A stretch of DNA of 64,000 bases, taken from an uncultured Anaerolineales bacterium. Its GTDB lineage: Bacteria; Planctomycetota; Phycisphaerae; FEN-1346. The translations under genes and the position numbers were made by a program. The stretch spans positions 1,939 through 65,938 of the forward strand of contig CAYGZE010000001.1 in the NCBI GenBank assembly GCA_964354185.1, in the 5' to 3' direction. The first letter of the stretch is position 1, and each line of letters opens with the position of its first letter. Below the pieces are notes generated by a model. It was not told the origin of the DNA. It worked only from the letters and a program-made list of their open reading frames with translations, and made no database searches. This document shows positions 1 through 64,000 of this stretch, piece after piece.

Positions 1-161
1 GCACGGGCAAGAGTTACGTCATCAAGGCCGGGCCCGCGCTGGAGGTCCTGGGCGGCGGCGACCTCGGCGATTCCGGCAATGGCGCGTCGCCGGCCGCCTC
101 CGGCGGCCGGATATTCGTCAGGGGGTCCGAGGCCCTCTACTGCCTCGGGAAGAAGTGACCG
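1..161 (+). CDS. 3' end of an upstream gene (partial; C-terminal 52 codons, stop TGA 159-161); hypothetical protein
   Basis: Frame 3 reads without stops from the window edge (TGKSYVIKAGPALEVLGGGDLGDSGNGASPAASGGRIFVRGSEALYCLGKK*) with a coding-like composition. It ends 87 nt before the RBS of the next gene. Confidence 0.35.
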
Positions 162-247
162 TCCCTGCGGCCGGCGCCGCAGGGGCGCATCCTGGCGGGC
201 CGGCCGGGCGGCCGGCGTCTGCTCGTGGAGGAAAGGAGAAGCGTGCG

Positions 248-1504
248 ATGGCAAGAGGTACACGCGGGATCACGCGCCGCGCCTTTCTGGGCGGCGCCGC
301 GGCGGCGGGGCTCCTCCTCGTGCCCCGCCACGTCCTGGGCGGGCCCGGCCAGACGCCGCCCAGCGAGACGTTCGCCGTCGGCCTCGTGGGCTGCGGCGGA
401 CAGGGCGGCGAGGACGTCGACACCTACCTCCGCGGGGGCGGCGCCGCCTACAAGATGCTTGCCGTCTGCGACGTCGATCGCGGCCGCATGGAGAACGCCA
501 TGCGCAAGTTCGGCGAGACCTGCCAGGGGTACGCCGACTTCCGCCGCCTCGTCGAGCGCAAGGACCTGGATGTCGTGAGCGTGGCCACGCCGCCGCACTG
601 GCACGCCCTCATCTCCATCGCCGCCATGCAGGCCGGCAAGGACGTGCTGTGCGAGAAGCCGATGACCAAGTTCATCGCCGAGGGCCGCGCCGTCGCCAAC
701 GCCGCGAAGCGCTACGGCCGTGTCTTCCAGATCGGCACGGCCGGGCGCTTCGGCGCGCAGAAGAGCCCCCGCAGCCGCCTCATCCACAAGATCATGCGCA
801 GCGGCCTCCTGAAGGACTGCCGCGGCGTCTGGATCCATCGCGGCGGGTTCAACGTGCGCGGCTACTGCGGGCGGGTGAACCTCGCGCCCGAGCCCGTGCC
901 CGCCCACCTCGACTGGAACATGTACTGCGGCCCCGCCCCCCTGAGGTCCTTCAACGGCCACCGCTTCGGCTGGAGCCACCGCTACTACTGGGACTACGAG
1001 GGCGGGGGCCTGGCGGACCTCGGCCACCACTACATGGACCCATTTCAATGGATTTATGGCAAGGACGACACGAGCCCCGTCGAGGTCGAGGCCTACGCGC
1101 CGCCGGCCCACCCCGAGGCGTGCGGCCTGTGGGGATGGGCCGAACTCCGGTACGCCGACGGCCTCACGCTCGTCCTCGACGGCGCCGAGTGGGGCAAACC
1201 CTACGACCGCAAGGCGCCCCGGCACGTCGAGCCCGAGGACCTCGCGCCGGAAGACCTGAAGAAGGTCGAGGCCATGCCCGACCCGGAGCCGCTCCTCACG
1301 TTCCCCGAGGCGGTCCGCGCCCGCAAGCAGGCGGGCGGCCACGCCGAGGCGTCGCACCGCGTCGCCACCATCCTCCACCTCTCGAACATCGCCATCCGCA
1401 TGGGCCGCAAGATCCGCTACGACCCCGTCAAGGAACAGATCGTCGGCGACGAAGAGGCCAATCGCCTCGTCAACCAGCCGATGCGGGCGCCCTGGCACCT
1501 CTAG
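248..1504 (+). CDS. Gfo/Idh/MocA-family NAD(P)-dependent oxidoreductase with a twin-arginine (Tat) signal peptide
   Basis: ATG at 248 is preceded by GGAGGAAAGGAGAA. The N-terminus RRAFLGGAAAAGLLLVP is a Tat motif. The Rossmann segment FAVGLVGCGGQGGEDV, EKPMT and DVVSVATPPHWHALISIAAMQAGKDVLCEKP are typical of the Gfo/Idh/MocA family. The ORF track's upstream extension (155..) is Arg/Gly-rich and lacks an RBS. Confidence 0.85.
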   Translation: MARGTRGITRRAFLGGAAAAGLLLVPRHVLGGPGQTPPSETFAVGLVGCGGQGGEDVDTYLRGGGAAYKMLAVCDVDRGRMENAMRKFGETCQGYADFRRLVERKDLDVVSVATPPHWHALISIAAMQAGKDVLCEKPMTKFIAEGRAVANAAKRYGRVFQIGTAGRFGAQKSPRSRLIHKIMRSGLLKDCRGVWIHRGGFNVRGYCGRVNLAPEPVPAHLDWNMYCGPAPLRSFNGHRFGWSHRYYWDYEGGGLADLGHHYMDPFQWIYGKDDTSPVEVEAYAPPAHPEACGLWGWAELRYADGLTLVLDGAEWGKPYDRKAPRHVEPEDLAPEDLKKVEAMPDPEPLLTFPEAVRARKQAGGHAEASHRVATILHLSNIAIRMGRKIRYDPVKEQIVGDEEANRLVNQPMRAPWHL

Positions 1505-1527
1505 CCCGGGCCGCAGGATAAGGAGTC

Positions 1528-2370
1528 ATGCCCATGGCGGAAACCGACAAACTCAAGGCGCTCCTCGACGCGCTGCCCGGCCCCAACGCCCAGGGGACGT
1601 TCGCCGACCTCGACAAGGACAAGGTGGAGTGGGCGGTCCCCGAGATCGGCAAGGGCGGCGCCGCGTTCGTCGTCGGCCTCGTGGAGCGGCTGGTCGAACC
1701 CGGCAAGGGCGATGACGTGAAGGCGCACTACGCGCTGCACGCCTTGGCGGTCCACCTCTCGGGGCTCGAGGACGACAAGCCCCGGGCTGAGTTCGCCCGG
1801 ACCGTGGCGGCGCAACTCGCCGGCGACCGGCCGCCGGGCGTCAAGCAGTACCTCATCCGGCAGTTGCAGGTGGCGGGCGGGGCGGAGTCCGTCGCCGCGA
1901 TCGCCCCCTTCCTGGCCGACGAGTCCCTGTGCGAGACGGCCGCCCTGGCGCTGGCGGCCATCGGCCAGGGTGCCGCCGAGGCGCTGCGCGCGGCCCTGCC
2001 GCAGGCCCCGCCCGCCTGCCGCCTTGTGATCGTCCAGAACCTCGGCGCGGTCCGCGACGCCGCCTCCGTCGACGCCCTGCGGCAGGCCCTCGCGGATGCC
2101 GACGCGCAGGTCCGCCTGGCCGCGGCCTGGGGCCTCGCCCGTCTGGCCGACCCCGGCGCCGTCGAGCCGCTCCTCAAGGCCGCCGACGCCGAGGGATGGG
2201 AACGGTTCCGCGCGACCGAGGCCTGCCTGACGCTGGCCGAAGGGCTCCTGGCCGCCGGCAAGAAGGCCGAGGCGACGAAGGTCCTCACGCACCTGCGCGA
2301 CACGCGGACCGACCCGGCCGAGCGCCACGTCCGCGAGGCGGCCGAGCGGGCCCTGGCGGCGGGCACTTAG
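1528..2370 (+). CDS. HEAT-repeat (PBS-lyase-like) protein
   Basis: 280-aa ORF starting 24 nt after the oxidoreductase stop. It contains repeated ~30-aa units (AAxALxxIGxxxAxxxLxxxL) such as LALAAIGQGAAEALRAAL, VRLAAAWGLARLADPGAVEPLLKAA and DPAERHVREAAERALA. Confidence 0.65.
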   Translation: MPMAETDKLKALLDALPGPNAQGTFADLDKDKVEWAVPEIGKGGAAFVVGLVERLVEPGKGDDVKAHYALHALAVHLSGLEDDKPRAEFARTVAAQLAGDRPPGVKQYLIRQLQVAGGAESVAAIAPFLADESLCETAALALAAIGQGAAEALRAALPQAPPACRLVIVQNLGAVRDAASVDALRQALADADAQVRLAAAWGLARLADPGAVEPLLKAADAEGWERFRATEACLTLAEGLLAAGKKAEATKVLTHLRDTRTDPAERHVREAAERALAAGT

Positions 2371-2417
2371 GCCGCTTGCGACGCGGGGGGGCGGCCGGAC
2401 AGAGGAGGGGCGGCGCC

Positions 2418-5400
2418 ATGCCTCACAGTCTCCGCAGGAACCTACGCCGGGCCCTGGGGCTCGGTGCGGCGATCGGGCTGTGGGCGGCGGTGGTGCTGGG
2501 CCCGGGTGCCGGATGTCTCCAGGCGCCGCCGTCCGCCGGGCCGCGCGCCGAGGGAGGGCAACCGATGAACATCGTGCCGTTCGGCGAGCCGACCGCCTGG
2601 ACCGGCGAGGGCGGCTGCTGGGGCGCCGGCGTCGTGTGGGAAGACGCGCGCGACGTCTTTCGCGTCGTGGTCAGGTTCGCCGAGGGCGCCGCGCTGCCGG
2701 CCCCCGACGCGGTGCGGCTGGAGTACTGGCAATCGTCGTGGCCGGAGCGGCGGATTCCGCGCGACCGGCCGTCGGGGTCGGGCGGCTCGGGCTGGCTCGA
2801 CGTCGGCGACTGGTTCAACGGCCGCTGGATGCGGGCCGACGCGGCCTGCGCCGCCGAGGGGCGGGCCTGGACCTACACCTTCCGGCCCGTCAGCGCGATC
2901 GAGTTCCCCGCGCTGAAGGATTTCGCGGCGACGTACCGGTCGACGCTGAAACTCCGCGTCGTGTCCGACCGCCCGTTGCCGCCGGTCGCTTCGCTCGAGG
3001 CCTACACCGACTCGGTCTGGCGCGCGGCGGACCTGGAGGTCGAGTGGGGCGGGACGGCCGACCGCGAGCAGGTGTGGGACGGGCGCCTCGAGGTTTTCAA
3101 CGGTTGCGCGGAGGCGGTGCGGCCGCTGTCGTCCGAGACCAGGGCCGCCGGCGCCTCCGGCGACCTCAGGGACGGCTGGCGGTCGCGCGTCCGGGGGCGC
3201 ACCAGCGGCGTGGCCGCCCGCGTCCTCTATGCTGCGCCGCAGGCCTGCAACTCGTTCGATGTGACCGTGGTCACCGTGCGGACGGCCGAGGCGGACCGCA
3301 CGTTCTCGTTCGCCGTGGCGGACGTCGTCCGCGAGGGTCACCTGTTCCTGCCGGACTTCGGCGTCGTCGTGCGACGCGGCGGCGACCGGACCACCTGGTC
3401 GGCCGCCCAAGCGGCCTGGCGCGAGGCCCGGGGCGACCCGCGCCGGACGGACCTCTACGCGCGCGTCGCCGCGATGCCCGAGCAGACGCTCGCCCGCGCC
3501 TGGGGCGACACCCCCGCCAAGGGCCGCCACTACATCCCGCTGAGTTTCGAGGGCGGTAACCAGCACTTCGGGCTGGACGAGCGCGGCTGCGCGTGGGCCC
3601 GCTCGGGCTGCCGGTACGAGTTCGGCCTGCCGCGACGGACCGTCGACGAGCGGACGCTGGTCGACGGCTGCCTGCCCATGGTCGTCGGCGAGTGGCGGGA
3701 GGACGCCGTGCGATACCGCCAGACGGCCTTCGTGGTGCCGCTGCGGGGCGTGCCGGCGCTGGGCGGGCGGATCGCGGCCGACGAGCCGCTCGTCCTCATG
3801 GTCCGCATCGAGGTCGAGAGGGCCGGCGACCGCGATGCCGAAGCCGTGCTGCGGCTGGGCTACGCCGACGGCGACACGCGCCGGCCGATGGCCCTGCGGG
3901 CGAACCTGGGCGTCGATCCGGCCGCGCCGCCGCGTTTCTCGCCCGTGGCCCTGGCGCCCCGCGGCCGGGAGGGCCGCTGGACCCTGAGTGAGGACGGCGG
4001 CCAGGTCGCCTGCCGGGCGGCCCTCACCGGCGGCGAGCCCACCGGCACGCTCGACCTGGCTGTGCCCCAGGTCGTGCCGGGCGATGCGGCCGACCTGGAC
4101 CGGCTGCGGGCGCTGGGCTTCGACGACGCGTTCGCGGCCGTGCGCGACTACTGGCGGCGACGCTTCGACGAAGGATGCCGGGTCTCGACCCCGGAGCCGA
4201 TGATCAACGACTTCTACCGGGCCCACGCCGCCCACCTCCTCATCAACACCGAGCGCGAGCGCGGCGGCAGCGACCGCTACATGGCGCGCGTCGGCACGTT
4301 CCACTACGGCGTCTTCCCGAGCGAGTCGTGCATGATGATCGCCGATCTCGACCGGCGGGGCTACCACGACGTGGCCGAACGGGCCCTGGAGACCTTCGTG
4401 CACTACCAGGGGACGGTCGGGCTGCCGGGCGACTTCTCGGGACCGCGCGGCCAGTTCTACGGCGCGGGCGGGTACGAGATGGGCGGGTACAACCAGAGCC
4501 ACGGCTGGGTCCTCTGGTGCCTGGCGGAGCATTACGGGTACACGCGGGACGACGCGTGGCTGCGGCGCGTGGCGCCGGCGATCGTCGAGGGCTGCGACTG
4601 GGTCGCCCGGGAGCGGCGCCGAATGACGGAGCAGGCGGCCCGGGCGCCGATCCGGGCGATCGAGCGCGGCCTGCTGCCCCCCGGACGCCTGGAGGACATC
4701 GGCGACTGGCGCACCTGGATGGTTACGAATGTCTATTCCTGGTGGGGCATGAGCAACGTGGCCCGGGCCCTCCGGGCCGTCGGCCACCCCGAGGCCCCCC
4801 GCCTCCTGGCCGAGGCCGACGCCTACCACGCCGCCCTCGTGGCCGCGTGCACGGAGGCGATGCGCCGGTCGCCGGTCGTGCGCCTGCGCGACGGCCGCTG
4901 GATCCCCCACGTGCCGTCGGACCTCCACCGGCGCGGCCGCTCCTTCGGCTGGCTCACGGAGACGCTCGAAGGCGCCATTCACCTGGTCATCGCCGGGGCC
5001 GTCGAGCCCCAGGGGCGCCTCGCCACCTGGATCGTCCAGGACTACGAGGACAACCTGTACCTGTCCGAAGAGTTCGGCTATCGCCTCGCGGACGCGGACT
5101 TCGAGAGGCTCTGGTTCAGCCACGGGGGCATCTCGCAGCAGGCCAACCTTCTGAACAACCCGCTGCCGTACCTCTACCGCGACGAGCCGAAGCATTTCCT
5201 GCGGGCCTACTTCAACGCGTTCGCGGTCAGTTACTTCCCCGACACGCGGATGATGACCGAGCACGCGCTGCCGGCGATCGGCGACTGGCGCGGCGACCAC
5301 TACAAGTCGTCCGACGAGGCCAACTCGGCCTGGTGGCTCCGCCTCATGTTCGTGGCCGAGCGGGGCGACGACCTGTGGCTGGGGGCGGCCGTTCCGCGCG

Positions 5401-5699
5401 CGTGGCTGGCCGATGGGCGCACCGTCGGCATCCGCGATGCCCGGACGTACTTCGGGCCGATGTCGATGCAACTGGAGTCGGGGGCGGCCAAGGGCTGGAT
5501 CCGCATGACGCTGGTCCCGCCCACGCGGAACCCGCCGCGCTTCATCCGGGCCCGGTTCCGCCATCCGGACGGCCTGCCCATGGTCCGCTGCGAAGTCGAC
5601 GGCCGGCCGTGTGACCGGTTCGGCCCGGACCGCGACTGGGTCGAGGTGCCGGGGCGCGAAGCGCCGCGCGAGATCACCGCCTACTACGCGGCCCCGTGA
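2418..5699 (+). CDS. large secreted hypothetical protein (1093 aa), possibly an (alpha/alpha)6-barrel glycosidase-like fold
   Basis: ATG at 2418 with RBS AGAGGAGGGG. N-terminal signal peptide MPHSLRRNLRRALGLGAAIGLWAAVVLGPGAGC. Long conserved-looking coding frame with aromatic-rich segments (GGYEMGGYNQSHGWVLWCLAEHYGY, WRTWMVTNVYSWWGMSNVARAL). The track ORF 1929-5699 includes a spurious in-frame N-terminal extension that overlaps the HEAT gene. Confidence 0.65.
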   Translation: MPHSLRRNLRRALGLGAAIGLWAAVVLGPGAGCLQAPPSAGPRAEGGQPMNIVPFGEPTAWTGEGGCWGAGVVWEDARDVFRVVVRFAEGAALPAPDAVRLEYWQSSWPERRIPRDRPSGSGGSGWLDVGDWFNGRWMRADAACAAEGRAWTYTFRPVSAIEFPALKDFAATYRSTLKLRVVSDRPLPPVASLEAYTDSVWRAADLEVEWGGTADREQVWDGRLEVFNGCAEAVRPLSSETRAAGASGDLRDGWRSRVRGRTSGVAARVLYAAPQACNSFDVTVVTVRTAEADRTFSFAVADVVREGHLFLPDFGVVVRRGGDRTTWSAAQAAWREARGDPRRTDLYARVAAMPEQTLARAWGDTPAKGRHYIPLSFEGGNQHFGLDERGCAWARSGCRYEFGLPRRTVDERTLVDGCLPMVVGEWREDAVRYRQTAFVVPLRGVPALGGRIAADEPLVLMVRIEVERAGDRDAEAVLRLGYADGDTRRPMALRANLGVDPAAPPRFSPVALAPRGREGRWTLSEDGGQVACRAALTGGEPTGTLDLAVPQVVPGDAADLDRLRALGFDDAFAAVRDYWRRRFDEGCRVSTPEPMINDFYRAHAAHLLINTERERGGSDRYMARVGTFHYGVFPSESCMMIADLDRRGYHDVAERALETFVHYQGTVGLPGDFSGPRGQFYGAGGYEMGGYNQSHGWVLWCLAEHYGYTRDDAWLRRVAPAIVEGCDWVARERRRMTEQAARAPIRAIERGLLPPGRLEDIGDWRTWMVTNVYSWWGMSNVARALRAVGHPEAPRLLAEADAYHAALVAACTEAMRRSPVVRLRDGRWIPHVPSDLHRRGRSFGWLTETLEGAIHLVIAGAVEPQGRLATWIVQDYEDNLYLSEEFGYRLADADFERLWFSHGGISQQANLLNNPLPYLYRDEPKHFLRAYFNAFAVSYFPDTRMMTEHALPAIGDWRGDHYKSSDEANSAWWLRLMFVAERGDDLWLGAAVPRAWLADGRTVGIRDARTYFGPMSMQLESGAAKGWIRMTLVPPTRNPPRFIRARFRHPDGLPMVRCEVDGRPCDRFGPDRDWVEVPGREAPREITAYYAAP

Positions 5700-5799
5700 C
5701 GGCCCCGGCCGCGCGCTTTGAGGTTGCACGCCGCCCGGCCGCGCCGGTATCATACCGCGGCGTCTGTCTTCCATCTATTCACATTCGGCGAGGCAACGT

Positions 5800-7329
5800 A
5801 TGCTCGGCAAGATCCTCTCGGTCGGCGTGTTCGGCATCGACGGGTACCTGGCGGAGGTGGAGTTCGACGTCCGCGCGGGCCTGCCCGCGGTGGTGGTGGT
5901 GGGGCTGCCGGACGCGGCCGTCAAGGAATCGAAGGACCGCGTGGCGACGGCCCTGAAGAACTCCGGGTACCGGTGGCCCGACGGGCATGTGACGATCAAC
6001 CTCGCCCCCGCCGACACGAAGAAGGAGGGGGCCGCGTTCGACCTCCCCCTGGCCCTGGGGGCCCTGTCGGCCACGGGGCAGATGCTCTCGGACCGCCTGA
6101 AGGACTACGCGGCGGTGGGGGAACTGGCGCTCGACGGGTCGGTGCGGCCGGTGAAGGGCGCCCTGTCGATGGCCCTCACCGTGCGCCAGGAGGGCCTCAA
6201 GGGCCTGCTGGTGCCGGCGGCGAATGCGGCCGAGGCGGCCGTCGTCTCGGACGTCGAGGTCGTGCCCGTGACGGCCCTGGCCCAGGCCGTCGGCTTCCTG
6301 ACCGCCGACCTCGCGATCGAGCCGTGCGCGGTGGACCTGGAGGCGGTGTTCCAGGACGCGCGGCGCGACGAGGTGGACTTCGCGGACGTGCGCGGCCAGG
6401 AGCACGCGAAGCGGGCCCTGACGGTGGCCGCCGCCGGCGGGCACAACGTCCTCATGATCGGCCCCCCGGGGAGCGGGAAGACGATGCTCGCGCGGCGGCT
6501 GCCGACGATCCTCCCCCTCCTGGACCTGGAGGAGTCGCTCGAGACGACGCGCGTCTACTCGAGCGTCGGCCTGCTGGCGCCGGGGCGGTCGGTCATCGCG
6601 ACGCGGCCCTTCCGCTCGCCACATCACACGACGAGCGAGGCGGGCCTGGTGGGCGGCGGAACGTATCCCACGCCCGGCGAGGTCAGCCTGGCCCACCACG
6701 GCGTCCTCTTCCTGGACGAACTCCCGGAGTTCAACCGCCACACCCTCGAGGTCCTCCGCCAGCCGCTCGAGGACGGCCTCGTCACGATCACCCGCGCCCA
6801 GGGGAGCCTGACCTTTCCGGCGCAGATCATGCTCGTGGCGGCGCTGAACCCGTGCCCCTGCGGCTATCTTGGGGACCCCAAGCACGAGTGCCACTGCACG
6901 CCGCGCCAGGTCCAGGCCTACATGGGGAAGATCAGCGGGCCGCTCCTGGACCGCATCGACATCCACCTAGACGTGCCGGCGGTGCCGTACCGGGAACTGC
7001 GCGGCACGGGCGACGGGACGCCGAGCGCGCGCATGCGCGAGGATGTCATGCGGGCCCGCGACGCCCAGGCCGTGCGGTTTGGCGATCGGCGGCTCCTCAA
7101 CGCCCGGATGAGCCACCGCCTGGTCCGCAAGCACTGCGCGCTCGACGAGGCGGGCGAGGGCCTGCTGAAGCAGGCGATGCAGGAACTCGGCCTCTCGGCC
7201 CGCGCCCACGACAAGGTCCTGCGCGTCGCCCGGACGATCGCCGACCTGGAGGGCGCGGAGGCCGTCACGGCCACGCACGTGGCCGAGGCCGTCCAGTACC
7301 GCCGCCTGGACCGGAACCTGTTCGCGTGA
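5800..7329 (+). CDS. yifB: YifB/ComM-family Mg-chelatase-like AAA+ ATPase
   Basis: The N-terminal Lon-like domain (MLGKILSVGVFGIDGYLAEVEFDV), Walker A GPPGSGKTML, the Zn-finger-like CPCGYLGDPKHECHC and the C-terminal EGAEAVTATHVAEAVQYR are hallmarks of the family. Confidence 0.9.
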   Translation: MLGKILSVGVFGIDGYLAEVEFDVRAGLPAVVVVGLPDAAVKESKDRVATALKNSGYRWPDGHVTINLAPADTKKEGAAFDLPLALGALSATGQMLSDRLKDYAAVGELALDGSVRPVKGALSMALTVRQEGLKGLLVPAANAAEAAVVSDVEVVPVTALAQAVGFLTADLAIEPCAVDLEAVFQDARRDEVDFADVRGQEHAKRALTVAAAGGHNVLMIGPPGSGKTMLARRLPTILPLLDLEESLETTRVYSSVGLLAPGRSVIATRPFRSPHHTTSEAGLVGGGTYPTPGEVSLAHHGVLFLDELPEFNRHTLEVLRQPLEDGLVTITRAQGSLTFPAQIMLVAALNPCPCGYLGDPKHECHCTPRQVQAYMGKISGPLLDRIDIHLDVPAVPYRELRGTGDGTPSARMREDVMRARDAQAVRFGDRRLLNARMSHRLVRKHCALDEAGEGLLKQAMQELGLSARAHDKVLRVARTIADLEGAEAVTATHVAEAVQYRRLDRNLFA

Positions 7330-7417
7330 GGGGATGGCGGCGTCACGGGCGGCGGCCGCGTGGGGGCGGGCCCTGCCGGGGCCCCTCGGCATCGTGTCCG
7401 GGCGCAGAAAAAGCGGT

Positions 7418-7448
7418 CCGGAGTCGCTTCCCCCCTTGCGACTCCGGA
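7418..7448 (-). terminator. intrinsic terminator hairpin between convergent yifB and fliS (likely bidirectional)
   Basis: 11-bp perfect inverted repeat TCCGGAGTCGC-ttcccccctt-GCGACTCCGGA. On the minus strand it is followed by a T-run (plus-strand GCAGAAAAAGCGG at 7404-7416), 30 nt downstream of the fliS stop. Confidence 0.55.
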
Positions 7449-7477
7449 CGCGCTTGGCGCCGCACGCCGTGTACCGC

Positions 7478-7843
7478 TCAGCGCGTGATCGCCTTCCAGC
7501 CTTCCGCCAGGTCTTCGAGGCAGGCCAACACGTCCTGGATCCGCTTGGGATCCTTGTGGAGGTTGGCCTCGCACAGGTGGCGGTGCATGAACTGGTAGAG
7601 TTTGCGGAGGTTCTGGGCGATCTCGCCGCCGGCCTCCAGGTTGAGGCAGGCGTCCAGTTCGTCGAGGATGGCGAGGGCGCGGTTGATGTACTGCCCCTTG
7701 GCGGCGAGGTTCCCGGCCTCGAGTTCCCGCAGCGCCAGCCTGAGGAACTTGATGGCCCCTTCGTACAGGAGGACGATCAGTCCGCCTTGCGTCCGGGTCG
7801 AGACGGCGGTCTCCTGATACAGGGCGATGCGGTCCTTCATCAC
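7478..7843 (-). CDS. fliS: flagellar export chaperone FliS
   Basis: 121 aa; ALYQETAVSTRTQGGLIVLLYEGAIKFLRLA...NRALAILDEL...IAQNLRKLYQFMHRHL is a typical FliS four-helix-bundle sequence. It lies directly downstream of fliD. Confidence 0.85.
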   Translation of the reverse strand: MMKDRIALYQETAVSTRTQGGLIVLLYEGAIKFLRLALRELEAGNLAAKGQYINRALAILDELDACLNLEAGGEIAQNLRKLYQFMHRHLCEANLHKDPKRIQDVLACLEDLAEGWKAITR

Positions 7844-7862
7844 GCGAGTCCTTCCCTTCGCC

Positions 7863-9500
7863 TCACGACGTCGTGCCGAGCGCCAGGCGCTGCGCTTCCA
7901 GGAGGGCCAGGGCGCGTTCGAGCGCGGCGAACTGCTTCTGGAGCCGCGTTTCCATCCGCGCGAGCCGATCCTCCTGGCGGTCGATGTTCGCCTGGAGGCC
8001 GTCGATGGCGTCCTGGCACCGCTGCTGGGCTAGGTCGAGGGTGCCGTCGTCGGCCAGAAGGTCATCGAGGGTGTCGTAGAGCGTGCCGCCGATGCCCTGG
8101 CGGACGCGGACCACGGCCTCGACCGTCCCGGTGCCGCTGTACGTGGCGGTCACGCGCAGTTGCTTCTCCGGATGGCCGTCGGCGCCGATGACGAGGTTGC
8201 CCTGGACGGTGGTGTCGCGCCAGGCGTCCTCGCCCTCGGTCGCCAGTTTGATCTGGGCGGAGACGGCCACGCTGTCCTGGAACGTCACCCGGACGCTGTA
8301 GGCCCCCGGTTCGGTGCTACTCGTGGCACCGTAGTACTGGAGGTTGCCGGAGTCGGAGGCGCCGGTCCGATCGGCGCCGAGGAGCCTGAGGACGCCCAGG
8401 TAGTCCTCGGCCAGGGCGTCGTCGAGGACGTCCGCATCGAGTTCGAGTTTCCCATACCGGTCGATGCTCAGGCCGATCTCGCCCGCCAGGGTGAAGGGAT
8501 CGGTGCCGCCGAGGAACCCGAGGGCGCCCTGGACGAGCGGGAGGCGGGTCTGCTGGCGGACGTAGGTCACGGTCTGCTCGCCCATGAGGACGCCGCCCGT
8601 CTTGGCGGCCTGGTCGTAGGCCGTCTTCTCCTTCGCGAAGTCCACGAGGGCGTTGTACGCGTCGACGAGGGCCGTAAGCCGGTCCTTGAGCCCCGTGGTG
8701 TCGCGGGTCAGGCTGATCTGGACGGTGCCGGCCGCGTGGAGTTCCAGGGTCACGCCGTCCAGGACGTCGTCGATCGTGTTGGTGCTTCGCTCGATCCACG
8801 CGCCGGCGGGGTAGTTGTCGACGCGAAGGCGGCTGTTGCGTGCCGACTGCGACTCGGTGAAGGCGGCCTGGCGGAGGTCGACGGTGCCGCCCGTGCCGTC
8901 GAGCGTCGTCAGGACGTCGTCGATCGTGATGCCGTAGTCGGCCCCGGTGTCGTCGCCGCCGAGGACCAGGTGATAGACCTGGCCGCCGCCGGCATCGTAC
9001 TGGAGGACGCTGGCGCTCGCGCCGGGGTTTCCGCCGTCGTTGTTGATGAGGCTGGCCAGGCCGGCCAGGGTGGTCTCGGCGGTCGTCTGGATCGTCCGTG
9101 TCTGCCCGTTGTAGGTGTAGGCGAACGTGCCCGCGCCGACGAGGGTGTCGCCGGAGGCGACGCCGGCGTGGACCTCGCGTTCGGCGGCGGCCAACTGGTC
9201 GATGACGACCTCGTGCGTGCCCTCGGTGGCGCCGGTGCCGGCCTCGACGGTCACGGCGTCGTCGTTGTTCGAGTGCACCGCGTAGGCCCGCAGTTCGGAC
9301 GCGTAGCGGATGTCGGCGACGGCGGTCTTGAGGGCGTCGAGCCGGCCCTGAAGCGCGGAGAACGCGTCGGCCTTCTGCTGCCAGCGGGCCTGGCGCTGCT
9401 CGAGCACCTGGACCGGCCGGCGGGCGACCGCCAGCAGTTGGCTGATGATCGCCGACGTGTCAATACCGGTCTGGAGTCCTGGAAGAGCGATCGTGGCCAC
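7863..9500 (-). CDS. fliD: flagellar filament cap protein FliD (HAP2)
   Basis: 545 aa; N-terminal GIDTSAIISQLLAVARRPVQVLEQRQARWQQKADAFSALQGRLDALK and a C-terminal coiled coil (IDGLQANIDRQEDRLARMETRLQKQFAALERAL) match the FliD N/C domains. Order fliC-fliD-fliS. Confidence 0.85.
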   Translation of the reverse strand: MATIALPGLQTGIDTSAIISQLLAVARRPVQVLEQRQARWQQKADAFSALQGRLDALKTAVADIRYASELRAYAVHSNNDDAVTVEAGTGATEGTHEVVIDQLAAAEREVHAGVASGDTLVGAGTFAYTYNGQTRTIQTTAETTLAGLASLINNDGGNPGASASVLQYDAGGGQVYHLVLGGDDTGADYGITIDDVLTTLDGTGGTVDLRQAAFTESQSARNSRLRVDNYPAGAWIERSTNTIDDVLDGVTLELHAAGTVQISLTRDTTGLKDRLTALVDAYNALVDFAKEKTAYDQAAKTGGVLMGEQTVTYVRQQTRLPLVQGALGFLGGTDPFTLAGEIGLSIDRYGKLELDADVLDDALAEDYLGVLRLLGADRTGASDSGNLQYYGATSSTEPGAYSVRVTFQDSVAVSAQIKLATEGEDAWRDTTVQGNLVIGADGHPEKQLRVTATYSGTGTVEAVVRVRQGIGGTLYDTLDDLLADDGTLDLAQQRCQDAIDGLQANIDRQEDRLARMETRLQKQFAALERALALLEAQRLALGTTS

Positions 9501-9600
9501 GGCGTGTCTCCCGGCGCGGGTCGAGCCTAGGCGTCCGGGGAGGCGGCCCTGTCATCAGAGGAGGGGGGATGGATGTGAGGGCCGCCCCCCGGATCACTGG

Positions 9601-10428
9601 TTACCGAAGTAGTGTGAGGGCCAACTGCGGCATGGCGTTCGCCTGGGCCAGCATGGCGACGCCGGCCTGCGCGAGCACCTGGTTCCGCGTCAGGGTGGAC
9701 ATCTCGCTGGCCACGTCGACGTCGCTGATGCGCGACTCGGCCGCCACCAGGTTCTCGGTCTGGATGTTGATGACCGAGATCGTGTGATCGAGCCGGTTCA
9801 TCGCGTAGCCGAACGACGCGCGGTTGCCGGCGTTGAGCCCGATGGCGGTGTCCAGGGCGGCGAGCGCGGCCTGGGCGTTCGTCGAGTCGGTGATGCTGGT
9901 GGCGATGAGGCTCAGGCCGGTGACCGCGCTCGTGGCGTCGACCAGCGTGACCTCGATGGCGTCGTTCGCGGTGTTGCCCGTGCCGAAGTGGATGTGGACG
10001 GTGGCGGCGGCGTCGTTGAGCAGTTCGACGCCGTTGAACGTCGTCGCGGCCGCGATCCGGTCGATCTCCTCCATCATGGCTTGGTACTCGTTGTCCATGA
10101 TGGCCAACTGCTCGGTGGTGTACGACTCCGTGGCCGCCTGCTCCGCCAGTTCCTTCATGCGGACGAGCACTTCGTCCACGACCGCCAGGGCGCCTTCGCC
10201 GGTCTGAAGCATGCTGATGCCGTCCTGGGCGTTCCGGGCGCCTTGCCTGAGCACCTGGATGTCGGCGCGCAGCACGTCGCGCACGGCCAGCCCTGCCGCG
10301 TCGTCCGCCGCACCGTTGATGCGGAGGCCGGACGACAGCCGCTCCACGGACTTGGCCAGCGCGTCATAGGTCGTGGCCACCGACCGCGAAGCGTTTTCCG
10401 CCATAAGGTTGTTCTTGATGGCAAGCAT
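9601..10428 (-). CDS. fliC: flagellin
   Basis: 275 aa; flagellin N-domain (RLSSGLRINGAADDAAGLAVRDVLRADIQVLRQGARNAQDGISMLQTGEGAL) and C-domain (ENLVAAESRISDVDVASEMSTLTRNQVLAQAGVAMLAQANAMPQLALTLLR) are unmistakable. Confidence 0.92.
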   Translation of the reverse strand: MLAIKNNLMAENASRSVATTYDALAKSVERLSSGLRINGAADDAAGLAVRDVLRADIQVLRQGARNAQDGISMLQTGEGALAVVDEVLVRMKELAEQAATESYTTEQLAIMDNEYQAMMEEIDRIAAATTFNGVELLNDAAATVHIHFGTGNTANDAIEVTLVDATSAVTGLSLIATSITDSTNAQAALAALDTAIGLNAGNRASFGYAMNRLDHTISVINIQTENLVAAESRISDVDVASEMSTLTRNQVLAQAGVAMLAQANAMPQLALTLLR

Positions 10429-10574
10429 GTCCGATTCTCCCTAGAGTGAGGAGGCTATCCTTCTGTGCGGGCCCCGCTGGCTCGCACTGTCGACCTTGGG
10501 TTGGTTTCCGACGACACCGACGCTCCGTGCGTGCTGGCGCGCATTATGTGGCCATCCTTGTGGATTCACGGTTC

Positions 10575-10604
10575 ATTATCGAAGGGGCGGCGGACAACTT
10601 GAGG
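10575..10604 (-). promoter_or_regulatory. putative sigma-28 (FliA) class-III promoter of fliC
   Basis: Minus-strand sequence TCAAGTTG-N11-TTCGATAA (consensus TAAAGTTT-N11-GCCGATAA). It lies ~150 nt upstream of the flagellin ATG and has the same spacing as the flgM promoter. Confidence 0.4.
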
Positions 10605-10725
10605 ACTTTCCGGGAAGGGGGGCGCCGCGGCCCCAGCCGGAGGCGTCGGCCGGGCCTGGCGCGAAGGCCTCTGGCCGCCGGCTGGAGACCTCTAAGGAAC
10701 AAGGGGGAAGGGGGCGGGAAGTGCC

Positions 10726-10847
10726 GTAAGTCCTTGTGGCAAAAGAACCTAGGTGATGTGCGCCGGGGCCGCCGGGCCCGCCCGGGGGGTGCCTGACCGC
10801 CTCAGGCCGACCCCTGGGGAGCGATTCTGACTATAAGTCCTTGTGGC
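10726..10847. repeat. two copies of an AT-rich direct repeat (CCGTAAGTCCTTGTGGC / ATAAGTCCTTGTGGC) 107 bp apart in the flgM-fliC intergenic region
   Basis: Exact 14-mer TAAGTCCTTGTGGC at 10727-10740 and 10834-10847. Each is followed by a related ~20-nt tail (aAAaGAaCcTAGGtG / tcAaGgAcaTAGGaG). A third copy of CCGTAAGTCCTT sits at 37905-37916, next to the fliK sigma-54 promoter. Confidence 0.4.
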
Positions 10848-10920
10848 TCAAGGACATAGGAGGAGTTTGCGTCGCCGGTGGTGCCAGCGGTGCCTGCCGC
10901 TCACATCCCGGCGCAAAGGA

Positions 10921-10947
10921 AACGGCCCATGGCTTGCACGGGCCGTT
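10921..10947 (-). terminator. possible terminator hairpin downstream of flgM
   Basis: AACGGCCC-atggcttgcac-GGGCCGTT (8-bp stem) 56 nt after the flgM stop. On the minus strand it is followed by TTTCCTTTGCGCC, a weak T-tract. Confidence 0.3.
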
Positions 10948-11002
10948 CCTTCCGGGCACTTGCACGGCGAACGCTGGATGTAGGGGTAGCCTCCTCGCTT
11001 GC

Positions 11003-11287
11003 CTAGATGCCGTCCCGGAGAAGCCTTTCCGCGGCCCTGACGGCGGCCTCGGGGGTGTCCAGCGAGCCGGAGGCGAGGAGACGCTTGGCCTCCGCGACGG
11101 CGTCGGGCCGGACCTCGGGGGCCTCGGCCGCACGGCGGGCATAGGGCTCGATGTCAGGTCCTTGCGGGCCCGGCGCTTGGGTGGGCCTGCCGGTCGCGTT
11201 TGCGGGCTGATCCGGACGGACCAGGTTCCTGGCGCCTCCGGGGACATGCAGGGGGTCAACGCCGTGGGTTCCCTCGATCTGCATCAT
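11003..11287 (-). CDS. flgM: anti-sigma-28 factor FlgM
   Basis: 94 aa; a disordered N-terminus and the C-terminal VRPDAVAEAKRLLASGSLDTPEAAVRAAERLL match the FlgM sigma-28-binding helices. It has its own sigma-28 promoter and is adjacent to fliC. Confidence 0.6.
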   Translation of the reverse strand: MMQIEGTHGVDPLHVPGGARNLVRPDQPANATGRPTQAPGPQGPDIEPYARRAAEAPEVRPDAVAEAKRLLASGSLDTPEAAVRAAERLLRDGI

Positions 11288-11319
11288 GTCGCTCCGCTGC
11301 TAAGGTTCTCCCCTAAGTA

Positions 11320-11346
11320 TTGTCAGCATCCGCGCGCGGAACTTTA
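11320..11346 (-). promoter_or_regulatory. putative sigma-28 (FliA) promoter of flgM
   Basis: Minus-strand TAAAGTTC-N11-GCTGACAA ~35 nt upstream of the flgM start. This is a near-consensus class-III flagellar promoter. Confidence 0.5.
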
Positions 11347-11406
11347 GGAAAAATCCGGGCGGCGGGCGGTTTTTCCGCTGCCGCGTCTCACGGGTTCCGG
11401 CGCGGC

Positions 11407-12054
11407 TCAACGGGCGGCCCCCCCGTCGGGCAGGGTCGCGGCCGCCTCCTGGGCGACGAACTTCTGAAAAGCCCTCGAACTGACCAGGGCGATCCGCCAT
11501 TGGAGCGGGCTGTCGCCGCTCTCGACCGAGCGGCGGTAGTAGTCCTCAATGCGCTGCTGGGTCCGGCGGTCGCTGGTGTCCCACGTGTGGTCGACGGCCC
11601 ACAGGAGCCGGCCGTCCCTGAGGTCCACGAGCCGCAGGTACAGCCCCCCCTGCAAGTGCGGGTAGGGCCGAAAGGCCGTGACGGTGCCGACGAGGGCGGC
11701 GTCGCAGCGGAAGGCCTTGCGCATGTCGGCCAGTTCCCGAAGGGTGATCGCCTGGCCCGAGGGGCGGCACCAGGGACCGCCGGTGTCGGTGGTGGCCGGG
11801 ACGAGGCTGACCTGGAAGAGGCGTCGCCCCTGGAGGGCCTGGAGGAGTTCCGTCGTCAGGCCCTCCTCGACGCCCGGGAAGTCGGTGGCGTTGGCGAGGG
11901 GGACGAAGGCGACGCGGTTGAGCCGCAGGACCCCCCCGGCCGGGTCGAGGTAGTGCCCGACGCGCAGGCGTGCCTGGTTGGACCAGCAGCCGGCCGTGAG
12001 GACGGCCGCCAAGCACGCGGCCAGGATCAGGATGGGGCTACGGCGTGGAGTCAC
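11407..12054 (-). CDS. lipoprotein, possibly a FlgP/LPP20-like flagellar outer-membrane lipoprotein
   Basis: 215 aa; signal peptide with lipobox LTAG|C (MTPRRSPILILAACLAAVLTAGCWS). Globular ~190-aa domain. It overlaps the upstream lipoprotein gene by 17 nt and sits between fliA and flgM. The FlgP assignment rests on size, lipidation and context only. Confidence 0.6.
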   Translation of the reverse strand: MTPRRSPILILAACLAAVLTAGCWSNQARLRVGHYLDPAGGVLRLNRVAFVPLANATDFPGVEEGLTTELLQALQGRRLFQVSLVPATTDTGGPWCRPSGQAITLRELADMRKAFRCDAALVGTVTAFRPYPHLQGGLYLRLVDLRDGRLLWAVDHTWDTSDRRTQQRIEDYYRRSVESGDSPLQWRIALVSSRAFQKFVAQEAAATLPDGGAAR

Positions 12055-12688
12055 TGGCGGATTCCTTCTTGTCCGGTTGAGGGGCCGTGGCGGCTCTCCT
12101 CGGGGGTGTGGTCGGCTCGACGCTGGTCGTGGGCGCGGCGGCCTTCTTCAGCGCGGCGGGCTCGGCGGCGGCGACGGGCGCGGCAGCGGGCGTGACCGAG
12201 GCGGCCTCGGGCTGGGGCGTCTCGCCGCCCAGGAGCCGCAGGACCTTGCCGAGCGCCTCCAGTTCAGCCAGGTGGGCCCGGCGCATCTCGTCGCGGTATC
12301 CGAGGACGTCGGCTTTCCACCGGTTGTTCTCCTGGCGGACCTCGATCAGGAGGGCATTGGCCGCCTCCAGTTCACTGGTGGCCTTGGCGAGGTCGGCCTT
12401 GGCGGCGTCGAGTTGCTGCTGGAAGGAGCGGTTCTCATCGAGGAGTTTGCGGCCCCGCTGCTGCTCCTGGGACAGGTCCTCGACCGTGCGGGCGTACTTC
12501 TCGGACCACAAGAGGGCGCTCTCGACGGCGGGGGCCTTGTCGGGCGGGGTGTCCTGGGCGACGGCGCCCTTCGAGAGGTACTCGGTGCCGGCACCCGGCC
12601 CTTCCACGAGGACACTGGGTTTCCAGGCGGTCTGGCAACCTGCGGAGACCATCGCCAGGGCCAGGATCAACGAGACGGCGCGGCGCAT
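12038..12688 (-). CDS. coiled-coil lipoprotein (hypothetical; flagellar-associated by context)
   Basis: 216 aa; lipobox MVSAG|C. Central coiled coil (QQQLDAAKADLAKATSELEAANALLIEVRQENNRWK). C-terminal Pro/Ala/Thr-rich linker. Translationally coupled to the downstream lipoprotein gene. Confidence 0.6.
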   Translation of the reverse strand: MRRAVSLILALAMVSAGCQTAWKPSVLVEGPGAGTEYLSKGAVAQDTPPDKAPAVESALLWSEKYARTVEDLSQEQQRGRKLLDENRSFQQQLDAAKADLAKATSELEAANALLIEVRQENNRWKADVLGYRDEMRRAHLAELEALGKVLRLLGGETPQPEAASVTPAAAPVAAAEPAALKKAAAPTTSVEPTTPPRRAATAPQPDKKESASDSTP

Positions 12689-12713
12689 GACTGGACCTCC
12701 TTCTTGACCTGAT

Positions 12714-13010
12714 TCATGGGTTTGCTTTCCGAGCGGGCGGCTCCGGGCCGCCCGAGCCTGACTGCTGGCCGTCAGGCTGGCCGATCGGGGCCGGATCCTG
12801 CCACCGGCACTCGATGTGGGTCACGTTGCCGCAGGGGCACCGCACTTCGAGGACCACGCAGTCGGCGTGCCGCTCGACGACGCGGACCGCGGTCTCGCCC
12901 CCGGCCGCAGGGGCCGAGGCGCGGTGCATCCCTGGGGCCGCGCCGATGCGGCGGGGCGCGGCCGACTTGACGCGGCTCTTCTTCAGGATGCGTGTCAGTG
13001 CGGCACTCAT
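12714..13010 (-). CDS. small Cys-cluster protein (possible zinc-ribbon), hypothetical
   Basis: 98 aa with DCVVLEVRCPCGNVTHIEC (C-x7-C-x-C-x6-C). It lies in the same orientation between fliA and the lipoprotein genes. No recognisable family, so coding status is uncertain. Confidence 0.35.
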   Translation of the reverse strand: MSAALTRILKKSRVKSAAPRRIGAAPGMHRASAPAAGGETAVRVVERHADCVVLEVRCPCGNVTHIECRWQDPAPIGQPDGQQSGSGGPEPPARKANP

Positions 13011-13295
13011 TCGCCTGGTTCCTCCCGTCGGTCCCCGGCAAGGCTCACGCCAGGGCGTCGAGCGCGTGTCCCTCCCCCTCGGGGGCCCCCGCGGGCGGCG
13101 GGGGGCTCTCGCCGCGCGCCTCCCCCGGACCGGCCGGCGGTGACGTCGCGGTGGCAGGCCGCGCGGCGGGGCGTCGCGGCCTGGCGTCTCGCGGGCGCCG
13201 GTGCGGCGTTCGCCTGTCGCGCTGGGGGACCCGGCCGAGGCCGGCCACCTCGCGCGGGCCGTCGGGTCCGACCACGGAGTCGTTTTCGGGGGTGC

Positions 13296-14078
13296 TCATG
13301 GGGCGCTCCTCAATCGCAGGGACAACTTCATCAGGGCGCTGGCGTGCACCTGGCTGACGCGGGATTCGGTGATCTCGAGAACCTCGGCGACCTCCTTCAT
13401 GGTCAGGTCGTGGTCATAGTAGAGGAGGAGGAGTTTGCGTTCGCGTTCCGGGAGTTCGCGGATCGCCCGGGTCATCCGGTCGACCATCTCGCGGCGCTGG
13501 ACCTCGGTCTCGGGGGTGGGCGTGGTGTCGGCCGGGACGAGGGGCCCGAGCGTGGGCCCGTCCTCGCTCAGGCCGTGGATCGACAGGAAGTGCTGGCAGC
13601 GGGCCTCTTCGAGCGTCCGGTAGTACTTGTCCAGGGGGACGCCGGCCTCGTCGGCTAGTTGCTCGTCGGTGGGGACGCGGCCGTGGGCGGCCAGGAGGCG
13701 CCCGTAGGCGCGGCGGATCTTGCGGACCAGGCGGTAGACGTTCGCCGACACCCACGACCGGTTCCGCAACTCGTCGATCACGGCCCCGCGGATGCGGATG
13801 TAGGCGTAGGTCTTGAACTCCGCATGTTTCGATTCGTCGTAGGCGCGGGCGGCCTTGACGAGCCCGACCGTGCCGGCCGAGATGAGGTCGTCCTCGTCCC
13901 GGGCCCGCCCGAGCGTGGCGACGACCTTCTGCACGACGTGCCGCACCAGAGGGAGGTGCGCCACGATCCACTGGTCCTCGGCGGTGCGGCGGGACTGCTG
14001 GGCGTAGGCGCGGCTGGCCTTCGCCTGGAGGGCTTTCTGCGGCGGCTTGTCGACGGCGTTTTGCGTGTCCGTTCTCAA
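13296..14078 (-). CDS. fliA: flagellar sigma factor FliA (sigma-28)
   Basis: 260 aa; sigma-70 region 2 (DLISAGTVGLVKAARAYDESKHAEFKTYAYIRIRGAVIDELR), region 3 and region 4 (LTMKEVAEVLEITESRVSQVHASALMKL). It lies downstream of flhA, and two sigma-28-type promoters occur in the window. Confidence 0.88.
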   Translation of the reverse strand: MRTDTQNAVDKPPQKALQAKASRAYAQQSRRTAEDQWIVAHLPLVRHVVQKVVATLGRARDEDDLISAGTVGLVKAARAYDESKHAEFKTYAYIRIRGAVIDELRNRSWVSANVYRLVRKIRRAYGRLLAAHGRVPTDEQLADEAGVPLDKYYRTLEEARCQHFLSIHGLSEDGPTLGPLVPADTTPTPETEVQRREMVDRMTRAIRELPERERKLLLLYYDHDLTMKEVAEVLEITESRVSQVHASALMKLSLRLRSAP

Positions 14079-14299
14079 CGCCCTGGTCCTTCATGCCCCC
14101 CCTTGGGACCGCCACGATGCAGCACGTCTGCCGTCACGGAGACCAGCACTCCTGCCGCCACCCGCGCCACGAAGTAGAGGACCGCGGCGCCGACGAGGGC
14201 CCGGAGGCTGCACGCGGCCGGCGGCACGCCGCTCGCGGTGCCGACGATCGCCAGCACCAGGAGGCCGACGACCGCGACCCGGATGGCGGCACGGTTCAT
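14075..14299 (-). CDS. small 2-TM membrane protein (hypothetical) between flhA and fliA
   Basis: 74 aa (MNRAAIRVAVVGLLVLAIVGTASG...AVLYFVARVAAGVLVSV). Its stop overlaps the fliA start (ATGA). It occupies the position where flhF/flhG usually sit. Coding status is uncertain. Confidence 0.35.
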   Translation of the reverse strand: MNRAAIRVAVVGLLVLAIVGTASGVPPAACSLRALVGAAVLYFVARVAAGVLVSVTADVLHRGGPKGGHEGPGR

Positions 14300-14330
14300 G
14301 GCTACCTCTCACCCCTTCCGTCCGAATCCG

Positions 14331-16490
14331 TCAGGTTGCGGCCAGGGCCGGCGCGGGCCCGGTCACTGCCCTCGCCGTCTGGCGGTCGCCGTTGGCGGCC
14401 GCCAGGGAGACCGTGGCGACCGATTCGACCTTCGTGCCGACGGCCACTTCGTCGTAGGAGAGGACCGGGAGTTGCGGCAGTTGGCGCGACAGCAGGGCGG
14501 CCAAGTGGGGCCGGAGGCGGTAGTCCGCCAGAAGCACGGCCTTGTCGTGGCCCTCGTTCATGGCGTTCTGCCAGGCGCGGCTGATGCGGCGCGACAGGTC
14601 GAGCGCGCGGTCGGGCGCCAGCGAGAGCGCCTCGGCCTGACCCTCCTGGGCCAGGGCCGCGCGCAGTTCGTACTCGAGCGCGGGCTCCAGGACGATGGCG
14701 GTCAGCCGCCCCGCAGCGTCGGTGTGCTGCTCGGTGATCGCGCGGATCAGGGCCTTCCGGACGAGTTCCGTGAGGACGGCGGGGTCCTTGGTCCGGGCGG
14801 CGTGATCGCCCAGCGCCTCGAGAATCTGGGGAAGGTTCCGGAGGGGGATGCCGTCCCGCAGCAGGTTCTGGAGGACGCGGTGGAGGAGGCCGACGGGGAC
14901 GGCATCGCCCACGGCGCCGCTGACGAGCGCGGGCTGCTTCTGGCGGAGGCGGTCCACGAGGTTCTGGACGTCGTCGCGCGAGAGAATCTCGTGGGCGTGG
15001 CGGCGGAGAACCTCCGACAGGTGGGTCGCCAGGACCGACTCGGGGTCGACGACCGTGTAGCCGGCCAACTCGGCCTCGGGCTTCTGGTCGGCGGTGATCC
15101 AGACGGCCGGCAGTTGGAAAACGGGCTCGCGCGTGGCCTGGCCGACGATGGGTTTCTGGACGGTGCCGGGGTCCATGGCGAGGAAGCGGTCGGGTTCGAG
15201 GACGCCGGAGGCCACGGCGTGGCCGTGCACGCGGATCTCGTAGGCGTTCGGTTCGAGGGCGACGTTGTCGCGCAGGCGGATCAGGGGCAGGACGATCCCC
15301 CACTCGGACGCGAACCGCCGCCGCAAGGGCCCGATCCGGTGGAAGACGCTGTCTTTGCGCCGCGGGTCGACGGTCTTGATCAGGCGCGGGCCGACGAAGA
15401 TGGCGATCCGGTCGACGTCGAGGAGTTCCTCGACGCGGCCCTGGTCGGGCTCGGGGGCGGCCTTGGCGGGCTCGGCCTTGGCGGCGGCCTCCTTCTCGGC
15501 GCGGCCGAGGATCCTGGCCACGGCGCCCGCGCCCAGGGCGAGCACGATGAAGGGCGCCCTGGGGAACCCCGGGACGAACGCCATCGCGCCCAGGAGGAGG
15601 GCGGCGATGCCGACGGGGCGGCTCCGGGCCAGCATCTGACGGAACAGGGCCTGGCTCAGGTTCTCCTTGCTCGAGGTCTTCGTGATCAGGAAGCCGGCGC
15701 TCGTGGAGATGATGAGGGCGGGGATCTGGCTGACCAGACCGTCGCCGATCGCCAGGATGGAGTAGGTCTCGACGCTCTTCTGGATCGTGAGGCCGCGCGT
15801 CAGGCCGATGGCGATGCCGCCGACGAGGTTGACGGCGGTGATGACGAGCCCGGCGATGGCGTCGCCGCGGATGAACTTCGAGGCGCCGTCCATGGCGCCG
15901 TAGAACTCGCTCTCGCGGGCGATCTTCTCGCGGCGCTGGCGGGCCTCGTCCTCGCCGACGAGGCCCGCGTTCAGGTCGGCGTCGATCGCCATCTGCTTGC
16001 CCGGCATGGCGTCGAGGTTGAAGCGGGCGGCCACTTCGCTGATCCGCTCGGCGCCCTTGGTGATCACGACGAACTGGATGATCACCAGGATGAGGAACAC
16101 CACCAGGCCGATTTCGAGACTGCCGCCCGCGACCACGTGGCCGAACGTCCGAATGATGGCCCCCGCGTCCGCCTGGCTCAGGATCAGCCGCGTCGACGCC
16201 ACGTTCAGCGCCAGCCGGAACAAGGTCACGAACAGGAGGAGCGACGGGAACGTCGACAGTTCGATCGACTCGCACGTCGACAGGACCGTCACCATGGTGC
16301 CGACGGCGATGGCGATGCTGCACGCCAAGAGGAGGTCCATCAGGAGCGTGGGCAGGGGGATGAGCAACGTGGCCAGGATCATGGCCAGGCCGGCGGCGAA
16401 CAGGAGGTCGTTATGGGCCAGGAGCCGCTTCAGGCCCGACGGGGCCGCGGCGAAGAGCGCGGGGGGGGCGTCGTCTTTGCGGGTCGTCAT
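14331..16490 (-). CDS. flhA: flagellar export apparatus protein FlhA
   Basis: 719 aa; conserved TM region (LLFAAGLAMILATLLIPLPTLLMDLLLACSIAIAVGTMV...FVTLFRLALNVASTRLIL), the FHIPEP motif region (GAMDGASKFIRGDAIAGLVIT) and a cytoplasmic ring domain. Confidence 0.95.
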   Translation of the reverse strand: MTTRKDDAPPALFAAAPSGLKRLLAHNDLLFAAGLAMILATLLIPLPTLLMDLLLACSIAIAVGTMVTVLSTCESIELSTFPSLLLFVTLFRLALNVASTRLILSQADAGAIIRTFGHVVAGGSLEIGLVVFLILVIIQFVVITKGAERISEVAARFNLDAMPGKQMAIDADLNAGLVGEDEARQRREKIARESEFYGAMDGASKFIRGDAIAGLVITAVNLVGGIAIGLTRGLTIQKSVETYSILAIGDGLVSQIPALIISTSAGFLITKTSSKENLSQALFRQMLARSRPVGIAALLLGAMAFVPGFPRAPFIVLALGAGAVARILGRAEKEAAAKAEPAKAAPEPDQGRVEELLDVDRIAIFVGPRLIKTVDPRRKDSVFHRIGPLRRRFASEWGIVLPLIRLRDNVALEPNAYEIRVHGHAVASGVLEPDRFLAMDPGTVQKPIVGQATREPVFQLPAVWITADQKPEAELAGYTVVDPESVLATHLSEVLRRHAHEILSRDDVQNLVDRLRQKQPALVSGAVGDAVPVGLLHRVLQNLLRDGIPLRNLPQILEALGDHAARTKDPAVLTELVRKALIRAITEQHTDAAGRLTAIVLEPALEYELRAALAQEGQAEALSLAPDRALDLSRRISRAWQNAMNEGHDKAVLLADYRLRPHLAALLSRQLPQLPVLSYDEVAVGTKVESVATVSLAAANGDRQTARAVTGPAPALAAT

Positions 16491-17581
16491 GGGGCGCCGC
16501 GCCTCCCGGCAGCGGGCACGCGCTGCCTGCGGAGCCGGTAGATCATGGCCAGGACCTCGGCGACGGCCACGTAGAGCGGCTCGGGCACGATGTCGCCGGC
16601 GTCACACGTCTGGTAGATCGCACGGGCGAGTTCCGGCCGATGGACGATCGGGACGTCGTGAGACCGGGCGATCTCCTTGATCTTCTCGCACAAGAGGTCG
16701 GCCCCCTTGGCGACGACCTGGGGGGCGTTCATCGCCGTTGCGTCGTACTTCAGGGCCACCGCCACGTGGGTCGGGTTCGTGACGACGACGTCGGCGGTCG
16801 GGACGGCCTGGAGCATGCGCCGGCGGACCATCTCGAACTGGACGGCGCGGATGCGGCTGCGAACCTCCGGCGAAACCTCGTGCTGCCGCCGCTCCTCTTT
16901 GATCTCCTGGCGGTTCATGCGCATGTCGCGCCGGTGCTGCCACCACTGGTACAGGGCGTCCAGGACCGCGATGGCCAGCAGGGCGACGGCGATCCGGGCC
17001 GTCACGCCGAAGACGCCGTCCAGCGTGGCCTTCAGGCCCTCCAGCGGCGACGACCACACCAGCGCCAGGCACAGGCCGAGTTTGTCGCGGAAGTACGCAA
17101 CCACGATCGCGCCGATGACCGCCACCTTGACGGCCGAGGCGGCCAGGTGGACCACCGACCGCCCCGAGACCAGGTGCTTCAGGCCGTTGGCCGGGTTCAG
17201 CCGGTCCATGTTGATCCGCAGCGCCTTGGGCGCGACCGACCAGCCGCTCACGACCACGCTGCCGAGGACGGCCGACGCGCTCATCGCGATCATGAACGGC
17301 GCAAGGGCCACGAGCGCCTCGATCCCCTTGTCCTGGAGCAGGCGGATGGCCGACTCCGCGTCGAACGACCCGGCGCGGTCGAACGTGCACCCCTCGGCCA
17401 CCAGCCGCGAGAACCAGCGCCATAGGGCCGGTCCCGCCAGGGACGTGGCCACGAGCAGCGTCCCCAGGGCGAGGGCGGCCGACATCTCCTGGCTCTGGGG
17501 GACCTTCCCTTCCTCCCGGGCCTTGCGCAGCCGCTCCGGGGTCGGGGGTTCGGTCCTCTCACTTGCCGGTCGGTCTGCCAT
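16487..17581 (-). CDS. flhB: flagellar export apparatus protein FlhB
   Basis: 364 aa; the autocleavage site NPTH is present (VVVTNPTHVAVALKY), with four TM helices. Its stop overlaps the flhA start by 4 nt. Confidence 0.92.
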   Translation of the reverse strand: MADRPASERTEPPTPERLRKAREEGKVPQSQEMSAALALGTLLVATSLAGPALWRWFSRLVAEGCTFDRAGSFDAESAIRLLQDKGIEALVALAPFMIAMSASAVLGSVVVSGWSVAPKALRINMDRLNPANGLKHLVSGRSVVHLAASAVKVAVIGAIVVAYFRDKLGLCLALVWSSPLEGLKATLDGVFGVTARIAVALLAIAVLDALYQWWQHRRDMRMNRQEIKEERRQHEVSPEVRSRIRAVQFEMVRRRMLQAVPTADVVVTNPTHVAVALKYDATAMNAPQVVAKGADLLCEKIKEIARSHDVPIVHRPELARAIYQTCDAGDIVPEPLYVAVAEVLAMIYRLRRQRVPAAGRRGAP

Positions 17582-17599
17582 CGGTCCCGAGTCACCTCG

Positions 17600-18352
17600 C
17601 TACGTTACCAGGAACTCGCTCAGCCACTGGCCCAGGAGGGCCGTGAACCCGTTCAGGAGGGGCAGCAGGGCGGCCGCCATGAACAGCCCGAGCCCGACCC
17701 GCAGCGGCAGGCTCTCGAAGAGGATGTTCATCTCCGGCAGGATCCGCGACAGGACCGCCAGGACCACCGCCAGGACCAGGAAGGCCGCCAGCAGCGGGGC
17801 GGCCAGTTGCAGCGCGAACGTGAGCATGAGCGTCCCCGCCTCGACGATCATCTCGGCCAGCGCGCCGGCCGAGGGCCATCCCCCGACGGGGAAGGCCTCG
17901 TAACTGCGCGCCATCAGGCGCAGCATCCACTGGTGCCCACCCGCGACCAGCAGGAGCACCGTGAAGCAGGACTCCAGGATCATGCCGAGCGGGTCCGATT
18001 CCTCGCCGGTCATCGGGTCGATGATCTCTGCCAGGGACATGCCCATCTGCTGATGGATGACGAGGCCCGCCTGGCTGACCGCGGCGAAGACCAGGGCCAC
18101 CGCCAGCGCGAGGCCGGCCCCGATGAGGATCTCCTGGACCACGACAAGCGCGACCGCCACCCAGCCCGCCCCGACCAGCGCCGGCGCCGGCGGGATCACC
18201 GACGCCAGCACCAGGCTCACCGCCAGGGCGATGCCGATCCGCAGCGGCACGGGCGCGCTCGACGAGCTGAAGACGGGCAGCACGGCGATGAACCCGGAAA
18301 CCCGGGCCAGCACCACCATGAACGCCGTCACCAGGTTGGTCGGCGCATCCAT
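17600..18352 (-). CDS. fliR: flagellar export apparatus protein FliR
   Basis: 250-aa polytopic membrane protein with the typical FliR profile, in order fliPQR-flhBA. Confidence 0.88.
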   Translation of the reverse strand: MDAPTNLVTAFMVVLARVSGFIAVLPVFSSSSAPVPLRIGIALAVSLVLASVIPPAPALVGAGWVAVALVVVQEILIGAGLALAVALVFAAVSQAGLVIHQQMGMSLAEIIDPMTGEESDPLGMILESCFTVLLLVAGGHQWMLRLMARSYEAFPVGGWPSAGALAEMIVEAGTLMLTFALQLAAPLLAAFLVLAVVLAVLSRILPEMNILFESLPLRVGLGLFMAAALLPLLNGFTALLGQWLSEFLVT

Positions 18353-18355
18353 CGG

Positions 18356-18625
18356 TCAGTGCCCCATGACCTGGATGTAGTCGAAGACCTCGCGGGCGAA
18401 GTCCAGCGTGATTTGGAGGGCCCACCCGGCCGTCAGGAGGATCGTCACGGCGACGCCGGCCAGTTTCAGGACCATGCCCAGCGTCATGTCGCGCACGGAC
18501 GTGACGGCCTGGACCATGGCGGTCGCAATGCCGATGATCAGCGTGACGGCCAGGACCGGCGCCGACACCAAGAGCGCCACCTCCAGCGACCGCCGACCCA
18601 GGTGCAGCACGAGATCGCCGTCCAC
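18356..18625 (-). CDS. fliQ: flagellar export apparatus protein FliQ
   Basis: 89 aa, two TM helices (LEVALLVSAPVLAVTLIIGIATAMVQAVTSVRDMTLGMVLKLAGVAVTILL) matching FliQ. Confidence 0.9.
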   Translation of the reverse strand: MDGDLVLHLGRRSLEVALLVSAPVLAVTLIIGIATAMVQAVTSVRDMTLGMVLKLAGVAVTILLTAGWALQITLDFAREVFDYIQVMGH

Positions 18626-18634
18626 GCCATGCCC

Positions 18635-19462
18635 TCACGAGAAACTGGTGACGAGGTTCTGGGCCAACAGCGACCAGCCGTCCATCAGCACGAACAGGAT
18701 GATCTTCAGGGGCAGGCTCACGATGACGGGCGGCAGCATCATCATGCCCGCGCTCAGCAGGATCCCCGCCACCACCAGATCGATCAGCAGGAAGGGGATG
18801 AACAGCAGGCATCCCATCTCGAAGGCGGTCCGGAACTCGCTGACGGCGAAGGCGGGGATCGCGACGTGCAGGGGCACGTCGGCCGGGCCCTGCGGCTTGG
18901 CGCCGGCCATGTCGATGAACAGCACGAGGTCGCTCTCGCGCGTCTGGCGGAGCATGAACGTCTTGACGTGTTCCGTGCCGCGCTCCGCCGCCGTCCGGAA
19001 ATCGATCCGGTCCGCCAGGTACGGCTGGACGGCGTCGGCGTTGATGCGGCTGAAGGTCGGCGCCATCGTGAACAGCGTCAGGAACAGCGCAAGGCCGATG
19101 ATCGCGATCGTCGGCGGGATGTTCTGGGTCGTCAGCGCCCGGCGCACGAACGACAGCACGATGACGATCCGCGTGAAACTGGTCATCATCACGAGGACGG
19201 CGGGCAGCACCGCCAGCCCCGTGAACACGACCGCGAGCCGGACGGGCGCCGACCACTCCTGGCCGCCGGCGCCGACCGACGTGGCCTTGTTGACGGCATC
19301 GACCACGTCGGCCAGTTCGGGAAGCGAGTCGCCGCCGCCCGGGCCCGAAGGAACGGTGGGGCCTGTGGGAGTGGGGGGTGGGGCGGGCGCCGGGGCGGCG
19401 GCGGCGGTGATCGGCATGGCCGTCAGCACGAGGACCAGGATGACCCACCGCGCGGGCGTCAT
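18635..19462 (-). CDS. fliP: flagellar export apparatus protein FliP
   Basis: Starts at MTPARWVILVL, 1 nt before the fliO TGA stop. Signal peptide then conserved FliP motifs (VVFTGLAVLPAVLVMMTSFTRIVIVLSFVRRALTTQNIPP...GLALFLTLFTMAPT...). The track ORF has a spurious 5' extension. Confidence 0.9.
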   Translation of the reverse strand: MTPARWVILVLVLTAMPITAAAAPAPAPPPTPTGPTVPSGPGGGDSLPELADVVDAVNKATSVGAGGQEWSAPVRLAVVFTGLAVLPAVLVMMTSFTRIVIVLSFVRRALTTQNIPPTIAIIGLALFLTLFTMAPTFSRINADAVQPYLADRIDFRTAAERGTEHVKTFMLRQTRESDLVLFIDMAGAKPQGPADVPLHVAIPAFAVSEFRTAFEMGCLLFIPFLLIDLVVAGILLSAGMMMLPPVIVSLPLKIILFVLMDGWSLLAQNLVTSFS

Positions 19463-19986
19463 GGCTTCTCCTGCTCCTCGGGGGGCTCGGCGCCGGGGAC
19501 GGTGAACCGGAGCCGTTTCCCGCCGCCGGCGGGGCCCTCCGTGCCATCCAGTGACACGAATCCCGTGAGGTCGCTCAGCAGGCCCAGACCCTCGTTCGTC
19601 GCGCCGACGAGCAGGATCCGCTCTCCGATCCTCACCATGTGCAGCGACCGCCGCGGGCCGAGGTAGACGGTCTCGAGGACGTGGATGCGGCGGCCCTGGG
19701 TCACGCCGATGCGCGGCAGGACGCGCTTGATGACGAGGATCGCGACGACCCCGAGGACGAGGATGACGAACACGGCGCCGAGCGACTGGGCCACCACCCT
19801 GCCGAAGTCGCTGTCCGGCCGGCCGAACGCCGGCTTGCGGTCGGTCTTGCCGGAGGGCTCGTCCGCCGGCCGGTGCGTCTCGGGTTCTGCGGCGGGAGAG
19901 GTCGCCGGCGCGGCCCGGCTGGTGGCGGTCTCGGCCAGCAGAAGACAGAGGCCTGCCAGGGCGGCGATGGCCCAGCGTCGTGTCAT
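19459..19986 (-). CDS. fliO: flagellar biosynthesis protein FliO
   Basis: ~175 aa; N-terminal hydrophobic segment, a single TM (AVFVILVLGVVAILVIKRVLP) and the conserved C-terminal HMVRIGERILLVGATNEGLGLLSDL. It lies immediately upstream of fliP. Confidence 0.55.
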   Translation of the reverse strand: MTRRWAIAALAGLCLLLAETATSRAAPATSPAAEPETHRPADEPSGKTDRKPAFGRPDSDFGRVVAQSLGAVFVILVLGVVAILVIKRVLPRIGVTQGRRIHVLETVYLGPRRSLHMVRIGERILLVGATNEGLGLLSDLTGFVSLDGTEGPAGGGKRLRFTVPGAEPPEEQEKP

Positions 19987-20032
19987 GTGCCCACCTCGCG
20001 CGGTACAGATTCTGTGCCCGCGGCAACAGAAG

Positions 20033-20047
20033 GCACATGGCGTGCCA
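20033..20047 (-). promoter_or_regulatory. putative internal sigma-54 promoter for fliOPQR-flhBA
   Basis: Minus-strand TGGCAC-gccat-GTGCC (GG at -24 and GC at -12 with correct spacing) in the 166-bp fliN-fliO gap, ~50 nt upstream of the fliO start. Confidence 0.4.
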
Positions 20048-20152
20048 ACCGAAAACCGCCCTGGCGCTAGCGCCAAGGCGGTTCCTGGGTCGGCCTGGAC
20101 AGGCGAAAATCAGACGCCGCGCCCGAAAAGTTGACGCAGCCGGGCCGGCGGG

Positions 20153-20569
20153 TCAGGCTGGGGCCTGCGCCGCCTCCGCCGGGGCGGGCCGGAGGACCTC
20201 CTTGATGCGGACGCCCAGGTGCTCCCCGACGCACACGAGGGCTCCCGTGGCGAACAGGATGTCGTTCAGGTACAGGTCCACGGGTTCGCCGGCGACGCGG
20301 TCGAGGGCGATGACCGCCCCGGGACCGAGTTCCAGGAGTTCGCGGACGGGCATCGTGGCCGACCCGAGGGTAGCCGTGATCCGGACCTTGGTGTCGAGGA
20401 GGACGTTGATCTGGCCGGCGGCCTGAGTGGCGCCGCCGGGGGCCGCCTCGGCCAGTTCGGCGTCGCTGACCTCGACGGCGGGCGCCTCGGTCGGCGGCGT
20501 CTCGGCCTGCGGTGTCTCGGCGGCGGGCGTCTCTTCCTGTTTTGGGTCGGCGGCGGTCGTCTGGGTCAT
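20153..20569 (-). CDS. fliN: flagellar motor switch protein FliN
   Basis: 138 aa; C-terminal SpoA domain LLDTKVRITATLGSATMPVRELLELGPGAVIALDRVAGEPVDLYLNDILFATGALVCVGEHLGVRIKEVL. Confidence 0.88.
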   Translation of the reverse strand: MTQTTAADPKQEETPAAETPQAETPPTEAPAVEVSDAELAEAAPGGATQAAGQINVLLDTKVRITATLGSATMPVRELLELGPGAVIALDRVAGEPVDLYLNDILFATGALVCVGEHLGVRIKEVLRPAPAEAAQAPA

Positions 20570-20606
20570 CTTCGAGTTCCTTTCATCGGCTCGTCCCGGG
20601 CGGCGT

Positions 20607-21572
20607 TCAGACCTTCGCGCGCGGGTGTCGCCTCGTGTCTTCGACCTGGACGGCGTACCGGCCTTTGCAGAGGACCGGGCTGCCGCGCAGCACCGTCTGC
20701 CCCTGGACCGCGACCTCGACGGCCTCCGTGGCCTGCGTGTCGAGGACGAGCACGTCGCCGGTTTCGAGGGCGACGAGGTCGCGGACAGGGACCTCGGCGC
20801 AGCCGAGGCAGGCCGTGACGGTCACGCTGGCCTGTTCCAGGTGGTGGAGGATGGCCTCGCGCGTCTCGGCCGGGGTCGGCGCCCGCGTCGCGCCTTCGCC
20901 GGGGCGGGCGATGGGGTCCAGAAGTTCGCTTCGCAGGACGAAGGTGATCTCGCCGGCATCCTGATCGCCAAGCGGCCGCAGGGCCAGCGCCCAGAGGTTC
21001 TGGTCGGGCGGGCCGGGCATCGGCTCGTCGGGCGGCAGGATCTGTTCGGCGTGCTGGATCGCGGGTCCGCCGGCGCTGGCGCTTGCGGCCGAGAGGGCGC
21101 GGGTCATGGCGGCGGCCAGGTCCAGCAGGAGCGCGTTCTCGAGGGGCGAGAGGTCGCGGCGCTCGGCGCCGGCCGCTCCTTCGCCGCCGAGGAGTTGCCC
21201 GACCCATCGCAGGGCCGGCCCGGCGGCGAGGCGCAACACGCCGGCGGGGTTTCCGGCGGCGTCGTGGAGCGGAACGCGGTAGCCCTTTGCATCGTCCGCC
21301 CGCGCAGCAGCGGGATAGCACTCCGCGGGCGGGGAGGCTGCCAGGGGGACCTCCGTCCGCGTGAGGGACGACACTGCCTTGGCGATGTCCCGGGCCGCAC
21401 GCCGCGTGAACTCCTCCAGCCGCGCCCGCTGGCCGGGTGTGAAGCGGTGGGGCCGCGCCCAGTCGTACTCGGCGGCCGCGACGTCGGGCCGGCGGGCGGG
21501 GCTGCGGCTGCGGGCCACCGCCCGCAGGCGCTCCAGGATCTGAAGGTCTCGCGCTCGTTCGTGGGCGTTCAT
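20607..21572 (-). CDS. fliM: flagellar motor switch protein FliM
   Basis: Likely start MNAHERARDLQILERL, which overlaps the fliL stop (ATGA). Middle CheC-like domain and a C-terminal SpoA-like domain (VTVTACLGCAEVPVRDLVALETGDVLVLD). The longer track ORF start lies inside fliL. Confidence 0.85.
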   Translation of the reverse strand: MNAHERARDLQILERLRAVARSRSPARRPDVAAAEYDWARPHRFTPGQRARLEEFTRRAARDIAKAVSSLTRTEVPLAASPPAECYPAAARADDAKGYRVPLHDAAGNPAGVLRLAAGPALRWVGQLLGGEGAAGAERRDLSPLENALLLDLAAAMTRALSAASASAGGPAIQHAEQILPPDEPMPGPPDQNLWALALRPLGDQDAGEITFVLRSELLDPIARPGEGATRAPTPAETREAILHHLEQASVTVTACLGCAEVPVRDLVALETGDVLVLDTQATEAVEVAVQGQTVLRGSPVLCKGRYAVQVEDTRRHPRAKV

Positions 21573-22120
21573 GCCACCGTCAGTTTCTTGAACAGGACGT
21601 TCCGGATTTGGGGCTTCGCATCGGGCCACAGCCGCGTGTTGAGGCCGTCGAGAATCTCGCGCTGGAGCCGGTTCAGGTTGGCCGCGCCCCGCAGGTCGTC
21701 CAGGGAGCAACTGGCGAAGTAGACGGTCAGCCAGTTCATCAGGGTCGGCTTGCGGGCGTCGATCAGGGCCTTGACTGCCTCGAAGTCGTTCGAGGCGACC
21801 TCAAGGGTGACGACGACGCAGATGTATCGGGCGAGGCGCGGCTCGTCGAGGTTGACGGTGATGGCGTCGAAGTCGATGTACTGGTACGGCTCCGGGGCGG
21901 GGGGCTTCGGTCCCGCGTCGGCGGCCTCCGGCTGGGGCGCGGGGGCCGGGGCGCCGCCGTATCCGGCGAGCACGGCCGCGCCGTACCCCGCGCCGGCGGC
22001 GATGACCATCACGCCGGCGCAGAGGACGATGAACAGCCGTCCCTTGCCGCCGGGGGATGGGAGTCCCTTGCCGTCGAGGACGGGTTCTTGGTTCTTCGCG
22101 TCCTGCGCTGCTTTTGCCAT
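21569..22120 (-). CDS. fliL: flagellar basal-body-associated protein FliL
   Basis: Start MAKAAQDAKN with RBS AAGGAG. Single TM (RLFIVLCAGVMVIAAGAG), a Pro/Ala linker, then the conserved FliL core (YIDFDAITVNLDEPRLARYICVVVTLEVASNDFEAVKALIDARKPTLMNWLTVYFA). Confidence 0.75.
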   Translation of the reverse strand: MAKAAQDAKNQEPVLDGKGLPSPGGKGRLFIVLCAGVMVIAAGAGYGAAVLAGYGGAPAPAPQPEAADAGPKPPAPEPYQYIDFDAITVNLDEPRLARYICVVVTLEVASNDFEAVKALIDARKPTLMNWLTVYFASCSLDDLRGAANLNRLQREILDGLNTRLWPDAKPQIRNVLFKKLTVA

Positions 22121-22128
22121 GGCTTGGT

Positions 22129-22890
22129 TTACTCCTTTGTCGTGGCTTCCGTCACCGCAATGAGGACATAGACCCGCCCGGGCCCCTTGCCGGCCGCCAG
22201 GTGCCACCGTCCGCCCGACCCGGCGCCCGAGAAGTCGACCCGGGCGCCTCGGTGCCGCGCGTTCGCGTCGATGGCCGCGGCAAGGAACGTGCCGGCGGCC
22301 TTGGCGCGCTCGGCCGACAGGAGCCACTGTCCCGTGGGATCGGGCTCGTCGGGCGCCAGGCCGATGACCTGGAGGACGGTCGTGTGCCCGCCGGCCGGTG
22401 GCTTGAGGCAGGTCACCAGGTCGAGCAGGAACTCCTTCGCCTGGGCGTCGAGCGTCGCGTCGGATGGCTGGAACGCGATCGGCGTGGTGAGGAGGCGCGG
22501 CGGGGGGCCGTCGTCATTCGTCGCTTTCGTCTCGGCCAGGTGGCGCAGGTCGTCGAACACCTTGCGGATCTTCTCGTCCTCGGTGTCGATGACGCGCTCC
22601 TGGTCGAGGTTCTCAGGGTCCTCCTCCATCGGATACTTGGTGCGGATGTTTCCGAAATCGACCCTCTCGTCCTGGCCTGCGAGCAAGTCGGGAATCCCCA
22701 GGTAGTCGATGGCGCGGCGGAAGCCGCCCCGCAGCGTAAGAAACTTGGAGGACGCGTCCGGGTGGGTGGCCATGGCCTGGAGCATGATGAAGAAGGATAG
22801 GAGCAGGGTGGTCATGTCGGTGAACGACACGATCCAGGACGGGAGTCCACCCCCACTTTCACCGCTGGGTCTCCTCCGCAGAACGTTCAC
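22129..22890 (-). CDS. second MotB-like stator protein (MotB paralogue; OmpA-like C-terminal domain)
   Basis: GTG start overlapping the stop of the first motB (GTGA). N-terminal MotB plug/TM (PSWIVSFTDMTTLLLSFFIMLQ) plus a C-terminal OmpA-like peptidoglycan-binding region. It is distinct from, and only distantly similar to, the upstream motB. Confidence 0.65.
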   Translation of the reverse strand: MNVLRRRPSGESGGGLPSWIVSFTDMTTLLLSFFIMLQAMATHPDASSKFLTLRGGFRRAIDYLGIPDLLAGQDERVDFGNIRTKYPMEEDPENLDQERVIDTEDEKIRKVFDDLRHLAETKATNDDGPPPRLLTTPIAFQPSDATLDAQAKEFLLDLVTCLKPPAGGHTTVLQVIGLAPDEPDPTGQWLLSAERAKAAGTFLAAAIDANARHRGARVDFSGAGSGGRWHLAAGKGPGRVYVLIAVTEATTKE

Positions 22891-23567
22891 GGGCACACCT
22901 TTGGGTTCAGGATCGCCAGGGTGACGACCGGCTCGACTTCGGCGCGGGAGCCGCTTTCCCCGACGGCCGTGGAGATACTGAACCGGCCGGACTCGATCCG
23001 CTCGGCCTCGGTCAGGTGCCGGACGATGGCCAGGGCCCTCTGGAGCGCGCGGTCCTCGGCATCCGCGGTCGACGGCCCGGCGGCCACGGTCTCGCAGACC
23101 ACGACCTGGCTGGGGACCAGGCGCAGGTAGGCCGCCGCCTCGGCGAGGAGGGTTTTGCCCTGGGGCGTGACCTGGGCGCCCTGGCCCCAGAAGAGCACGT
23201 CGCTCGGGATGGTGAGGACGCGGCGGTCGCAGTAGGCGTCGGCGCTGCGCACGGGCTCGGGTTTCCGGGGTCGGTAGGTGGGGTCGAGCCGGTCGAAGGT
23301 CGGGACCTCCTGGCCCTCCTCGGTCCGGTCCACCACGGTCGGGGCCCGATCCACGGGCGACTCGAGGGCGAATCGGCGCCTGGCCATGACGGACGGGTCG
23401 GACGGCCCGTCGAACATGCCGACCAGGCGCCCCCCGGCCTCGGTGTCGAACGAGGAGAACGCCAGGAGCAGGACGAAGAATGTCAAGAGCAGGGTCATGC
23501 AGTCGCTGAACGTGACCATCCACTCGTTGCACGAGGACTCCGGCGGGGGCGGTCTTCGGGCTGGCAT
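22887..23567 (-). CDS. motB: flagellar stator protein MotB
   Basis: 226 aa; NEWMVTFSDCMTLLLTFFVLLLAF is the canonical MotB N-terminus and TM, followed by a C-terminal OmpA-like domain. It lies immediately downstream of motA (1-nt gap). Confidence 0.82.
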   Translation of the reverse strand: MPARRPPPPESSCNEWMVTFSDCMTLLLTFFVLLLAFSSFDTEAGGRLVGMFDGPSDPSVMARRRFALESPVDRAPTVVDRTEEGQEVPTFDRLDPTYRPRKPEPVRSADAYCDRRVLTIPSDVLFWGQGAQVTPQGKTLLAEAAAYLRLVPSQVVVCETVAAGPSTADAEDRALQRALAIVRHLTEAERIESGRFSISTAVGESGSRAEVEPVVTLAILNPKVCP

Positions 23568-23568
23568 G

Positions 23569-24339
23569 TCAGACCTCCGGTTTCAGTTCTGTGCGGTGCC
23601 GGGAGGACACGAACGCCTGCATCCGCTCTCGGACGGCCGTGGGTCCCTCGCCGCGCACCACGGCCAGGAGGCCCTCGATGAGCATCTCCTTCTGGAGCGA
23701 CTCGCCCTTGGAGCGCAGGCCGAGTTTCCCCGCCAGGGGAATGAAGACGAGGTTGGACAGGAGGGCGCCGTAGAAGGTGGTGATCAGGGCGGTGGCCATG
23801 CCGACGCCGATGCCGCTGGGGTCCGAGAGGTTCCGCAGCATCTGCACGAGGCCGATGAGCGTTCCGATCATGCCGAAGGCGGGCGCGCTGCCGCCCATGA
23901 ACTCCAGGATCTTCTTGCCGTCCTGGTGGCGCTCCTGGAGGTACTGGACCTCCAGGCCGAGTTGCTTCCCGATGGCGTCCTCATTCTGGCCGTCGATGAG
24001 CATCTGCATGCCCTTAATGAGGAACGGGTCGCGCAGGCCCCGGACCTGCTCCTCGAGGGCGAGGGGCCCGTCGCGGCGGCTGATGGCGGCGTAGTTGACC
24101 ATCTGCTGGACCAGCGCCTGCTCGCTCGGCAGTTGGTCGAACACGGCCTTCTTGACGACGGAGAAGATCCGGAGGACCTGTCCCATGGAGAAGTGAATCA
24201 TGGTGGCGGAGAGCATCCCGCCGACCGTAATCAGGACGGAGGGGATGTCGAAGAAGACGCCCATGCCCCCGCCGCCGTACATGGAGACGAGGATGCACGT
24301 GGACCCCGCGATCAGCCCCACGATCGTCGCAATATCCAT
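23569..24339 (-). CDS. motA: flagellar stator protein MotA/PomA
   Basis: 256 aa; four TM helices and the conserved MotA/TolQ/ExbB core (GGSAPAFGMIGTLIGLVQML...GVGMATALITTFYGALLSNLVFIPLAGKL). Confidence 0.9.
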   Translation of the reverse strand: MDIATIVGLIAGSTCILVSMYGGGGMGVFFDIPSVLITVGGMLSATMIHFSMGQVLRIFSVVKKAVFDQLPSEQALVQQMVNYAAISRRDGPLALEEQVRGLRDPFLIKGMQMLIDGQNEDAIGKQLGLEVQYLQERHQDGKKILEFMGGSAPAFGMIGTLIGLVQMLRNLSDPSGIGVGMATALITTFYGALLSNLVFIPLAGKLGLRSKGESLQKEMLIEGLLAVVRGEGPTAVRERMQAFVSSRHRTELKPEV

Positions 24340-24342
24340 GGT

Positions 24343-24996
24343 TCAGCCCTCGATGCGGACCCGTTTCATCATGTCGCTCAAGCGGGCGGCCTGCTCCTTG
24401 TCGCTCATCTCGGCCAGGACCTTGGCCACCGCGCGTTCCGTCATGTAATGGAGGATCTTGACCGCATCGATTTCCTGGCTGTTCTTGCACATGCTCTCGA
24501 AGATGCGGCTGGCGGCGTCGGCGGCCATTTTGTCGTAAATGGCGGCCGTGCGTTTGAGGTTGACTTCCTCGTCGCGGCGGAGGGCGACGCGGCTGCGATC
24601 GAGGGTGTCGCGCGCCTGCTTCAACTGGCTGACCTGGGTGGCCAACTCGACGCGGAGGTTCTCCAGTTCCGCGGTCTGTTTTTCGAGGTCCTGGCGCGCG
24701 ATGCCGAGCCGCCGCTGCTCTTCCTGAAGTTCCTTCTCGCGTCCCTCGCACTCGCGGAGTTTGCCCCGGACCTCGCGGATCAGGGCCTGGAGTGCCTGCT
24801 GCTCCGTCAGCGCGGACGGGTTGAGCAGCGTGGAGAGTTCCTCGGGCTGGGGGCCCTTGGCCGCCGCCTGAGGGGCCGGCTCGCCGGCCGCCTCGGTCGG
24901 TTTCGCCCCGAGCCAGTGGCTTGCCAGATAGGTGCCCGCGAAGGCGGCCCCGGCCAGGACGACCAGAACCAGGATCTTCAGCATCTTGCCGTGCAT
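24343..24996 (-). CDS. flagellar-operon protein with an MgtE-N-like domain (FlbB/MotE-like), membrane-anchored
   Basis: 217 aa; N-terminal TM (MLKILVLVVLAGAAFAGTYLA), a coiled coil, and a C-terminal AAIYDKMAADAASRIFESM...EIDAVKILHYMTERAVAKVLAEMSDKEQAARL that resembles the MgtE-N/FliG-C-like helical motif of flagellar FlbB/MotE proteins. Confidence 0.45.
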   Translation of the reverse strand: MHGKMLKILVLVVLAGAAFAGTYLASHWLGAKPTEAAGEPAPQAAAKGPQPEELSTLLNPSALTEQQALQALIREVRGKLRECEGREKELQEEQRRLGIARQDLEKQTAELENLRVELATQVSQLKQARDTLDRSRVALRRDEEVNLKRTAAIYDKMAADAASRIFESMCKNSQEIDAVKILHYMTERAVAKVLAEMSDKEQAARLSDMMKRVRIEG

Positions 24997-25005
24997 GGGC
25001 GTCTC

Positions 25006-25473
25006 CTATTCGAGGGCGGCAGCGGGTGACGGCGCTGCCTTTCGTGCGAAGGCGAGGTGGGCCTGCTCGTCGAACTCGCTCTGCTCGCGTTTGGCCACCT
25101 GCCGCAGGTAGTCTTCCCGTGCCTGTTCGCGCATGCGCTCGAGCGTCTCGCGCATGGACCGCGTCTGGAGGAATCGCTTCCGCTTGCGGGCTCGCTCGGC
25201 CTCGAGTTCGGCGAGGCGGGCGTCGAGGCGCCTCAGTTCGCGCTGCTCGCCGGCCGAGTAGGCCATGACGACCGCCTGCTCGGCGAGGCGGTCGGCCAGG
25301 GGGTGGCGGCCCACCTCCTCCAGGAGGATCCGCAGGGCCGTCCGGCGCTCGACAATCGCCCGGCGGACGCGGACGACGGCCTGGGCCAGGGCGAACAGTT
25401 CGCTCCTCAGGGCCTTCTCGCGCTGGGCGGTGATGTCCAGCACCCGCTCGAGTTTCCACCGGAACTTTTTCAT
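25006..25473 (-). CDS. fliJ: flagellar export protein FliJ
   Basis: 155-aa coiled coil beginning MKKFRWKLERVLDI (the FliJ signature F-R-[FW]-K-L-E-x-[VL]-L). Its start overlaps the fliI stop. Confidence 0.7.
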   Translation of the reverse strand: MKKFRWKLERVLDITAQREKALRSELFALAQAVVRVRRAIVERRTALRILLEEVGRHPLADRLAEQAVVMAYSAGEQRELRRLDARLAELEAERARKRKRFLQTRSMRETLERMREQAREDYLRQVAKREQSEFDEQAHLAFARKAAPSPAAALE

Positions 25474-26852
25474 CGGGCCTGCTCCAGGGCCGCGGCGGCG
25501 TCAGGCCGCCCGTCCTCCGTCTCGTCGGCCGGCATCAGGAAGTTCCACGCCTCGGTGATCGAGCGCAGCCGCCCGACCGTCTCCGCGAAGGCCGACCGCG
25601 TGCCGAGCGGCTGGGTGAGGAACTCGTTGACCCGCTCGATCAGCGACAGGGCCGTGTCGATCCGCGGGTTGCTGCCCGGCGAGAAGGCGCCGATGTTGAT
25701 CAGGTCCTCGGCGCCCTGGTACGTCGCGTAGATGGCCTTCAGTTTCTGGGCCGCCAGGTAGTGGTCGCGGGTCGTGATGGCGTGCATGAGGCGGCTGACG
25801 CTCTGGAGGATGTCGACGGCGGGGTACTGGCCGAGTTCGGCGAGTTTCCGCGACAGGACGACGTGCCCGTCCAGGAGCGACCGGACGCAGTCGGCGACCG
25901 GGTCGTTCATGTCGTCGCCTTCGACGAGGATCGTGAGGATCCCGGTGATGCTGCCGCGGCTGGCGGAGCCCATCCGCTCGGTGAGTCTCGGGAGCATGCT
26001 GAAGACGCTCGGGCAGTAGCCCTTGGTCGTGGGCGGCTCGCCGGCCGCCAGCCCGATCTCCCGCTGGGCCTGGGCCAGGCGGGTGACCGAGTCCATCATG
26101 AAGAGGACGTGCTTGCCTTGGTCGCGGAAGTACTCGGCGATGCTGACGGCCTCGAACGCGGCCTTGACCCGCTGGATGGGGGCGGCGTCGCTCGTGGCCA
26201 CGACGACCACGCTGCGCGCCAGGCCCGCGGGGCCGAGCGAGTTCTCGAGGAAGGCCCGGACCTCGCGCCCGCGCTCGCCCACCAGCGCCAGGACGTTGAC
26301 GTCGGCCTCGCTGGTCCGGGCGACCTCGCCGAGCAGCAGGCTCTTGCCGACGCCGGACCCCGCGAAGATGCCGACCCGCTGGCCCTTGCCGCACGTCAGC
26401 AGCCCGTCGAACACGCGGATGCCGAAGACGAGCGGCTCGGTGATGGGGCGGCGGCTGAGGGGGGGCGGGCTCGGACTGTCGAGCGGCATTGCGTCGGGCC
26501 CCTCGAGCGGCCCCTTGCCGTCGATCGGGCGGCCGAGGCCGTCGATCACGCGGCCGAGGATCGCCGGGCCGAGGCGGACGTAGCGCAGCGTGCGCCGGGC
26601 GACGACCGGGTTCTCCGGCGCGATGCCCTCGATGCGGTCCAGGGGCAGCAGGATCCGGTGCTCGCGGTGGAAGCCGACGACCTCGGCCAGGACGCGCCGG
26701 CCCCCGGCCAGGAGGATCTCGCACGCCTGGCCGATGCCCACGGGCGGGCCCTGCGACTCCACGGTCAGGCCCGTTACGCGGACGACGCGCCCGCGGCAGG
26801 CCAGCAGGTCGGCCTTCTCCAATTGATCGTGGTATCTTTTCCAGTCGATCAT
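25470..26852 (-). CDS. fliI: flagellum-specific ATPase FliI
   Basis: Start MIDWKRYHD. Walker A GSGVGKSLLLGEVAR, Walker B VLFMMDSVTRLAQAQREI, and T3SS ATPase C-terminal domain. The track ORF has a spurious N-terminal extension. Confidence 0.95.
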   Translation of the reverse strand: MIDWKRYHDQLEKADLLACRGRVVRVTGLTVESQGPPVGIGQACEILLAGGRRVLAEVVGFHREHRILLPLDRIEGIAPENPVVARRTLRYVRLGPAILGRVIDGLGRPIDGKGPLEGPDAMPLDSPSPPPLSRRPITEPLVFGIRVFDGLLTCGKGQRVGIFAGSGVGKSLLLGEVARTSEADVNVLALVGERGREVRAFLENSLGPAGLARSVVVVATSDAAPIQRVKAAFEAVSIAEYFRDQGKHVLFMMDSVTRLAQAQREIGLAAGEPPTTKGYCPSVFSMLPRLTERMGSASRGSITGILTILVEGDDMNDPVADCVRSLLDGHVVLSRKLAELGQYPAVDILQSVSRLMHAITTRDHYLAAQKLKAIYATYQGAEDLINIGAFSPGSNPRIDTALSLIERVNEFLTQPLGTRSAFAETVGRLRSITEAWNFLMPADETEDGRPDAAAALEQAR

Positions 26853-27418
26853 GGCGACGGCGATCCCGCAAGCGCCTGGTGGACCTGCTCCAGTTGGTCC
26901 TCCAGGCGTACGTCCACGGTTCCTTCGGCGGTGTCGACCGCGCACTCGGCGCGGCCGAGGGCGGGGTCGGCGGCCAGCCGGACGCCGCCTAGCCCGAGCG
27001 GTTTCCCCTCGGCCCCCGCCTTCTCGATCCGGGCGAGGTCCTCCGGGTTCAGCCGTACCACCACCTCGCGCCGCGAGGGCGCGCAGCGCAGCGCCTCCCG
27101 GACGATCGCCTCGACGTCGTACTGGCCGGCATCGACGGCCTGCTTGAGCACCTTGCGCGCGATGGCGACGGCCAGTTCGGCCAGGTGGGCCTCGGCCTCG
27201 CGGGTGATCGTGTCCTGGAGGCCGGCCAGGGCGGCGGCCGCGCGCTCCAGCGCCTGGGCCGCGCGGGCCAGCGCGCTGCGTTCGGCCTCAAGCGCCCGCC
27301 GCACGGTCTCGGCCGAGGGGACGGCGTCCGGCCCCGCGTCTTCGGCGCCGGCCGGCCCGGGGATGGTCCGGGCGTCCGTCAGCGGGGCGTGCAGCCGGAT
27401 GGTGGCGCGCTCGGGCAT
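26849..27418 (-). CDS. fliH: flagellar assembly protein FliH
   Basis: 189 aa; coiled-coil N-half and FliH C-terminal domain (EAIVREALRCAPSRREVVVRLNPEDLARIE). It overlaps fliI by 4 nt and sits between fliG and fliI. Confidence 0.72.
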   Translation of the reverse strand: MPERATIRLHAPLTDARTIPGPAGAEDAGPDAVPSAETVRRALEAERSALARAAQALERAAAALAGLQDTITREAEAHLAELAVAIARKVLKQAVDAGQYDVEAIVREALRCAPSRREVVVRLNPEDLARIEKAGAEGKPLGLGGVRLAADPALGRAECAVDTAEGTVDVRLEDQLEQVHQALAGSPSP

Positions 27419-27422
27419 CCGC

Positions 27423-28424
27423 TCAGGCCTCCTCGAACCGTAGGTCGCCCTTCGTGTTCAACTCGCGCAGGCCCCCGAGGATCGCGGTGCGGGCCTGCTC
27501 GATCTCCTCGGCCTTCGGGGCCCTCATGAGGGAGGTTTCCTCGGCGATGGCGGCCCTGGCGCGTTCGGAGACGTTCGCGCGGACCTTCTGGTCGATAGCG
27601 GGGTCGGCGCCGTTCAGGGCGAGGGCCAGTTGCTTGGCCTCGACGCCCCGGAGGACCTCCTGGAGGCTGCGATCGCTGACCTGGGGGACGTCCTCCCAGA
27701 GGACCATGAGGTTGCGGATGGCGGTGGCGGTGTCGGCGTCCTGCTCGCCGATGGCCTTGACGAGGCCGTTGCGCAGTTCGGTCTTGACGGTCCGGAGGAG
27801 GACGGCGACGCGGCGGAGTCGGCTCTGGGGCCCGGCGGCGGCCTCGCCGCCGGCCGCCTCGCGGAGGTCGTCGAGGCGCTTCCGGACGATGGCCGCGATC
27901 CGCTGGCGGGCCTCGGGTGACGCCAGGGCGCCGCCCGTCAACTGCCGGACGGCGTCCACGCGGACGGCCTCCGCCAGGAGCGGGATGACGGCACCGCTCT
28001 TGTCGGGCGGGAGTTCCGAGAGGATGAGGGCGACCACCTGGGCCGGCTCGCCTTCGAGGGCCTGGCCCAGCAGGGGGGCCGCGGCCGACCGGATGGGAAT
28101 GAACGGGTCGCGCACGTCCACCCGCCGGCGGATCTCGCTCAGAAGTTCCTTCGACTGCTTCTCGCCGACGGCGGCCTCGAGCATCCGCTGGATGAACGTC
28201 TCGTGGCTGACGCCGGGGCCCGTGCCGCGAAGCATCCCGCAGAACTCCTCCATCGGCTTGGCCTTGGGGGCGCCGGCGTGCTGGCCGGTGGCGCCGAGGT
28301 AGGCGAGTTCGGTGGCGATCTCGGCGACAAGGTCCGGTCGGGCGGCCTTGAGCAACTCGGCCGCGGTCACGGGGTCGAGACCCATCAGGAGCAGGGCGGC
28401 TTTTCGGATCGTGCTGGATGCCAC
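27423..28424 (-). CDS. fliG: flagellar motor switch protein FliG
   Basis: 333 aa; armadillo-like repeats and the C-terminal torque helix region (VRANVSERARAAIAEETSLMRAPKAEEIEQARTAILGGLRELNTKGDL). Confidence 0.9.
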   Translation of the reverse strand: MASSTIRKAALLLMGLDPVTAAELLKAARPDLVAEIATELAYLGATGQHAGAPKAKPMEEFCGMLRGTGPGVSHETFIQRMLEAAVGEKQSKELLSEIRRRVDVRDPFIPIRSAAAPLLGQALEGEPAQVVALILSELPPDKSGAVIPLLAEAVRVDAVRQLTGGALASPEARQRIAAIVRKRLDDLREAAGGEAAAGPQSRLRRVAVLLRTVKTELRNGLVKAIGEQDADTATAIRNLMVLWEDVPQVSDRSLQEVLRGVEAKQLALALNGADPAIDQKVRANVSERARAAIAEETSLMRAPKAEEIEQARTAILGGLRELNTKGDLRFEEA

Positions 28425-29999
28425 TTACGCCTCTCCTTGTCCGCCGTCCACCCAGGTGCGGAACAGCCGCTTGACCTCCTCGGGGTTGTCTTGGAGCGCG
28501 GTCGCGATACGCTGGCGGAGTTGTTCGGGGTCCTCGCCGGCGCCGGCGAGCAGGTTGACACTCTGCCCCTGCCCCGCTGGCTGGAGTTCGCCTCCGGCGG
28601 CCGGGGCGGCGGCGGGCCGGCGCTTGGAGCCGCCGAACATCTTCAGGACCAAGAGCGCCCCGACCACGAGCACCCCCAGCGAGCCGTGGCGCGCCAGGTC
28701 CATGTAGAACTGCGGGCTGGCGAAGAGGCCCGGATCCTCGGGTTCGGCGGCGGCGTCCGGCCGCCGGAAGGGCACCGACACGACCGTCAGGCCGGTGGCG
28801 TCCTTCAGGCCGAGGGTGTTCTGGATGACCTTCTTGACGTCGTCGACCGTGAGGGTGGGCGCGGCAGTCGCCGGCGCGGCACCACCTTCGGCGCCGGCCG
28901 CCGGCTTCGCCGCGTCCCCGGCCGCCGGCTCGGGGGCCGAGAGGTCGACGAACGCCGAAACCGAGACCGAGGTGATCTTGCCGGGCATGTCGAGGGTCTT
29001 CGAGGTCGTGCGGCTGACGAGGTAATCGGTGGTGACGGTCTCTTCCTTGGACAGGTTGCCCGCGGGGGCCTCGGTGCCCGGGGCGCCGGCGGCCGTGCCT
29101 CCGGCGCCGGGCGTCTCGGACTTGGTGACGAGTTCCTCCTTTGTCGCGACCTTGGCGTCGGGTTCATACTTCTCCACGGTCTGGTCGACGCTGCTGGTCT
29201 CGATGTCGGCGTGGACGCGGACGATGGCGCGTCCGGGCCCGAGGACCGTCGTGAGCATCTTCTCGGCCTTGGCGGCGAGGTACTCCTCGACCTGGCTCTT
29301 GTAGTCGAAGAGGGTGCCGATGCCGCGGGCCATCGGGCCGTCGGCGCCGCCCGAGAGGAGGCTCCCGGCGCTGTCGATGACGGCAACGTCCTGGGGCTGA
29401 AGGTTCTCGACGCTGTGCGAGACGAGGTGGATGATGGCCGCCACCGCGCCGGGCGCCAGGTGCCAGCCCGGCCGCAGGCGCAGGGCCACCGTGGCCGTCG
29501 CCCCCTTCTGGTCCTGGCGGAACAGGTTGCTCGTCGGCCGCACGATGTGGACGCGGGCGCCCGCGACGCCCTCGATGAGGCTGATGGTCTTGGCGAGTTC
29601 GCCCTCCATCGCCCGGGTGTAGTTGATGCGCTGGGTGAAGGGGCCGGTGCCGATCTTCTCCTCGTCGAGGATGCGGTAGCCGGGGTTGTCGCCGGTGGGG
29701 AGCCCCTCGCCGGCCAGTTCGAGCCAGATGGTGTACTTGCTCTCGACGGGGACGTAGACGGCGGTGCCGCCCCCCTTGACCTCGTAGGCGATGCCAAGGT
29801 CGCGGATCTTCTCGACGATGCGCGAGGCCTCTTCCGGCGCAAGGTCGGAGTACAGGAGGGCCATCTCGGGCTGGCGCGCCCAGCCGACCAGGACGGCGAC
29901 CGCCCCGCCGCAGGCCAGGAGCACCGTGACGAGCAGCATCCGCTGCCCGAACCGCATCCGCCGCCAGAATTCCGCCACGTTCTGGAGCATAGGCCGCAC
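28425..29999 (-). CDS. fliF: flagellar MS-ring protein FliF
   Basis: 524 aa; N-terminal TM (LLVTVLLACGGAVAVLVGW), ring-building motifs (LYSDLAPEEASRIVEKIRDLGIAYEVKGGGTAVYVP), a second TM near the C-terminus and a FliG-binding tail. Confidence 0.9.
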   Translation of the reverse strand: MRPMLQNVAEFWRRMRFGQRMLLVTVLLACGGAVAVLVGWARQPEMALLYSDLAPEEASRIVEKIRDLGIAYEVKGGGTAVYVPVESKYTIWLELAGEGLPTGDNPGYRILDEEKIGTGPFTQRINYTRAMEGELAKTISLIEGVAGARVHIVRPTSNLFRQDQKGATATVALRLRPGWHLAPGAVAAIIHLVSHSVENLQPQDVAVIDSAGSLLSGGADGPMARGIGTLFDYKSQVEEYLAAKAEKMLTTVLGPGRAIVRVHADIETSSVDQTVEKYEPDAKVATKEELVTKSETPGAGGTAAGAPGTEAPAGNLSKEETVTTDYLVSRTTSKTLDMPGKITSVSVSAFVDLSAPEPAAGDAAKPAAGAEGGAAPATAAPTLTVDDVKKVIQNTLGLKDATGLTVVSVPFRRPDAAAEPEDPGLFASPQFYMDLARHGSLGVLVVGALLVLKMFGGSKRRPAAAPAAGGELQPAGQGQSVNLLAGAGEDPEQLRQRIATALQDNPEEVKRLFRTWVDGGQGEA

Positions 30000-30031
30000 G
30001 CCTCACCGGTCGCGCGTGACGCCGGCGACCG

Positions 30032-30343
30032 CTACACTTGCATGTTCATCGTCTGCTTGTAGGCCTCGATCACCTTGTTGCGGACGGCGACGAGGAGCCT
30101 GAAACTCATGTCGGCTCGGGCGACGGCCTGGACGACCGGCAGGACGTCCTGGCTGGCGCCGCTGAGGAGTTGCCGCACCGAGGCGGCCGACTCCTGCTGG
30201 TCCAGGTTCACGGCGTCGACGGCCTTCTCGAGCATGCCGCCGAAATCAGTAGGCGTGCCTTTCTGCGGCGCGTCGGTCGCCGGCCGGGTCATGGAGGGAA
30301 AGAGCGGCTGGGTGGCGATCGCGCCGGGTCCCTGGACGTTCAT
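30032..30343 (-). CDS. fliE: flagellar hook-basal body protein FliE
   Basis: 103 aa ending LLVAVRNKVIEAYKQTMNMQV, the conserved FliE C-terminus. Confidence 0.85.
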   Translation of the reverse strand: MNVQGPGAIATQPLFPSMTRPATDAPQKGTPTDFGGMLEKAVDAVNLDQQESAASVRQLLSGASQDVLPVVQAVARADMSFRLLVAVRNKVIEAYKQTMNMQV

Positions 30344-30358
30344 AAGATCTCCTTGCGG

Positions 30359-30769
30359 CTAGCGGAGCAATTCGATCGTGGCTTCCACCATGTCCTGGTA
30401 CCGTTTCAGGACGGCGACGTTGGCCTGATAGGCCCGCGAGGCGAAGACGAGGTTCATCATCTCGACGGGCAGTTGCACGTTGGGCATCTGGACGTAGCCG
30501 TTCGCGTCGGCATCGGGGTGGCCCGGCATGAGGACGGAGCGCAGGGCGCTTGAGTCCTGCGCGACGCGGACGATCCTGACGCCTCCGAGGTCCTGGGGGG
30601 TCGTTCGCAGGACGACGTCCTGGCGGCGGTAGGCTTGGCCCGTCTGCGTTCGCGTCGTCTCGGCGTTCGCGATGTTGGCCGAGATCAGGTTCAGCCGCAG
30701 CGACTGGGCCCGGAGGCCCGAGACGGCGATGTCCACCATCGGGGAGATGTTGTCGACGCCCATCGTCAT
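30359..30769 (-). CDS. flgC: flagellar basal-body rod protein FlgC
   Basis: 136 aa; N-terminal SANIANAETTRT... and the C-terminal rod motif VQMPNVQLPVEMMNLVFASRAYQANVAVLKRYQDM. Confidence 0.9.
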   Translation of the reverse strand: MTMGVDNISPMVDIAVSGLRAQSLRLNLISANIANAETTRTQTGQAYRRQDVVLRTTPQDLGGVRIVRVAQDSSALRSVLMPGHPDADANGYVQMPNVQLPVEMMNLVFASRAYQANVAVLKRYQDMVEATIELLR

Positions 30770-30787
30770 GCTCCTCGGCGGTCCCGA

Positions 30788-31144
30788 TCAGGCCTGGATC
30801 GCCAGTTCCATCTGCCGGTACGTGCGGTTCAGGACCCGCATGTACGTCTTGTAGAGGACGGAGTTCCTGACGAGGTCGGCCACTTCGCGATCGAGTTCGA
30901 CGTCGTTGCCGTGCTCGTTGAGCGGGTCGGTGGCGGGCCGGAGGATGCGGGCGGCCACCTCCCGGGGGTCGATGGGCTTGCCGGCATCCATGGCGTCGGC
31001 GAAGACCTCCTCGAACGGGAGGATGGTGCGGCGGTAACCGGGCGTCGCCATGTTGGCGATGTTGTTGGCGACGGCGGCCTGGCGCAGGGTCGTCGCGCGG
31101 AGGCCGGCCTCCAGGTATTCGATTATGCCGGTGCCTTGAGCCAT
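30788..31144 (-). CDS. flgB: flagellar basal-body rod protein FlgB
   Basis: 118 aa; LRQAAVANNIANMATPGYRR and the C-terminal NSVLYKTYMRVLNRTYRQMELAIQ. Its start lies inside the 3' end of the upstream regulator gene (22-nt overlap). Confidence 0.85.
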   Translation of the reverse strand: MAQGTGIIEYLEAGLRATTLRQAAVANNIANMATPGYRRTILPFEEVFADAMDAGKPIDPREVAARILRPATDPLNEHGNDVELDREVADLVRNSVLYKTYMRVLNRTYRQMELAIQA

Positions 31145-32568
31145 AGTCGGTCTCCCGTGGCGTCCGCGTCGCCCGCTTGGCGATAGCGGCGCAGTTTCTC
31201 GCGCAGGGTCCGGTCCGTGATGCCGAGGAGTTTCGCGGCGCGGGCCTGGTGGCTGCCGGTGACGCGCAGGGCCTTGAGGATCGTGTGGCGCTCGACGTCC
31301 CTCAGGCGGAGGCTTGGGCCGGCGTCCGTGCCCCCCGACCTCTCGGCCGGTCCGACCTCGGCACGGCCCGTGGCGGTGACGGGCAGGCAGGCTTCCAGTT
31401 CCGCCCGAAGCCACGGGGCCCCGGCCAGCGAGAGCACGTCGCTCGACCCGAGGACCAAGGCGGTGCGCACGGCGCTGCGCAGTTGCCGCACGTTGCCCGG
31501 CCAGTCGTACCGCTGGAAGAGGTCCATCATGTCGGGGTCGAGCGCCGTGATCGAGCGCCGCACCTCCCTCGCATATTCGTTGACGAAGTACCACGTGAGC
31601 AGGGGGATGTCCTCCGGGCGCTGGCGCAGGGGAGGCACCGCCACGAGCATCCCCGCCAGCCGGTAGTACAGGTCGCCCCGGAAGCGTCCCCGGCGGACAA
31701 GGCCGGGAAGGTCGCGGTTCGTCGTACTGATGACCCGGACGTTGACGCGGAGGCTCTTCGACCCGCCGACCCGCTCGAAGTCCTGCTGGTCCAGGACGCG
31801 GAGCAACTCGGCCTGGAGCCGCAGGCCCGTCTCCGTCACCTCGTCCAGCAGGAGGGTCCCCCCGTCGGCCAGTTCGAAGCGGCCCTTGCGCTCGATGACC
31901 GCGCCCGTGAACGCGCCGCGTTCGTGGCCAAAGAGTTCGCTCTCCAGGAGCGAGTCGCTCAGGGCGGCGCAGTTGACGCGGACGTAGGGCCCGCCTGCGC
32001 GGCGGCTGCCCTGGTGGATGAGGTTGGCGACCAGTTCCTTGCCGGTCCCGCTCTCGCCCAGGATGACGATGGGCAGCGACGTCTGGGCGGCCTTCCGGGC
32101 GAGAGTGAGGGCCTGGAGGAGGGCGGGGCTTCGGCCGACGATGCGGCAGGGGTGGCGGCCGTCGGGGACGACGGCGGCTGCCAGCGGCACCGTCCGGTTC
32201 GGCAGGAGCGCGTCGAGCAGTTCCTCCACGGTCCGGCGCTTCAGGGGCTGGGTAAGGAAGTCCTCGCACCCCGCGCGGAGGGCCCGGACGACCGTTGGGA
32301 CGGCCGCCTCGCCGGAGATCATAACGACGGGCAGTTCGGGCTCGCGGCGTTTGACCTCCTCGACGACGGCCAGGCCGCCCCCGCCGGCCGTCTCGAGTTC
32401 GACGAAGACGAGGTCCCACCGCTCCTGCGGGATGTGGTCGCCGGCCGCCTTGACGTCGCGGGCGACGGTGCCGCGAATCCCGCGGGCCGCGAGCACCTCC
32501 AGCAGGAGGCGCGTCGTCGGCGTGTTGCAGCCGACGAGGAGCACGTTCGGATGGACCGAATCCGTCAT
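31123..32568 (-). CDS. sigma-54-dependent response regulator (NtrC/FlrC/FlbD-type bacterial enhancer-binding protein)
   Basis: 481 aa; RBS AAGGAAAGG. Receiver-like N-domain (DLVFVELET, VVMISGE). AAA+ sigma-54 activator core (ILGESGTGKELVANLIH, GAFTG, ESELFGHERGAFTG, GGTLLLDEV, RVISTTNRDL, DLYYRLAGMLVAVPPLRQRPEDIP). C-terminal Fis-type HTH (QARAAKLLGITDRTLREKLRRY). Confidence 0.9.
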   Translation of the reverse strand: MTDSVHPNVLLVGCNTPTTRLLLEVLAARGIRGTVARDVKAAGDHIPQERWDLVFVELETAGGGGLAVVEEVKRREPELPVVMISGEAAVPTVVRALRAGCEDFLTQPLKRRTVEELLDALLPNRTVPLAAAVVPDGRHPCRIVGRSPALLQALTLARKAAQTSLPIVILGESGTGKELVANLIHQGSRRAGGPYVRVNCAALSDSLLESELFGHERGAFTGAVIERKGRFELADGGTLLLDEVTETGLRLQAELLRVLDQQDFERVGGSKSLRVNVRVISTTNRDLPGLVRRGRFRGDLYYRLAGMLVAVPPLRQRPEDIPLLTWYFVNEYAREVRRSITALDPDMMDLFQRYDWPGNVRQLRSAVRTALVLGSSDVLSLAGAPWLRAELEACLPVTATGRAEVGPAERSGGTDAGPSLRLRDVERHTILKALRVTGSHQARAAKLLGITDRTLREKLRRYRQAGDADATGDRLWLKAPA

Positions 32569-33338
32569 GGCGCCTTTCCTTGGGTGGCCGGCGGCGTTGT
32601 CGTCAGGATGTTCGGCTTCCCCCTGGGCGTGGCCGGCGTCGCCGGCGGTGTGGTCGGCGCCGGCGGCGCAGTCGTCGGCGACGGCTCCTCGGTCTCGGTC
32701 GGCCGGGCCGCGAGCCGCCCCTCCGCCAGCGCGCGGTACGTCTTGGCGATCTGGGCCCAGGGCGAGTCGGGGTGGTCCTTCAGGATCTGGTCGTAGATCG
32801 CGATGCCGGCGGCGGGGTCGCTCTCGCGCTGGCAGTTGGCCATCTGGAACAGGGCCCAGGCCTTGGCCTTCCCGTTCCCGTCCGCCTTGAGGGCTGTCTC
32901 GTAGAAGGCGTAGGCCTCGCGGTAGTGGCCGGCCTGGAACAGGGCGTCGGCCAGCGCGAGCGGGTCGGCGATGCGGTCGGGGGGCAGCCGCCGGAGCCGC
33001 TCGAGGTCTTCGGGCGTCACGATGGGAACGTCGGACCTGGGTCGGGGCGGCGCGACGTCGACGGGGGTTGTCGGCGACGCGGCCGCGCCCGTCGAATCCG
33101 GCGCCGCGCTGTCGCGCGGGCTGGGCTTGGGCCGTGCCTGGAGGGAGTGGATGTGCTGGATGGTCGCCTCGAGTTCGCTGGCGGCCGATTCGCCTATCGG
33201 GGGGGTCACGAAGGACCGCAGGAGTTCGAGGCGGTTTTGCCGGGCCCGGGTCACCACGTCGTCGGCAGGGGCAGCCGCCGCGAGCGACGCCGCGGCAAGG
33301 CTTGCCAGCCCCAGGGCCAGTCGAGGCAGGTGTCTCAT
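32565..33338 (-). CDS. secreted TPR-repeat protein (flagellar operon member)
   Basis: 257 aa; signal peptide MRHLPRLALGLASLAAASLAAAAPADD. TPR-like motifs (ALFQAGHYREAYAFYETALKADGNGKAKAWALFQMANCQRESDPAAGIAIYDQILKDHPDSPWAQ). Pro/Thr-rich tail. ATGA overlaps on both sides. Confidence 0.7.
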   Translation of the reverse strand: MRHLPRLALGLASLAAASLAAAAPADDVVTRARQNRLELLRSFVTPPIGESAASELEATIQHIHSLQARPKPSPRDSAAPDSTGAAASPTTPVDVAPPRPRSDVPIVTPEDLERLRRLPPDRIADPLALADALFQAGHYREAYAFYETALKADGNGKAKAWALFQMANCQRESDPAAGIAIYDQILKDHPDSPWAQIAKTYRALAEGRLAARPTETEEPSPTTAPPAPTTPPATPATPRGKPNILTTTPPATQGKAP

Positions 33339-35656
33339 GGGGTCGCCGCTCCTTCCGCCGGGGGCAGCACGCCCGACAGGGCCAGGGACGCTCGGTCGTA
33401 GTCGCGCATCCGCAGGTAGGCCGTCCCCAGCACCTCGAACACGCGCCGCCGCAGGTCATCCGAGAGCGGCAGCGTCAGCAGGTGCCGGCACACGCTGGCC
33501 GCGTGAGACGCCTGCCCGGCCTTGAGGCAGACGTCGGCCAGTTCGCAGGCGGCCTCGCCGGCGAGGGGCCCGGTCCCGGCTTCCGTGAAGACGGCCGACA
33601 GCCGCCGCCGGGCCTCCTCGAGTTCGCCCAGGTCGACGTGGCACCGGGCCAGTTCGAGGACCATGCGGGTTCGGCCCTCGGGGGAGGCGGCCGATCCGAG
33701 TTCGGCCTTCAGGAGGCTCTTGGCCTTCTCGGCCAGCCCGATGGTCCGCAGGATCTCGGCGCGCAGAAGAATGGCCTCGTCGGCCTTCTCGGGGGACGTG
33801 GTGCTGCGGTCGAGGCCCTCGACGACGGTGACGGCGGCCGCCAACTCGTCCTGCTTCACCAGCGTGCGCGCCAGTTCCAGGAGGATGTCGGTCCGGAAGG
33901 CCGGCCCCGGCTTGAACCCCAGGCCGGTCCGCAGGGCGGTCCGGGCCTCGTCGAGCCGGCCCCGGGCGCCTTCGCTCCGGCCAAGCAGCAGGGCGGCCTG
34001 GGCCGGCTCGTCGCCGGTCTGGTCGGCAGCGAGGCTGAGGTAGCGGTTCAGCCACTCGGCGGCCCCGGCGTAGTCTCCCTTGCGGTAGAGGCACGTGCCC
34101 GCGCCGAGGCAGGCGCCGAGGCGGCTCGGCCCCGACAGTTCGAGACCGTACAGTTTCTTGAACGTTGCGACGGCCTCGTCATAGAGGCCGGCCTCCATGG
34201 TGGCCTTCCCCAGCCTGAGGTAGACCTCGTCGGTCGCGGAGAAGTCGGGATGGCGGTTGAGGAGTTCGAGCAGTTCGTCGCGGGCGCCGGCGTAGTCGGT
34301 CAGGTCGATCCGGGTCGCGGCGCTGCGCAGCCTGGCCAGGGGCGCCAGTGGCGAATGGGGAAACCGTTCGGCCAGGAGGTCAAACTCGGTCATCGCGCCG
34401 GGTTTGTCGTTGCGGCACTCGCACAAGAGGCCCAGCGCGAAGTGGCCGTAGGCGAACTGCCCGGCCTCGGACGTCAGCAGGAAGAGCCGGCGCCAGGCCG
34501 ATCCCGCCTCGCGGACCAGGATGTCCTGGAGGTCGGACGTTGAGGCGCACGTCGCCGGATCGTGGATCACGGCCCGCGTTCCGCTCAGCCGGGCCAGGAG
34601 CCCCACCGCGCCGCAGGCGACCTCGATGACCCGCTGGTCGGTGAGGTTCTCGCCGTAGAGGAACAGGGGGCGGGCCCGCGCCGCCGCATCCGGGCCCTGC
34701 CACGCGATCTCGATCCCGGCCGCACCGGCCAATCGGTTCAAGAGTTCCTCGACCGGGGCGCCGGCCGACGTGACCGTCCACCGCGGGCCCGTCCTGGCGT
34801 TGGCAACCACGGCGAGTTTGGGGGCGAGGATCGCCCCTGCCAGTTCGTGCGTCCCGGCGGCGAGGAGCCCGCGGAGTTCCTCTTCGTTGCGGAGGTTGCT
34901 GAACGGGTCCAGATCGATGCCCGCAGTGGCCGGCAGGTCCCGTTCCCGGTTGAACAAGGTCAGGGCCTTGCGCGAGAGCGACTCCGCCACCAGCACGTCA
35001 CACGCCGACTGGATGCTCCCGGTGCCTGGAACCAGGGTGAGCACAGCCAGCGCCTTGTAGGCCTGCATCCGGGCCGTCAGGTACCGTCCCTCGCGCAGGT
35101 CCAGAAGGGCCGTCTGGAAAGACACCATCCCGCGGATGACGGGGGAGCGGCTCTTCGCGAGCGACGCCAGTTCCGTCCGGGCCTCGGCGCTGTGTCCCGA
35201 TCGCAGTTGGGCCTGGGCCAGGCGCAGCACCAGGAAGTCCACCACGAGGTCCGCGTCCTCCTCGCCGGCCTCGGACCGCGTGGTCGCCAACAGTTGCCGG
35301 TAGCAGTCGAGGGCCGCGGCGCTGTCCCCCTCGGCGCGGGCCTTCTCGGCCACCGACAAGGAGACGCCGGTCGGCGGCTTCGGGCCGGGCTGGTCCGGGA
35401 TCTGGTCGATTGCCGCCTTCGCGGGCGCCGCTGGCGGGGAAGGGGGCGGCGCCGTCTCATCGGCCTCCGGCCAGAAGACGGCCGCGACGGAGACGGCCAC
35501 GACCAGCGCGCCCGCCGCGAGCAGCATGACCCGGCGCGCCGTGTGGGACTTGGCGTCCGCCAGCAGGGCCGTGGCCAGCCCGTCGTTCACCATCGCGGAC
35601 GGGTCCGGTGCCGGAGGCGTCCCGTCACTGGCGGCCGATGTGGGCTCGTCTGCCAT
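33335..35656 (-). CDS. membrane-anchored multi-TPR protein (773 aa), first gene of the sigma-54-driven flagellar superoperon
   Basis: One N-terminal TM (RRVMLLAAGALVVAVSVAAVFW) followed by ~700 aa of TPR-like helical repeats (ALDCYRQLL..., EAVATFKKLYGL..., YAGAAEWLNRYLSLA..., LGELEEARRRLSAVF...). Its stop overlaps the next start (ATGA). Confidence 0.75.
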   Translation of the reverse strand: MADEPTSAASDGTPPAPDPSAMVNDGLATALLADAKSHTARRVMLLAAGALVVAVSVAAVFWPEADETAPPPSPPAAPAKAAIDQIPDQPGPKPPTGVSLSVAEKARAEGDSAAALDCYRQLLATTRSEAGEEDADLVVDFLVLRLAQAQLRSGHSAEARTELASLAKSRSPVIRGMVSFQTALLDLREGRYLTARMQAYKALAVLTLVPGTGSIQSACDVLVAESLSRKALTLFNRERDLPATAGIDLDPFSNLRNEEELRGLLAAGTHELAGAILAPKLAVVANARTGPRWTVTSAGAPVEELLNRLAGAAGIEIAWQGPDAAARARPLFLYGENLTDQRVIEVACGAVGLLARLSGTRAVIHDPATCASTSDLQDILVREAGSAWRRLFLLTSEAGQFAYGHFALGLLCECRNDKPGAMTEFDLLAERFPHSPLAPLARLRSAATRIDLTDYAGARDELLELLNRHPDFSATDEVYLRLGKATMEAGLYDEAVATFKKLYGLELSGPSRLGACLGAGTCLYRKGDYAGAAEWLNRYLSLAADQTGDEPAQAALLLGRSEGARGRLDEARTALRTGLGFKPGPAFRTDILLELARTLVKQDELAAAVTVVEGLDRSTTSPEKADEAILLRAEILRTIGLAEKAKSLLKAELGSAASPEGRTRMVLELARCHVDLGELEEARRRLSAVFTEAGTGPLAGEAACELADVCLKAGQASHAASVCRHLLTLPLSDDLRRRVFEVLGTAYLRMRDYDRASLALSGVLPPAEGAATP

Positions 35657-35791
35657 GGGTCCTGTCCGCGTTCTGGGGCCCGGCCGAAGGGTCTCCTCGG
35701 CCGGCGCATACCCTCGCGCAGGGGGCCGTCTGGCCCGGAACGGGCGTCCCCCCGGCGCCCGTTCCGCGCACCCCTGTGCGCAGGGACCGTC

Positions 35792-35807
35792 TGCAAGGGG
35801 CGTGCCA
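35792..35807 (-). promoter_or_regulatory. sigma-54 (RpoN) promoter of the flagellar superoperon
   Basis: Minus-strand reads TGGCAC-gcccc-TTGCA, an exact match to the -24/-12 consensus, ~135 nt upstream of the 33335-35656 gene start. An adjacent inverted repeat GCGCAC-ccct-GTGCGC lies at 35766-35781. Confidence 0.6.
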
Positions 35808-36003
35808 ACCGGGCGAGGCTGCGGCCCGACGGCCCTCGCGGGGCTGGGAAGGGCGAAACGGGCATGGCGGCCACCGGCGCCGGCGCGGCGTGGTCGTCAG
35901 GTTTTCGCGCGGCCGTACGGTTTTCAAGCGCGGGTGACGGCGGCCGGAGACGCGGGGGGCAGCGGGGCGGCGCGCGGCACAGCGGGGCGCCGCTTCGGAC
36001 GGA

Positions 36004-37449
36004 TTATGAGCCGGCTTCGTGGAAGTGCGGGATCCGCTCGCGGGTGCAGGCGGTCACGTCAACGAGGCCCGCCCCCTCCGGGATCTTGATCTTGTACCGC
36101 TTGAGTTTGGCGTGAAGCGTGGCGCGGGTGATGCCCAGGAGGGCGGCCGCCCGCGTCCGCTGCCAACCCGTCTCCTGGAGGGCGCGCGTGATGAAGAGCC
36201 GCTCGGCTGCCTCGAGCGAGAACTCGTCCTGTAGCAGACGGGCGCCGCTCTCCTCGGACGGCAGCAGGGCCTCGTCCTCGATCAGCAGGTCTTCGGGGCC
36301 GATCTCGTCGCTGCGGGCGAGGATCAGGGCCCGCTCGACGACGTTGCGCAGTTCCCGGACGTTCCCCGGCCACGCGTGCCGCGCCAGGCGCTCGCGGGCG
36401 GCCTCGGTCAGGCGGAGCGCTCGCCCGCGGCACGAAGGGGCAACGACTTCGATGAAGTACTCCACGAGCAGCGGGATGTCCTCGCGGCGCTCCGGCGTGC
36501 GAAGCGGGGGAAGGGTGATCGGGAACACGGCCAGGCGGTAGTACAGGTCCTGTCGGAAACGGCCCTCCCGTGCCGCGCCACGCAGGTCGCGGTTGCTCGA
36601 CGCGATGATGGTGGCCCGACACGGGATGCTCTCGGTGCCCCCGACCTTGCGGAACCGTCGCTCCTGGAGGACGCGCAGCAGTTTCGCCTGGAGTTCCGGC
36701 GGCATCTCGCTGATCTCGTCGAGGAAGAGCGTGCCAGACCCCGCCACCTCGAACAGCCCCTTCTTCTCGCCGTCGGCACCTGTGAAGGCCCCCTTCACGT
36801 AGCCGAACAACTCGCTCTCCAGCAGGTTGGCGGTCAGCGTGGCGCAGTTGACCGCCACGAACGTGTCGGGGTGCTCGCGGCGGAGGGTGTGGACCGCGCG
36901 GGCGGCCAGTTCCTTGCCGGTTCCGGTCTCGCCGACGATCAGGACGGGGTTGCAGGGGCTCTCGGCCACCCGTCGGATCGTCTCGAGGGTCCGCCGCATC
37001 CCCTCGCTCCGCCCGACCATCGGAACGCCCCGAGGGCAGGCCGGCTCGAAGAAGCGGTCCCACCGGGCCCGGATGTCAGCGGTTGCCGCCAGTGCCTGAA
37101 TCCGCTCCAGGCCGACCTTGTCGAGCGGCACCCTCAGACACGCGCTGGCCCCCTCGCGCAGGAAGAGCGCCTCCCGCCTGGCGTCCTGGTCACCCGAGAG
37201 GACCACCACGGGCACCCCCGGGGCTACCTCGCGTACCCTCTCGAGGGCAACCAGCCCCTCGGCTGTCTCGATGGTGTCGCCGATGACTACCAGGTCGGTG
37301 GTCCCCTCCGCGGCCGCCCGAGCGGCCTCGGCCGCCGTGCCGGCCGGGACGCGCGTGCCGCCCAAGTGCCGCAACGGGCAGGAGTCGGCGGCAGGCGCCG
37401 CTCCCAGGACGACAATGCTCCCAAGCCTTACCGGCGAACGTCCCCCCAT
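36004..37449 (-). CDS. sigma-54-dependent transcriptional activator with an atypical receiver-like N-domain (FleQ/FlrA-like candidate master regulator)
   Basis: Start MGGRSPVRLGSIVVLG at 37449. AAA+ sigma-54 activator motifs (IVGETGTGKELAARAVH, GAFTGA, ESELFGYVKGAFTG, GTLFLDEI, RFRQDLYYRLAVFPITLPPLRTPERREDIP). C-terminal HTH (RTRAAALLGITRATLHAKLKRYKI). The N-domain lacks the canonical acidic pocket. Confidence 0.85.
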   Translation of the reverse strand: MGGRSPVRLGSIVVLGAAPAADSCPLRHLGGTRVPAGTAAEAARAAAEGTTDLVVIGDTIETAEGLVALERVREVAPGVPVVVLSGDQDARREALFLREGASACLRVPLDKVGLERIQALAATADIRARWDRFFEPACPRGVPMVGRSEGMRRTLETIRRVAESPCNPVLIVGETGTGKELAARAVHTLRREHPDTFVAVNCATLTANLLESELFGYVKGAFTGADGEKKGLFEVAGSGTLFLDEISEMPPELQAKLLRVLQERRFRKVGGTESIPCRATIIASSNRDLRGAAREGRFRQDLYYRLAVFPITLPPLRTPERREDIPLLVEYFIEVVAPSCRGRALRLTEAARERLARHAWPGNVRELRNVVERALILARSDEIGPEDLLIEDEALLPSEESGARLLQDEFSLEAAERLFITRALQETGWQRTRAAALLGITRATLHAKLKRYKIKIPEGAGLVDVTACTRERIPHFHEAGS

Positions 37450-37962
37450 GAAAGCCGCTCCCTTTCCAGGATGTGCACGTCTCGTCCGTGCCTTGCCGAG
37501 TCCTCGGGTTGGAGGTGTCGCGAGCCTGTCCGCCCACGTATGGCGTGTCCGGTGACTGTCAGCGATGTATCGGCTCTGGACCTCATACGCAGCCACTGGC
37601 GGTCCGGAAGTGTTGATTTACACGCGTTCTCGGCCTGACCGGGTGTGCATCTTTAGAAGAACTTATCGGACGGTCAATAAAAGTGGGGGCAGGCCGCCGA
37701 GGCAACCGGCCGCGCGCCGCCTGGTGGCGCTGGCGCCACCAATCCGGGTGCGGGTGCGACAGCCTCAACCGGCGGGCGGGACCGAGCCGGTGCGGCACCG
37801 GTCGGCCCCCGGTGCGGAGGATTCTACCGATCGTCGGAGGTTTCTTCCGCTTGGCCGGGCGGGCCGACGGGCGAGACGCCGTGGCTGACGCTGAGATGCG
37901 CCGCCCGTAAGTCCTTTAAAAGCAAGGAGATAAGCCACACTGCGTCTTCCATTGGGCAGGGG

Positions 37963-37978
37963 TGGCACGGTTCTTGCT
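37963..37978 (+). promoter_or_regulatory. sigma-54 promoter of the fliK-flgDE...flgKL operon
   Basis: Plus-strand TGGCAC-ggttc-TTGCT exactly matches TGGCAC-N5-TTGCW, ~38 nt upstream of the fliK GTG start (RBS TGAGGAGG). The AT-rich motif CCGTAAGTCCTTTAAAAGCAAGGAG lies 30-60 nt further upstream, a plausible IHF or activator site. Confidence 0.6.
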
Positions 37979-38015
37979 CTGCTCGTTCGTCACGTGAGCG
38001 TCTGAGGAGGCGCGT

Positions 38016-39632
38016 GTGCAGGGCATTGCGGCCATGACGGCGACGGTGGGCATCCCGGCGGTGGAGTATCGCGCCCAGTGGATGGATGGCCGCGGGCCGC
38101 CCTCGTCCCCACCGAGCAGACCCGCCGAGAGCGCCCAGGGCTGGGCCCGTCGCGATCCTCTGGACTCGCCCGCCCCCGAAACGACCCAGGCGGCGACAAA
38201 GAAAGTGGGCCGCGACGGCCAAGGTGCCGACAGCGGTGCCCCTGAGTCGGCGGATCCGGCCAACCACGGCTCGGAGTCGGACCCGGGCGAAGCCGACACA
38301 GAACGGCAGGATGCGCCGGCCCGACCGCGGGACGCGCGGATGATGCTGGCCGCAATGTTGACGGCCGAGGCGGCACCGGGCGCGGCGACGCCCACGGCTG
38401 TTGCGGTTGCCTCAGTCGTCGCGAACACGGCCGACGGACTCCGGATGGCCCATGGCGCGGGCAGGGGGGACCCCGCCCCGAAGGCCGTGCCCCAAGCGGT
38501 TGTATCGGAGGCGGTGGGGGGGCCCCAAGCCGTTGGGTCCGAGGCAACGGCCCAGCCGCCTGCCGCAGCCGTGGCGGCGCGCGTCCTCGGCCGCACTTCC
38601 GCAGGGCCGGGGACGGCTGACGCGAAGGCCGGCCCTGCGGCACCAGTAGGGGAGGCGATGGCCGCGAGCCAGGCCGGGGGTGATCGCGGCACCGCGTCTT
38701 CCGCGTCCCTGGCCGCTGCCGTGACCGCACCGAAGGCGTCCGGGCAAGACGCGGCTTCGTCGCGTCTGACGACGGCGGACGGTGGCGCGGCGGCCGTGGT
38801 TGCTCTCCAGGGGACCGCGGTGCCGGCTGCCATGACCCTGGTGCCCGGCCCGCGCGGCACGAAGACGGCGACCGACGGCTCGGAGTCGCGCGAAACCGCT
38901 CCAGGGAAGGGCGAGTCGGCAAAGCCCGTCCTCGACCCGGGCGGGCGAACGCCCCTGGCGGCCCGGATCGAGGAAGGGGTCGACCGGGCGGGGCCCTCCG
39001 TCGTGACCGGCACGGACGCGCTGAAAGGGGCCACTGTCGAGGCGAGCCACGGCGGCGCTGAGGCGGCCCCGGCGGCGGCCACGGCGGTTGGCGCGTCGCC
39101 AGCGGGCAGCGCCCCGGCGGCCGAGCCCCAGGCCCCGGTCGGCGGGCCTGCCGCCCAGACCGCCCAGACGCCCGGCGGAGGGCCGTCGGCGTCCCTCACG
39201 GAGCAACTGGCCGCGCCCGTCCGCTGGATGGCCGTCCGCGACGGGGAGCACGTGACCGTTCGCCTCCAGCCCCCGGAACTGGGCAAGGTCCGGATCACGT
39301 TTCGGAGCGAGGGGCAGGAGGTCCGGGGGATCCTGGAGGTCGAGAACGCCTCCACGCTGGCCCGACTGGGGCGCGAGATGCCGGCGCTGGCCCAGCGTCT
39401 CCAGGATGTGGGGGTACAGGTGCGGCGTCTGGAAGTCGCCCTCGACGGCTCCCACGACGGCCAGGCGTCGCCGTTCGGTCCGTACGACGACCGTGGCGGC
39501 GGGTTCTTCGGCGCGGGCGGGCCGGACGTGCCGTTCGCCGGGGACCTGGCCGCCGACGGCGAGCCGGTCGGCGCCGGCCTCGCCGGGCCGGGCGAATGGG
39601 TGGCGGACGCGGCGATCAACGTTCAGGCATAG
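38016..39632 (+). CDS. fliK: flagellar hook-length control protein FliK
   Basis: 538 aa; low-complexity Ala/Pro/Gly-rich ruler region followed by the conserved C-terminal Flg_hook domain (VRLQPPELGKVRITFRSEGQEVRGILEVENASTLARLGREMPALAQRLQDVGVQVRRLEV). Confidence 0.72.
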   Translation: MQGIAAMTATVGIPAVEYRAQWMDGRGPPSSPPSRPAESAQGWARRDPLDSPAPETTQAATKKVGRDGQGADSGAPESADPANHGSESDPGEADTERQDAPARPRDARMMLAAMLTAEAAPGAATPTAVAVASVVANTADGLRMAHGAGRGDPAPKAVPQAVVSEAVGGPQAVGSEATAQPPAAAVAARVLGRTSAGPGTADAKAGPAAPVGEAMAASQAGGDRGTASSASLAAAVTAPKASGQDAASSRLTTADGGAAAVVALQGTAVPAAMTLVPGPRGTKTATDGSESRETAPGKGESAKPVLDPGGRTPLAARIEEGVDRAGPSVVTGTDALKGATVEASHGGAEAAPAAATAVGASPAGSAPAAEPQAPVGGPAAQTAQTPGGGPSASLTEQLAAPVRWMAVRDGEHVTVRLQPPELGKVRITFRSEGQEVRGILEVENASTLARLGREMPALAQRLQDVGVQVRRLEVALDGSHDGQASPFGPYDDRGGGFFGAGGPDVPFAGDLAADGEPVGAGLAGPGEWVADAAINVQA

Positions 39633-39641
39633 GAGCATCCG

Positions 39642-40007
39642 ATGGCCACGGCGGTGCAGAGTGCCGGCGAACTGAAACTCGATTACCTGAACCTGCTGGT
39701 GACGCAGATGCGCTACCAGAACCCGCTCGAGCCGATGGACAGCGCCCAGATGACGGCGCAACTGGCGCAGATCTCGCAACTGGAGCAACTCGAAAACGCG
39801 AACCGAACGTTCGCCAAGGTCCTATCAGCCGCCGAGGGCGACTACGCCGCCGGACTCCTGGGCAAGCAAGTGGCGTTCGTTCCGGAGGGCGAGACCCAGG
39901 CGGTCATCGGCCCCGTCTCGGGCGTCGAGCGGGTGGGGACGGACCTGCTGCTGCGCGTCGGCAACTACACCGTCGCGCTCGGGGATATCCAGGCCATTGC
40001 GGACTGA
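39642..40007 (+). CDS. flgD: flagellar hook assembly/capping protein FlgD
   Basis: 121 aa; DYLNLLVTQMRYQNPLEPMDSAQMTAQLAQISQLEQLE is the FlgD N-terminal signature. Confidence 0.82.
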   Translation: MATAVQSAGELKLDYLNLLVTQMRYQNPLEPMDSAQMTAQLAQISQLEQLENANRTFAKVLSAAEGDYAAGLLGKQVAFVPEGETQAVIGPVSGVERVGTDLLLRVGNYTVALGDIQAIAD

Positions 40008-40042
40008 GCGGGTCCGGGAACCCGCGCTAGAGGAGACCGACG

Positions 40043-41683
40043 ATGAGCAATGCGTTGATATCCGGCGTGACGGGCCTTCGCGTGCACCAGACCATGCTCG
40101 ATGTCGCCGGCAACAACCTGGCGAACGTCAACACCTACGGCTACAAGGGAAGCCGGGTGACCTTCGCCGAACTCCTGTCCCAGACGATCCGGGAAGCCAC
40201 GCAGCCCGGCTCGGGGACGGGCGGCACCAACCCCCAGCAGATCGGCAGCGGCGTGGCTGTGGCCAGCATCGACCGCGACGTCGGCCAGGGGAACATGGCG
40301 AGCACCGGACAGGCCCTGGACATGGCCGTCGACGGCGCCGGCTACTTCGTCATGAACGACGGCGAGCAAGACGTCTACACCCGCGTCGGCCACTTCTCCG
40401 TCGACGCCGAGTACCACCTCGTCGACTCCGGCGCCGGCTACCGCGTCCAGCGCATCGGCAACGAGGGGGTGGCCGAGGGCTTCCAGGACGCCACCTCTGA
40501 CAACATCCGAATCCCGTACGACGTGGCCCTGCCCGCCAGCGCCACCCGGGGCGTCACCTTCGCGGGCAACCTGAGCGCCGATGCCGTCGAGCCCACGGCC
40601 AACCTGCTCACGAGCGGCGTCCAATACACCGAGGTGGGCGCCGTGGCGTCCCGCACGTCGCTCCTGGCGAACCTGGACCAGGCCAGCGGCCTGGCGGCGG
40701 GCGAGACGATCCGCATCTACGGCACCGACCGCGCCGGCAACGCGGTCGACGAGACGTTCACCCTGGCGGCGGGTTCCACCCTCGGCGACCTGGTCGACGC
40801 CATCTCCGGTTACTTCGACGGCTCGACGGCGTCGCTCTCAAACGGTGAGATCCGGCTGACCGATGACGCAGCCGGCTACAGCCGCTCCGACCTCTACCTC
40901 GCCTACTCCGGCGCCGGCGCGCTGGAACTGCCGGCCTACTTCAGGGTGCTGTCGGCCGGCGGCCAGGAGGCCAAGAACAGCAACGTCGAGGTTTATGACT
41001 CCCTGGGCATCAGCCACGTCATGAGCGTCGCCTTCGTGCGGACCGACCAGCCGAACACCTGGGATATGGTCGTCACGGGCATGACGGGCGACGTCGTGCT
41101 CGACGACCGGCGGGTGACGGGCCTGACGTTCGGCCGGGACGGCAGTTTCGGCGGGCTGGGCGGCGCGACGCCCGACGAACCCTCCGTGACGGTCCGGTTT
41201 GGCGGGGCGTCCGGCGACGTGAGCACCATCGGGATGACCTTCGGCTCGATCGGCGAGTTCGACGGTCTGAGCCAGTTCGGCGGCGCCTCGACCGCCGCCG
41301 CCAGCGGACAGGACGGCTACGAGGCCGGGTACCTGTCGAGCCTCTCCGTGAGCCGCGACGGCACCCTCGTCGGCATGTTCACCAACGGCGTCCGCCGCGA
41401 CGTCGCCGCCCTGAAGATCGCGACCTTCCAGAACCCCGCGGGCCTGACCGACATCGGGCACGGCTACCTCTCCGCGTCGGCCAACTCCGGCAACCCCGTC
41501 TCCACCAAGGCGCTGGCCGGCGGGGCGGGCTCGGTGACCGGCGGGTCGCTGGAGTTGTCCAACGTCGACGTCGCCCAGGAGTTCGTCAACCTCATCCAGG
41601 CCCAGAACGGGTTCCAGGCCAACGCGCGGACGATCCGCGTGACGAACGAGATGCTTCAGGAACTGTCGAACCTGATCCGGTAA
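40043..41683 (+). CDS. flgE: flagellar hook protein FlgE
   Basis: 546 aa; N-terminal MSNALISGVTGLRVHQTMLDVAGNNLANVNTYGYKGSRVTF and C-terminal GGSLELSNVDVAQEFVNLIQAQNGFQANARTIRVTNEMLQELSNLIR. Confidence 0.92.
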   Translation: MSNALISGVTGLRVHQTMLDVAGNNLANVNTYGYKGSRVTFAELLSQTIREATQPGSGTGGTNPQQIGSGVAVASIDRDVGQGNMASTGQALDMAVDGAGYFVMNDGEQDVYTRVGHFSVDAEYHLVDSGAGYRVQRIGNEGVAEGFQDATSDNIRIPYDVALPASATRGVTFAGNLSADAVEPTANLLTSGVQYTEVGAVASRTSLLANLDQASGLAAGETIRIYGTDRAGNAVDETFTLAAGSTLGDLVDAISGYFDGSTASLSNGEIRLTDDAAGYSRSDLYLAYSGAGALELPAYFRVLSAGGQEAKNSNVEVYDSLGISHVMSVAFVRTDQPNTWDMVVTGMTGDVVLDDRRVTGLTFGRDGSFGGLGGATPDEPSVTVRFGGASGDVSTIGMTFGSIGEFDGLSQFGGASTAAASGQDGYEAGYLSSLSVSRDGTLVGMFTNGVRRDVAALKIATFQNPAGLTDIGHGYLSASANSGNPVSTKALAGGAGSVTGGSLELSNVDVAQEFVNLIQAQNGFQANARTIRVTNEMLQELSNLIR

Positions 41684-41701
41684 CGAGAGGCGGCCTCTGC
41701 C

Positions 41702-42829
41702 ATGTGCTTCGGTGCGCTGGGTGCCGTGCTTCTGGCCGAACTGACGCCGGCGGACCGGTTGCGTGCCGCCGGCCGCTTGCCCTTCTTCTCGCTGGAATGG
41801 CGCTTCGTGCTGCCGGTGCTTGGCGCCGTTGTCGTGGGCGTCGTCCTGATTGCCGTCTATCGCTACTACAGCGCGCGCCGGGAGGTGTTGCGGCGCTTCG
41901 CCGCGCACCTGGACCACCTCGGCCTGACGCGGGGCGAGCGGGCCGTGCTGGAGCGGATCGCCGCCCTGTCCGGCGCCGGCGACCCCGGCGCCGCGCTTCT
42001 GGACCGCGCGGCATTCGACCGCGGGGTGCGGAACCTCACGGCCGGCCGTATTGTGGCCCGCCTGACGGAGGACCAGCGGCTCGCGGTGGCGGCCACCGTC
42101 GAGGTCCTGCGCACGAAACTCGACCTTGCCTACCGGGGGGGCGCGGAGTTCCTCGAGGGGACCGGCGGCCTTCAGGTTGCCCGCGGCGATACCGTCACGA
42201 TCGCGCGGCGCGGCGACCTGCCTTCCGTGGAGGCCAAGGTGGCCCGCCTGGAGGGGCGCGACCTGTCCCTGGAACTCAGCGGCGAGAGCGCGCTCCAGGC
42301 CGGCGAACCGTGCCTCGTGCGGTTCGTGCGGCAGGACATCCAGTGGGAACTCAGCGCGTCGGTCGCGATCGCGGCCAAGGGGATGGCGATCGTGCGGCTC
42401 GTCGGGGAGCAGCGGTGCGTGAACCTGAGGCGGTTCGCGCGCGTGCCCGTCCGCAAGCCGGCGCTCCTGGCCCGCTTCCCCTTCGACAAGGCCGAGGCCC
42501 AGGCCGAGGCGCCCGAGTTCATAGGCGGCGCGCTGACCGAGATCGCCGGCCCCGGCCTGCGCATCGACGCGCCCGTCGCCCCCCAGGTCGGCGAGCGGGT
42601 CCTGGTCCTCCTGAGGATGGACGAGGACACGACCATCCAGGGCGTCGGCAAGGTCCGGCGTCTCGTGCACGGCGAGGGCGAGACGCCTGTCATCATCGTC
42701 GAGATGGTGGGCCTGTCGCCGGACGAGGTGGGCAGGCTGGTGCGGGAGACCCGAGCGGCCGCCCGCCCGCCCGTCGATCACGATGCGGAACCCGTGGCCG
42801 CCGTGGCCCATTCGGCGGAGGCACCATGA
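41702..42829 (+). CDS. membrane-anchored PilZ-domain protein (YcgR/FlgZ-like candidate c-di-GMP effector) embedded in the rod/hook operon
   Basis: 375 aa; N-terminal TM segments (LGAVLLAELT..., FVLPVLGAVVVGVVLIAVY). Two beta-barrel-like halves. The second carries an RxxxR motif (NLRRFARVPVRKP) and a downstream GxxxxxG element (ALTEIAGPGLRID), as in PilZ c-di-GMP-binding sites. Its stop overlaps the flgF start (ATGA). Confidence 0.55.
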   Translation: MCFGALGAVLLAELTPADRLRAAGRLPFFSLEWRFVLPVLGAVVVGVVLIAVYRYYSARREVLRRFAAHLDHLGLTRGERAVLERIAALSGAGDPGAALLDRAAFDRGVRNLTAGRIVARLTEDQRLAVAATVEVLRTKLDLAYRGGAEFLEGTGGLQVARGDTVTIARRGDLPSVEAKVARLEGRDLSLELSGESALQAGEPCLVRFVRQDIQWELSASVAIAAKGMAIVRLVGEQRCVNLRRFARVPVRKPALLARFPFDKAEAQAEAPEFIGGALTEIAGPGLRIDAPVAPQVGERVLVLLRMDEDTTIQGVGKVRRLVHGEGETPVIIVEMVGLSPDEVGRLVRETRAAARPPVDHDAEPVAAVAHSAEAP

Positions 42830-43530
42830 GCCTGAACGTGGCTGCCACTCTCGAAGGCCTGACCGACCAGTACCAGGCCATCGCCAACAACCTGGCGAAC
42901 ACCTCCACGGTGGGGTTCAAGCGCCGCCTGACCGTGATGACCGACGCCGGAGCGGCGTCGCCTTCGCCCGACGGGCCGAGCCCGGCGGCCATGTTCATCG
43001 ACTTCAGCCAGGGCCGCCTGGTCCAGACCGGGCGGCCGCTGGACGTGGCCCTGTCGGGGCGGGGGTTCCTGGTTCTGGAATCCGCGGACGGCCCGCTGTA
43101 CACGCGAAACGGGGTGCTGCGGCCCAACGCGCAGGGGCAACTGGTCGACGCCGAGGGACGGACCGTGTCCGGCGAAAGCGGCCCGATCATCCTTCCGTCC
43201 GTCGCCGGCGAGTCCGGGGTTCGCATCTCGAGCGACGGCCAGGTCGCCGTGAACGGCGCCCTGATCGGCACGCTCCAGATCGTCGAGTTCGAGGACACCA
43301 CGAAACTCGAAGCCGTCGGGCTGAATGCCTACAAGGCCCCGGCGAACGTGGCCGGCGACAAGGCCACGAAGACCACCCTCGAGCAGGGATACCAGGAAGC
43401 CTCGAACGTCAGCCCGGTCTACGAACTGGTCGGGCTGATCAAACTCTGCCGCCTGTACGAGGCCAACATCAAGGCCTTGCAGGCCGGCGGCGACCGCGAG
43501 AAGAGCATCCTTCAGGTAGCCATGGCGTAA
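42826..43530 (+). CDS. flgF: flagellar basal-body rod protein FlgF
   Basis: 234 aa; MSLNVAATLEGLTDQYQAIANNLANTSTVGFKRR... and C-terminal LEQGYQEASNVSPVYELVGLIKLCRLYEANIKALQAGGD. Confidence 0.8.
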   Translation: MSLNVAATLEGLTDQYQAIANNLANTSTVGFKRRLTVMTDAGAASPSPDGPSPAAMFIDFSQGRLVQTGRPLDVALSGRGFLVLESADGPLYTRNGVLRPNAQGQLVDAEGRTVSGESGPIILPSVAGESGVRISSDGQVAVNGALIGTLQIVEFEDTTKLEAVGLNAYKAPANVAGDKATKTTLEQGYQEASNVSPVYELVGLIKLCRLYEANIKALQAGGDREKSILQVAMA

Positions 43531-43548
43531 CGCGTTAGGAGGACGTCC

Positions 43549-44337
43549 ATGCTGCGAGCATTCTCGACGGCCGCGACGGGCATGACCGCTCAACAGATGA
43601 TTGTCGACACGATCGCCAACAACCTGGCCAACATCAACACGGCCGGGTTCAAGCGGAGCATGGTCGACTTCCAGGACCTCGTCTACGTCAAACTCAACGA
43701 GGCCGGCCGCGAGGTCGCCTCGGGCGTGGCGGCCCCGACGGGCTTCGAACTGGGCAGCGGCGTCCGCCCCGCCTCCACGCTGAAGGTCTTCACCCAGGGC
43801 GAACTCGAAAACACCGGACGCGAACTCGACGTTTCCATCCAGGGCGACGGCTTCTTCGTCGTTAAGACTCCCAGCGGCGACCAGCGGTATACCCGCGACG
43901 GCTCCTTCCGCATCAACGCCAACGGGAACCTCGTGACGTCGAGCGGCTACGACCTGGAGCCCAGCATCAGCATTCCGCCCGACGCCCGCTCGATCAGCAT
44001 CGGGACGGATGGCACCGTCACGGTCTTCAGCGGGTCGGACGGCACGTCTTCGGCCGCCGGCCAGATCACCCTCGTGCGGTTCCCCAACTCGTCGGGCCTG
44101 TCGGCCGAGGGCGGCAACCTCCTGGCCGAGACCCCTGCCAGCGGGGCGGCCATCGCCGGGACCGCCAGCGAGAGCGGCTTCGGATCCATCCAGGCCGGCT
44201 TCCTCGAACGCTCGAACGTCCAGATGGTCAGCGAACTCGTGAACCTCATCACCGCCCAGCGGGCCTACGAGATCAACTCGCGGGCCATCCGCGCCGGCGA
44301 CGAGATGCTTACGACCGTCAACGGCCTGATCCGTTAG
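43549..44337 (+). CDS. flgG: flagellar distal rod protein FlgG
   Basis: 262 aa; MLRAFSTAATGMTAQQMIVDTIANNLANINTAGFKRS... and C-terminal GFLERSNVQMVSELVNLITAQRAYEINSRAIRAGDEMLTTVNGLIR. Confidence 0.92.
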   Translation: MLRAFSTAATGMTAQQMIVDTIANNLANINTAGFKRSMVDFQDLVYVKLNEAGREVASGVAAPTGFELGSGVRPASTLKVFTQGELENTGRELDVSIQGDGFFVVKTPSGDQRYTRDGSFRINANGNLVTSSGYDLEPSISIPPDARSISIGTDGTVTVFSGSDGTSSAAGQITLVRFPNSSGLSAEGGNLLAETPASGAAIAGTASESGFGSIQAGFLERSNVQMVSELVNLITAQRAYEINSRAIRAGDEMLTTVNGLIR

Positions 44338-44345
44338 GAGGCGCC

Positions 44346-45335
44346 ATGAAGGCCCTGAGATGGATCCTGGCGGCGGCGGCCGTCTTGCTGGCGGCCCCGG
44401 CGGCGGCCGCGGACGACGCCTTGCCGCGCCTGCGAGTCCACCTGCCGCGAACCGTCACGGTTGAGGCCGACGCCCTCCGCCTCGGCATGATCTCGGTCAT
44501 CTGTGCCGAGGACGAGGCCCTCGAGCGCCTGGCCACCGACTTGCCCATGGGCCGCTCGCCCTGGGACCGCGAGGAACTCGTCATCGACCGGCCGACCGTC
44601 CTGGGGCGCCTGGCCAGCCAGGGCCTCAAGGGCGACTGCGTGGAACTCACCGGCGCCGACCGCGTTGTGATCACCCGCCGCCACGCCGCCGTCGGGGCCG
44701 AGGACCTCGTCCGCACCGCCAAGGCGTTCCTCGAGGAGCAGAGCCCCGCGCCGAAGGGGTGCGCGTGGCGGCTCCTGCGGGAACCCGAGGCCCTCGCGGT
44801 GCCCGCCGGCGGGAAGGCGGACCTCGTGCCGCGACGCCTGCCCCGCGCCGTCGACGGCGAGGCCTGCATCGAAGTGGCTGCCGCCGTCGAGGGCCGCCAG
44901 ATTGGCACCGTGCAACTCGTCTTCCGCCTCCGCCATTCGCACTACCGCCTGGTCGCGGTCGCCGACGTGCCGGTGGGGAACCCCGTCACGCCCGAGAACA
45001 CCGAGATACAGACGGTCCTGAAGGACCAGCCACAGCCGGCCACCTGGGCGCCGCCCTACGGCCAGGTGGCGCTGCGGCCCATCCGGGCCGGCGAGGCCGT
45101 CGATCCGAACCTGGTGCGGCCGAGCCAGCCCAAACTGCTCGTCCGCCGCAACGACAACGTCGTCATGCGCCTCACGGGCGAGTTGTTCCAGGTGACCGAC
45201 ATCGGCCAGGCGCAAGAGAACGGGTACCAGGGCGAACTGATCCGGGTCCGCAACGTCGGCTCCGGGCGGATCGTCATCGCCCGCGTCATGGCCGACGGGG
45301 CCGTCGAACCTGCCTTTGCTGGAGCCCAACCATGA
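44346..45335 (+). CDS. flgA: flagellar P-ring formation chaperone FlgA
   Basis: 329 aa; signal peptide MKALRWILAAAAVLLAAPAAAA, SAF-like domain and C-terminal FlgA motif (RLTGELFQVTDIGQAQENGYQGELIRVRNVGSGRIVIARV). Confidence 0.78.
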   Translation: MKALRWILAAAAVLLAAPAAAADDALPRLRVHLPRTVTVEADALRLGMISVICAEDEALERLATDLPMGRSPWDREELVIDRPTVLGRLASQGLKGDCVELTGADRVVITRRHAAVGAEDLVRTAKAFLEEQSPAPKGCAWRLLREPEALAVPAGGKADLVPRRLPRAVDGEACIEVAAAVEGRQIGTVQLVFRLRHSHYRLVAVADVPVGNPVTPENTEIQTVLKDQPQPATWAPPYGQVALRPIRAGEAVDPNLVRPSQPKLLVRRNDNVVMRLTGELFQVTDIGQAQENGYQGELIRVRNVGSGRIVIARVMADGAVEPAFAGAQP

Positions 45336-45985
45336 GACACGCCGCCGCTTGGGTCGTCGCCGTCACGCTGGGGCTCGCGGGGACCGCGGACGCCCGGGCC
45401 GGGTCCATCTGGGCCAAGGCCGAGGGCCTCAACGGCGCCCGCGCCGTCCAACTCTACCAGGACGACACCGCGCGCAACGTCGGCGACATCCTCACCATCA
45501 TCATTGACGAACAGAGCACCGTCGAGAACGACACCAAGCGCAAGGGCGAGAAGGACTCGACGCGGAGCATCACGGCGGCCGGCACCGTCCAGACGAACGA
45601 CGTCGGCCAGTGGTGGAGCCACCGCAACACCCAGTTCACCCTCCCCACCATCAACGCGACCTCCAACGCCTCCAGCGACTTCGAGGGCAAGCACGAATAC
45701 GAGTCGGACCGCCGCATCGCCGACCAGATCACCGTGACCGTCCAGGACGTGCTGCCGAACGGCTGCCTGGTCGTGCTGGGCACGCGGCAGCGGACGACCG
45801 ACGGCGACACGCAGACGATCCAGGTCAGCGGGATCGTCCGTCCCAGCGACATCACGTTCGCCAACACGGTCCCGAGCGGCCGCGTCGCCGACTTCCGCAT
45901 GGCGCTCGCGATCAAGGGCCACGAGAGCCGCTGGACCACGCCCGGCTGGCTCGGGCGGATCCTCAACTGGCTTAGTCTGTGGTGA
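45332..45985 (+). CDS. flgH: flagellar L-ring protein FlgH (apparently non-lipidated)
   Basis: 217 aa; ATGA overlap with flgA. FlgH core (VGDILTIIIDEQSTVENDTKRKGEKDS...ITVTVQDVLPNGCLVVLGTRQRTTDGDTQTIQVSGIVRPSDI). The signal peptide MRHAAAWVVAVTLGLAGTADARA has no lipobox Cys. Confidence 0.85.
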   Translation: MRHAAAWVVAVTLGLAGTADARAGSIWAKAEGLNGARAVQLYQDDTARNVGDILTIIIDEQSTVENDTKRKGEKDSTRSITAAGTVQTNDVGQWWSHRNTQFTLPTINATSNASSDFEGKHEYESDRRIADQITVTVQDVLPNGCLVVLGTRQRTTDGDTQTIQVSGIVRPSDITFANTVPSGRVADFRMALAIKGHESRWTTPGWLGRILNWLSLW

Positions 45986-46035
45986 CGGGCCCGCCTGACG
46001 GCGGGCGGGTCGTGGGGTTCCTTGGAGGGCGCAGG

Positions 46036-47127
46036 ATGCTTCGCGGGCTCGTGATCGCAGGCGTGCTTGCGGCGGCCGCGACGGTCGCCCAGGCCGAGCG
46101 GATCAAGGACATCGCCGTTCATCAGGGGGTGCGCAGCAACCCGCTCCAGGGCTACGGCCTGGTGGTGGGTCTGCGAGGGACGGGCGACAACTCGCCGCTG
46201 ACGCAGCGGGCGCTCGCGAGCCTCCTGAGGCGCGACGAGAACCTGGCTATCGACCCCGCGAGCCTGGAGAGCGACAACATCGCCAGCGTCGTCGTCCGTG
46301 CGGAACTGCCGCCGTTCGCCCGCGCGGGCCAGAAGATCGACGTCGAGGTCTCCGCCATCGGCGGGGCGCAAAGCCTCCAGGGCGGCACGCTCCTGATGAC
46401 GCCCCTGCGCGGGGCCGACAAGCAGGTCTACGCCGTCGCCCACGGGGCCCTCATCATCGGAGGCTTCTCCGCCGCCGGCGAGAAGAGCAGCATCTCTCAG
46501 AACCACGTGACCGTCGGCCGCATCCCCCAGGGCGCGAACGTCGAACGCGAGGAGATCGCCGAACTCGTCCAGGCCGGCGCCGTCACCCTCAACCTGCTGA
46601 ACCCCGACTTCACCACCGCCGAGGCCGTCCGGACCGCCATCAACGCCGTCTTCCCCGGGGCTGCCGAGGCCGTCGACGCCGGCACCGTTCGCGTCTCCAT
46701 CCCCATCCAGATGCCGCGCAACGAACTCGTCTCTTTCCTGGACCGCATCGACACGCTCAAGGTCGAGGTGGACTCCCCGGCCGTCGTCGTCATCAATGAG
46801 CGGACCGGCACCGTCATCGTCGGCGAGAACGTTGCGATCTCGACGGTCGGCATCTCGCACGGCAACCTCTCGATCATCACCCAGGAGAAGGAGGCCGTCT
46901 CCCAGCCCCTGCCGTTCTCGCGGACCGGCACCTCCGAGCGCATCCAGCAGACCGACCTCACCGCCATCGAACAGGCCGGCGTCCTGAACGTCGTGCCGCA
47001 CAGAGTCTCCGTCCAGGAACTCGCCCGGGCCCTGAACGCCATGGGCCTGACGCCCCGGGACCTGATCTCGATCTTCGAGGCCCTTCGGCGCGAAGGCGCC
47101 CTCCAGGCCCGGATCGAGGTGATGTAG
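46036..47127 (+). CDS. flgI: flagellar P-ring protein FlgI
   Basis: Start MLRGLVIAG with RBS GGAGGG. Signal peptide, then RIKDIAVHQGVRSNPLQGYGLVVGLRGTGD, LLMTPLRGADKQVYAVAHGALIIGG, and C-terminal RVSVQELARALNAMGLTPRDLISIFEALRREGALQARIEVM. Confidence 0.92.
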   Translation: MLRGLVIAGVLAAAATVAQAERIKDIAVHQGVRSNPLQGYGLVVGLRGTGDNSPLTQRALASLLRRDENLAIDPASLESDNIASVVVRAELPPFARAGQKIDVEVSAIGGAQSLQGGTLLMTPLRGADKQVYAVAHGALIIGGFSAAGEKSSISQNHVTVGRIPQGANVEREEIAELVQAGAVTLNLLNPDFTTAEAVRTAINAVFPGAAEAVDAGTVRVSIPIQMPRNELVSFLDRIDTLKVEVDSPAVVVINERTGTVIVGENVAISTVGISHGNLSIITQEKEAVSQPLPFSRTGTSERIQQTDLTAIEQAGVLNVVPHRVSVQELARALNAMGLTPRDLISIFEALRREGALQARIEVM

Positions 47128-47136
47128 GAGCCGCCC

Positions 47137-47496
47137 ATGAGCGACGTCTCCCTGACTGCCGACGCCGGGGTCGCGAGCCTGCCGCTCGAAAACAGCGCGG
47201 CCGTGCAGCGCCTCCTGCAAGGGGAAGGGCGCGACACGGCCAAGGTTCTCCGGGCCGCACGCGACTTCGAGTCCGTCCTCCTCCATCGCCTCCTGGAGGA
47301 GATGCGCCGGACGATCACGAAGGCCGACCTCCTCGACTCCGGCACCTCGGACCAGATCGAGGGCCTCTTCTGGATGTACCTGGCCCAGCACCTGGCCGAC
47401 CAGGGCGGCATCGGCCTGGGCAAGGCCCTTGCCGAGCAGATGGCACGGACCGCCTCACCCGTTGAGGCGAAGCCCGTCCTGGAGGTGGAGGCATGA
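47137..47496 (+). CDS. flgJ: FlgJ rod-binding (rod-capping) domain protein without a muramidase domain
   Basis: 119 aa; AARDFESVLLHRLLEEMRRT...IEGLFWMYLAQHLADQGGIGLGKALAEQM matches the FlgJ N-terminal Rod_binding domain. The gene ends there, with no glucosaminidase or peptidase domain. Confidence 0.7.
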   Translation: MSDVSLTADAGVASLPLENSAAVQRLLQGEGRDTAKVLRAARDFESVLLHRLLEEMRRTITKADLLDSGTSDQIEGLFWMYLAQHLADQGGIGLGKALAEQMARTASPVEAKPVLEVEA

Positions 47497-48011
47497 CGGC
47501 CGCCCTCTCCGGCCACGAACCGCTCATCGACCAGTGGGTCGCCGCGGTGGACGCCGCCGTCGCGCTCCAGGGGGAGACCGCCGACGACCTGCGGCAGGTC
47601 CCGGCGGCGGTCGCGTCGCGCGACCCTGCGGCGCTGGAGCGCCTTGGCGACCGACTTCGCTGCGCCGACGCGCGGCTGGCGGAGGCGGCGGTCGTGCGCG
47701 ATCGCCTCCGGGCCCGCCTGGCGGCCGCGCTCGGCTGCCCGCCCGCCGACGTGACGCTGCGACGCCTGGCCGCCCGGGCCGACGATGGCCGCGCCGCCGC
47801 GCTTCGCCGCCTGCGCGAGCGCGTGCTGGCCGCCTCCGACGCCCTGCGCGTCCAGCATCTCAGGGCCGCGACGCTTCTGGACGCCTATGCCCGGGCGCAC
47901 CACGCCGTCCTGGTCGGCCTGTTGCGGCAGGGCGGCGACGCACGCACGTACCGGACCGACGGGACGACCCCCTGGTGGACCGAACGAGGCCTTCTGGATG
48001 CGAGGCGGTGA
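47493..48011 (+). CDS. hypothetical helical protein, putative FlgN-like export chaperone for FlgK/FlgL
   Basis: 172 aa, all-helical and Leu/Ala/Arg-rich. ATGA overlap with flgJ, immediately upstream of flgK. Weak FlgN-like pattern (LERLGDRLRCADARLAEAAVVRDRLRARL...LLDAYARAH). Confidence 0.45.
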   Translation: MTAALSGHEPLIDQWVAAVDAAVALQGETADDLRQVPAAVASRDPAALERLGDRLRCADARLAEAAVVRDRLRARLAAALGCPPADVTLRRLAARADDGRAAALRRLRERVLAASDALRVQHLRAATLLDAYARAHHAVLVGLLRQGGDARTYRTDGTTPWWTERGLLDARR

Positions 48012-48014
48012 CGC

Positions 48015-49970
48015 ATGTCGGACCTGACCATCGGGCTCAGCGGTCTGCGGGTCGCCCAGCGGGCGATCGAGATCGTCGGCCAGAACCTCGCCAACGCCGC
48101 CAGCGAGGGCTATCACCGGCAGGAGGCCATCATCTCGCCGCTCCCCGGCACGACGGCGGCTGGCCTCAACGTCGGCAACGGGGCCGAGGTCACGGAGGTC
48201 CGGCGCGTGGTGAACCTGCTCCTGGACCGTGAGATCCAGCGCCAGCGGCCGGAACAGGGCAGCACGGCGCAGGAGTTGACGACCCTCCAGGTCCTCGAGG
48301 CCGTCGTCGGCGACCTCTCGGAGGACGGCCTGTCGGGCGCCATCGACGACTTCTTCGGCGCGCTTCAGGAACTGGCCGCCCAGCCCGACAGCAACGCTCT
48401 GCGCGAACAGGCCGTCTGGGCGGCAGAGAACCTCGCGGCCCGGTTCCGCAGCATCGCTTCCGGCATCGAGAGCCTCACGAAACAGACCGTCGTGGAGGCC
48501 CAGAGCACCGTCGGCGAGATCAACACCCTCCTCGGCCAGATCGCAAGCCTGAACACGCGGATCCGCGAACTCTCTGTTCGCGGCTTCTCGGACGGAAACC
48601 TGATCGACCTCAGGGACAAGGCCGTCTCCCAACTGGCCGACCTCGCCGACGTGACCGTCCAGCAGGGCGCCGACAACACCTGCACCATCCAGATCATGGG
48701 CGTGATGGGCGTCCTTCAAGGCAGCGCCGCCGAGATCGTGGTCGACTACGCCGACGGCCAGGCCCTCGGCGTCTCGGTCAAGGGGGCGGGCACATACGAC
48801 ACCTCGGCTCGTGGCGGCCGCCTGGGAGGCACCCTGGCCCTCAACAACGACCTCCTCCCCACTATCCGCGACGCCGTCGACGCCCTGGCCGGCACCCTCA
48901 TCGACCAGATCAACCGCCTCCACGTCCAGGGCATCGGTGCCGACGGGTCCTTCACCGAACTGTCCGGCCAAAACGTCGGCCCGGGCACGCTCGACGGGTG
49001 GGAGACCCCTGTCTCGGCCGGACAGGTCTTCCTCCGCGTGATCGACACCGCCACCGGCGAGGTGACGCGCCACGCCGTGTCGATCGACCCCGCCACGCAG
49101 ACGATCGACGACGTGGCGGCCCTGTTCAACGCCGTCCCCCACCTGACGGCCTCGGCCCCCGGTGGGGCCCTCCACATCCAGGCCGACGTCGGCTACCGCT
49201 TCGACTTTCTGCCGGCCCTCGCGCCGGCGCCGGCCACCAGTTCCCTCACCGGTTCCGCGCAGCCGACCGTCTCCGGCGTGTACGCGGGGGCCGCGAATGA
49301 GACGTTCACCTGCACGGTGGTCGGCACGGGCAGCGTCGGGGTCACGAGCGGCCTGGCCGTCGAGGTCCGCAACGGGGCAGGGGAGGTCGTCCGGTCCCTG
49401 AACGTCGGACAGGGGTACGCCGCCGCCGACACGATCGAGGTTGCCGACGGCGTCCGCGTTTCGTTCGGCGCGGGGACCCTGAACGACGGCGAACAGTTTA
49501 CGATCGACGCGCTCGCCGACACCGACCCGACGGGCCTCCTGGCGGCCGCCGGGGTCAACACCCTCTTCTCGGGCCGTTCCGCCCTGACGATGCGCGTCGT
49601 GGAGGACGTCCACGAGTCGTCCGGGCGCCTGGCCACGTCCCGCGGCGCCGGCGACGCCGACAACCTGAACGTCCTGCGCATGGCCGACCTGGCCGACCAG
49701 CCCCTCGACGCCGTCGGCGGCGTTACGCCCGGCGACGCCTTCCGGCACGTCGTCTCCACCATCGGCGAGTGGGTGGCCGTGCGGCAGGCGCGGAAGGACG
49801 GTCTGGAGGGCGTCCTCCAGCAACTCCAGAACCAGGTGGACGCCGCGAGCGGCGTGGATGTCAACGAGGAAGCTGCCAGGCTCCTCGTGTTCGAGCGGAT
49901 GTTCCAGGGCATGGCCCGGTACCTGGCCACCCTCGACCGGGCGAGGCAGGCGCTGCTGGAGGTCATCTGA
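48015..49970 (+). CDS. flgK: flagellar hook-associated protein 1 FlgK
   Basis: 651 aa; MSDLTIGLSGLRVAQRAIEIVGQNLANAASEGYHRQEAII... N-terminal rod/hook motif and C-terminal EEAARLLVFERMFQGMARYLATLDRARQALLEV. Confidence 0.88.
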   Translation: MSDLTIGLSGLRVAQRAIEIVGQNLANAASEGYHRQEAIISPLPGTTAAGLNVGNGAEVTEVRRVVNLLLDREIQRQRPEQGSTAQELTTLQVLEAVVGDLSEDGLSGAIDDFFGALQELAAQPDSNALREQAVWAAENLAARFRSIASGIESLTKQTVVEAQSTVGEINTLLGQIASLNTRIRELSVRGFSDGNLIDLRDKAVSQLADLADVTVQQGADNTCTIQIMGVMGVLQGSAAEIVVDYADGQALGVSVKGAGTYDTSARGGRLGGTLALNNDLLPTIRDAVDALAGTLIDQINRLHVQGIGADGSFTELSGQNVGPGTLDGWETPVSAGQVFLRVIDTATGEVTRHAVSIDPATQTIDDVAALFNAVPHLTASAPGGALHIQADVGYRFDFLPALAPAPATSSLTGSAQPTVSGVYAGAANETFTCTVVGTGSVGVTSGLAVEVRNGAGEVVRSLNVGQGYAAADTIEVADGVRVSFGAGTLNDGEQFTIDALADTDPTGLLAAAGVNTLFSGRSALTMRVVEDVHESSGRLATSRGAGDADNLNVLRMADLADQPLDAVGGVTPGDAFRHVVSTIGEWVAVRQARKDGLEGVLQQLQNQVDAASGVDVNEEAARLLVFERMFQGMARYLATLDRARQALLEVI

Positions 49971-50000
49971 GCCGCCGACCCGGCGGACGGAGAACGCGCG

Positions 50001-51428
50001 ATGGCCGGACTGAGTTCCATCTGTAATAACGCCTTGACCGCGATCCGCCAGCACACCCAGGAACTGGCCCGGCTCCAGGAGATGATCACCACCGGCGCAC
50101 GCATCAGCCGCGCCAGCGATGCCCCCGCCGACGCCTACCGCATCCTCGGCCTCCAGAGCGACAGTCACGCCTACGAGACCTACGCCAAGAACCTGGCCAG
50201 CGTGGGTGATTCCCTCAATGTCGCCCTGTCCGCCCTCGAGCAGGTCTCGGAGACGGTGGCCCGCGTCCGCCAACTGACCACCCAGGGGGTGAGCGGCACC
50301 TACTCCGCCGCCAACCGCGCCGCCGTGGCGGGCGAGGTCAACTCCCTTCTCGAGCAGGCCCTGTCCCTGGCCAACACGAGCCACAAGAGCCAGTACCTCT
50401 TTGCCGGGAACAGTGCGGGGACGGCCCCCTTCGTCGCGACGTATGCCGACGGCTCGATCATCCGCGTCGATTACGTCGGCAGCCAGCAGGCGGTCGACGT
50501 GCCCATGGGGCCGGGCGTCCAGTACGCCGGCGTGCTGGTGGGCGACGCGGTCTTCCGCAGCGCGGATCGCGGCGCCCCCCAGTTCCTCGGCGACACGGGC
50601 GCGGCCGCCGGGTCCGGCACGGCCAGCATCCGCGGCGACGCCTGGCTGACCCTCACGCACGAGGCGACCGCCTACCTGGGTGCGAGCGGCGTCGCCCCTG
50701 GCGCCAGTTCTGCCCTCGGCGACACCGTCCTCGGCGGCGGACACACCCTCACCCTCGACGTTCCGGCCGGCTTGGTGCGCCTCGACGGCGGGTCCGACGT
50801 CGCCTTCACCGGCGCCGAGACCGACCTGCGGGTCGCCAACGAGAACGGCGACGCCGTCTACCTCGACCTGACGGCCCTGGACCCTGCGTTCGTGGGCGCC
50901 GTGTCCCTCCAGGCCTCGGGCTGGCTGTCGCTCGACGACGGCGCGACCCGCGTCGCCATCGACCCGGCCGAAGCGAACCTCGCCGTCGCCGACTCGCGCA
51001 CCGGCCGCCTTCTCTACGTCGACTGCACCGCCATGGCGCGGACGGGCGTCGAGCCCGTGCGGGTGTCCGGCACGTACGACCTGTTCAACACGCTCGTGAC
51101 GGTTCGCGACCTCCTGCTGAACGAGCGCGGCCTGTCCGAGACCGCGCAGACCCGCCTCCTTACCGAGTCCATCGGGGCGCTGACGGAGGTCACCAACCAA
51201 CTTTCCGGGGCCGAGACGACCGTCGGCGGCCAGATCGGCGCGATGGACACCCTGAAGACCACCCTGGAGGACCTCCAGGCGTTCAGCAATGATGAGGCCG
51301 GGCGCCTCGGGAGCGCCGACATTGTCCAAGTCTCCACCCGGCTGGCCTATCTGCAGACGCTCTACGAGACGACCCTGGCGGCGACGGCGCGACTGCTTCA
51401 GACCTCGCTTCTCGACTACCTCGACTAA
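50001..51428 (+). CDS. flgL: flagellar hook-associated protein 3 FlgL
   Basis: 475 aa; flagellin-N-like start (TGARISRASDAPADAYRILGLQSD) and C-terminal flagellin-like helix (TRLAYLQTLYETTLAATARLLQTSLLDYL). It follows flgK. Confidence 0.78.
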   Translation: MAGLSSICNNALTAIRQHTQELARLQEMITTGARISRASDAPADAYRILGLQSDSHAYETYAKNLASVGDSLNVALSALEQVSETVARVRQLTTQGVSGTYSAANRAAVAGEVNSLLEQALSLANTSHKSQYLFAGNSAGTAPFVATYADGSIIRVDYVGSQQAVDVPMGPGVQYAGVLVGDAVFRSADRGAPQFLGDTGAAAGSGTASIRGDAWLTLTHEATAYLGASGVAPGASSALGDTVLGGGHTLTLDVPAGLVRLDGGSDVAFTGAETDLRVANENGDAVYLDLTALDPAFVGAVSLQASGWLSLDDGATRVAIDPAEANLAVADSRTGRLLYVDCTAMARTGVEPVRVSGTYDLFNTLVTVRDLLLNERGLSETAQTRLLTESIGALTEVTNQLSGAETTVGGQIGAMDTLKTTLEDLQAFSNDEAGRLGSADIVQVSTRLAYLQTLYETTLAATARLLQTSLLDYLD

Positions 51429-51687
51429 CCTGTGAGGGCCGTTCGCCCGGTGGGCCGACCCGGCGAGTCCTCGCGCCGCCGGAAAGCATTTGACCGGTCC
51501 GCGCCCAATACTCGGGCGCGCCCGCCCCGCGGGACGCCCCGCGCGGGCAGCCGGCGCGTCGTGGGCCGTGGCATGCGGTTTGCGGGCCCTTGCGGGGGGC
51601 CGCTCCACGCCGGCGCGACCACCCGCACCCGGCCGCGCCGGCCGCGCCGGTCCCCGAGGGACCGATGCCTTGGGAGGATGGGCGAAC

Positions 51688-52329
51688 GTGCAACTTAGTG
51701 GGAAGGGCCTGGTCGTCGAGCAGGACCTCGAGCAGCACCATGACGTCCTGAAGGAACTGGGCGACTGCCACGCAGCCCTCGGCAACCTCGACCGCGCGTG
51801 CCAGTGTTACCAGGAGGCCGCCCTCCTGGCCCCCCACAGGCCCGGGCCCTTCGTCGGCCTGGGCGTCGTCTGGCTCCAGCGGGGGCGACTCGACGAGGCC
51901 GTCCGGGCCTTCCGCGACGCCATCGCCATCGAACCGCGCTGTGCCGAGGCCTACGGCGGGCTGGCCCTGGTGCATCAGCAGCGCGGCCAGTATGCCGCCG
52001 CCTTCGACATGTACCTGGCCTGTCTCGAGAAGGACCCCGACAACCTCATCGCGCTGCTGGGCCTGTTCCAGACCGCCGTCCAGATGGGCTCGTTCGCCAA
52101 GGTGATCCACTACCTGCGCATCTACCTCGACCGGCACCCGGACGACACGTCCGTCCTGTTCTGCCTGGCGACGCTCCACGCCCGCGACGGCCGCCTCGAC
52201 GAGGCCGCGCGGACGCTGGAGCGCGTCGTGGTCATCGAGCCCGAGAACGCCGAGGCCGCCAGGCTCTTGCGCGACATCCGCCAGAGGCAGGCCCGCGCGC
52301 CCGCCGGTCCCACCGGACCGCGACCATGA
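51688..52329 (+). CDS. TPR-repeat protein (flagellar-locus associated)
   Basis: Probable GTG start with RBS GGGAGG 10 nt upstream. Three or four TPR motifs (ACQCYQEAALLAPHRPGPFVGLGVVWLQRGRLDEAVRAFRDAIAIEPRCAEAYGGLALVHQQRGQYAAAFDMYLACLEKDPDN...). The longer track ORF (51490) begins with low-complexity Arg/Pro/Ala sequence. Confidence 0.55.
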   Translation: MQLSGKGLVVEQDLEQHHDVLKELGDCHAALGNLDRACQCYQEAALLAPHRPGPFVGLGVVWLQRGRLDEAVRAFRDAIAIEPRCAEAYGGLALVHQQRGQYAAAFDMYLACLEKDPDNLIALLGLFQTAVQMGSFAKVIHYLRIYLDRHPDDTSVLFCLATLHARDGRLDEAARTLERVVVIEPENAEAARLLRDIRQRQARAPAGPTGPRP

Positions 52330-52664
52330 CGACCCCCACACCGCGCGCCGGCGCCGCCGGCCCGGGCGACGCCGCGGAACGCCTCTTCGGCGAGGTTCTG
52401 GACGCCCTGGCCGCCCAACTCGAGCGGGCGCGCCAGGGCGACGTCGAGGCCGTCGCCGACCTTACCCGCCGCACGAGCGACGCCCTGGTCCGCGCCCGCC
52501 GCGAGGGCCTCCGGCCCAGCCCCGAGTGTCGCCGGCGCATGCTCGACCTCCACGAACGGATCGCGCTCGTGCTCGCCCAGCAGAAGGACGAGGTGGCCCG
52601 CGCGCGGGCCCGCCTGGCGCGCGGCACGCGATCGCTCCGGGCCTACCGCGACGCTTCCGGCTGA
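52326..52664 (+). CDS. small helical hypothetical protein (possible FliT/FlgN-like chaperone)
   Basis: 112 aa; ATGA overlap with the preceding TPR gene. Coiled-coil-like sequence (LERARQGDVEAVADLTRRTSDALVRARREG...RRMLDLHERIALVLAQQKDEVARARARLA). Confidence 0.4.
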   Translation: MTTPTPRAGAAGPGDAAERLFGEVLDALAAQLERARQGDVEAVADLTRRTSDALVRARREGLRPSPECRRRMLDLHERIALVLAQQKDEVARARARLARGTRSLRAYRDASG

Positions 52665-52781
52665 CGTGTCGCCGGCCGCTGCCCCCCGCGTCTGCCTGCC
52701 GCGCGTTGACTTCGGCCGCGCCCGCCACTATCGTGGGCGGCGTCATCGACGCCGGTTGCGCTGCCGGTAAGGAGCCCGACG

Positions 52782-55067
52782 ATGCCCCGATCGGCGCCGC
52801 GAGGAACACGGAGCGTCCGCCCCTGGCGGCTCGAGAACGCCGACGTCCGTATCGACGTCGAGCGCCCCACCGGCTTCATCCGCTCGCTGGTCTTCAAGCG
52901 CGCCGGGCAGGACCTCTTCGAGCAGATCCGCGGCGGCATCCCCGGCTACCTCGGGGGTCTGCGGATTTACGATGAGCGCGACGAGCGGTGGTACGACGAC
53001 TGGCGGACCCCCTTCACGGTCTCCGCCGCATCGAAGCGCGGGGACGCGGTGCACCTCGCGCGCCGTTACCGCGGTGCGCCCTTCACGGTGGGCGTGACGA
53101 TGCGCCTGGACGAGGGGGGCGCCTTCCACTGGGAGGTCCGGGCCGAGAAGGTCCGCAACGTCCCGGACCGCTCGCTCCGGGTCCACTTCTGCCTGCCCCT
53201 CATCGCCGGCTGGGACGTCTGGGCCCCGTGCAAGTGGGGCGAGCGGACGTTCGACGGCATGACGCCGTTTGAATTCATGTACATCCAAGTGCCTTACGTC
53301 AGCGACCAGGAGGTCGTCCTGCCGATGGTCAGCCACTACCATCGCGGCCTGGGCGCCGGCTTCTCGGTCGTCGAGCCCATCGACGCGAACGTCCCGGCCG
53401 CCAAGTTCGCCTTCAACAACGCCGACAAGGGTTTCAACTGGGGCACGATGCACAAGGACCCGCGGACGGTCCCGATGCTCGAGACGATCAACTACTACAT
53501 CGGCCTCGTCGGCCGCCGGCCCATGCGGACGAAGGTCATGCTCTTCTTCCACGAGGGCGACTGGCGGCCCGGGCTCGGCCTGGTCTACCGCCGCTGGCGC
53601 GAGTACTTCGACCCCTGGAACAGTGCCATCCACGACCGCGAGGGGTGCTTCATCGGCGGCAGCGTCGACAGCGCCGACGAGGTTGACCGCCTCGTCGCGA
53701 TGGGCGGCAAGATGATGGAAGTGCACTGCCACTTCCAGGACTACGGCGACTACTTCCAGGAGGGCCGCGACGCCTGGCACCGTATCGACGTGAAGGAGGG
53801 CGTCTACCACAGACTCGTGGCCGCGCGCAAGGAGGCCGAGCGGTCGGCGCTCGGCGACCGGCTGCCCTCGTCGGTCGCCGCGGAGGACGTCGAGGCGTTC
53901 CTGCGGGCGCACACGGACGCCGAGACGGCCGCCTTCCTCGGCCTCCCGGGGCCCGAGGCGCTCTACCACCGGCGCGATGAGATCAAGCGCCGCCTCCGGG
54001 TCCTGGCCGACGCCGGCGTCGCGTGCCACTGGTACTTCAACTACACCGACGGCTACCGGCCGCGGGCCGAGCGCGACTGGCCCGACGCCATCTCGAAGGA
54101 CGAGGACGGCCGCCCCGTGCCGAGCGGCTGGTACATGTGTCATAATATGAATGCCGACCCGCGGTGGTCGTTCGGCCGGTTCTGCCTGGAGTCGGCGGAG
54201 CGGATCCTCGATGCGTACCCGATGCTGGCGGGCTTCTTCATGGACTGCTTCCGCCACTACGAGATCGACTTCGCCCACGACGACGGCGTCACCGTCGTGA
54301 ACGGCAAGCCCGCGTACAGCATGAACCACTCGTACGACGACGTCGAGCGGCTCCTGAAGGAAGGGCTCTTCCGGCCGCGCAACCTGACGTCGTTCGCCAA
54401 CAAGCCGATGAGCATCCGCTCCATGCGCTACTGCGACGGCCAGTTGCTCGAGGGCGACGGCGACGTGTACGAGGAGAAGTTCTGCTGGGCCTCGATCGCC
54501 TGCCCGATGTTCTACCTCTGGGGCGACCGGACGCGCAGCGTCGACGAATTCCTCCGCCGGTGCGTCCTGCAAGGCGCCTGGCCGACCCTCGTCGAGCGGA
54601 CCGACGAGAACCTGGCCCTGTACCGGCGCTACCTGCCGCTCTTCCACGAGTTCCGCCGGCGGGTGCTCTGCTTCGAGCCCGACCCGCTGCGTCCGCCGCG
54701 GCACGCGCGCGGGAAACTCTACACCGTGCCCGACGGCTACGTGGCCGGCCTGATGACCGAGGCCGTCGACGCGGGCGACCGGATCGCGTACGCCCGGACG
54801 CCGCACGCCCTCTTCCGCGTCCGTCGCGGCCACGATGTCGGGAGGGTCGGCCTCCTCTTGCCCGGCGACGGGCCGATGCGCGAGGCCGCCTTCCGCTTCG
54901 ACGGCACCTTCCTCGACGTGCCGCTGCCCGAGTACCAGAACGTGGCGGTGGTGAAACTCTGCGTCACGCAGGACACCGGCCGCCCCATCGGCCCCGACAC
55001 GTTCCAGACGCGCCCGCGCATGTGCGCCGACCCCGACTCGGCGTTCGAGGACCTCTCCGAGCGGTGA
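52782..55067 (+). CDS. large cytoplasmic hypothetical protein (761 aa), possibly carbohydrate-active
   Basis: Long ORF with non-repetitive, aromatic-rich sequence (WYFNYTDGYRPRAERDWPD, FCWASIACPMFYLWGDRTRSVDEF). No signal peptide or recognisable motif. It is followed within 130 nt by the next plus-strand gene. Confidence 0.6.
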   Translation: MPRSAPRGTRSVRPWRLENADVRIDVERPTGFIRSLVFKRAGQDLFEQIRGGIPGYLGGLRIYDERDERWYDDWRTPFTVSAASKRGDAVHLARRYRGAPFTVGVTMRLDEGGAFHWEVRAEKVRNVPDRSLRVHFCLPLIAGWDVWAPCKWGERTFDGMTPFEFMYIQVPYVSDQEVVLPMVSHYHRGLGAGFSVVEPIDANVPAAKFAFNNADKGFNWGTMHKDPRTVPMLETINYYIGLVGRRPMRTKVMLFFHEGDWRPGLGLVYRRWREYFDPWNSAIHDREGCFIGGSVDSADEVDRLVAMGGKMMEVHCHFQDYGDYFQEGRDAWHRIDVKEGVYHRLVAARKEAERSALGDRLPSSVAAEDVEAFLRAHTDAETAAFLGLPGPEALYHRRDEIKRRLRVLADAGVACHWYFNYTDGYRPRAERDWPDAISKDEDGRPVPSGWYMCHNMNADPRWSFGRFCLESAERILDAYPMLAGFFMDCFRHYEIDFAHDDGVTVVNGKPAYSMNHSYDDVERLLKEGLFRPRNLTSFANKPMSIRSMRYCDGQLLEGDGDVYEEKFCWASIACPMFYLWGDRTRSVDEFLRRCVLQGAWPTLVERTDENLALYRRYLPLFHEFRRRVLCFEPDPLRPPRHARGKLYTVPDGYVAGLMTEAVDAGDRIAYARTPHALFRVRRGHDVGRVGLLLPGDGPMREAAFRFDGTFLDVPLPEYQNVAVVKLCVTQDTGRPIGPDTFQTRPRMCADPDSAFEDLSER

Positions 55068-55193
55068 GGGGCCGCGGCCTCGGGCTCCGGACCGGGCCGC
55101 ATCCTTGCTTTGCCGGCGGCGTCCGGTACATTGGGGTCGCCCGGCCGCCTGGGCCGGCAGGATCCTCCACGAGGTTGCGCGGCGGGCCGTCCC

Positions 55194-57128
55194 ATGATCG
55201 AGATCGCCCTAGACCGGTTGCCTCTGGGCGACGTGCCCCGCGACAACACGCCCCACGGCGAGTACCACTGCCTGCGACCCGACCCGCGCTACGACGGGTG
55301 GGAGGAACCGACCAACCACTGGACCTGGGACGGCCCGAACTGGCGGGTCGCCGAGGACGCCGACGGGCGCTTCCTCGAGCAGTGCCGCGCGAGCCGCTAC
55401 AACAACACGCTCCTGGTGAGCGGGGCCGTCGAGCGCGGCGTGCGGGCGGCCGAGGTTCAGGTCCGCTGCGCCGCCCCGGCCGCCGAGGTGGGCCTCGTCT
55501 TCGCCTGTCGGACGGCGCTCGATTACCTGTGCCTCCACCTGGAGGGGGACCGCGTCAAACTCTCGCGCCGCCTCGACGGCCAGTTCGACCGGCTGGCCGA
55601 GTCGGGGCCGGTCGAAGCGGCGGGGGGGTGGATCGCGCTCGGCTTCGCGCTGCGGCGCGGCCGGCTCGTCTGCCGCCTGGACGGCGCGGACCTCTTCACG
55701 GTGCGCCTCGGGAGCGGGGTCGACGGTCGCGTGGGCCTGCTGGCGAACGTCCCCGCGCGATTCCGGCGGCTGCGGGCCGAGGGCCGACCGCCGCGCCGCC
55801 CCCGCGTCCGCCGCACGGCCGGGTACCCGCCGATGAAGTGCCTCCGCCGCATCCCGACGCCCGGCTTCGGCACGGGCCGCCACGTCCGCTTCGGCGACCT
55901 GGAGGGCGACGGCCGCCTAGGCATGGTCCTTGCCCAGCCGGCGACCCTTCAGGCCCGGCAGTCGTACACCGTCCTCGGCGCGATGACGGCCCTGGGCCAC
56001 GACGGCCGGGTTCTGTGGCAGGTGGGCGAGCCGGCCGCCTGCCCCCTCGTGAGCGCCGACCTGCCGCTCCAGGTCCACGACATCGACGGCGACGGCCGGG
56101 CCGAGGTCGTCTCGGTCCGCGACTTCGAGGTCCAGGTCTTCGACGGCGCCACGGGCCGCCGCAAGGCCGCGTGGCCGGTGCCCGACGCGCCGCGGCCGGA
56201 CCCGCTGCTGGCGCACGTCGTCACCTACTTCGGCGCGCCGACGGGCGAGGACCTGCCGAAGGCGTGCATCGACGCGATCGCCTTCGCCGACCTCAGGGGC
56301 CAGGGCGCCCCGCGCGACGTGCTGCTGAAGGACCGCTATCATCACCTGTGGGCCTACACGGCCGAGGGGCGGCCGCTGTGGTCGTTCTGCGGCAATCTGG
56401 GCCACTTCCTCTTTGCGGCCGACATCAACGGCGACGGGCGCGACGAGGTAGCCGCCGGCTACCACACCCTCTCGGCCGACGGGCGGCTGATCGAGAACGT
56501 CCACTTCGGCGACCATGCCGACGCCGTCTACCTGGGCGACGCGCAGGGCTGGGGCGAGCCGAAGGTCATCCGCGCCGGCGGCGACGACGGCCTCCTTGTG
56601 TGCGGCTTCGGGGGCGATGTCCTCCAGGTCCGCCTCGGCCACGTCCAGCGCCTGAGCATGGCCAACTTCCGCCCCGACCGGCCCGGCCTCGAGTACGTCG
56701 TCTGCACCTACTGGGGCGCGCCGGGCATCGTTGCCCTGATCGACTCAAGCGGCAAGATCGTCTGGGTCCGCAAGTACCCGGTCTGCGGCAACACGCTCCA
56801 GCCGGTCAACTGGACCGGCGACGGGCGCGAGTTGATCTACTTCTCGGCCCATCCCGCGCACGGCGGCCTGTACGATGCCGACGGCGAGCCGGCAGTCCGG
56901 TTCCCCGACGACGGTCATCCGGAGCGCTGCTCCGAGGTGGTGGACTTCTTCGGCACGGGGCGCGACAACCTGATCGTGTGGGACCCGGGGGCGATCTGGA
57001 TCTACGGGCCGCGCAGCGATGCGCCCGCGCAGCCGCGCTACGCGCCCCGGCGCCCGCCGCTCTATAACGCGTCGAACTACATGGCCTACTGGTCGATTCC
57101 GCACGGTGCGTCGCCCGGGGGTCGCTGA
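55194..57128 (+). CDS. FG-GAP/VCBS-like beta-propeller repeat protein (rhamnogalacturonan-lyase-like fold candidate)
   Basis: Start MIEIALDRL. Repeated Ca-binding-like DxDGDG motifs (DLEGDGRLGMV, DIDGDGRAEVV, DINGDGRDEVAAG) spaced ~60-70 aa apart, as in FG-GAP beta-propellers. Its stop overlaps the start of the next gene. Confidence 0.6.
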   Translation: MIEIALDRLPLGDVPRDNTPHGEYHCLRPDPRYDGWEEPTNHWTWDGPNWRVAEDADGRFLEQCRASRYNNTLLVSGAVERGVRAAEVQVRCAAPAAEVGLVFACRTALDYLCLHLEGDRVKLSRRLDGQFDRLAESGPVEAAGGWIALGFALRRGRLVCRLDGADLFTVRLGSGVDGRVGLLANVPARFRRLRAEGRPPRRPRVRRTAGYPPMKCLRRIPTPGFGTGRHVRFGDLEGDGRLGMVLAQPATLQARQSYTVLGAMTALGHDGRVLWQVGEPAACPLVSADLPLQVHDIDGDGRAEVVSVRDFEVQVFDGATGRRKAAWPVPDAPRPDPLLAHVVTYFGAPTGEDLPKACIDAIAFADLRGQGAPRDVLLKDRYHHLWAYTAEGRPLWSFCGNLGHFLFAADINGDGRDEVAAGYHTLSADGRLIENVHFGDHADAVYLGDAQGWGEPKVIRAGGDDGLLVCGFGGDVLQVRLGHVQRLSMANFRPDRPGLEYVVCTYWGAPGIVALIDSSGKIVWVRKYPVCGNTLQPVNWTGDGRELIYFSAHPAHGGLYDADGEPAVRFPDDGHPERCSEVVDFFGTGRDNLIVWDPGAIWIYGPRSDAPAQPRYAPRRPPLYNASNYMAYWSIPHGASPGGR

Positions 57129-59770
57129 TGCGCCCGACGGACATCCAACGCGATCGTGGCGGCTGCCGGTGCGACCGGCGCGCCGCCCGCGCGGGCGCCT
57201 GGGCGTGCCTGGTCCTGGCGATGGCGTCGGGCGCCGCTGCGGCCGCCGGGGCCGAGCCCGCGATCCGCCTGCGCGCGTGGGGCGTGCCTGAGTACGCCCG
57301 CAACGACGTCGAGGCCCTGGCCGACCGCAAGATCGTCGAGGCGTTCCAGGAGCGGTTCCCGAACGTCAAGCCCGTGGCCACGACGGGCCTGGAGATCCCC
57401 GGCCGCCAGACGAAGGACATCCTGCCGCTGATGCAGATCGCGGGCGACATCGCGCCCGACGTCCTGTACGTGAACTTCCGCCAGTCCGACACGTTCATCA
57501 GCAACAAGTTCCTGTATCCGCTCGACCGCTACCTCGAGCACCTGGTCGGCGCGACGGTCCGGGGCGGACACCTGCTGGCCCCCGACGCCTACGTTGCCCA
57601 ACTCCGCCAGGGGCCGAACTTCGCGCGCGAGGTCGCCGAGCGCGTGCCCGACCAGTGCTGGCCCGTCATGCGCCGGCGGTGCCCGTACGGCGCGGAGTGC
57701 CCCTACCTGAAGGCCTGGGGCGAGCCCCCCGCCGGCGTCCATTACCACACGTGGTGCTTCCCCGTGGGGCCGGACTTCATCGCCCTGTTCTACCGCAAGG
57801 ACCTTTTCTTCGAGGCGGGCCTGCCGGACCGCGCGCCCGAGACGATCGACGAGATGCTCGCCTGGTGCCGCCGCCTGACGAACCCGAAAGAGGATCGCTA
57901 CGGCCTCCAGATCTTCCTGGAGGAACTCGGCTGGAGCACGATGAGTTTCCTGTACTCGTGCGGCGGGCGGGTGGTCGAGCAGGACCAGAGGGGCGAATGG
58001 CGCTGCGCCTTCGACACCGAGGAGGCCGTCGAGGCCTACTACCTCGTGGCGCGGTTCTTCCTGGAGCCGTTCGAGAACCAGCACGGCCGCTTCACGGGCG
58101 TCGTCTACCTGGGCGAGCCCCAGGGCACGCACGAACTGCGCTGCGCGATGTCCTTCAACTACCTGGACCAGCGGTTCTTCGGGACCTACGACCCGGGGCA
58201 GTTCGGTTTCGGCCCGGTGCCGGCGGGCCCGGCGGGCCTGAGGGGGAGCGAGTTCAATTCGCGCATGGTCGGCATCTACGCGGGCCTCGAGACCGACATC
58301 CCCAAGCGCAACGCCGCGTGGGAGTACATCCGCTTCTTCGACGGGCCGGAGGCGCGGCTGGTCCGGACGACGACGCTCGTCGAGAGCGGCATGGGCCGGT
58401 TCGTGCGCCCGAAACTCCTGGAGGAGGCGGGCTTCCCCGAGTACGTCCGCCAAGTGCCGCGCGGCTGGGAGGACGCCGCCCGCGTCGCCCTCGAGCACGG
58501 CATCCCGGAGCCGTACGGCCGCAACTGCCAGCAGGTGTACACGTACGTCTCGCGGGCGATCGACCAGATCCGGACCGACGCCCGGGTCCAGCGCGCGATG
58601 GCCGCGTTCGACGGGCCCGCCGCCAAGGCGCGCATCCGCGAGATCCTGCGCGAGCGGGTCCGGCGAAGCAACGAGACGATGCTGGATATCTACACGCCGG
58701 AGCAGCGGCGGTTCCGCAGCACCGTCGCGGCCGCCGTCGCCGGCGCCATCCTGCTCGTCTTCGCCCTCATGTTCCGCTGGGTGTTCCGGGCGTTCGCGCG
58801 GGCCGAGCCCGCCGAGCCCGGCCGCCGCCGCGCGGGCTGGCAGTTCGGCCGCTACAAGTGGGCCTGGATCATCCTGCTGCCCGCCCTCGGCACCATCGCC
58901 CTCTGGGAATACTGGCCGCTGCTGCGCGGGGCCGTCATCGCCTTCCAGGACTACAACGTACGCGGCTTCTCCGAGTGGGTCGGCATGCAGAACTTCGCCA
59001 ACGTCCTGTTTGACGACGAGTTCTGGTACGCCCTGGGCGTGGCGGTCCAGTACTCGCTCCTGTTCATGGCGTTCGGCTTCGCCGCGCCCATCGCCCTGGC
59101 GTTCCTCCTGACGGAGGTGCCGCGCGGCAAGATCCTGTTCCGCACGATCTACTACCTGCCGGCCGTCCTCACGGGCGTGGTCGTCATCTTCCTCTGGAAG
59201 GGCTTCTACGGCCGCTACGGCATGATCAACGACCTCGTGAACTTTGCGATCGGCCTCCTGAATTACCTGCCGGGCGTCGCGCTGGAGGAGGTGCACACGG
59301 CGTGGCTCGAGTCGCCGACGTTCGCCCTGTTCTTCTGCCTCCTGCCCACGATCTGGGCGGGCATGGGGCCCGGGTGCCTCATCTACCTAGCGGCCCTGAA
59401 GACGATCCCGGAGGACCTCTACGAGGCCGCCGACATCGACGGGGCGGGCATCTGGGGCAAGACGTTCCACATCGCCATCCCGTCGATCCGGAGCCTGATC
59501 CTCATCAACTTCATCGGCGCGATGATCGGCACGATGAAGACGGGCGGCGGGTTCATCCTGGCCATGACGGGCGGCGGGCCGTACACCCCCTACGGGCGGA
59601 CGGAGGTTGTCGGCCTCCACATCTTCTGGCAGGCGTTCGCGTACCTGCGGTTCGGGGCCGCCACGGCCATGGCCTGGGTCCTCGGGGCCATGCTCATCGG
59701 CTTCACGGTCTTCCAACTCCAGCGCCTGAGCCGCATGGAGTTCCGCACCGCCGCCGGGACGGGGACCTAG
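57128..59770 (+). CDS. ABC importer fusion protein: extracellular solute-binding domain fused to a MalF-type permease
   Basis: 880 aa; signal/anchor (AWACLVLAMASGAAAAAGA). ~480-aa family-1 solute-binding-like domain (IRLRAWGVPEYARNDVEALADRKIVEAFQERFPNVKPV...). Six-TM permease with the EAA loop (LYEAADIDGAGIWGKTFHIAIPSIRSLILINFIGAMIG). Confidence 0.75.
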   Translation: MRPTDIQRDRGGCRCDRRAARAGAWACLVLAMASGAAAAAGAEPAIRLRAWGVPEYARNDVEALADRKIVEAFQERFPNVKPVATTGLEIPGRQTKDILPLMQIAGDIAPDVLYVNFRQSDTFISNKFLYPLDRYLEHLVGATVRGGHLLAPDAYVAQLRQGPNFAREVAERVPDQCWPVMRRRCPYGAECPYLKAWGEPPAGVHYHTWCFPVGPDFIALFYRKDLFFEAGLPDRAPETIDEMLAWCRRLTNPKEDRYGLQIFLEELGWSTMSFLYSCGGRVVEQDQRGEWRCAFDTEEAVEAYYLVARFFLEPFENQHGRFTGVVYLGEPQGTHELRCAMSFNYLDQRFFGTYDPGQFGFGPVPAGPAGLRGSEFNSRMVGIYAGLETDIPKRNAAWEYIRFFDGPEARLVRTTTLVESGMGRFVRPKLLEEAGFPEYVRQVPRGWEDAARVALEHGIPEPYGRNCQQVYTYVSRAIDQIRTDARVQRAMAAFDGPAAKARIREILRERVRRSNETMLDIYTPEQRRFRSTVAAAVAGAILLVFALMFRWVFRAFARAEPAEPGRRRAGWQFGRYKWAWIILLPALGTIALWEYWPLLRGAVIAFQDYNVRGFSEWVGMQNFANVLFDDEFWYALGVAVQYSLLFMAFGFAAPIALAFLLTEVPRGKILFRTIYYLPAVLTGVVVIFLWKGFYGRYGMINDLVNFAIGLLNYLPGVALEEVHTAWLESPTFALFFCLLPTIWAGMGPGCLIYLAALKTIPEDLYEAADIDGAGIWGKTFHIAIPSIRSLILINFIGAMIGTMKTGGGFILAMTGGGPYTPYGRTEVVGLHIFWQAFAYLRFGAATAMAWVLGAMLIGFTVFQLQRLSRMEFRTAAGTGT

Positions 59771-59774
59771 GCCA

Positions 59775-61766
59775 ATGCCCATCATCAGCCAGATCGGGCG
59801 GCGGTCCTGGGGCGTGCGGCTGGTCCTCGGGGCCATCTACCTGGTGCTCCTCGCGGGCGCGGCCACGATGGTGTATCCCTTCATGCTCATGCTCTCCGGC
59901 TCCGTGAAGAGCGAGACCGACCTCCTCTTGATCTCGCCCGTGCCGCAGTTCTGGTTCGACGACCTCGTCCTCTTCCAGAAGTACGTGGAGTCGAAGCACA
60001 ACGTGCAGATCATGGACGCCGAGGCCGCGTGGGGCCGGCGGATCGGCAGTTGGCGCAGCCTCGCGCCGCCCACGGAGGCCGAATCGGCGCATCTCGATGA
60101 GTTTCTCGCATGGCGGGCCGAGTGCCCCTGGTGGACGCTGGGCCACACCTGGGGCGGCAAACTGCTGCCCGAGAACGCGCGGCTCTTCCGGCGGCAGATG
60201 GTCGTACGCTTCGGCGGCGACATCGACGCCTATCGCCGCGCCGTGAAACTGCCCGTGGGCGACTGGAATGCCGTCATGCCGCCCTGGAAGCACCCCGGCC
60301 GCTGCCCCCCGCTGCCGGACCCCCTGCGCGACGCGTTCAACGCCTACGCCGCCGCGCGGCCGGTGCGCGACCGCATCCTGGAGAACATCGACGGCCAGTT
60401 CTGGCAGTTCCTCGTCCGCCGCCACACCGACGACATCGACGCCTATAACCGCGACCATGCGACGCACCATCGGTCCTACGACGACGTCTTCCTGGCGGCC
60501 CGCGTGCCGGACAACCCCGCCGAGCGCGCCGACTGGGAGGAGTACGTCCGCGAGGTGCTGTCGCTCCAGTTCGTGCGGCTGGAGGCGTCCCTCGCCCCCG
60601 CCTTCCGCGCCTACTTGGCCGAGGGCGTCTACGCCGACATCGGCGAACTCAACGCCCGGTACGGCGCGTCGTACGGGTCCTTCGACGAGGTGCCGATGCC
60701 GACGACGGTGCCGACGCCGGCGGCCCAGGCGATCGACTGGGCCGGCTTCGTCCGCGACCGCAAGCGCTGCCCGGCCGGCGGCATCGAGGTCTTCGGGCCG
60801 CGCCAGATGTTCGAGCGGTTCGTTGCCGCGCGCCGCGGCGTGCCGCCTGGCGCGGTCGGGCCCCTGAGGCTGCCGATCGCCGCCGCCGACTGGCACGATT
60901 GCCTGGCCCACGCGCGGGACCTCCGGTGGGAGTTCACCTCGCGTAACTATAAACACGTCTTCGAGTACATCCTGCTGCACGGGCGCGGCCTCGTGAACAC
61001 GCTCGTCTACTGCCTGCTGGCGATCGGGACGGCCCTGCTGGTGAACCCGCTGGCGGCGTACGCCCTCAGTCGCTATCGCCTGCCCGCGACGTACAAGGTG
61101 CTCCTCTTCTGCATGGCGACGATGGCGTTTCCGGGCGAGGTGACGATGATCCCCGCGTTCCTCTTGATGAAGCGGTTCCCGCTCTGGCCGCTCCTGGGCG
61201 GGGGCGCGGCCTTCGGCGTCGCCGTGTGGCTCCTGGCGAAGGCGCGGCCGCGATGGCCCGAGGCGCTGCGCATGGCTTTGGCGGTCGGCGTCGGTGTTTT
61301 CGTCGGCGCGTGGGTCGTGCCGGCGGCCACGGGCCGGCCCTACGTCAGCCTCCTCAACACGTTTGCGGCCCTGGTGCTGCCGGGGATGGCCAACGGGTTC
61401 TTCATCTTCCTCCTGAAGGGCTTCTTCGACAGCCTGCCGCGCGAACTCTACGAGGCCGCCGACATCGACGGGGCAGGAGAGTGGACGAAGTTCTGGATGA
61501 TCACGATGAACCTCTCGAAGCCGATCCTGGCCGTCATCGCGCTGAGCGCGTTCACGGCCGCCTACAGCGCGTTCATGATGGCCCTCATCATCATCCCGGA
61601 CACCGAGATGTGGACGCTCATGGTCTGGATCTTCCAGTTGCAGACCCAGTCGCACCAGGGCGTCGTGTACGCGGCGCTGGTGATCGCGGCCATTCCAACG
61701 TTCGTCGTCTTTGTTCTGTGCCAGAACGTCATCATTCGCGGGATCGTCGTGCCGGTCGAGAAGTGA
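59775..61766 (+). CDS. ABC transporter permease (MalG-type) with a large ~350-aa extracytoplasmic insertion
   Basis: 663 aa; N-terminal TM (LVLGAIYLVLLAGAATMVYPF), a long soluble insert, then the permease core with EAA motif (LYEAADIDGAGEWTKFWMITMNLSKPILAVIALSAFTAAY). It starts 5 nt after the fusion gene. Confidence 0.8.
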   Translation: MPIISQIGRRSWGVRLVLGAIYLVLLAGAATMVYPFMLMLSGSVKSETDLLLISPVPQFWFDDLVLFQKYVESKHNVQIMDAEAAWGRRIGSWRSLAPPTEAESAHLDEFLAWRAECPWWTLGHTWGGKLLPENARLFRRQMVVRFGGDIDAYRRAVKLPVGDWNAVMPPWKHPGRCPPLPDPLRDAFNAYAAARPVRDRILENIDGQFWQFLVRRHTDDIDAYNRDHATHHRSYDDVFLAARVPDNPAERADWEEYVREVLSLQFVRLEASLAPAFRAYLAEGVYADIGELNARYGASYGSFDEVPMPTTVPTPAAQAIDWAGFVRDRKRCPAGGIEVFGPRQMFERFVAARRGVPPGAVGPLRLPIAAADWHDCLAHARDLRWEFTSRNYKHVFEYILLHGRGLVNTLVYCLLAIGTALLVNPLAAYALSRYRLPATYKVLLFCMATMAFPGEVTMIPAFLLMKRFPLWPLLGGGAAFGVAVWLLAKARPRWPEALRMALAVGVGVFVGAWVVPAATGRPYVSLLNTFAALVLPGMANGFFIFLLKGFFDSLPRELYEAADIDGAGEWTKFWMITMNLSKPILAVIALSAFTAAYSAFMMALIIIPDTEMWTLMVWIFQLQTQSHQGVVYAALVIAAIPTFVVFVLCQNVIIRGIVVPVEK

Positions 61767-61784
61767 GCGGCGGCCGGCGGCGGT

Positions 61785-64000
61785 CTACTTCGCCACGATG
61801 AGGTCCGCCACGCGCCGGCGCAGGCCCGCGATCTCGGCGGCCGTGAGGGTGCCGAAGCGCTGCGCGTCGGCGTTGTCGGCGCCCGCGCCGGCGACGCGCC
61901 CCGCCTCCATCGTCACGGCCCGCCGGACCATGGCCCGCAACTGCTCGCGGCCCAGGTTGCGGCGCTTGCCGAGTTCGACCAGGTACTCGACGAGTTGCTG
62001 GCCGTCGCGGAGGGCCTTCAGGCGCATGTCCGCGAGGACGGGGACGCCGAAGCGCTTGCCGGGGATGATGAGGGCGTTGCCGCCGCCCGCAGCCGCGTCG
62101 TTCGAGTCGAGGGCCCCCTCGTCGCCCAGCGTCTGCCAGGGGAGCGATGCGCCGGCGCCGCCGGTCCAGTCGGCCAGGAGCCAGGCCACCGAGCGCGTGT
62201 TACTCTCGGCGTCGGGGTTGGCGCTGCCGTAGGCCCGGATCCGGACCCCTGTGTCCTCGGCGAGGAGGGCGCTGCGCCGCTGGGAGCGCGGCGAGTTGAA
62301 GCCGCCGATGTACTCGCAGTCGAGGATGCCGGCCAGGACGCGGCCCTGCCAGTTGGGGCGCGAGATGTCCGCCCGCGCCGCCCAGAGGCGCGGGTCCGCG
62401 CCCGCGCGCCCCTCGGTCCACAGCCGGCAGAAGAACTGGAGCGCGAGCCAGTCGTCCCAGTGGTACGGCTCGTCGGTCGTCCACCACATGTTGCTCCCGT
62501 AGTCGATGCGGTGGGTGTTCTTGCCGCCGTAGAAGCACTGCATCTGGGTCCGCGTGTAGCCCTTCTCCCTGAAGTGCGCGATGAACTGGCGCTCGACGGC
62601 GAGGAAGGCGTCCTTGTAGTCCTGGCTGAGCGCGTCCCCGATATAGGGCGCCTTCAGGTAGTGCTCGATGATCCCCTTGGCGTCCTCACCGCGCCCGGGC
62701 CAGTGACCCGTGTAGTGATAGGTATCCTTCGTGAGCGGCGTGGGCCAACTGTCCTCGAAGGGCAGGTACATGACCTCGGGCGGGACGCCCGCGCGGCGGC
62801 AGTCGCGGAACGCCTCGCCCGTCAGGAGCGGCCCCACGTCCCGGTCGTAGCGGTCCCACTCGACCCGGATGTCCTTGCCCGAGCCGCGGAGGTCGGGCGT
62901 CCATCGCCAGTAATTCGCCACGCAGCGGTGCTGGTGGGCCAGGCGCCAGCAGGCGTGCGCGTCGGCTGGGATGCGGTAGGCGTTGAGTTCGGGCCAGAAA
63001 CTCAGGGCGTCCGGCAGCGCGAAGTCGTACACCGCGAGGGCGACGGGGATCGCCGCCGCCTCGGTCCCGTCGGCCTCGACCGTCACGCGGCCGCGGTACT
63101 CGCCCGGCCGCGCATTCTGTGGCACATAAATATCCACGTACACGGTCTGGTTCTGCTGGTTCGGAAGCGCGCGGGCCGGGTCGGGCACGTCGAACGCGGC
63201 GCCGTGGGCCGTCGGCACGCAGTAGGCCGGCTGCCACTGCTTGCGGGAGTTCTGCGCGTACCAGTTGCGGAAGAGTTCGATCTCGGCGCCGCCGATCGCG
63301 GCGCCGCCGGGCCCCTCCAGCGCGTCGGGCCGGACGCGGACGCCCTTCAGCGGCTCGGCGCCCGCCCGCTCGATGCACACCTGGTACGAGACGGTCTCGC
63401 CGCGGGCCCCGAACAGGCGGACGGCCCGGCCGTCCCACACGGGGTTGGCGGCCCGAGGGTCGCCCGCGCCGAGGTCGTCGCACATCGCCTCGGGCTTCTC
63501 GGGGCTGATCTTGACGAGGCCGGGCAGGGCCCAGACGCGCATCTTCCTCCCCTCGGCGGCCTGGCCTGCGGCCGCGGGGGCGGGCTTGGCGAGGGGGCCC
63601 AGGTCGGGCCCCTCGGCCAGCGCGTCCGACGCGACGGCCGTGAGCGTCGCCGGCGGGCTCGCAGTACCGCCGGGCGCGACCGCCACCACCGCCAGGTCGC
63701 ACCGCTCGCCGGGCGCGAGGTCCTCCAGGTACATGACCGTCGGGCCCTTCGGCGCGGGGTGCGCGACGCGCCACCGCTCGACGGGCCGGCCGCCCAGCAC
63801 GATCCGCCAGCAGAAGACGCCCTTGGCCTCGGCCACCGTGAGTTTCAGGGCGCCCGCGCCCAGGTGGGCCCGCTCGGGCGCGGGGGCGGCCGTGACGGCG
63901 GGCTTCGGCGGCGCCTCGGCGAGGGGGCCGCCCAGTTCGACCTCCACGTACGGCTCGCTGCCCTTCGACTCAGCGCTATGGATGAAGTTATTGTGAAACG
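61785..64000 (-). CDS. large hypothetical protein, glycoside-hydrolase-like (DUF4091-like), N-terminus beyond the window
   Basis: The minus-strand reading frame stays open from the stop at 61785 to the window end. The track ORF starts at an internal GTG. Aromatic/acidic motifs (NMWWTTDEPYHWDDWLALQFF, FYGGKNTHRIDYG) are typical of carbohydrate-active enzymes. Convergent with the ABC permease (18-nt gap). Confidence 0.6.
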   Translation of the reverse strand, partial: FHNNFIHSAESKGSEPYVEVELGGPLAEAPPKPAVTAAPAPERAHLGAGALKLTVAEAKGVFCWRIVLGGRPVERWRVAHPAPKGPTVMYLEDLAPGERCDLAVVAVAPGGTASPPATLTAVASDALAEGPDLGPLAKPAPAAAGQAAEGRKMRVWALPGLVKISPEKPEAMCDDLGAGDPRAANPVWDGRAVRLFGARGETVSYQVCIERAGAEPLKGVRVRPDALEGPGGAAIGGAEIELFRNWYAQNSRKQWQPAYCVPTAHGAAFDVPDPARALPNQQNQTVYVDIYVPQNARPGEYRGRVTVEADGTEAAAIPVALAVYDFALPDALSFWPELNAYRIPADAHACWRLAHQHRCVANYWRWTPDLRGSGKDIRVEWDRYDRDVGPLLTGEAFRDCRRAGVPPEVMYLPFEDSWPTPLTKDTYHYTGHWPGRGEDAKGIIEHYLKAPYIGDALSQDYKDAFLAVERQFIAHFREKGYTRTQMQCFYGGKNTHRIDYGSNMWWTTDEPYHWDDWLALQFFCRLWTEGRAGADPRLWAARADISRPNWQGRVLAGILDCEYIGGFNSPRSQRRSALLAEDTGVRIRAYGSANPDAESNTRSVAWLLADWTGGAGASLPWQTLGDEGALDSNDAAAGGGNALIIPGKRFGVPVLADMRLKALRDGQQLVEYLVELGKRRNLGREQLRAMVRRAVTMEAGRVAGAGADNADAQRFGTLTAAEIAGLRRRVADLIVAK

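Follow-up and report, generated by a model that had tools for sequence, protein, structure and literature searches.

What is a gene for a membrane-anchored, PilZ-like protein doing between flgE, which encodes the hook protein, and the rod gene flgF of a planctomycete? Control of the flagellum by c-di-GMP is understood mainly from soluble effectors of the Proteobacteria and Firmicutes, and Planctomycetota alternate between swimming and attached cells. The gene in question lies within the 64,000 nucleotides of DNA that were analysed here (the window). We refer to the ORF at 41702–42829 of the forward strand as gene X and to its product as the X protein, whose residue numbers are used throughout. 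Gene X and its neighbours are arranged as follows.

36004–37596, reverse strand: divergent sigma-54 activator (AAA+ Sigma54_activat plus HTH_8; Pfam PF00158 at 1.9e-63, and PF02954)
37963–37978, forward strand: sigma-54 type promoter consensus, TGGCACGGTTCTTGCT, 38 nt 5' of fliK, at the head of the cluster
38016–39632, forward strand: fliK, hook-length control (Pfam Flg_hook, 1.6e-14)
39642–40007, forward strand: flgD, short form, 121 aa (Pfam FlgD, 1.4e-18)
40043–41683, forward strand: flgE, hook protein (Pfam FlgE_D2, Flg_bbr_C and LlgE_F_G_D1)
41702–42829, forward strand: gene X, membrane-anchored YcgR-like protein (N-tail, TM helix, helical domain, xPilZ barrel, PilZ)
42826–42829, forward strand: ATGA in which the gene X stop (TGA, 42827–42829) overlaps the flgF ATG (42826), read directly from the sequence
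42826–43530, forward strand: flgF, proximal rod (Pfam LlgE_F_G_D1 and Flg_bbr_C)
43549–44337, forward strand: flgG, distal rod (Pfam)

As the first-pass annotation had it, gene X is a frame of 375 aa. It begins with ATG and starts 18 nt after the end of flgE, with a GAGAGG Shine-Dalgarno element ∼10 nt 5' of it, and the flgF start codon is preceded by GGAGG, 6 nt upstream. GC content at the three codon positions of gene X is 79/49/91%, a pattern typical of a real gene (window GC, 71%), and the X protein has ∼365 full-length relatives at E ≤ 1e-30; these two observations show that the forward-strand ORF is a real gene. An ORF of 657 aa overlaps gene X on the opposite strand, as might be expected if gene X were a spurious frame in GC-rich DNA. 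The codon-position pattern and the ∼365 relatives favour the forward strand, and we rejected the opposite ORF. The overlap of stop and start codons with flgF, also claimed earlier, is the ATGA listed above. It recurs at loci L001, L012, L020 and L022, while other loci have short gaps. Translational coupling by overlap, as proposed on first reading, would thus be confined to close relatives; in most family members a gap of 2–26 nt precedes flgF.

The element TGGCACGGTTCTTGCT matches TGGCAC-N5-TTGCW perfectly, and the window holds two such perfect matches versus 0.06 expected. It heads a cluster of the order fliK-flgD-flgE-X-flgF, in which no terminator-like sites were found on the forward strand from 37.4 to 52.6 kb. 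The promoter, the lack of internal terminators and the Pfam-named neighbours bear out the hook/rod operon setting that had been assigned, and show that gene X is a genuine member of a hook/rod operon driven by sigma-54. The divergent sigma-54 activator, whose gene occupies the equivalent place in loci L001 and L003, is the probable regulator of this cluster.

From its place in the operon, the sigma-54 promoter and the tight packing against flgF, it follows that the X protein is made at the stage of assembly. These same features, with gene X abutting or overlapping flgF, would suit a checkpoint in flagellar assembly, positioning or ejection, with the X protein acting as a c-di-GMP-gated factor during construction or disassembly of the basal body, e.g. 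at the MS ring or export gate. Such a protein, in a role like that of TipF, would decide whether rod and hook can be assembled, or would cause the flagellum to be shed when motile cells become sessile. We consider this explanation unlikely, if a serious one; our results single out no assembly partner in particular. In E. coli, ycgR comes on late, along with the motor genes. Unlike ycgR, gene X is expressed with the early rod/hook genes, and this fits a role in assembly as well as it fits a brake.

The position of gene X proved constant. The order flgE-X-flgF was seen at 17/17 family-anchored loci, and among loci fetched by FlgG alone, gene X lay between flgE and flgF in 47/47 that were Planctomycete-like and in 0/13 from other lineages. 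The family is specific to the Planctomycetota, and its flgE-flgF position is shown to be invariant across the phylum; that the gene is held there throughout the Planctomycetota means that its presence is real and conserved. Its occurrence in every examined flagellar cluster of the phylum, in the manner of a core flagellar gene, is a further point for a checkpoint in assembly. The genome-contig scan found nothing when the X protein served as single query and worked when seeded with a subset alignment of relatives. We found no description of the Planctomycete family in the literature; a PilZ cluster rich in PVC sequences, from the supplementary data of PMC11800159, proved to belong to Omnitrophota. 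A Gimesia MAG (L011) is among the carriers of the gene. Most family members are annotated 'hypothetical protein' and could be named.

The X protein can be divided into the following parts, all encoded on the forward strand.

41798–41860, forward strand: single TM helix, residues 33–53, predicted N-out/C-in (Kyte-Doolittle 2.75 over 19 residues)
41870–42124, forward strand: helical domain, residues ∼57–141, ∼85 aa, an orphan fold (AF2)
42182–42421, forward strand: N-terminal β-barrel, PilZN-like (xPilZ), residues ∼161–240 (AF2 strands 164–240, Foldseek)
42428–42442, forward strand: RxxxR in the inter-barrel linker, R243-R244-F245-A246-R247, preceded by L242 (LRxxxR)
42443–42712, forward strand: PilZ β-barrel, residues 248–337 (AF2, Foldseek, and Pfam PF07238 in relatives)
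42539–42556, forward strand: motif 2, E280-I281-A282-G283-P284-G285, counterpart of [D/N]hSxxG
42713–42763, forward strand: PilZ C-terminal helix, residues 338–354, candidate partner-binding surface (AF2 helix 340–354)

Two TM helices had been proposed for the N-terminus. Only one is strong, residues 33–53; the hydrophobic stretch at residues 2–14 has a Kyte-Doolittle maximum of 1.1 and is too short and weak to span the membrane, and 65/78 relatives have exactly one TM segment. Mean net charge among the relatives is +0.4 before this helix versus +3.9 after it. Charge on the two sides therefore supports the membrane tether claimed at first, with the PilZ part predicted to be cytoplasmic (C-in).

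The helical domain, which follows the TM helix and precedes the barrels, was overlooked in the first-pass annotation. It is made up of several helices. Its conserved pattern in the family is GL..E..L...A...F....F..G...LR.KLGF, and its pLDDT is 78–87 in the full AF2 model and 82 when modelled alone. Foldseek comparison of the isolated domain with the PDB gave a best E of 4.8, with the retroviral matrix fold absent. This domain is the most persistent part of gene X across lineages. Some variants in the flgE-flgF slot, of 155 aa, consist of the TM and helical module alone; the slot is kept where the barrels are lost (L032 and L100, a minority lineage) and where the motifs are lost (L042, L066 and L067). 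Part of X function is therefore independent of c-di-GMP.

Persistence of the TM and helical module without PilZ is what one would expect of a structural or assembly role, and it bears on two explanations besides the checkpoint. The module may be an unrecognised integral part of the Planctomycete basal body, docked to the stator, the MS ring or the export gate, and a YcgR-type c-di-GMP sensor would have been fused to it in most lineages; we place this on the unlikely side. If true, every motor would be built with a hard-wired second-messenger switch to arrest the flagellum or set off its shedding once the swimming daughter cell settles, and the 155-aa variants would represent an ancestral or minimal form of the component. 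Alternatively, the X protein may be a c-di-GMP-independent structural or accessory subunit of the motor, with the TM and helical module as its core (e.g. stator- or MS-ring-associated), the PilZ-like barrels serving as protein-interaction domains, and the Arg/Gly motifs kept for some other reason, possibly another ligand. Here the variants without barrels or motifs that persist at the slot count in its favour, as does the orphan fold of the helical domain. We return to this explanation, which we think distinctly improbable, with the ligand-site motifs.

The C-terminal part had been described as two β-barrel-like halves of PilZ type, and the structural evidence agrees. In the AF2 model, barrels at residues 164–240 and 248–336 are joined by a linker that contains RxxxR (243–247), as in YcgR-like proteins. 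Strands 248–336 of the PilZ portion are followed by a helix at 340–354, giving the PilZ arrangement of a six-stranded barrel plus C-terminal helix, with pLDDT mostly 83–88. Conserved positions include G201, W215, E216 and R238 in the N-terminal barrel and L338, E342, L346, R348, T350 and N351 in the C-terminal helix. The best PDB matches of the model in Foldseek were all two-domain c-di-GMP receptors of YcgR type (E = 2.5e-10 to ∼1e-6), with MotI/DgrA (5vx6), PlzD/VCA0042 (2rde), YcgR (5y6f), PP4397 (3kyf), MrkH and PlzA at the top. Since these alignments cover 201–216 columns, both barrels match. Against single PilZ domains, TM-scores (target) were 0.61–0.69 for YcgR 5y6g, Alg44 4rt0 and MapZ 5xly, and the PilZ domain of cellulose synthase (BcsA, 4i86) also matched within this range.

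Sequence profiles gave a more divided answer. A Pfam PilZ or YcgR-N signal had been suggested as a check, and PilZ (PF07238) does match 47/78 diverse relatives at E ≤ 0.01 (best, 9.6e-12), whereas the X protein itself, searched alone, matched nothing in Pfam or NCBIfam at E ≤ 1, and neither PF07317 (YcgR-N) nor PF12945 (PilZNR) matched any of the 78 members at E ≤ 0.01. Five relatives checked one by one scored 26–34 bits against PF07238 (cut-off, 22.5), with alignments that cover profile positions 1–100 of 102 and start at NRRRFxR. Searches of solved structures by sequence, with the X protein, a 19-sequence profile or a 30-sequence PilZ-only profile, returned no PilZ chain and only chance-level matches (a designed repeat, an MCP, NEIL3). 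For this reason, the link between the X protein and solved PilZ structures rests on the fold and on the Pfam matches of its relatives.

A different two-barrel fold, either a chymotrypsin-like protease or the FlgA/SAF domain that the first-pass annotation named as its own alternative, was also weighed. Foldseek does list the proteases DegQ, SplA and HtrA, at E ∼1e-3. However, the PilZ/YcgR matches occupy the first 22 ranks, with E-values 5–7 orders of magnitude lower, and the family has no conserved His, Asp or Ser, and the protease fold was rejected; SAF and ChapFlgA models match 0/78 relatives, compared to the 47/78 for Pfam PilZ, and that candidate was rejected as well. We regard a non-PilZ fold or a spurious ORF, taken together, as scarcely credible.

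Both sequence elements on which the PilZ identification was originally built are present. RRFAR (243–247) is invariant or nearly so (R243 in 78/78 relatives, R244 in 75/78, R247 in 77/78), and it lies N-terminal to the PilZ barrel, at the point where the Pfam PilZ profile begins in relatives. The linker that contains it is the most conserved segment of the protein, at 3.53 bits, followed by the C-terminal helix (mean, 2.49) and the PilZ barrel (2.14). At position 242, 59 relatives have R, 16 have L and 3 have H. The glycine-rich element EIAGPG (280–285) is likewise near-invariant: E280 is found in 76/78 and G285 in 78/78, with A (62) or G (16) at position 282. It is the counterpart of [D/N]hSxxG with Glu and Ala, the family form being E-h-[A/G/S]-G-P-G and not the strict consensus. 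An hhalign comparison of the 78-sequence family with E. coli YcgR was not significant, and the register of motif 2 was set by secondary structure and by natural Ser variants. The element falls at the end of β2 and start of β3, as does YDLSLGG in YcgR, and some lineages have Ser at the third position (TE[ILF]SGPG), which confirms the register. Both motifs are kept in 45/52 distinct complete genes.

Motif 2 is a conserved variant and not a degenerate site. Because Glu stands for Asp/Asn and Ala for Ser, binding of c-di-GMP by the X protein is plausible but not assured, and because the departures affect both ligand-contacting side chains, affinity or ligand identity could differ. PA2989 still binds c-di-GMP with Ser in place of D/N (bioRxiv 10.1101/814665); a look at PMC2170427 yielded no mutagenesis data on the motif 2 Ser and Asp. 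The substitution of Glu and Ala/Gly at these positions in most members would suit a c-di-GMP-independent subunit of the motor, and there is ample precedent for PilZ-fold domains without c-di-GMP binding (bioRxiv 10.1101/814665). Against this, RxxxR tops the conservation, with R243, R247 and G285 essentially invariant, and RxxxR is normally lost from PilZ domains that do not bind the ligand (bioRxiv 10.1101/814665). Moreover, the h residue of motif 2 and the hydrophobic residue after its Gly are retained, as in binding-competent PilZ domains, and the canonical Ser is present in some lineages. The pattern of conservation argues for a ligand site, whose elements are the best conserved of the protein.

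How does the X protein compare with known systems? YcgR of E. coli and Salmonella (5y6f, 5y6g) is also flagellum-dedicated and likewise consists of a PilZN-like barrel, linker RxxxR, PilZ and C-terminal helix (Foldseek E = 1.7e-8, 203 columns). The two have in common R-R-R-aromatic-x-R, as QRRRYFR in YcgR and the consensus NRRRFxR in the X family. YcgR is soluble, 244 aa long and encoded outside structural operons, whereas the X protein has ∼150 extra N-terminal residues (N-tail, TM helix and helical domain) and EIAGPG instead of DLSLGG, and its family has no PF07317 signal and a gene inside the hook/rod operon. Binding of YcgR to MotA occurs via the RxxxR region and C-tail helix, and to FliG via YcgR-N (PMC10140304), although its mechanism is still debated (PMC12713396). 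The C-terminal helix of the X protein is a candidate partner surface by analogy to the YcgR C-tail helix in the MotA-binding site (PMC10140304).

The best structural match is MotI/DgrA/YpfA, the Bacillus subtilis clutch (5vx6; E = 2.5e-10, 214 columns of a 209-residue target), with 14% sequence identity; unlike the X protein it is soluble, without TM helix or helical module. This two-barrel c-di-GMP receptor is reported to act on MotA (bioRxiv 10.1101/2020.02.11.943704; PMC10746217). PlzD/VCA0042 of Vibrio (2rde) has the same two-barrel YcgR-type fold (Foldseek E = 1.4e-8) but is soluble with a canonical second motif. The residue before RxxxR is non-basic in both, Leu in PlzD (as in the title of 3kyg, an L135R mutant) and L242 here, and in PlzD the non-basic residue gives monomeric binding of c-di-GMP (bioRxiv 10.1101/2020.02.11.943704). 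Monomeric binding is probable for the X protein because Leu and not Arg precedes RxxxR, as in PlzD; since 59/78 relatives have Arg at 242, this applies to the subgroup of the window. FlgZ/PP4397 of Pseudomonas (3kyf; Foldseek E = 2.3e-8) is YcgR-type and, like the X protein, encoded in a flagellar operon. Unlike the X protein, it is soluble with canonical motifs, and its gene adjoins flgM/flgN and does not lie between hook and rod genes. The flagellar-operon location of flgZ is documented (PMC3913639), and a stator is the reported target of FlgZ (PMC3913639; bioRxiv 10.1101/2020.02.11.943704).

By published description, the YcgR-NpzN/TDE1318-type proteins of Spirochaetes, Aquificae and Fibrobacteres follow the same overall plan, with anchor helix, helical subdomain, xPilZ and PilZ (bioRxiv 10.1101/814665 section 9; PMC11800159 section 10). 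Their long N-terminal hydrophobic/TM helix has its equivalent here in residues 33–53 (AF2 helix 33–72), and their pentahelical domain, defined by an HMM of its authors, has been likened to the RSV matrix fold. Also on record are unnamed YcgR-like proteins with a TM helix and a bundle of 2–5 helices that the NpzN model does not recognise (PMC11800159). A census found flagellar genes near 3433/11,980 YcgR-like loci (PMC11800159). The initial statement that such effectors are normally soluble and encoded elsewhere is therefore outdated, given flgZ, the census and the membrane-anchored homologues, and the novelty claimed on that basis was overstated, since YcgR homologues composed of TM helix, helical bundle, PilZN and PilZ (PMC11800159 section 10; TDE1318, bioRxiv 10.1101/814665) and ycgR near flagellar genes had already been described. 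The NpzN proteins belong to other phyla than the X family, and we found no report of a fixed flgE-flgF position or an E-h-A-G-P-G motif for them.

TipF of Caulobacter is membrane-anchored and has a degenerate EAL domain. It resembles the X protein in role only, as a flagellum-dedicated c-di-GMP effector of a swarmer-to-sessile bacterium, and it is a case in which flagellar morphogenesis is under c-di-GMP control (PMC3792480), as an assembly checkpoint would call for. But its fold is unrelated, PilZ is absent, and there is no kinship of sequence or fold between the two. Furthermore, the characterised flagellar two-barrel proteins of YcgR type all act on the finished motor, at MotA/MotC or FliG/FliM (PMC10140304; bioRxiv 10.1101/2020.02.11.943704).

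Taken as a whole, we predict that the X protein is a flagellum-dedicated, inner-membrane-anchored c-di-GMP receptor of YcgR type, specific to the Planctomycetota, a tentative assignment that we hold to be quite possible, if short of probable. Three further genes of the window enter into the proposed mechanism.

22887–23567, reverse strand: motB, stator (Pfam MotB_plug and OmpA)
23569–24339, reverse strand: motA, stator, candidate partner of the X protein by inference (Pfam MotA_ExbB, 2.2e-26)
27423–28424, reverse strand: fliG, rotor, alternative candidate partner, likewise by inference (Pfam FliG_N, FliG_M and FliG_C)

The X protein, probably a monomer, would bind c-di-GMP at a site formed by linker and PilZ residues (R243, R247 and E280-x-A282-x-x-G285). 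The ligand would clamp the two barrels together, exposing a surface made of the conserved C-terminal helix and the linker. This surface would engage the motor, most likely at MotA, through its cytoplasmic domain, or at FliG, and rotation would be slowed or disengaged. The TM and helical module would keep the sensor membrane-bound next to the basal body. One caveat is that no known brake needs a TM tether, which counts against a braking role. Because the X protein is made together with rod and hook, each new motor may be supplied with its own brake, an arrangement in keeping with the change that these bacteria undergo from swimming daughter to attached cell. Second-messenger control may be built into the assembly programme, as the first-pass annotation inferred.

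A tethered relative of the known effectors, found across the phylum and made together with the rod and hook proteins, would amount to a natural experiment in the position of a brake with respect to stator and rotor, and the binding properties of its variant ligand motif, E-h-A-x-x-G, can be tested. The module-only variants point to a flagellar accessory function separable from c-di-GMP sensing. For the Planctomycetota, the X family would offer the first concrete handle on how these bacteria shut down motility.

The gene X is a 375-codon ORF with an ATG start at 41702–42829 (+), as the first-pass annotation had it, and its GC content at codon positions 1, 2 and 3 (79/49/91%) shows the pattern of a real gene in this 71% GC window. 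Its position in the hook/rod operon, between flgE and flgF, also held, with FliK, FlgD, FlgE, FlgF and FlgG identified by Pfam as its neighbours. Most of the flagellar regulon lies within the window, divided between two clusters:

7863–30769 (−), flagellar cluster: flgC, fliE, fliF, fliG, fliI, motA, motB, fliO, fliR, flhB, flhA, a sigma-28-like sigma factor, flagellin and fliD
38016–51428 (+), flagellar cluster: fliK through flgL
40043–41683 (+), flgE (Pfam), ending 18 nt upstream of X

The stop codon of X (TGA, 42827–42829) overlaps the flgF ATG (42826) as ATGA, as had been claimed, and GGAGG precedes the flgF start. Translational coupling of the two genes was a further claim; the overlap is seen here and among close relatives, but most other loci have a gap of 2–26 nt. 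FlgD (39642–40007, +) is unusually short at 121 aa, with only the N-terminal FlgD domain detected and a Tudor-like domain at E = 0.09; a short FlgD is common to relatives (124–128 aa in loci L001 and L003).

A perfect sigma-54 promoter consensus lies 38 nt before fliK, the head of the X-containing cluster, which faces a divergent sigma-54 activator gene. Two such matches were observed in the window versus 0.06 expected. No terminator-like sites were found on the + strand of the cluster over 15 kb, and no chemotaxis or c-di-GMP turnover genes among the ORFs scanned in the window. The second consensus match (TGGCACGCCCCTTGCA, 35792–35807, −) is upstream of a gene for a 773-aa TPR-repeat protein (33335–35656, −) that adjoins the sigma-54 activator; a TPR gene holds the same position in L001, and the protein may be co-regulated with the flagellum. 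Four flagellar-cluster ORFs with coding-like GC3 and no Pfam match may encode FliJ/FliH-like or lineage-specific flagellar proteins:

24343–24996 (−) and 25006–25473 (−), between fliI and motA
11407–12054 (−) and 12038–12688 (−), downstream of the sigma-28-like factor

An 880-aa ORF (57128–59770, +) joins an SBP_bac_1 extracellular solute-binding domain and a BPD_transp_1 ABC permease domain in one polypeptide and is followed by a second permease-like ORF (663 aa), an unusual, fused ABC importer arrangement. Large ORFs without a Pfam match (761–1256 aa) lie at 52782–55067 (+), at 20427–21722 (+), and at 2442–5774 (−) or 1929–5699 (+), where the coding strand is ambiguous by GC3 alone.

The X sequence by itself matched nothing in Pfam or NCBIfam. 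A word-indexed search found 18 relatives and an exhaustive profile search 1020 family representatives (clustered at 50% identity), of which 365 score E <= 1e-30, almost all of these being full length (350–450 aa). Most members are publicly annotated as 'hypothetical protein', and at least one (HUT02237.1) as 'PilZ domain-containing protein'. An AlphaFold2 model built on the family alignment (mean pLDDT 73.8; 78–88 in structured parts) contains the following, including the two barrel-like halves that had been predicted:

residues 33–72, long helix through the membrane
up to residue 139, helical domain
between helical domain and barrels, disordered linker
residues 164–240, first beta-barrel
residues 248–336, second beta-barrel (PilZ)
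residues 340–354, C-terminal helix

When the model was compared with the PDB by Foldseek, the top 22 ranks were all YcgR-type or PilZ-domain c-di-GMP receptors. The best matches, and the nearest known proteins by fold, were MotI/DgrA (5vx6, 2.5e-10), PlzD/VCA0042 (2rde, 1.4e-8), YcgR (5y6f, 1.7e-8) and PP4397/FlgZ (3kyf, 2.3e-8), with MrkH, PlzA and the PilZ domains of BcsA and Alg44 ranking below. Alignments to the two-domain proteins span 201–216 columns, and therefore both barrels match. Among 78 diverse relatives, Pfam PilZ (PF07238) matches 47 (best 9.6e-12); in five that were checked, the match is above the curated threshold, covers profile positions 1–100 of 102 and starts exactly at the NRRRFxR motif. 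The YcgR-N (PF07317) and PilZNR profiles matched none of the 78, and only its fold marks the first barrel as PilZN-like. A non-PilZ fold or a spurious ORF is effectively excluded.

Two N-terminal TM helices had been proposed, but there is one strong helix (residues 33–53, Kyte-Doolittle 2.75); the stretch at residues 2–14 reaches only ∼1.1 over 19 residues, and 65/78 relatives have exactly one TM segment. Mean net charge over 15 residues is +3.9 after the helix versus +0.4 before it, placing the bulk of the protein in the cytoplasm, where a c-di-GMP sensor has to be.

The RxxxR motif (RRFAR) noted earlier is a family trait. Its consensus, N-[R/L]-R-R-F-x-R-V, is the canonical RRxxxR, with R243 in 78/78 members, R244 in 75 and R247 in 77, and is comparable to QRRRYFR of E. 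coli YcgR; the model puts it in the inter-barrel linker, its place also in YcgR, PP4397 and PlzD. Leu directly precedes RxxxR in X and 15 other members, which by analogy with PlzD would bind c-di-GMP as monomers. The glycine-rich element EIAGPGL proved to be the counterpart of the second PilZ motif, canonically [D/N]hSxxG with h hydrophobic (Galperin and Chou, bioRxiv 10.1101/814665), in altered form. The family consensus, E280-[I/L]-[A/G]-G-P-G285-[L/V/I/M], retains h, the Gly and the hydrophobic residue after it, but Glu replaces Asp/Asn in 76/78 members and the Ser position is Ala in 62 and Gly in 16. This register is confirmed by lineages carrying TE[ILF]SGPG, with the canonical Ser, and by its location at the end of beta2/start of beta3 in the model. 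PA2989, with Ser instead of D/N, still binds c-di-GMP, which sets a precedent for tolerance at the first position (bioRxiv 10.1101/814665); nevertheless, given the altered side chains, c-di-GMP affinity and specificity are not to be taken as given. At 3.53 bits per column, the RxxxR linker is the most conserved part, followed by the PilZ C-helix (2.49), PilZ barrel (2.14), helical domain (1.86) and first barrel (1.71). So strong a constraint is most simply read as marking a putative ligand site, and a motor subunit independent of c-di-GMP, to which the altered second motif might point, seems rather improbable.

Genome records place the family in Planctomycetota (Phycisphaerae, Planctomycetia, Sedimentisphaerales, Pirellulales and a Gimesia maris MAG) and in two MAGs labelled Anaerolineales. 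The nearest relatives of the window are Phycisphaerae MAGs (FlgG 90% identical in locus L012). Loci L005 (CAYWVR010000003.1) and L006 (CAZIJC010000017.1), named 'uncultured Anaerolineales bacterium', have a Planctomycete-type flagellar cluster with the X homologue in place and FlgG 76–80% identical to that of the window; the label is probably a taxonomic mislabel or reflects a mis-binned contig. X lies between flgE and flgF in 17/17 family-anchored loci with flanks, down to 24% identity. To avoid selection on X, we also retrieved 80 metagenome loci through FlgG alone. X occupied the slot in all 47 Planctomycete-like loci (FlgG >= 61% identical) reaching upstream of flgF, a phylum-wide synteny, and in 0/13 loci whose FlgG is <= 57% identical and that extend >= 1200 nt upstream; in three of these 13, flgE directly abuts flgF.

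Both motifs are kept in 45 of the 52 distinct complete genes among the loci gathered. Locus L024 encodes the TM helix, helical domain and PilZ domain, motifs intact, without the first barrel; the final Gly of the second motif is missing from L033 and L036, and in L042, L066 and L067 the motifs are degenerate. L032 retains only the TM helix and helical domain, ending at 155 aa just past the conserved LRKKLGF. This short form is not an artefact, because three further 154–155 aa clusters occur in independent datasets and a 16.6-kb contig again has the short gene between flgE and flgF-flgG-flgA-flgH-flgI. What stays constant in the slot is thus the TM + helical module, with the YcgR-like part as an addition found in the majority. 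Modelled alone, the helical domain (pLDDT 82) matched no PDB fold (best E = 4.8). At L023 (448–810), a homologue seems to be cut down to its C-terminal 120 residues despite 450 nt of upstream contig, probably through a frameshift or assembly error. Features like beta1-beta2 loop insertions, noted in other YcgR-likes (PMC11800159), occur in L010, L016, L025 and many Planctomycetia-like loci (e.g. L035, L043, L063).

The premise that PilZ effectors are soluble and encoded elsewhere no longer holds, since unnamed YcgR-likes with a TM helix and helix bundle are on record and flagellar genes lie near 3433/11,980 YcgR-like loci (PMC11800159). By architecture, X is nearest to the YcgR-NpzN/TDE1318 proteins, which are anchored in the membrane and occur in spirochaetes, Aquificae and Fibrobacteres (bioRxiv 10.1101/814665; PMC11800159). 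In the literature we found no description of this Planctomycete family, of the invariant place of X between flgE and flgF, of the E-h-[A/G/S]-G-P-G motif or of variants with the TM + helical module alone.

We infer that c-di-GMP would bind the linker/PilZ site and close the barrels on each other in the manner of YcgR-type proteins, exposing a surface to which the conserved C-terminal helix (L338, E342, L346, R348, T350, N351) belongs. YcgR binds MotA through a site made up of its RxxxR region and C-tail helix, and its N-terminal domain makes contact with FliG (PMC10140304); for this reason a brake or clutch of the motor, with MotA or FliG as its target, ranks first, if tentatively. The current two-step model for YcgR raises the issue of how a tethered protein would follow or block the rotating MotA ring (PMC12713396). 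A less likely alternative is a factor for assembly, positioning or ejection that is gated by c-di-GMP and would resemble TipF in role (PMC3792480). The TM + helical module would keep the sensor at the membrane beside the basal body, and it may itself be a new basal-body component that carries a built-in second-messenger switch.
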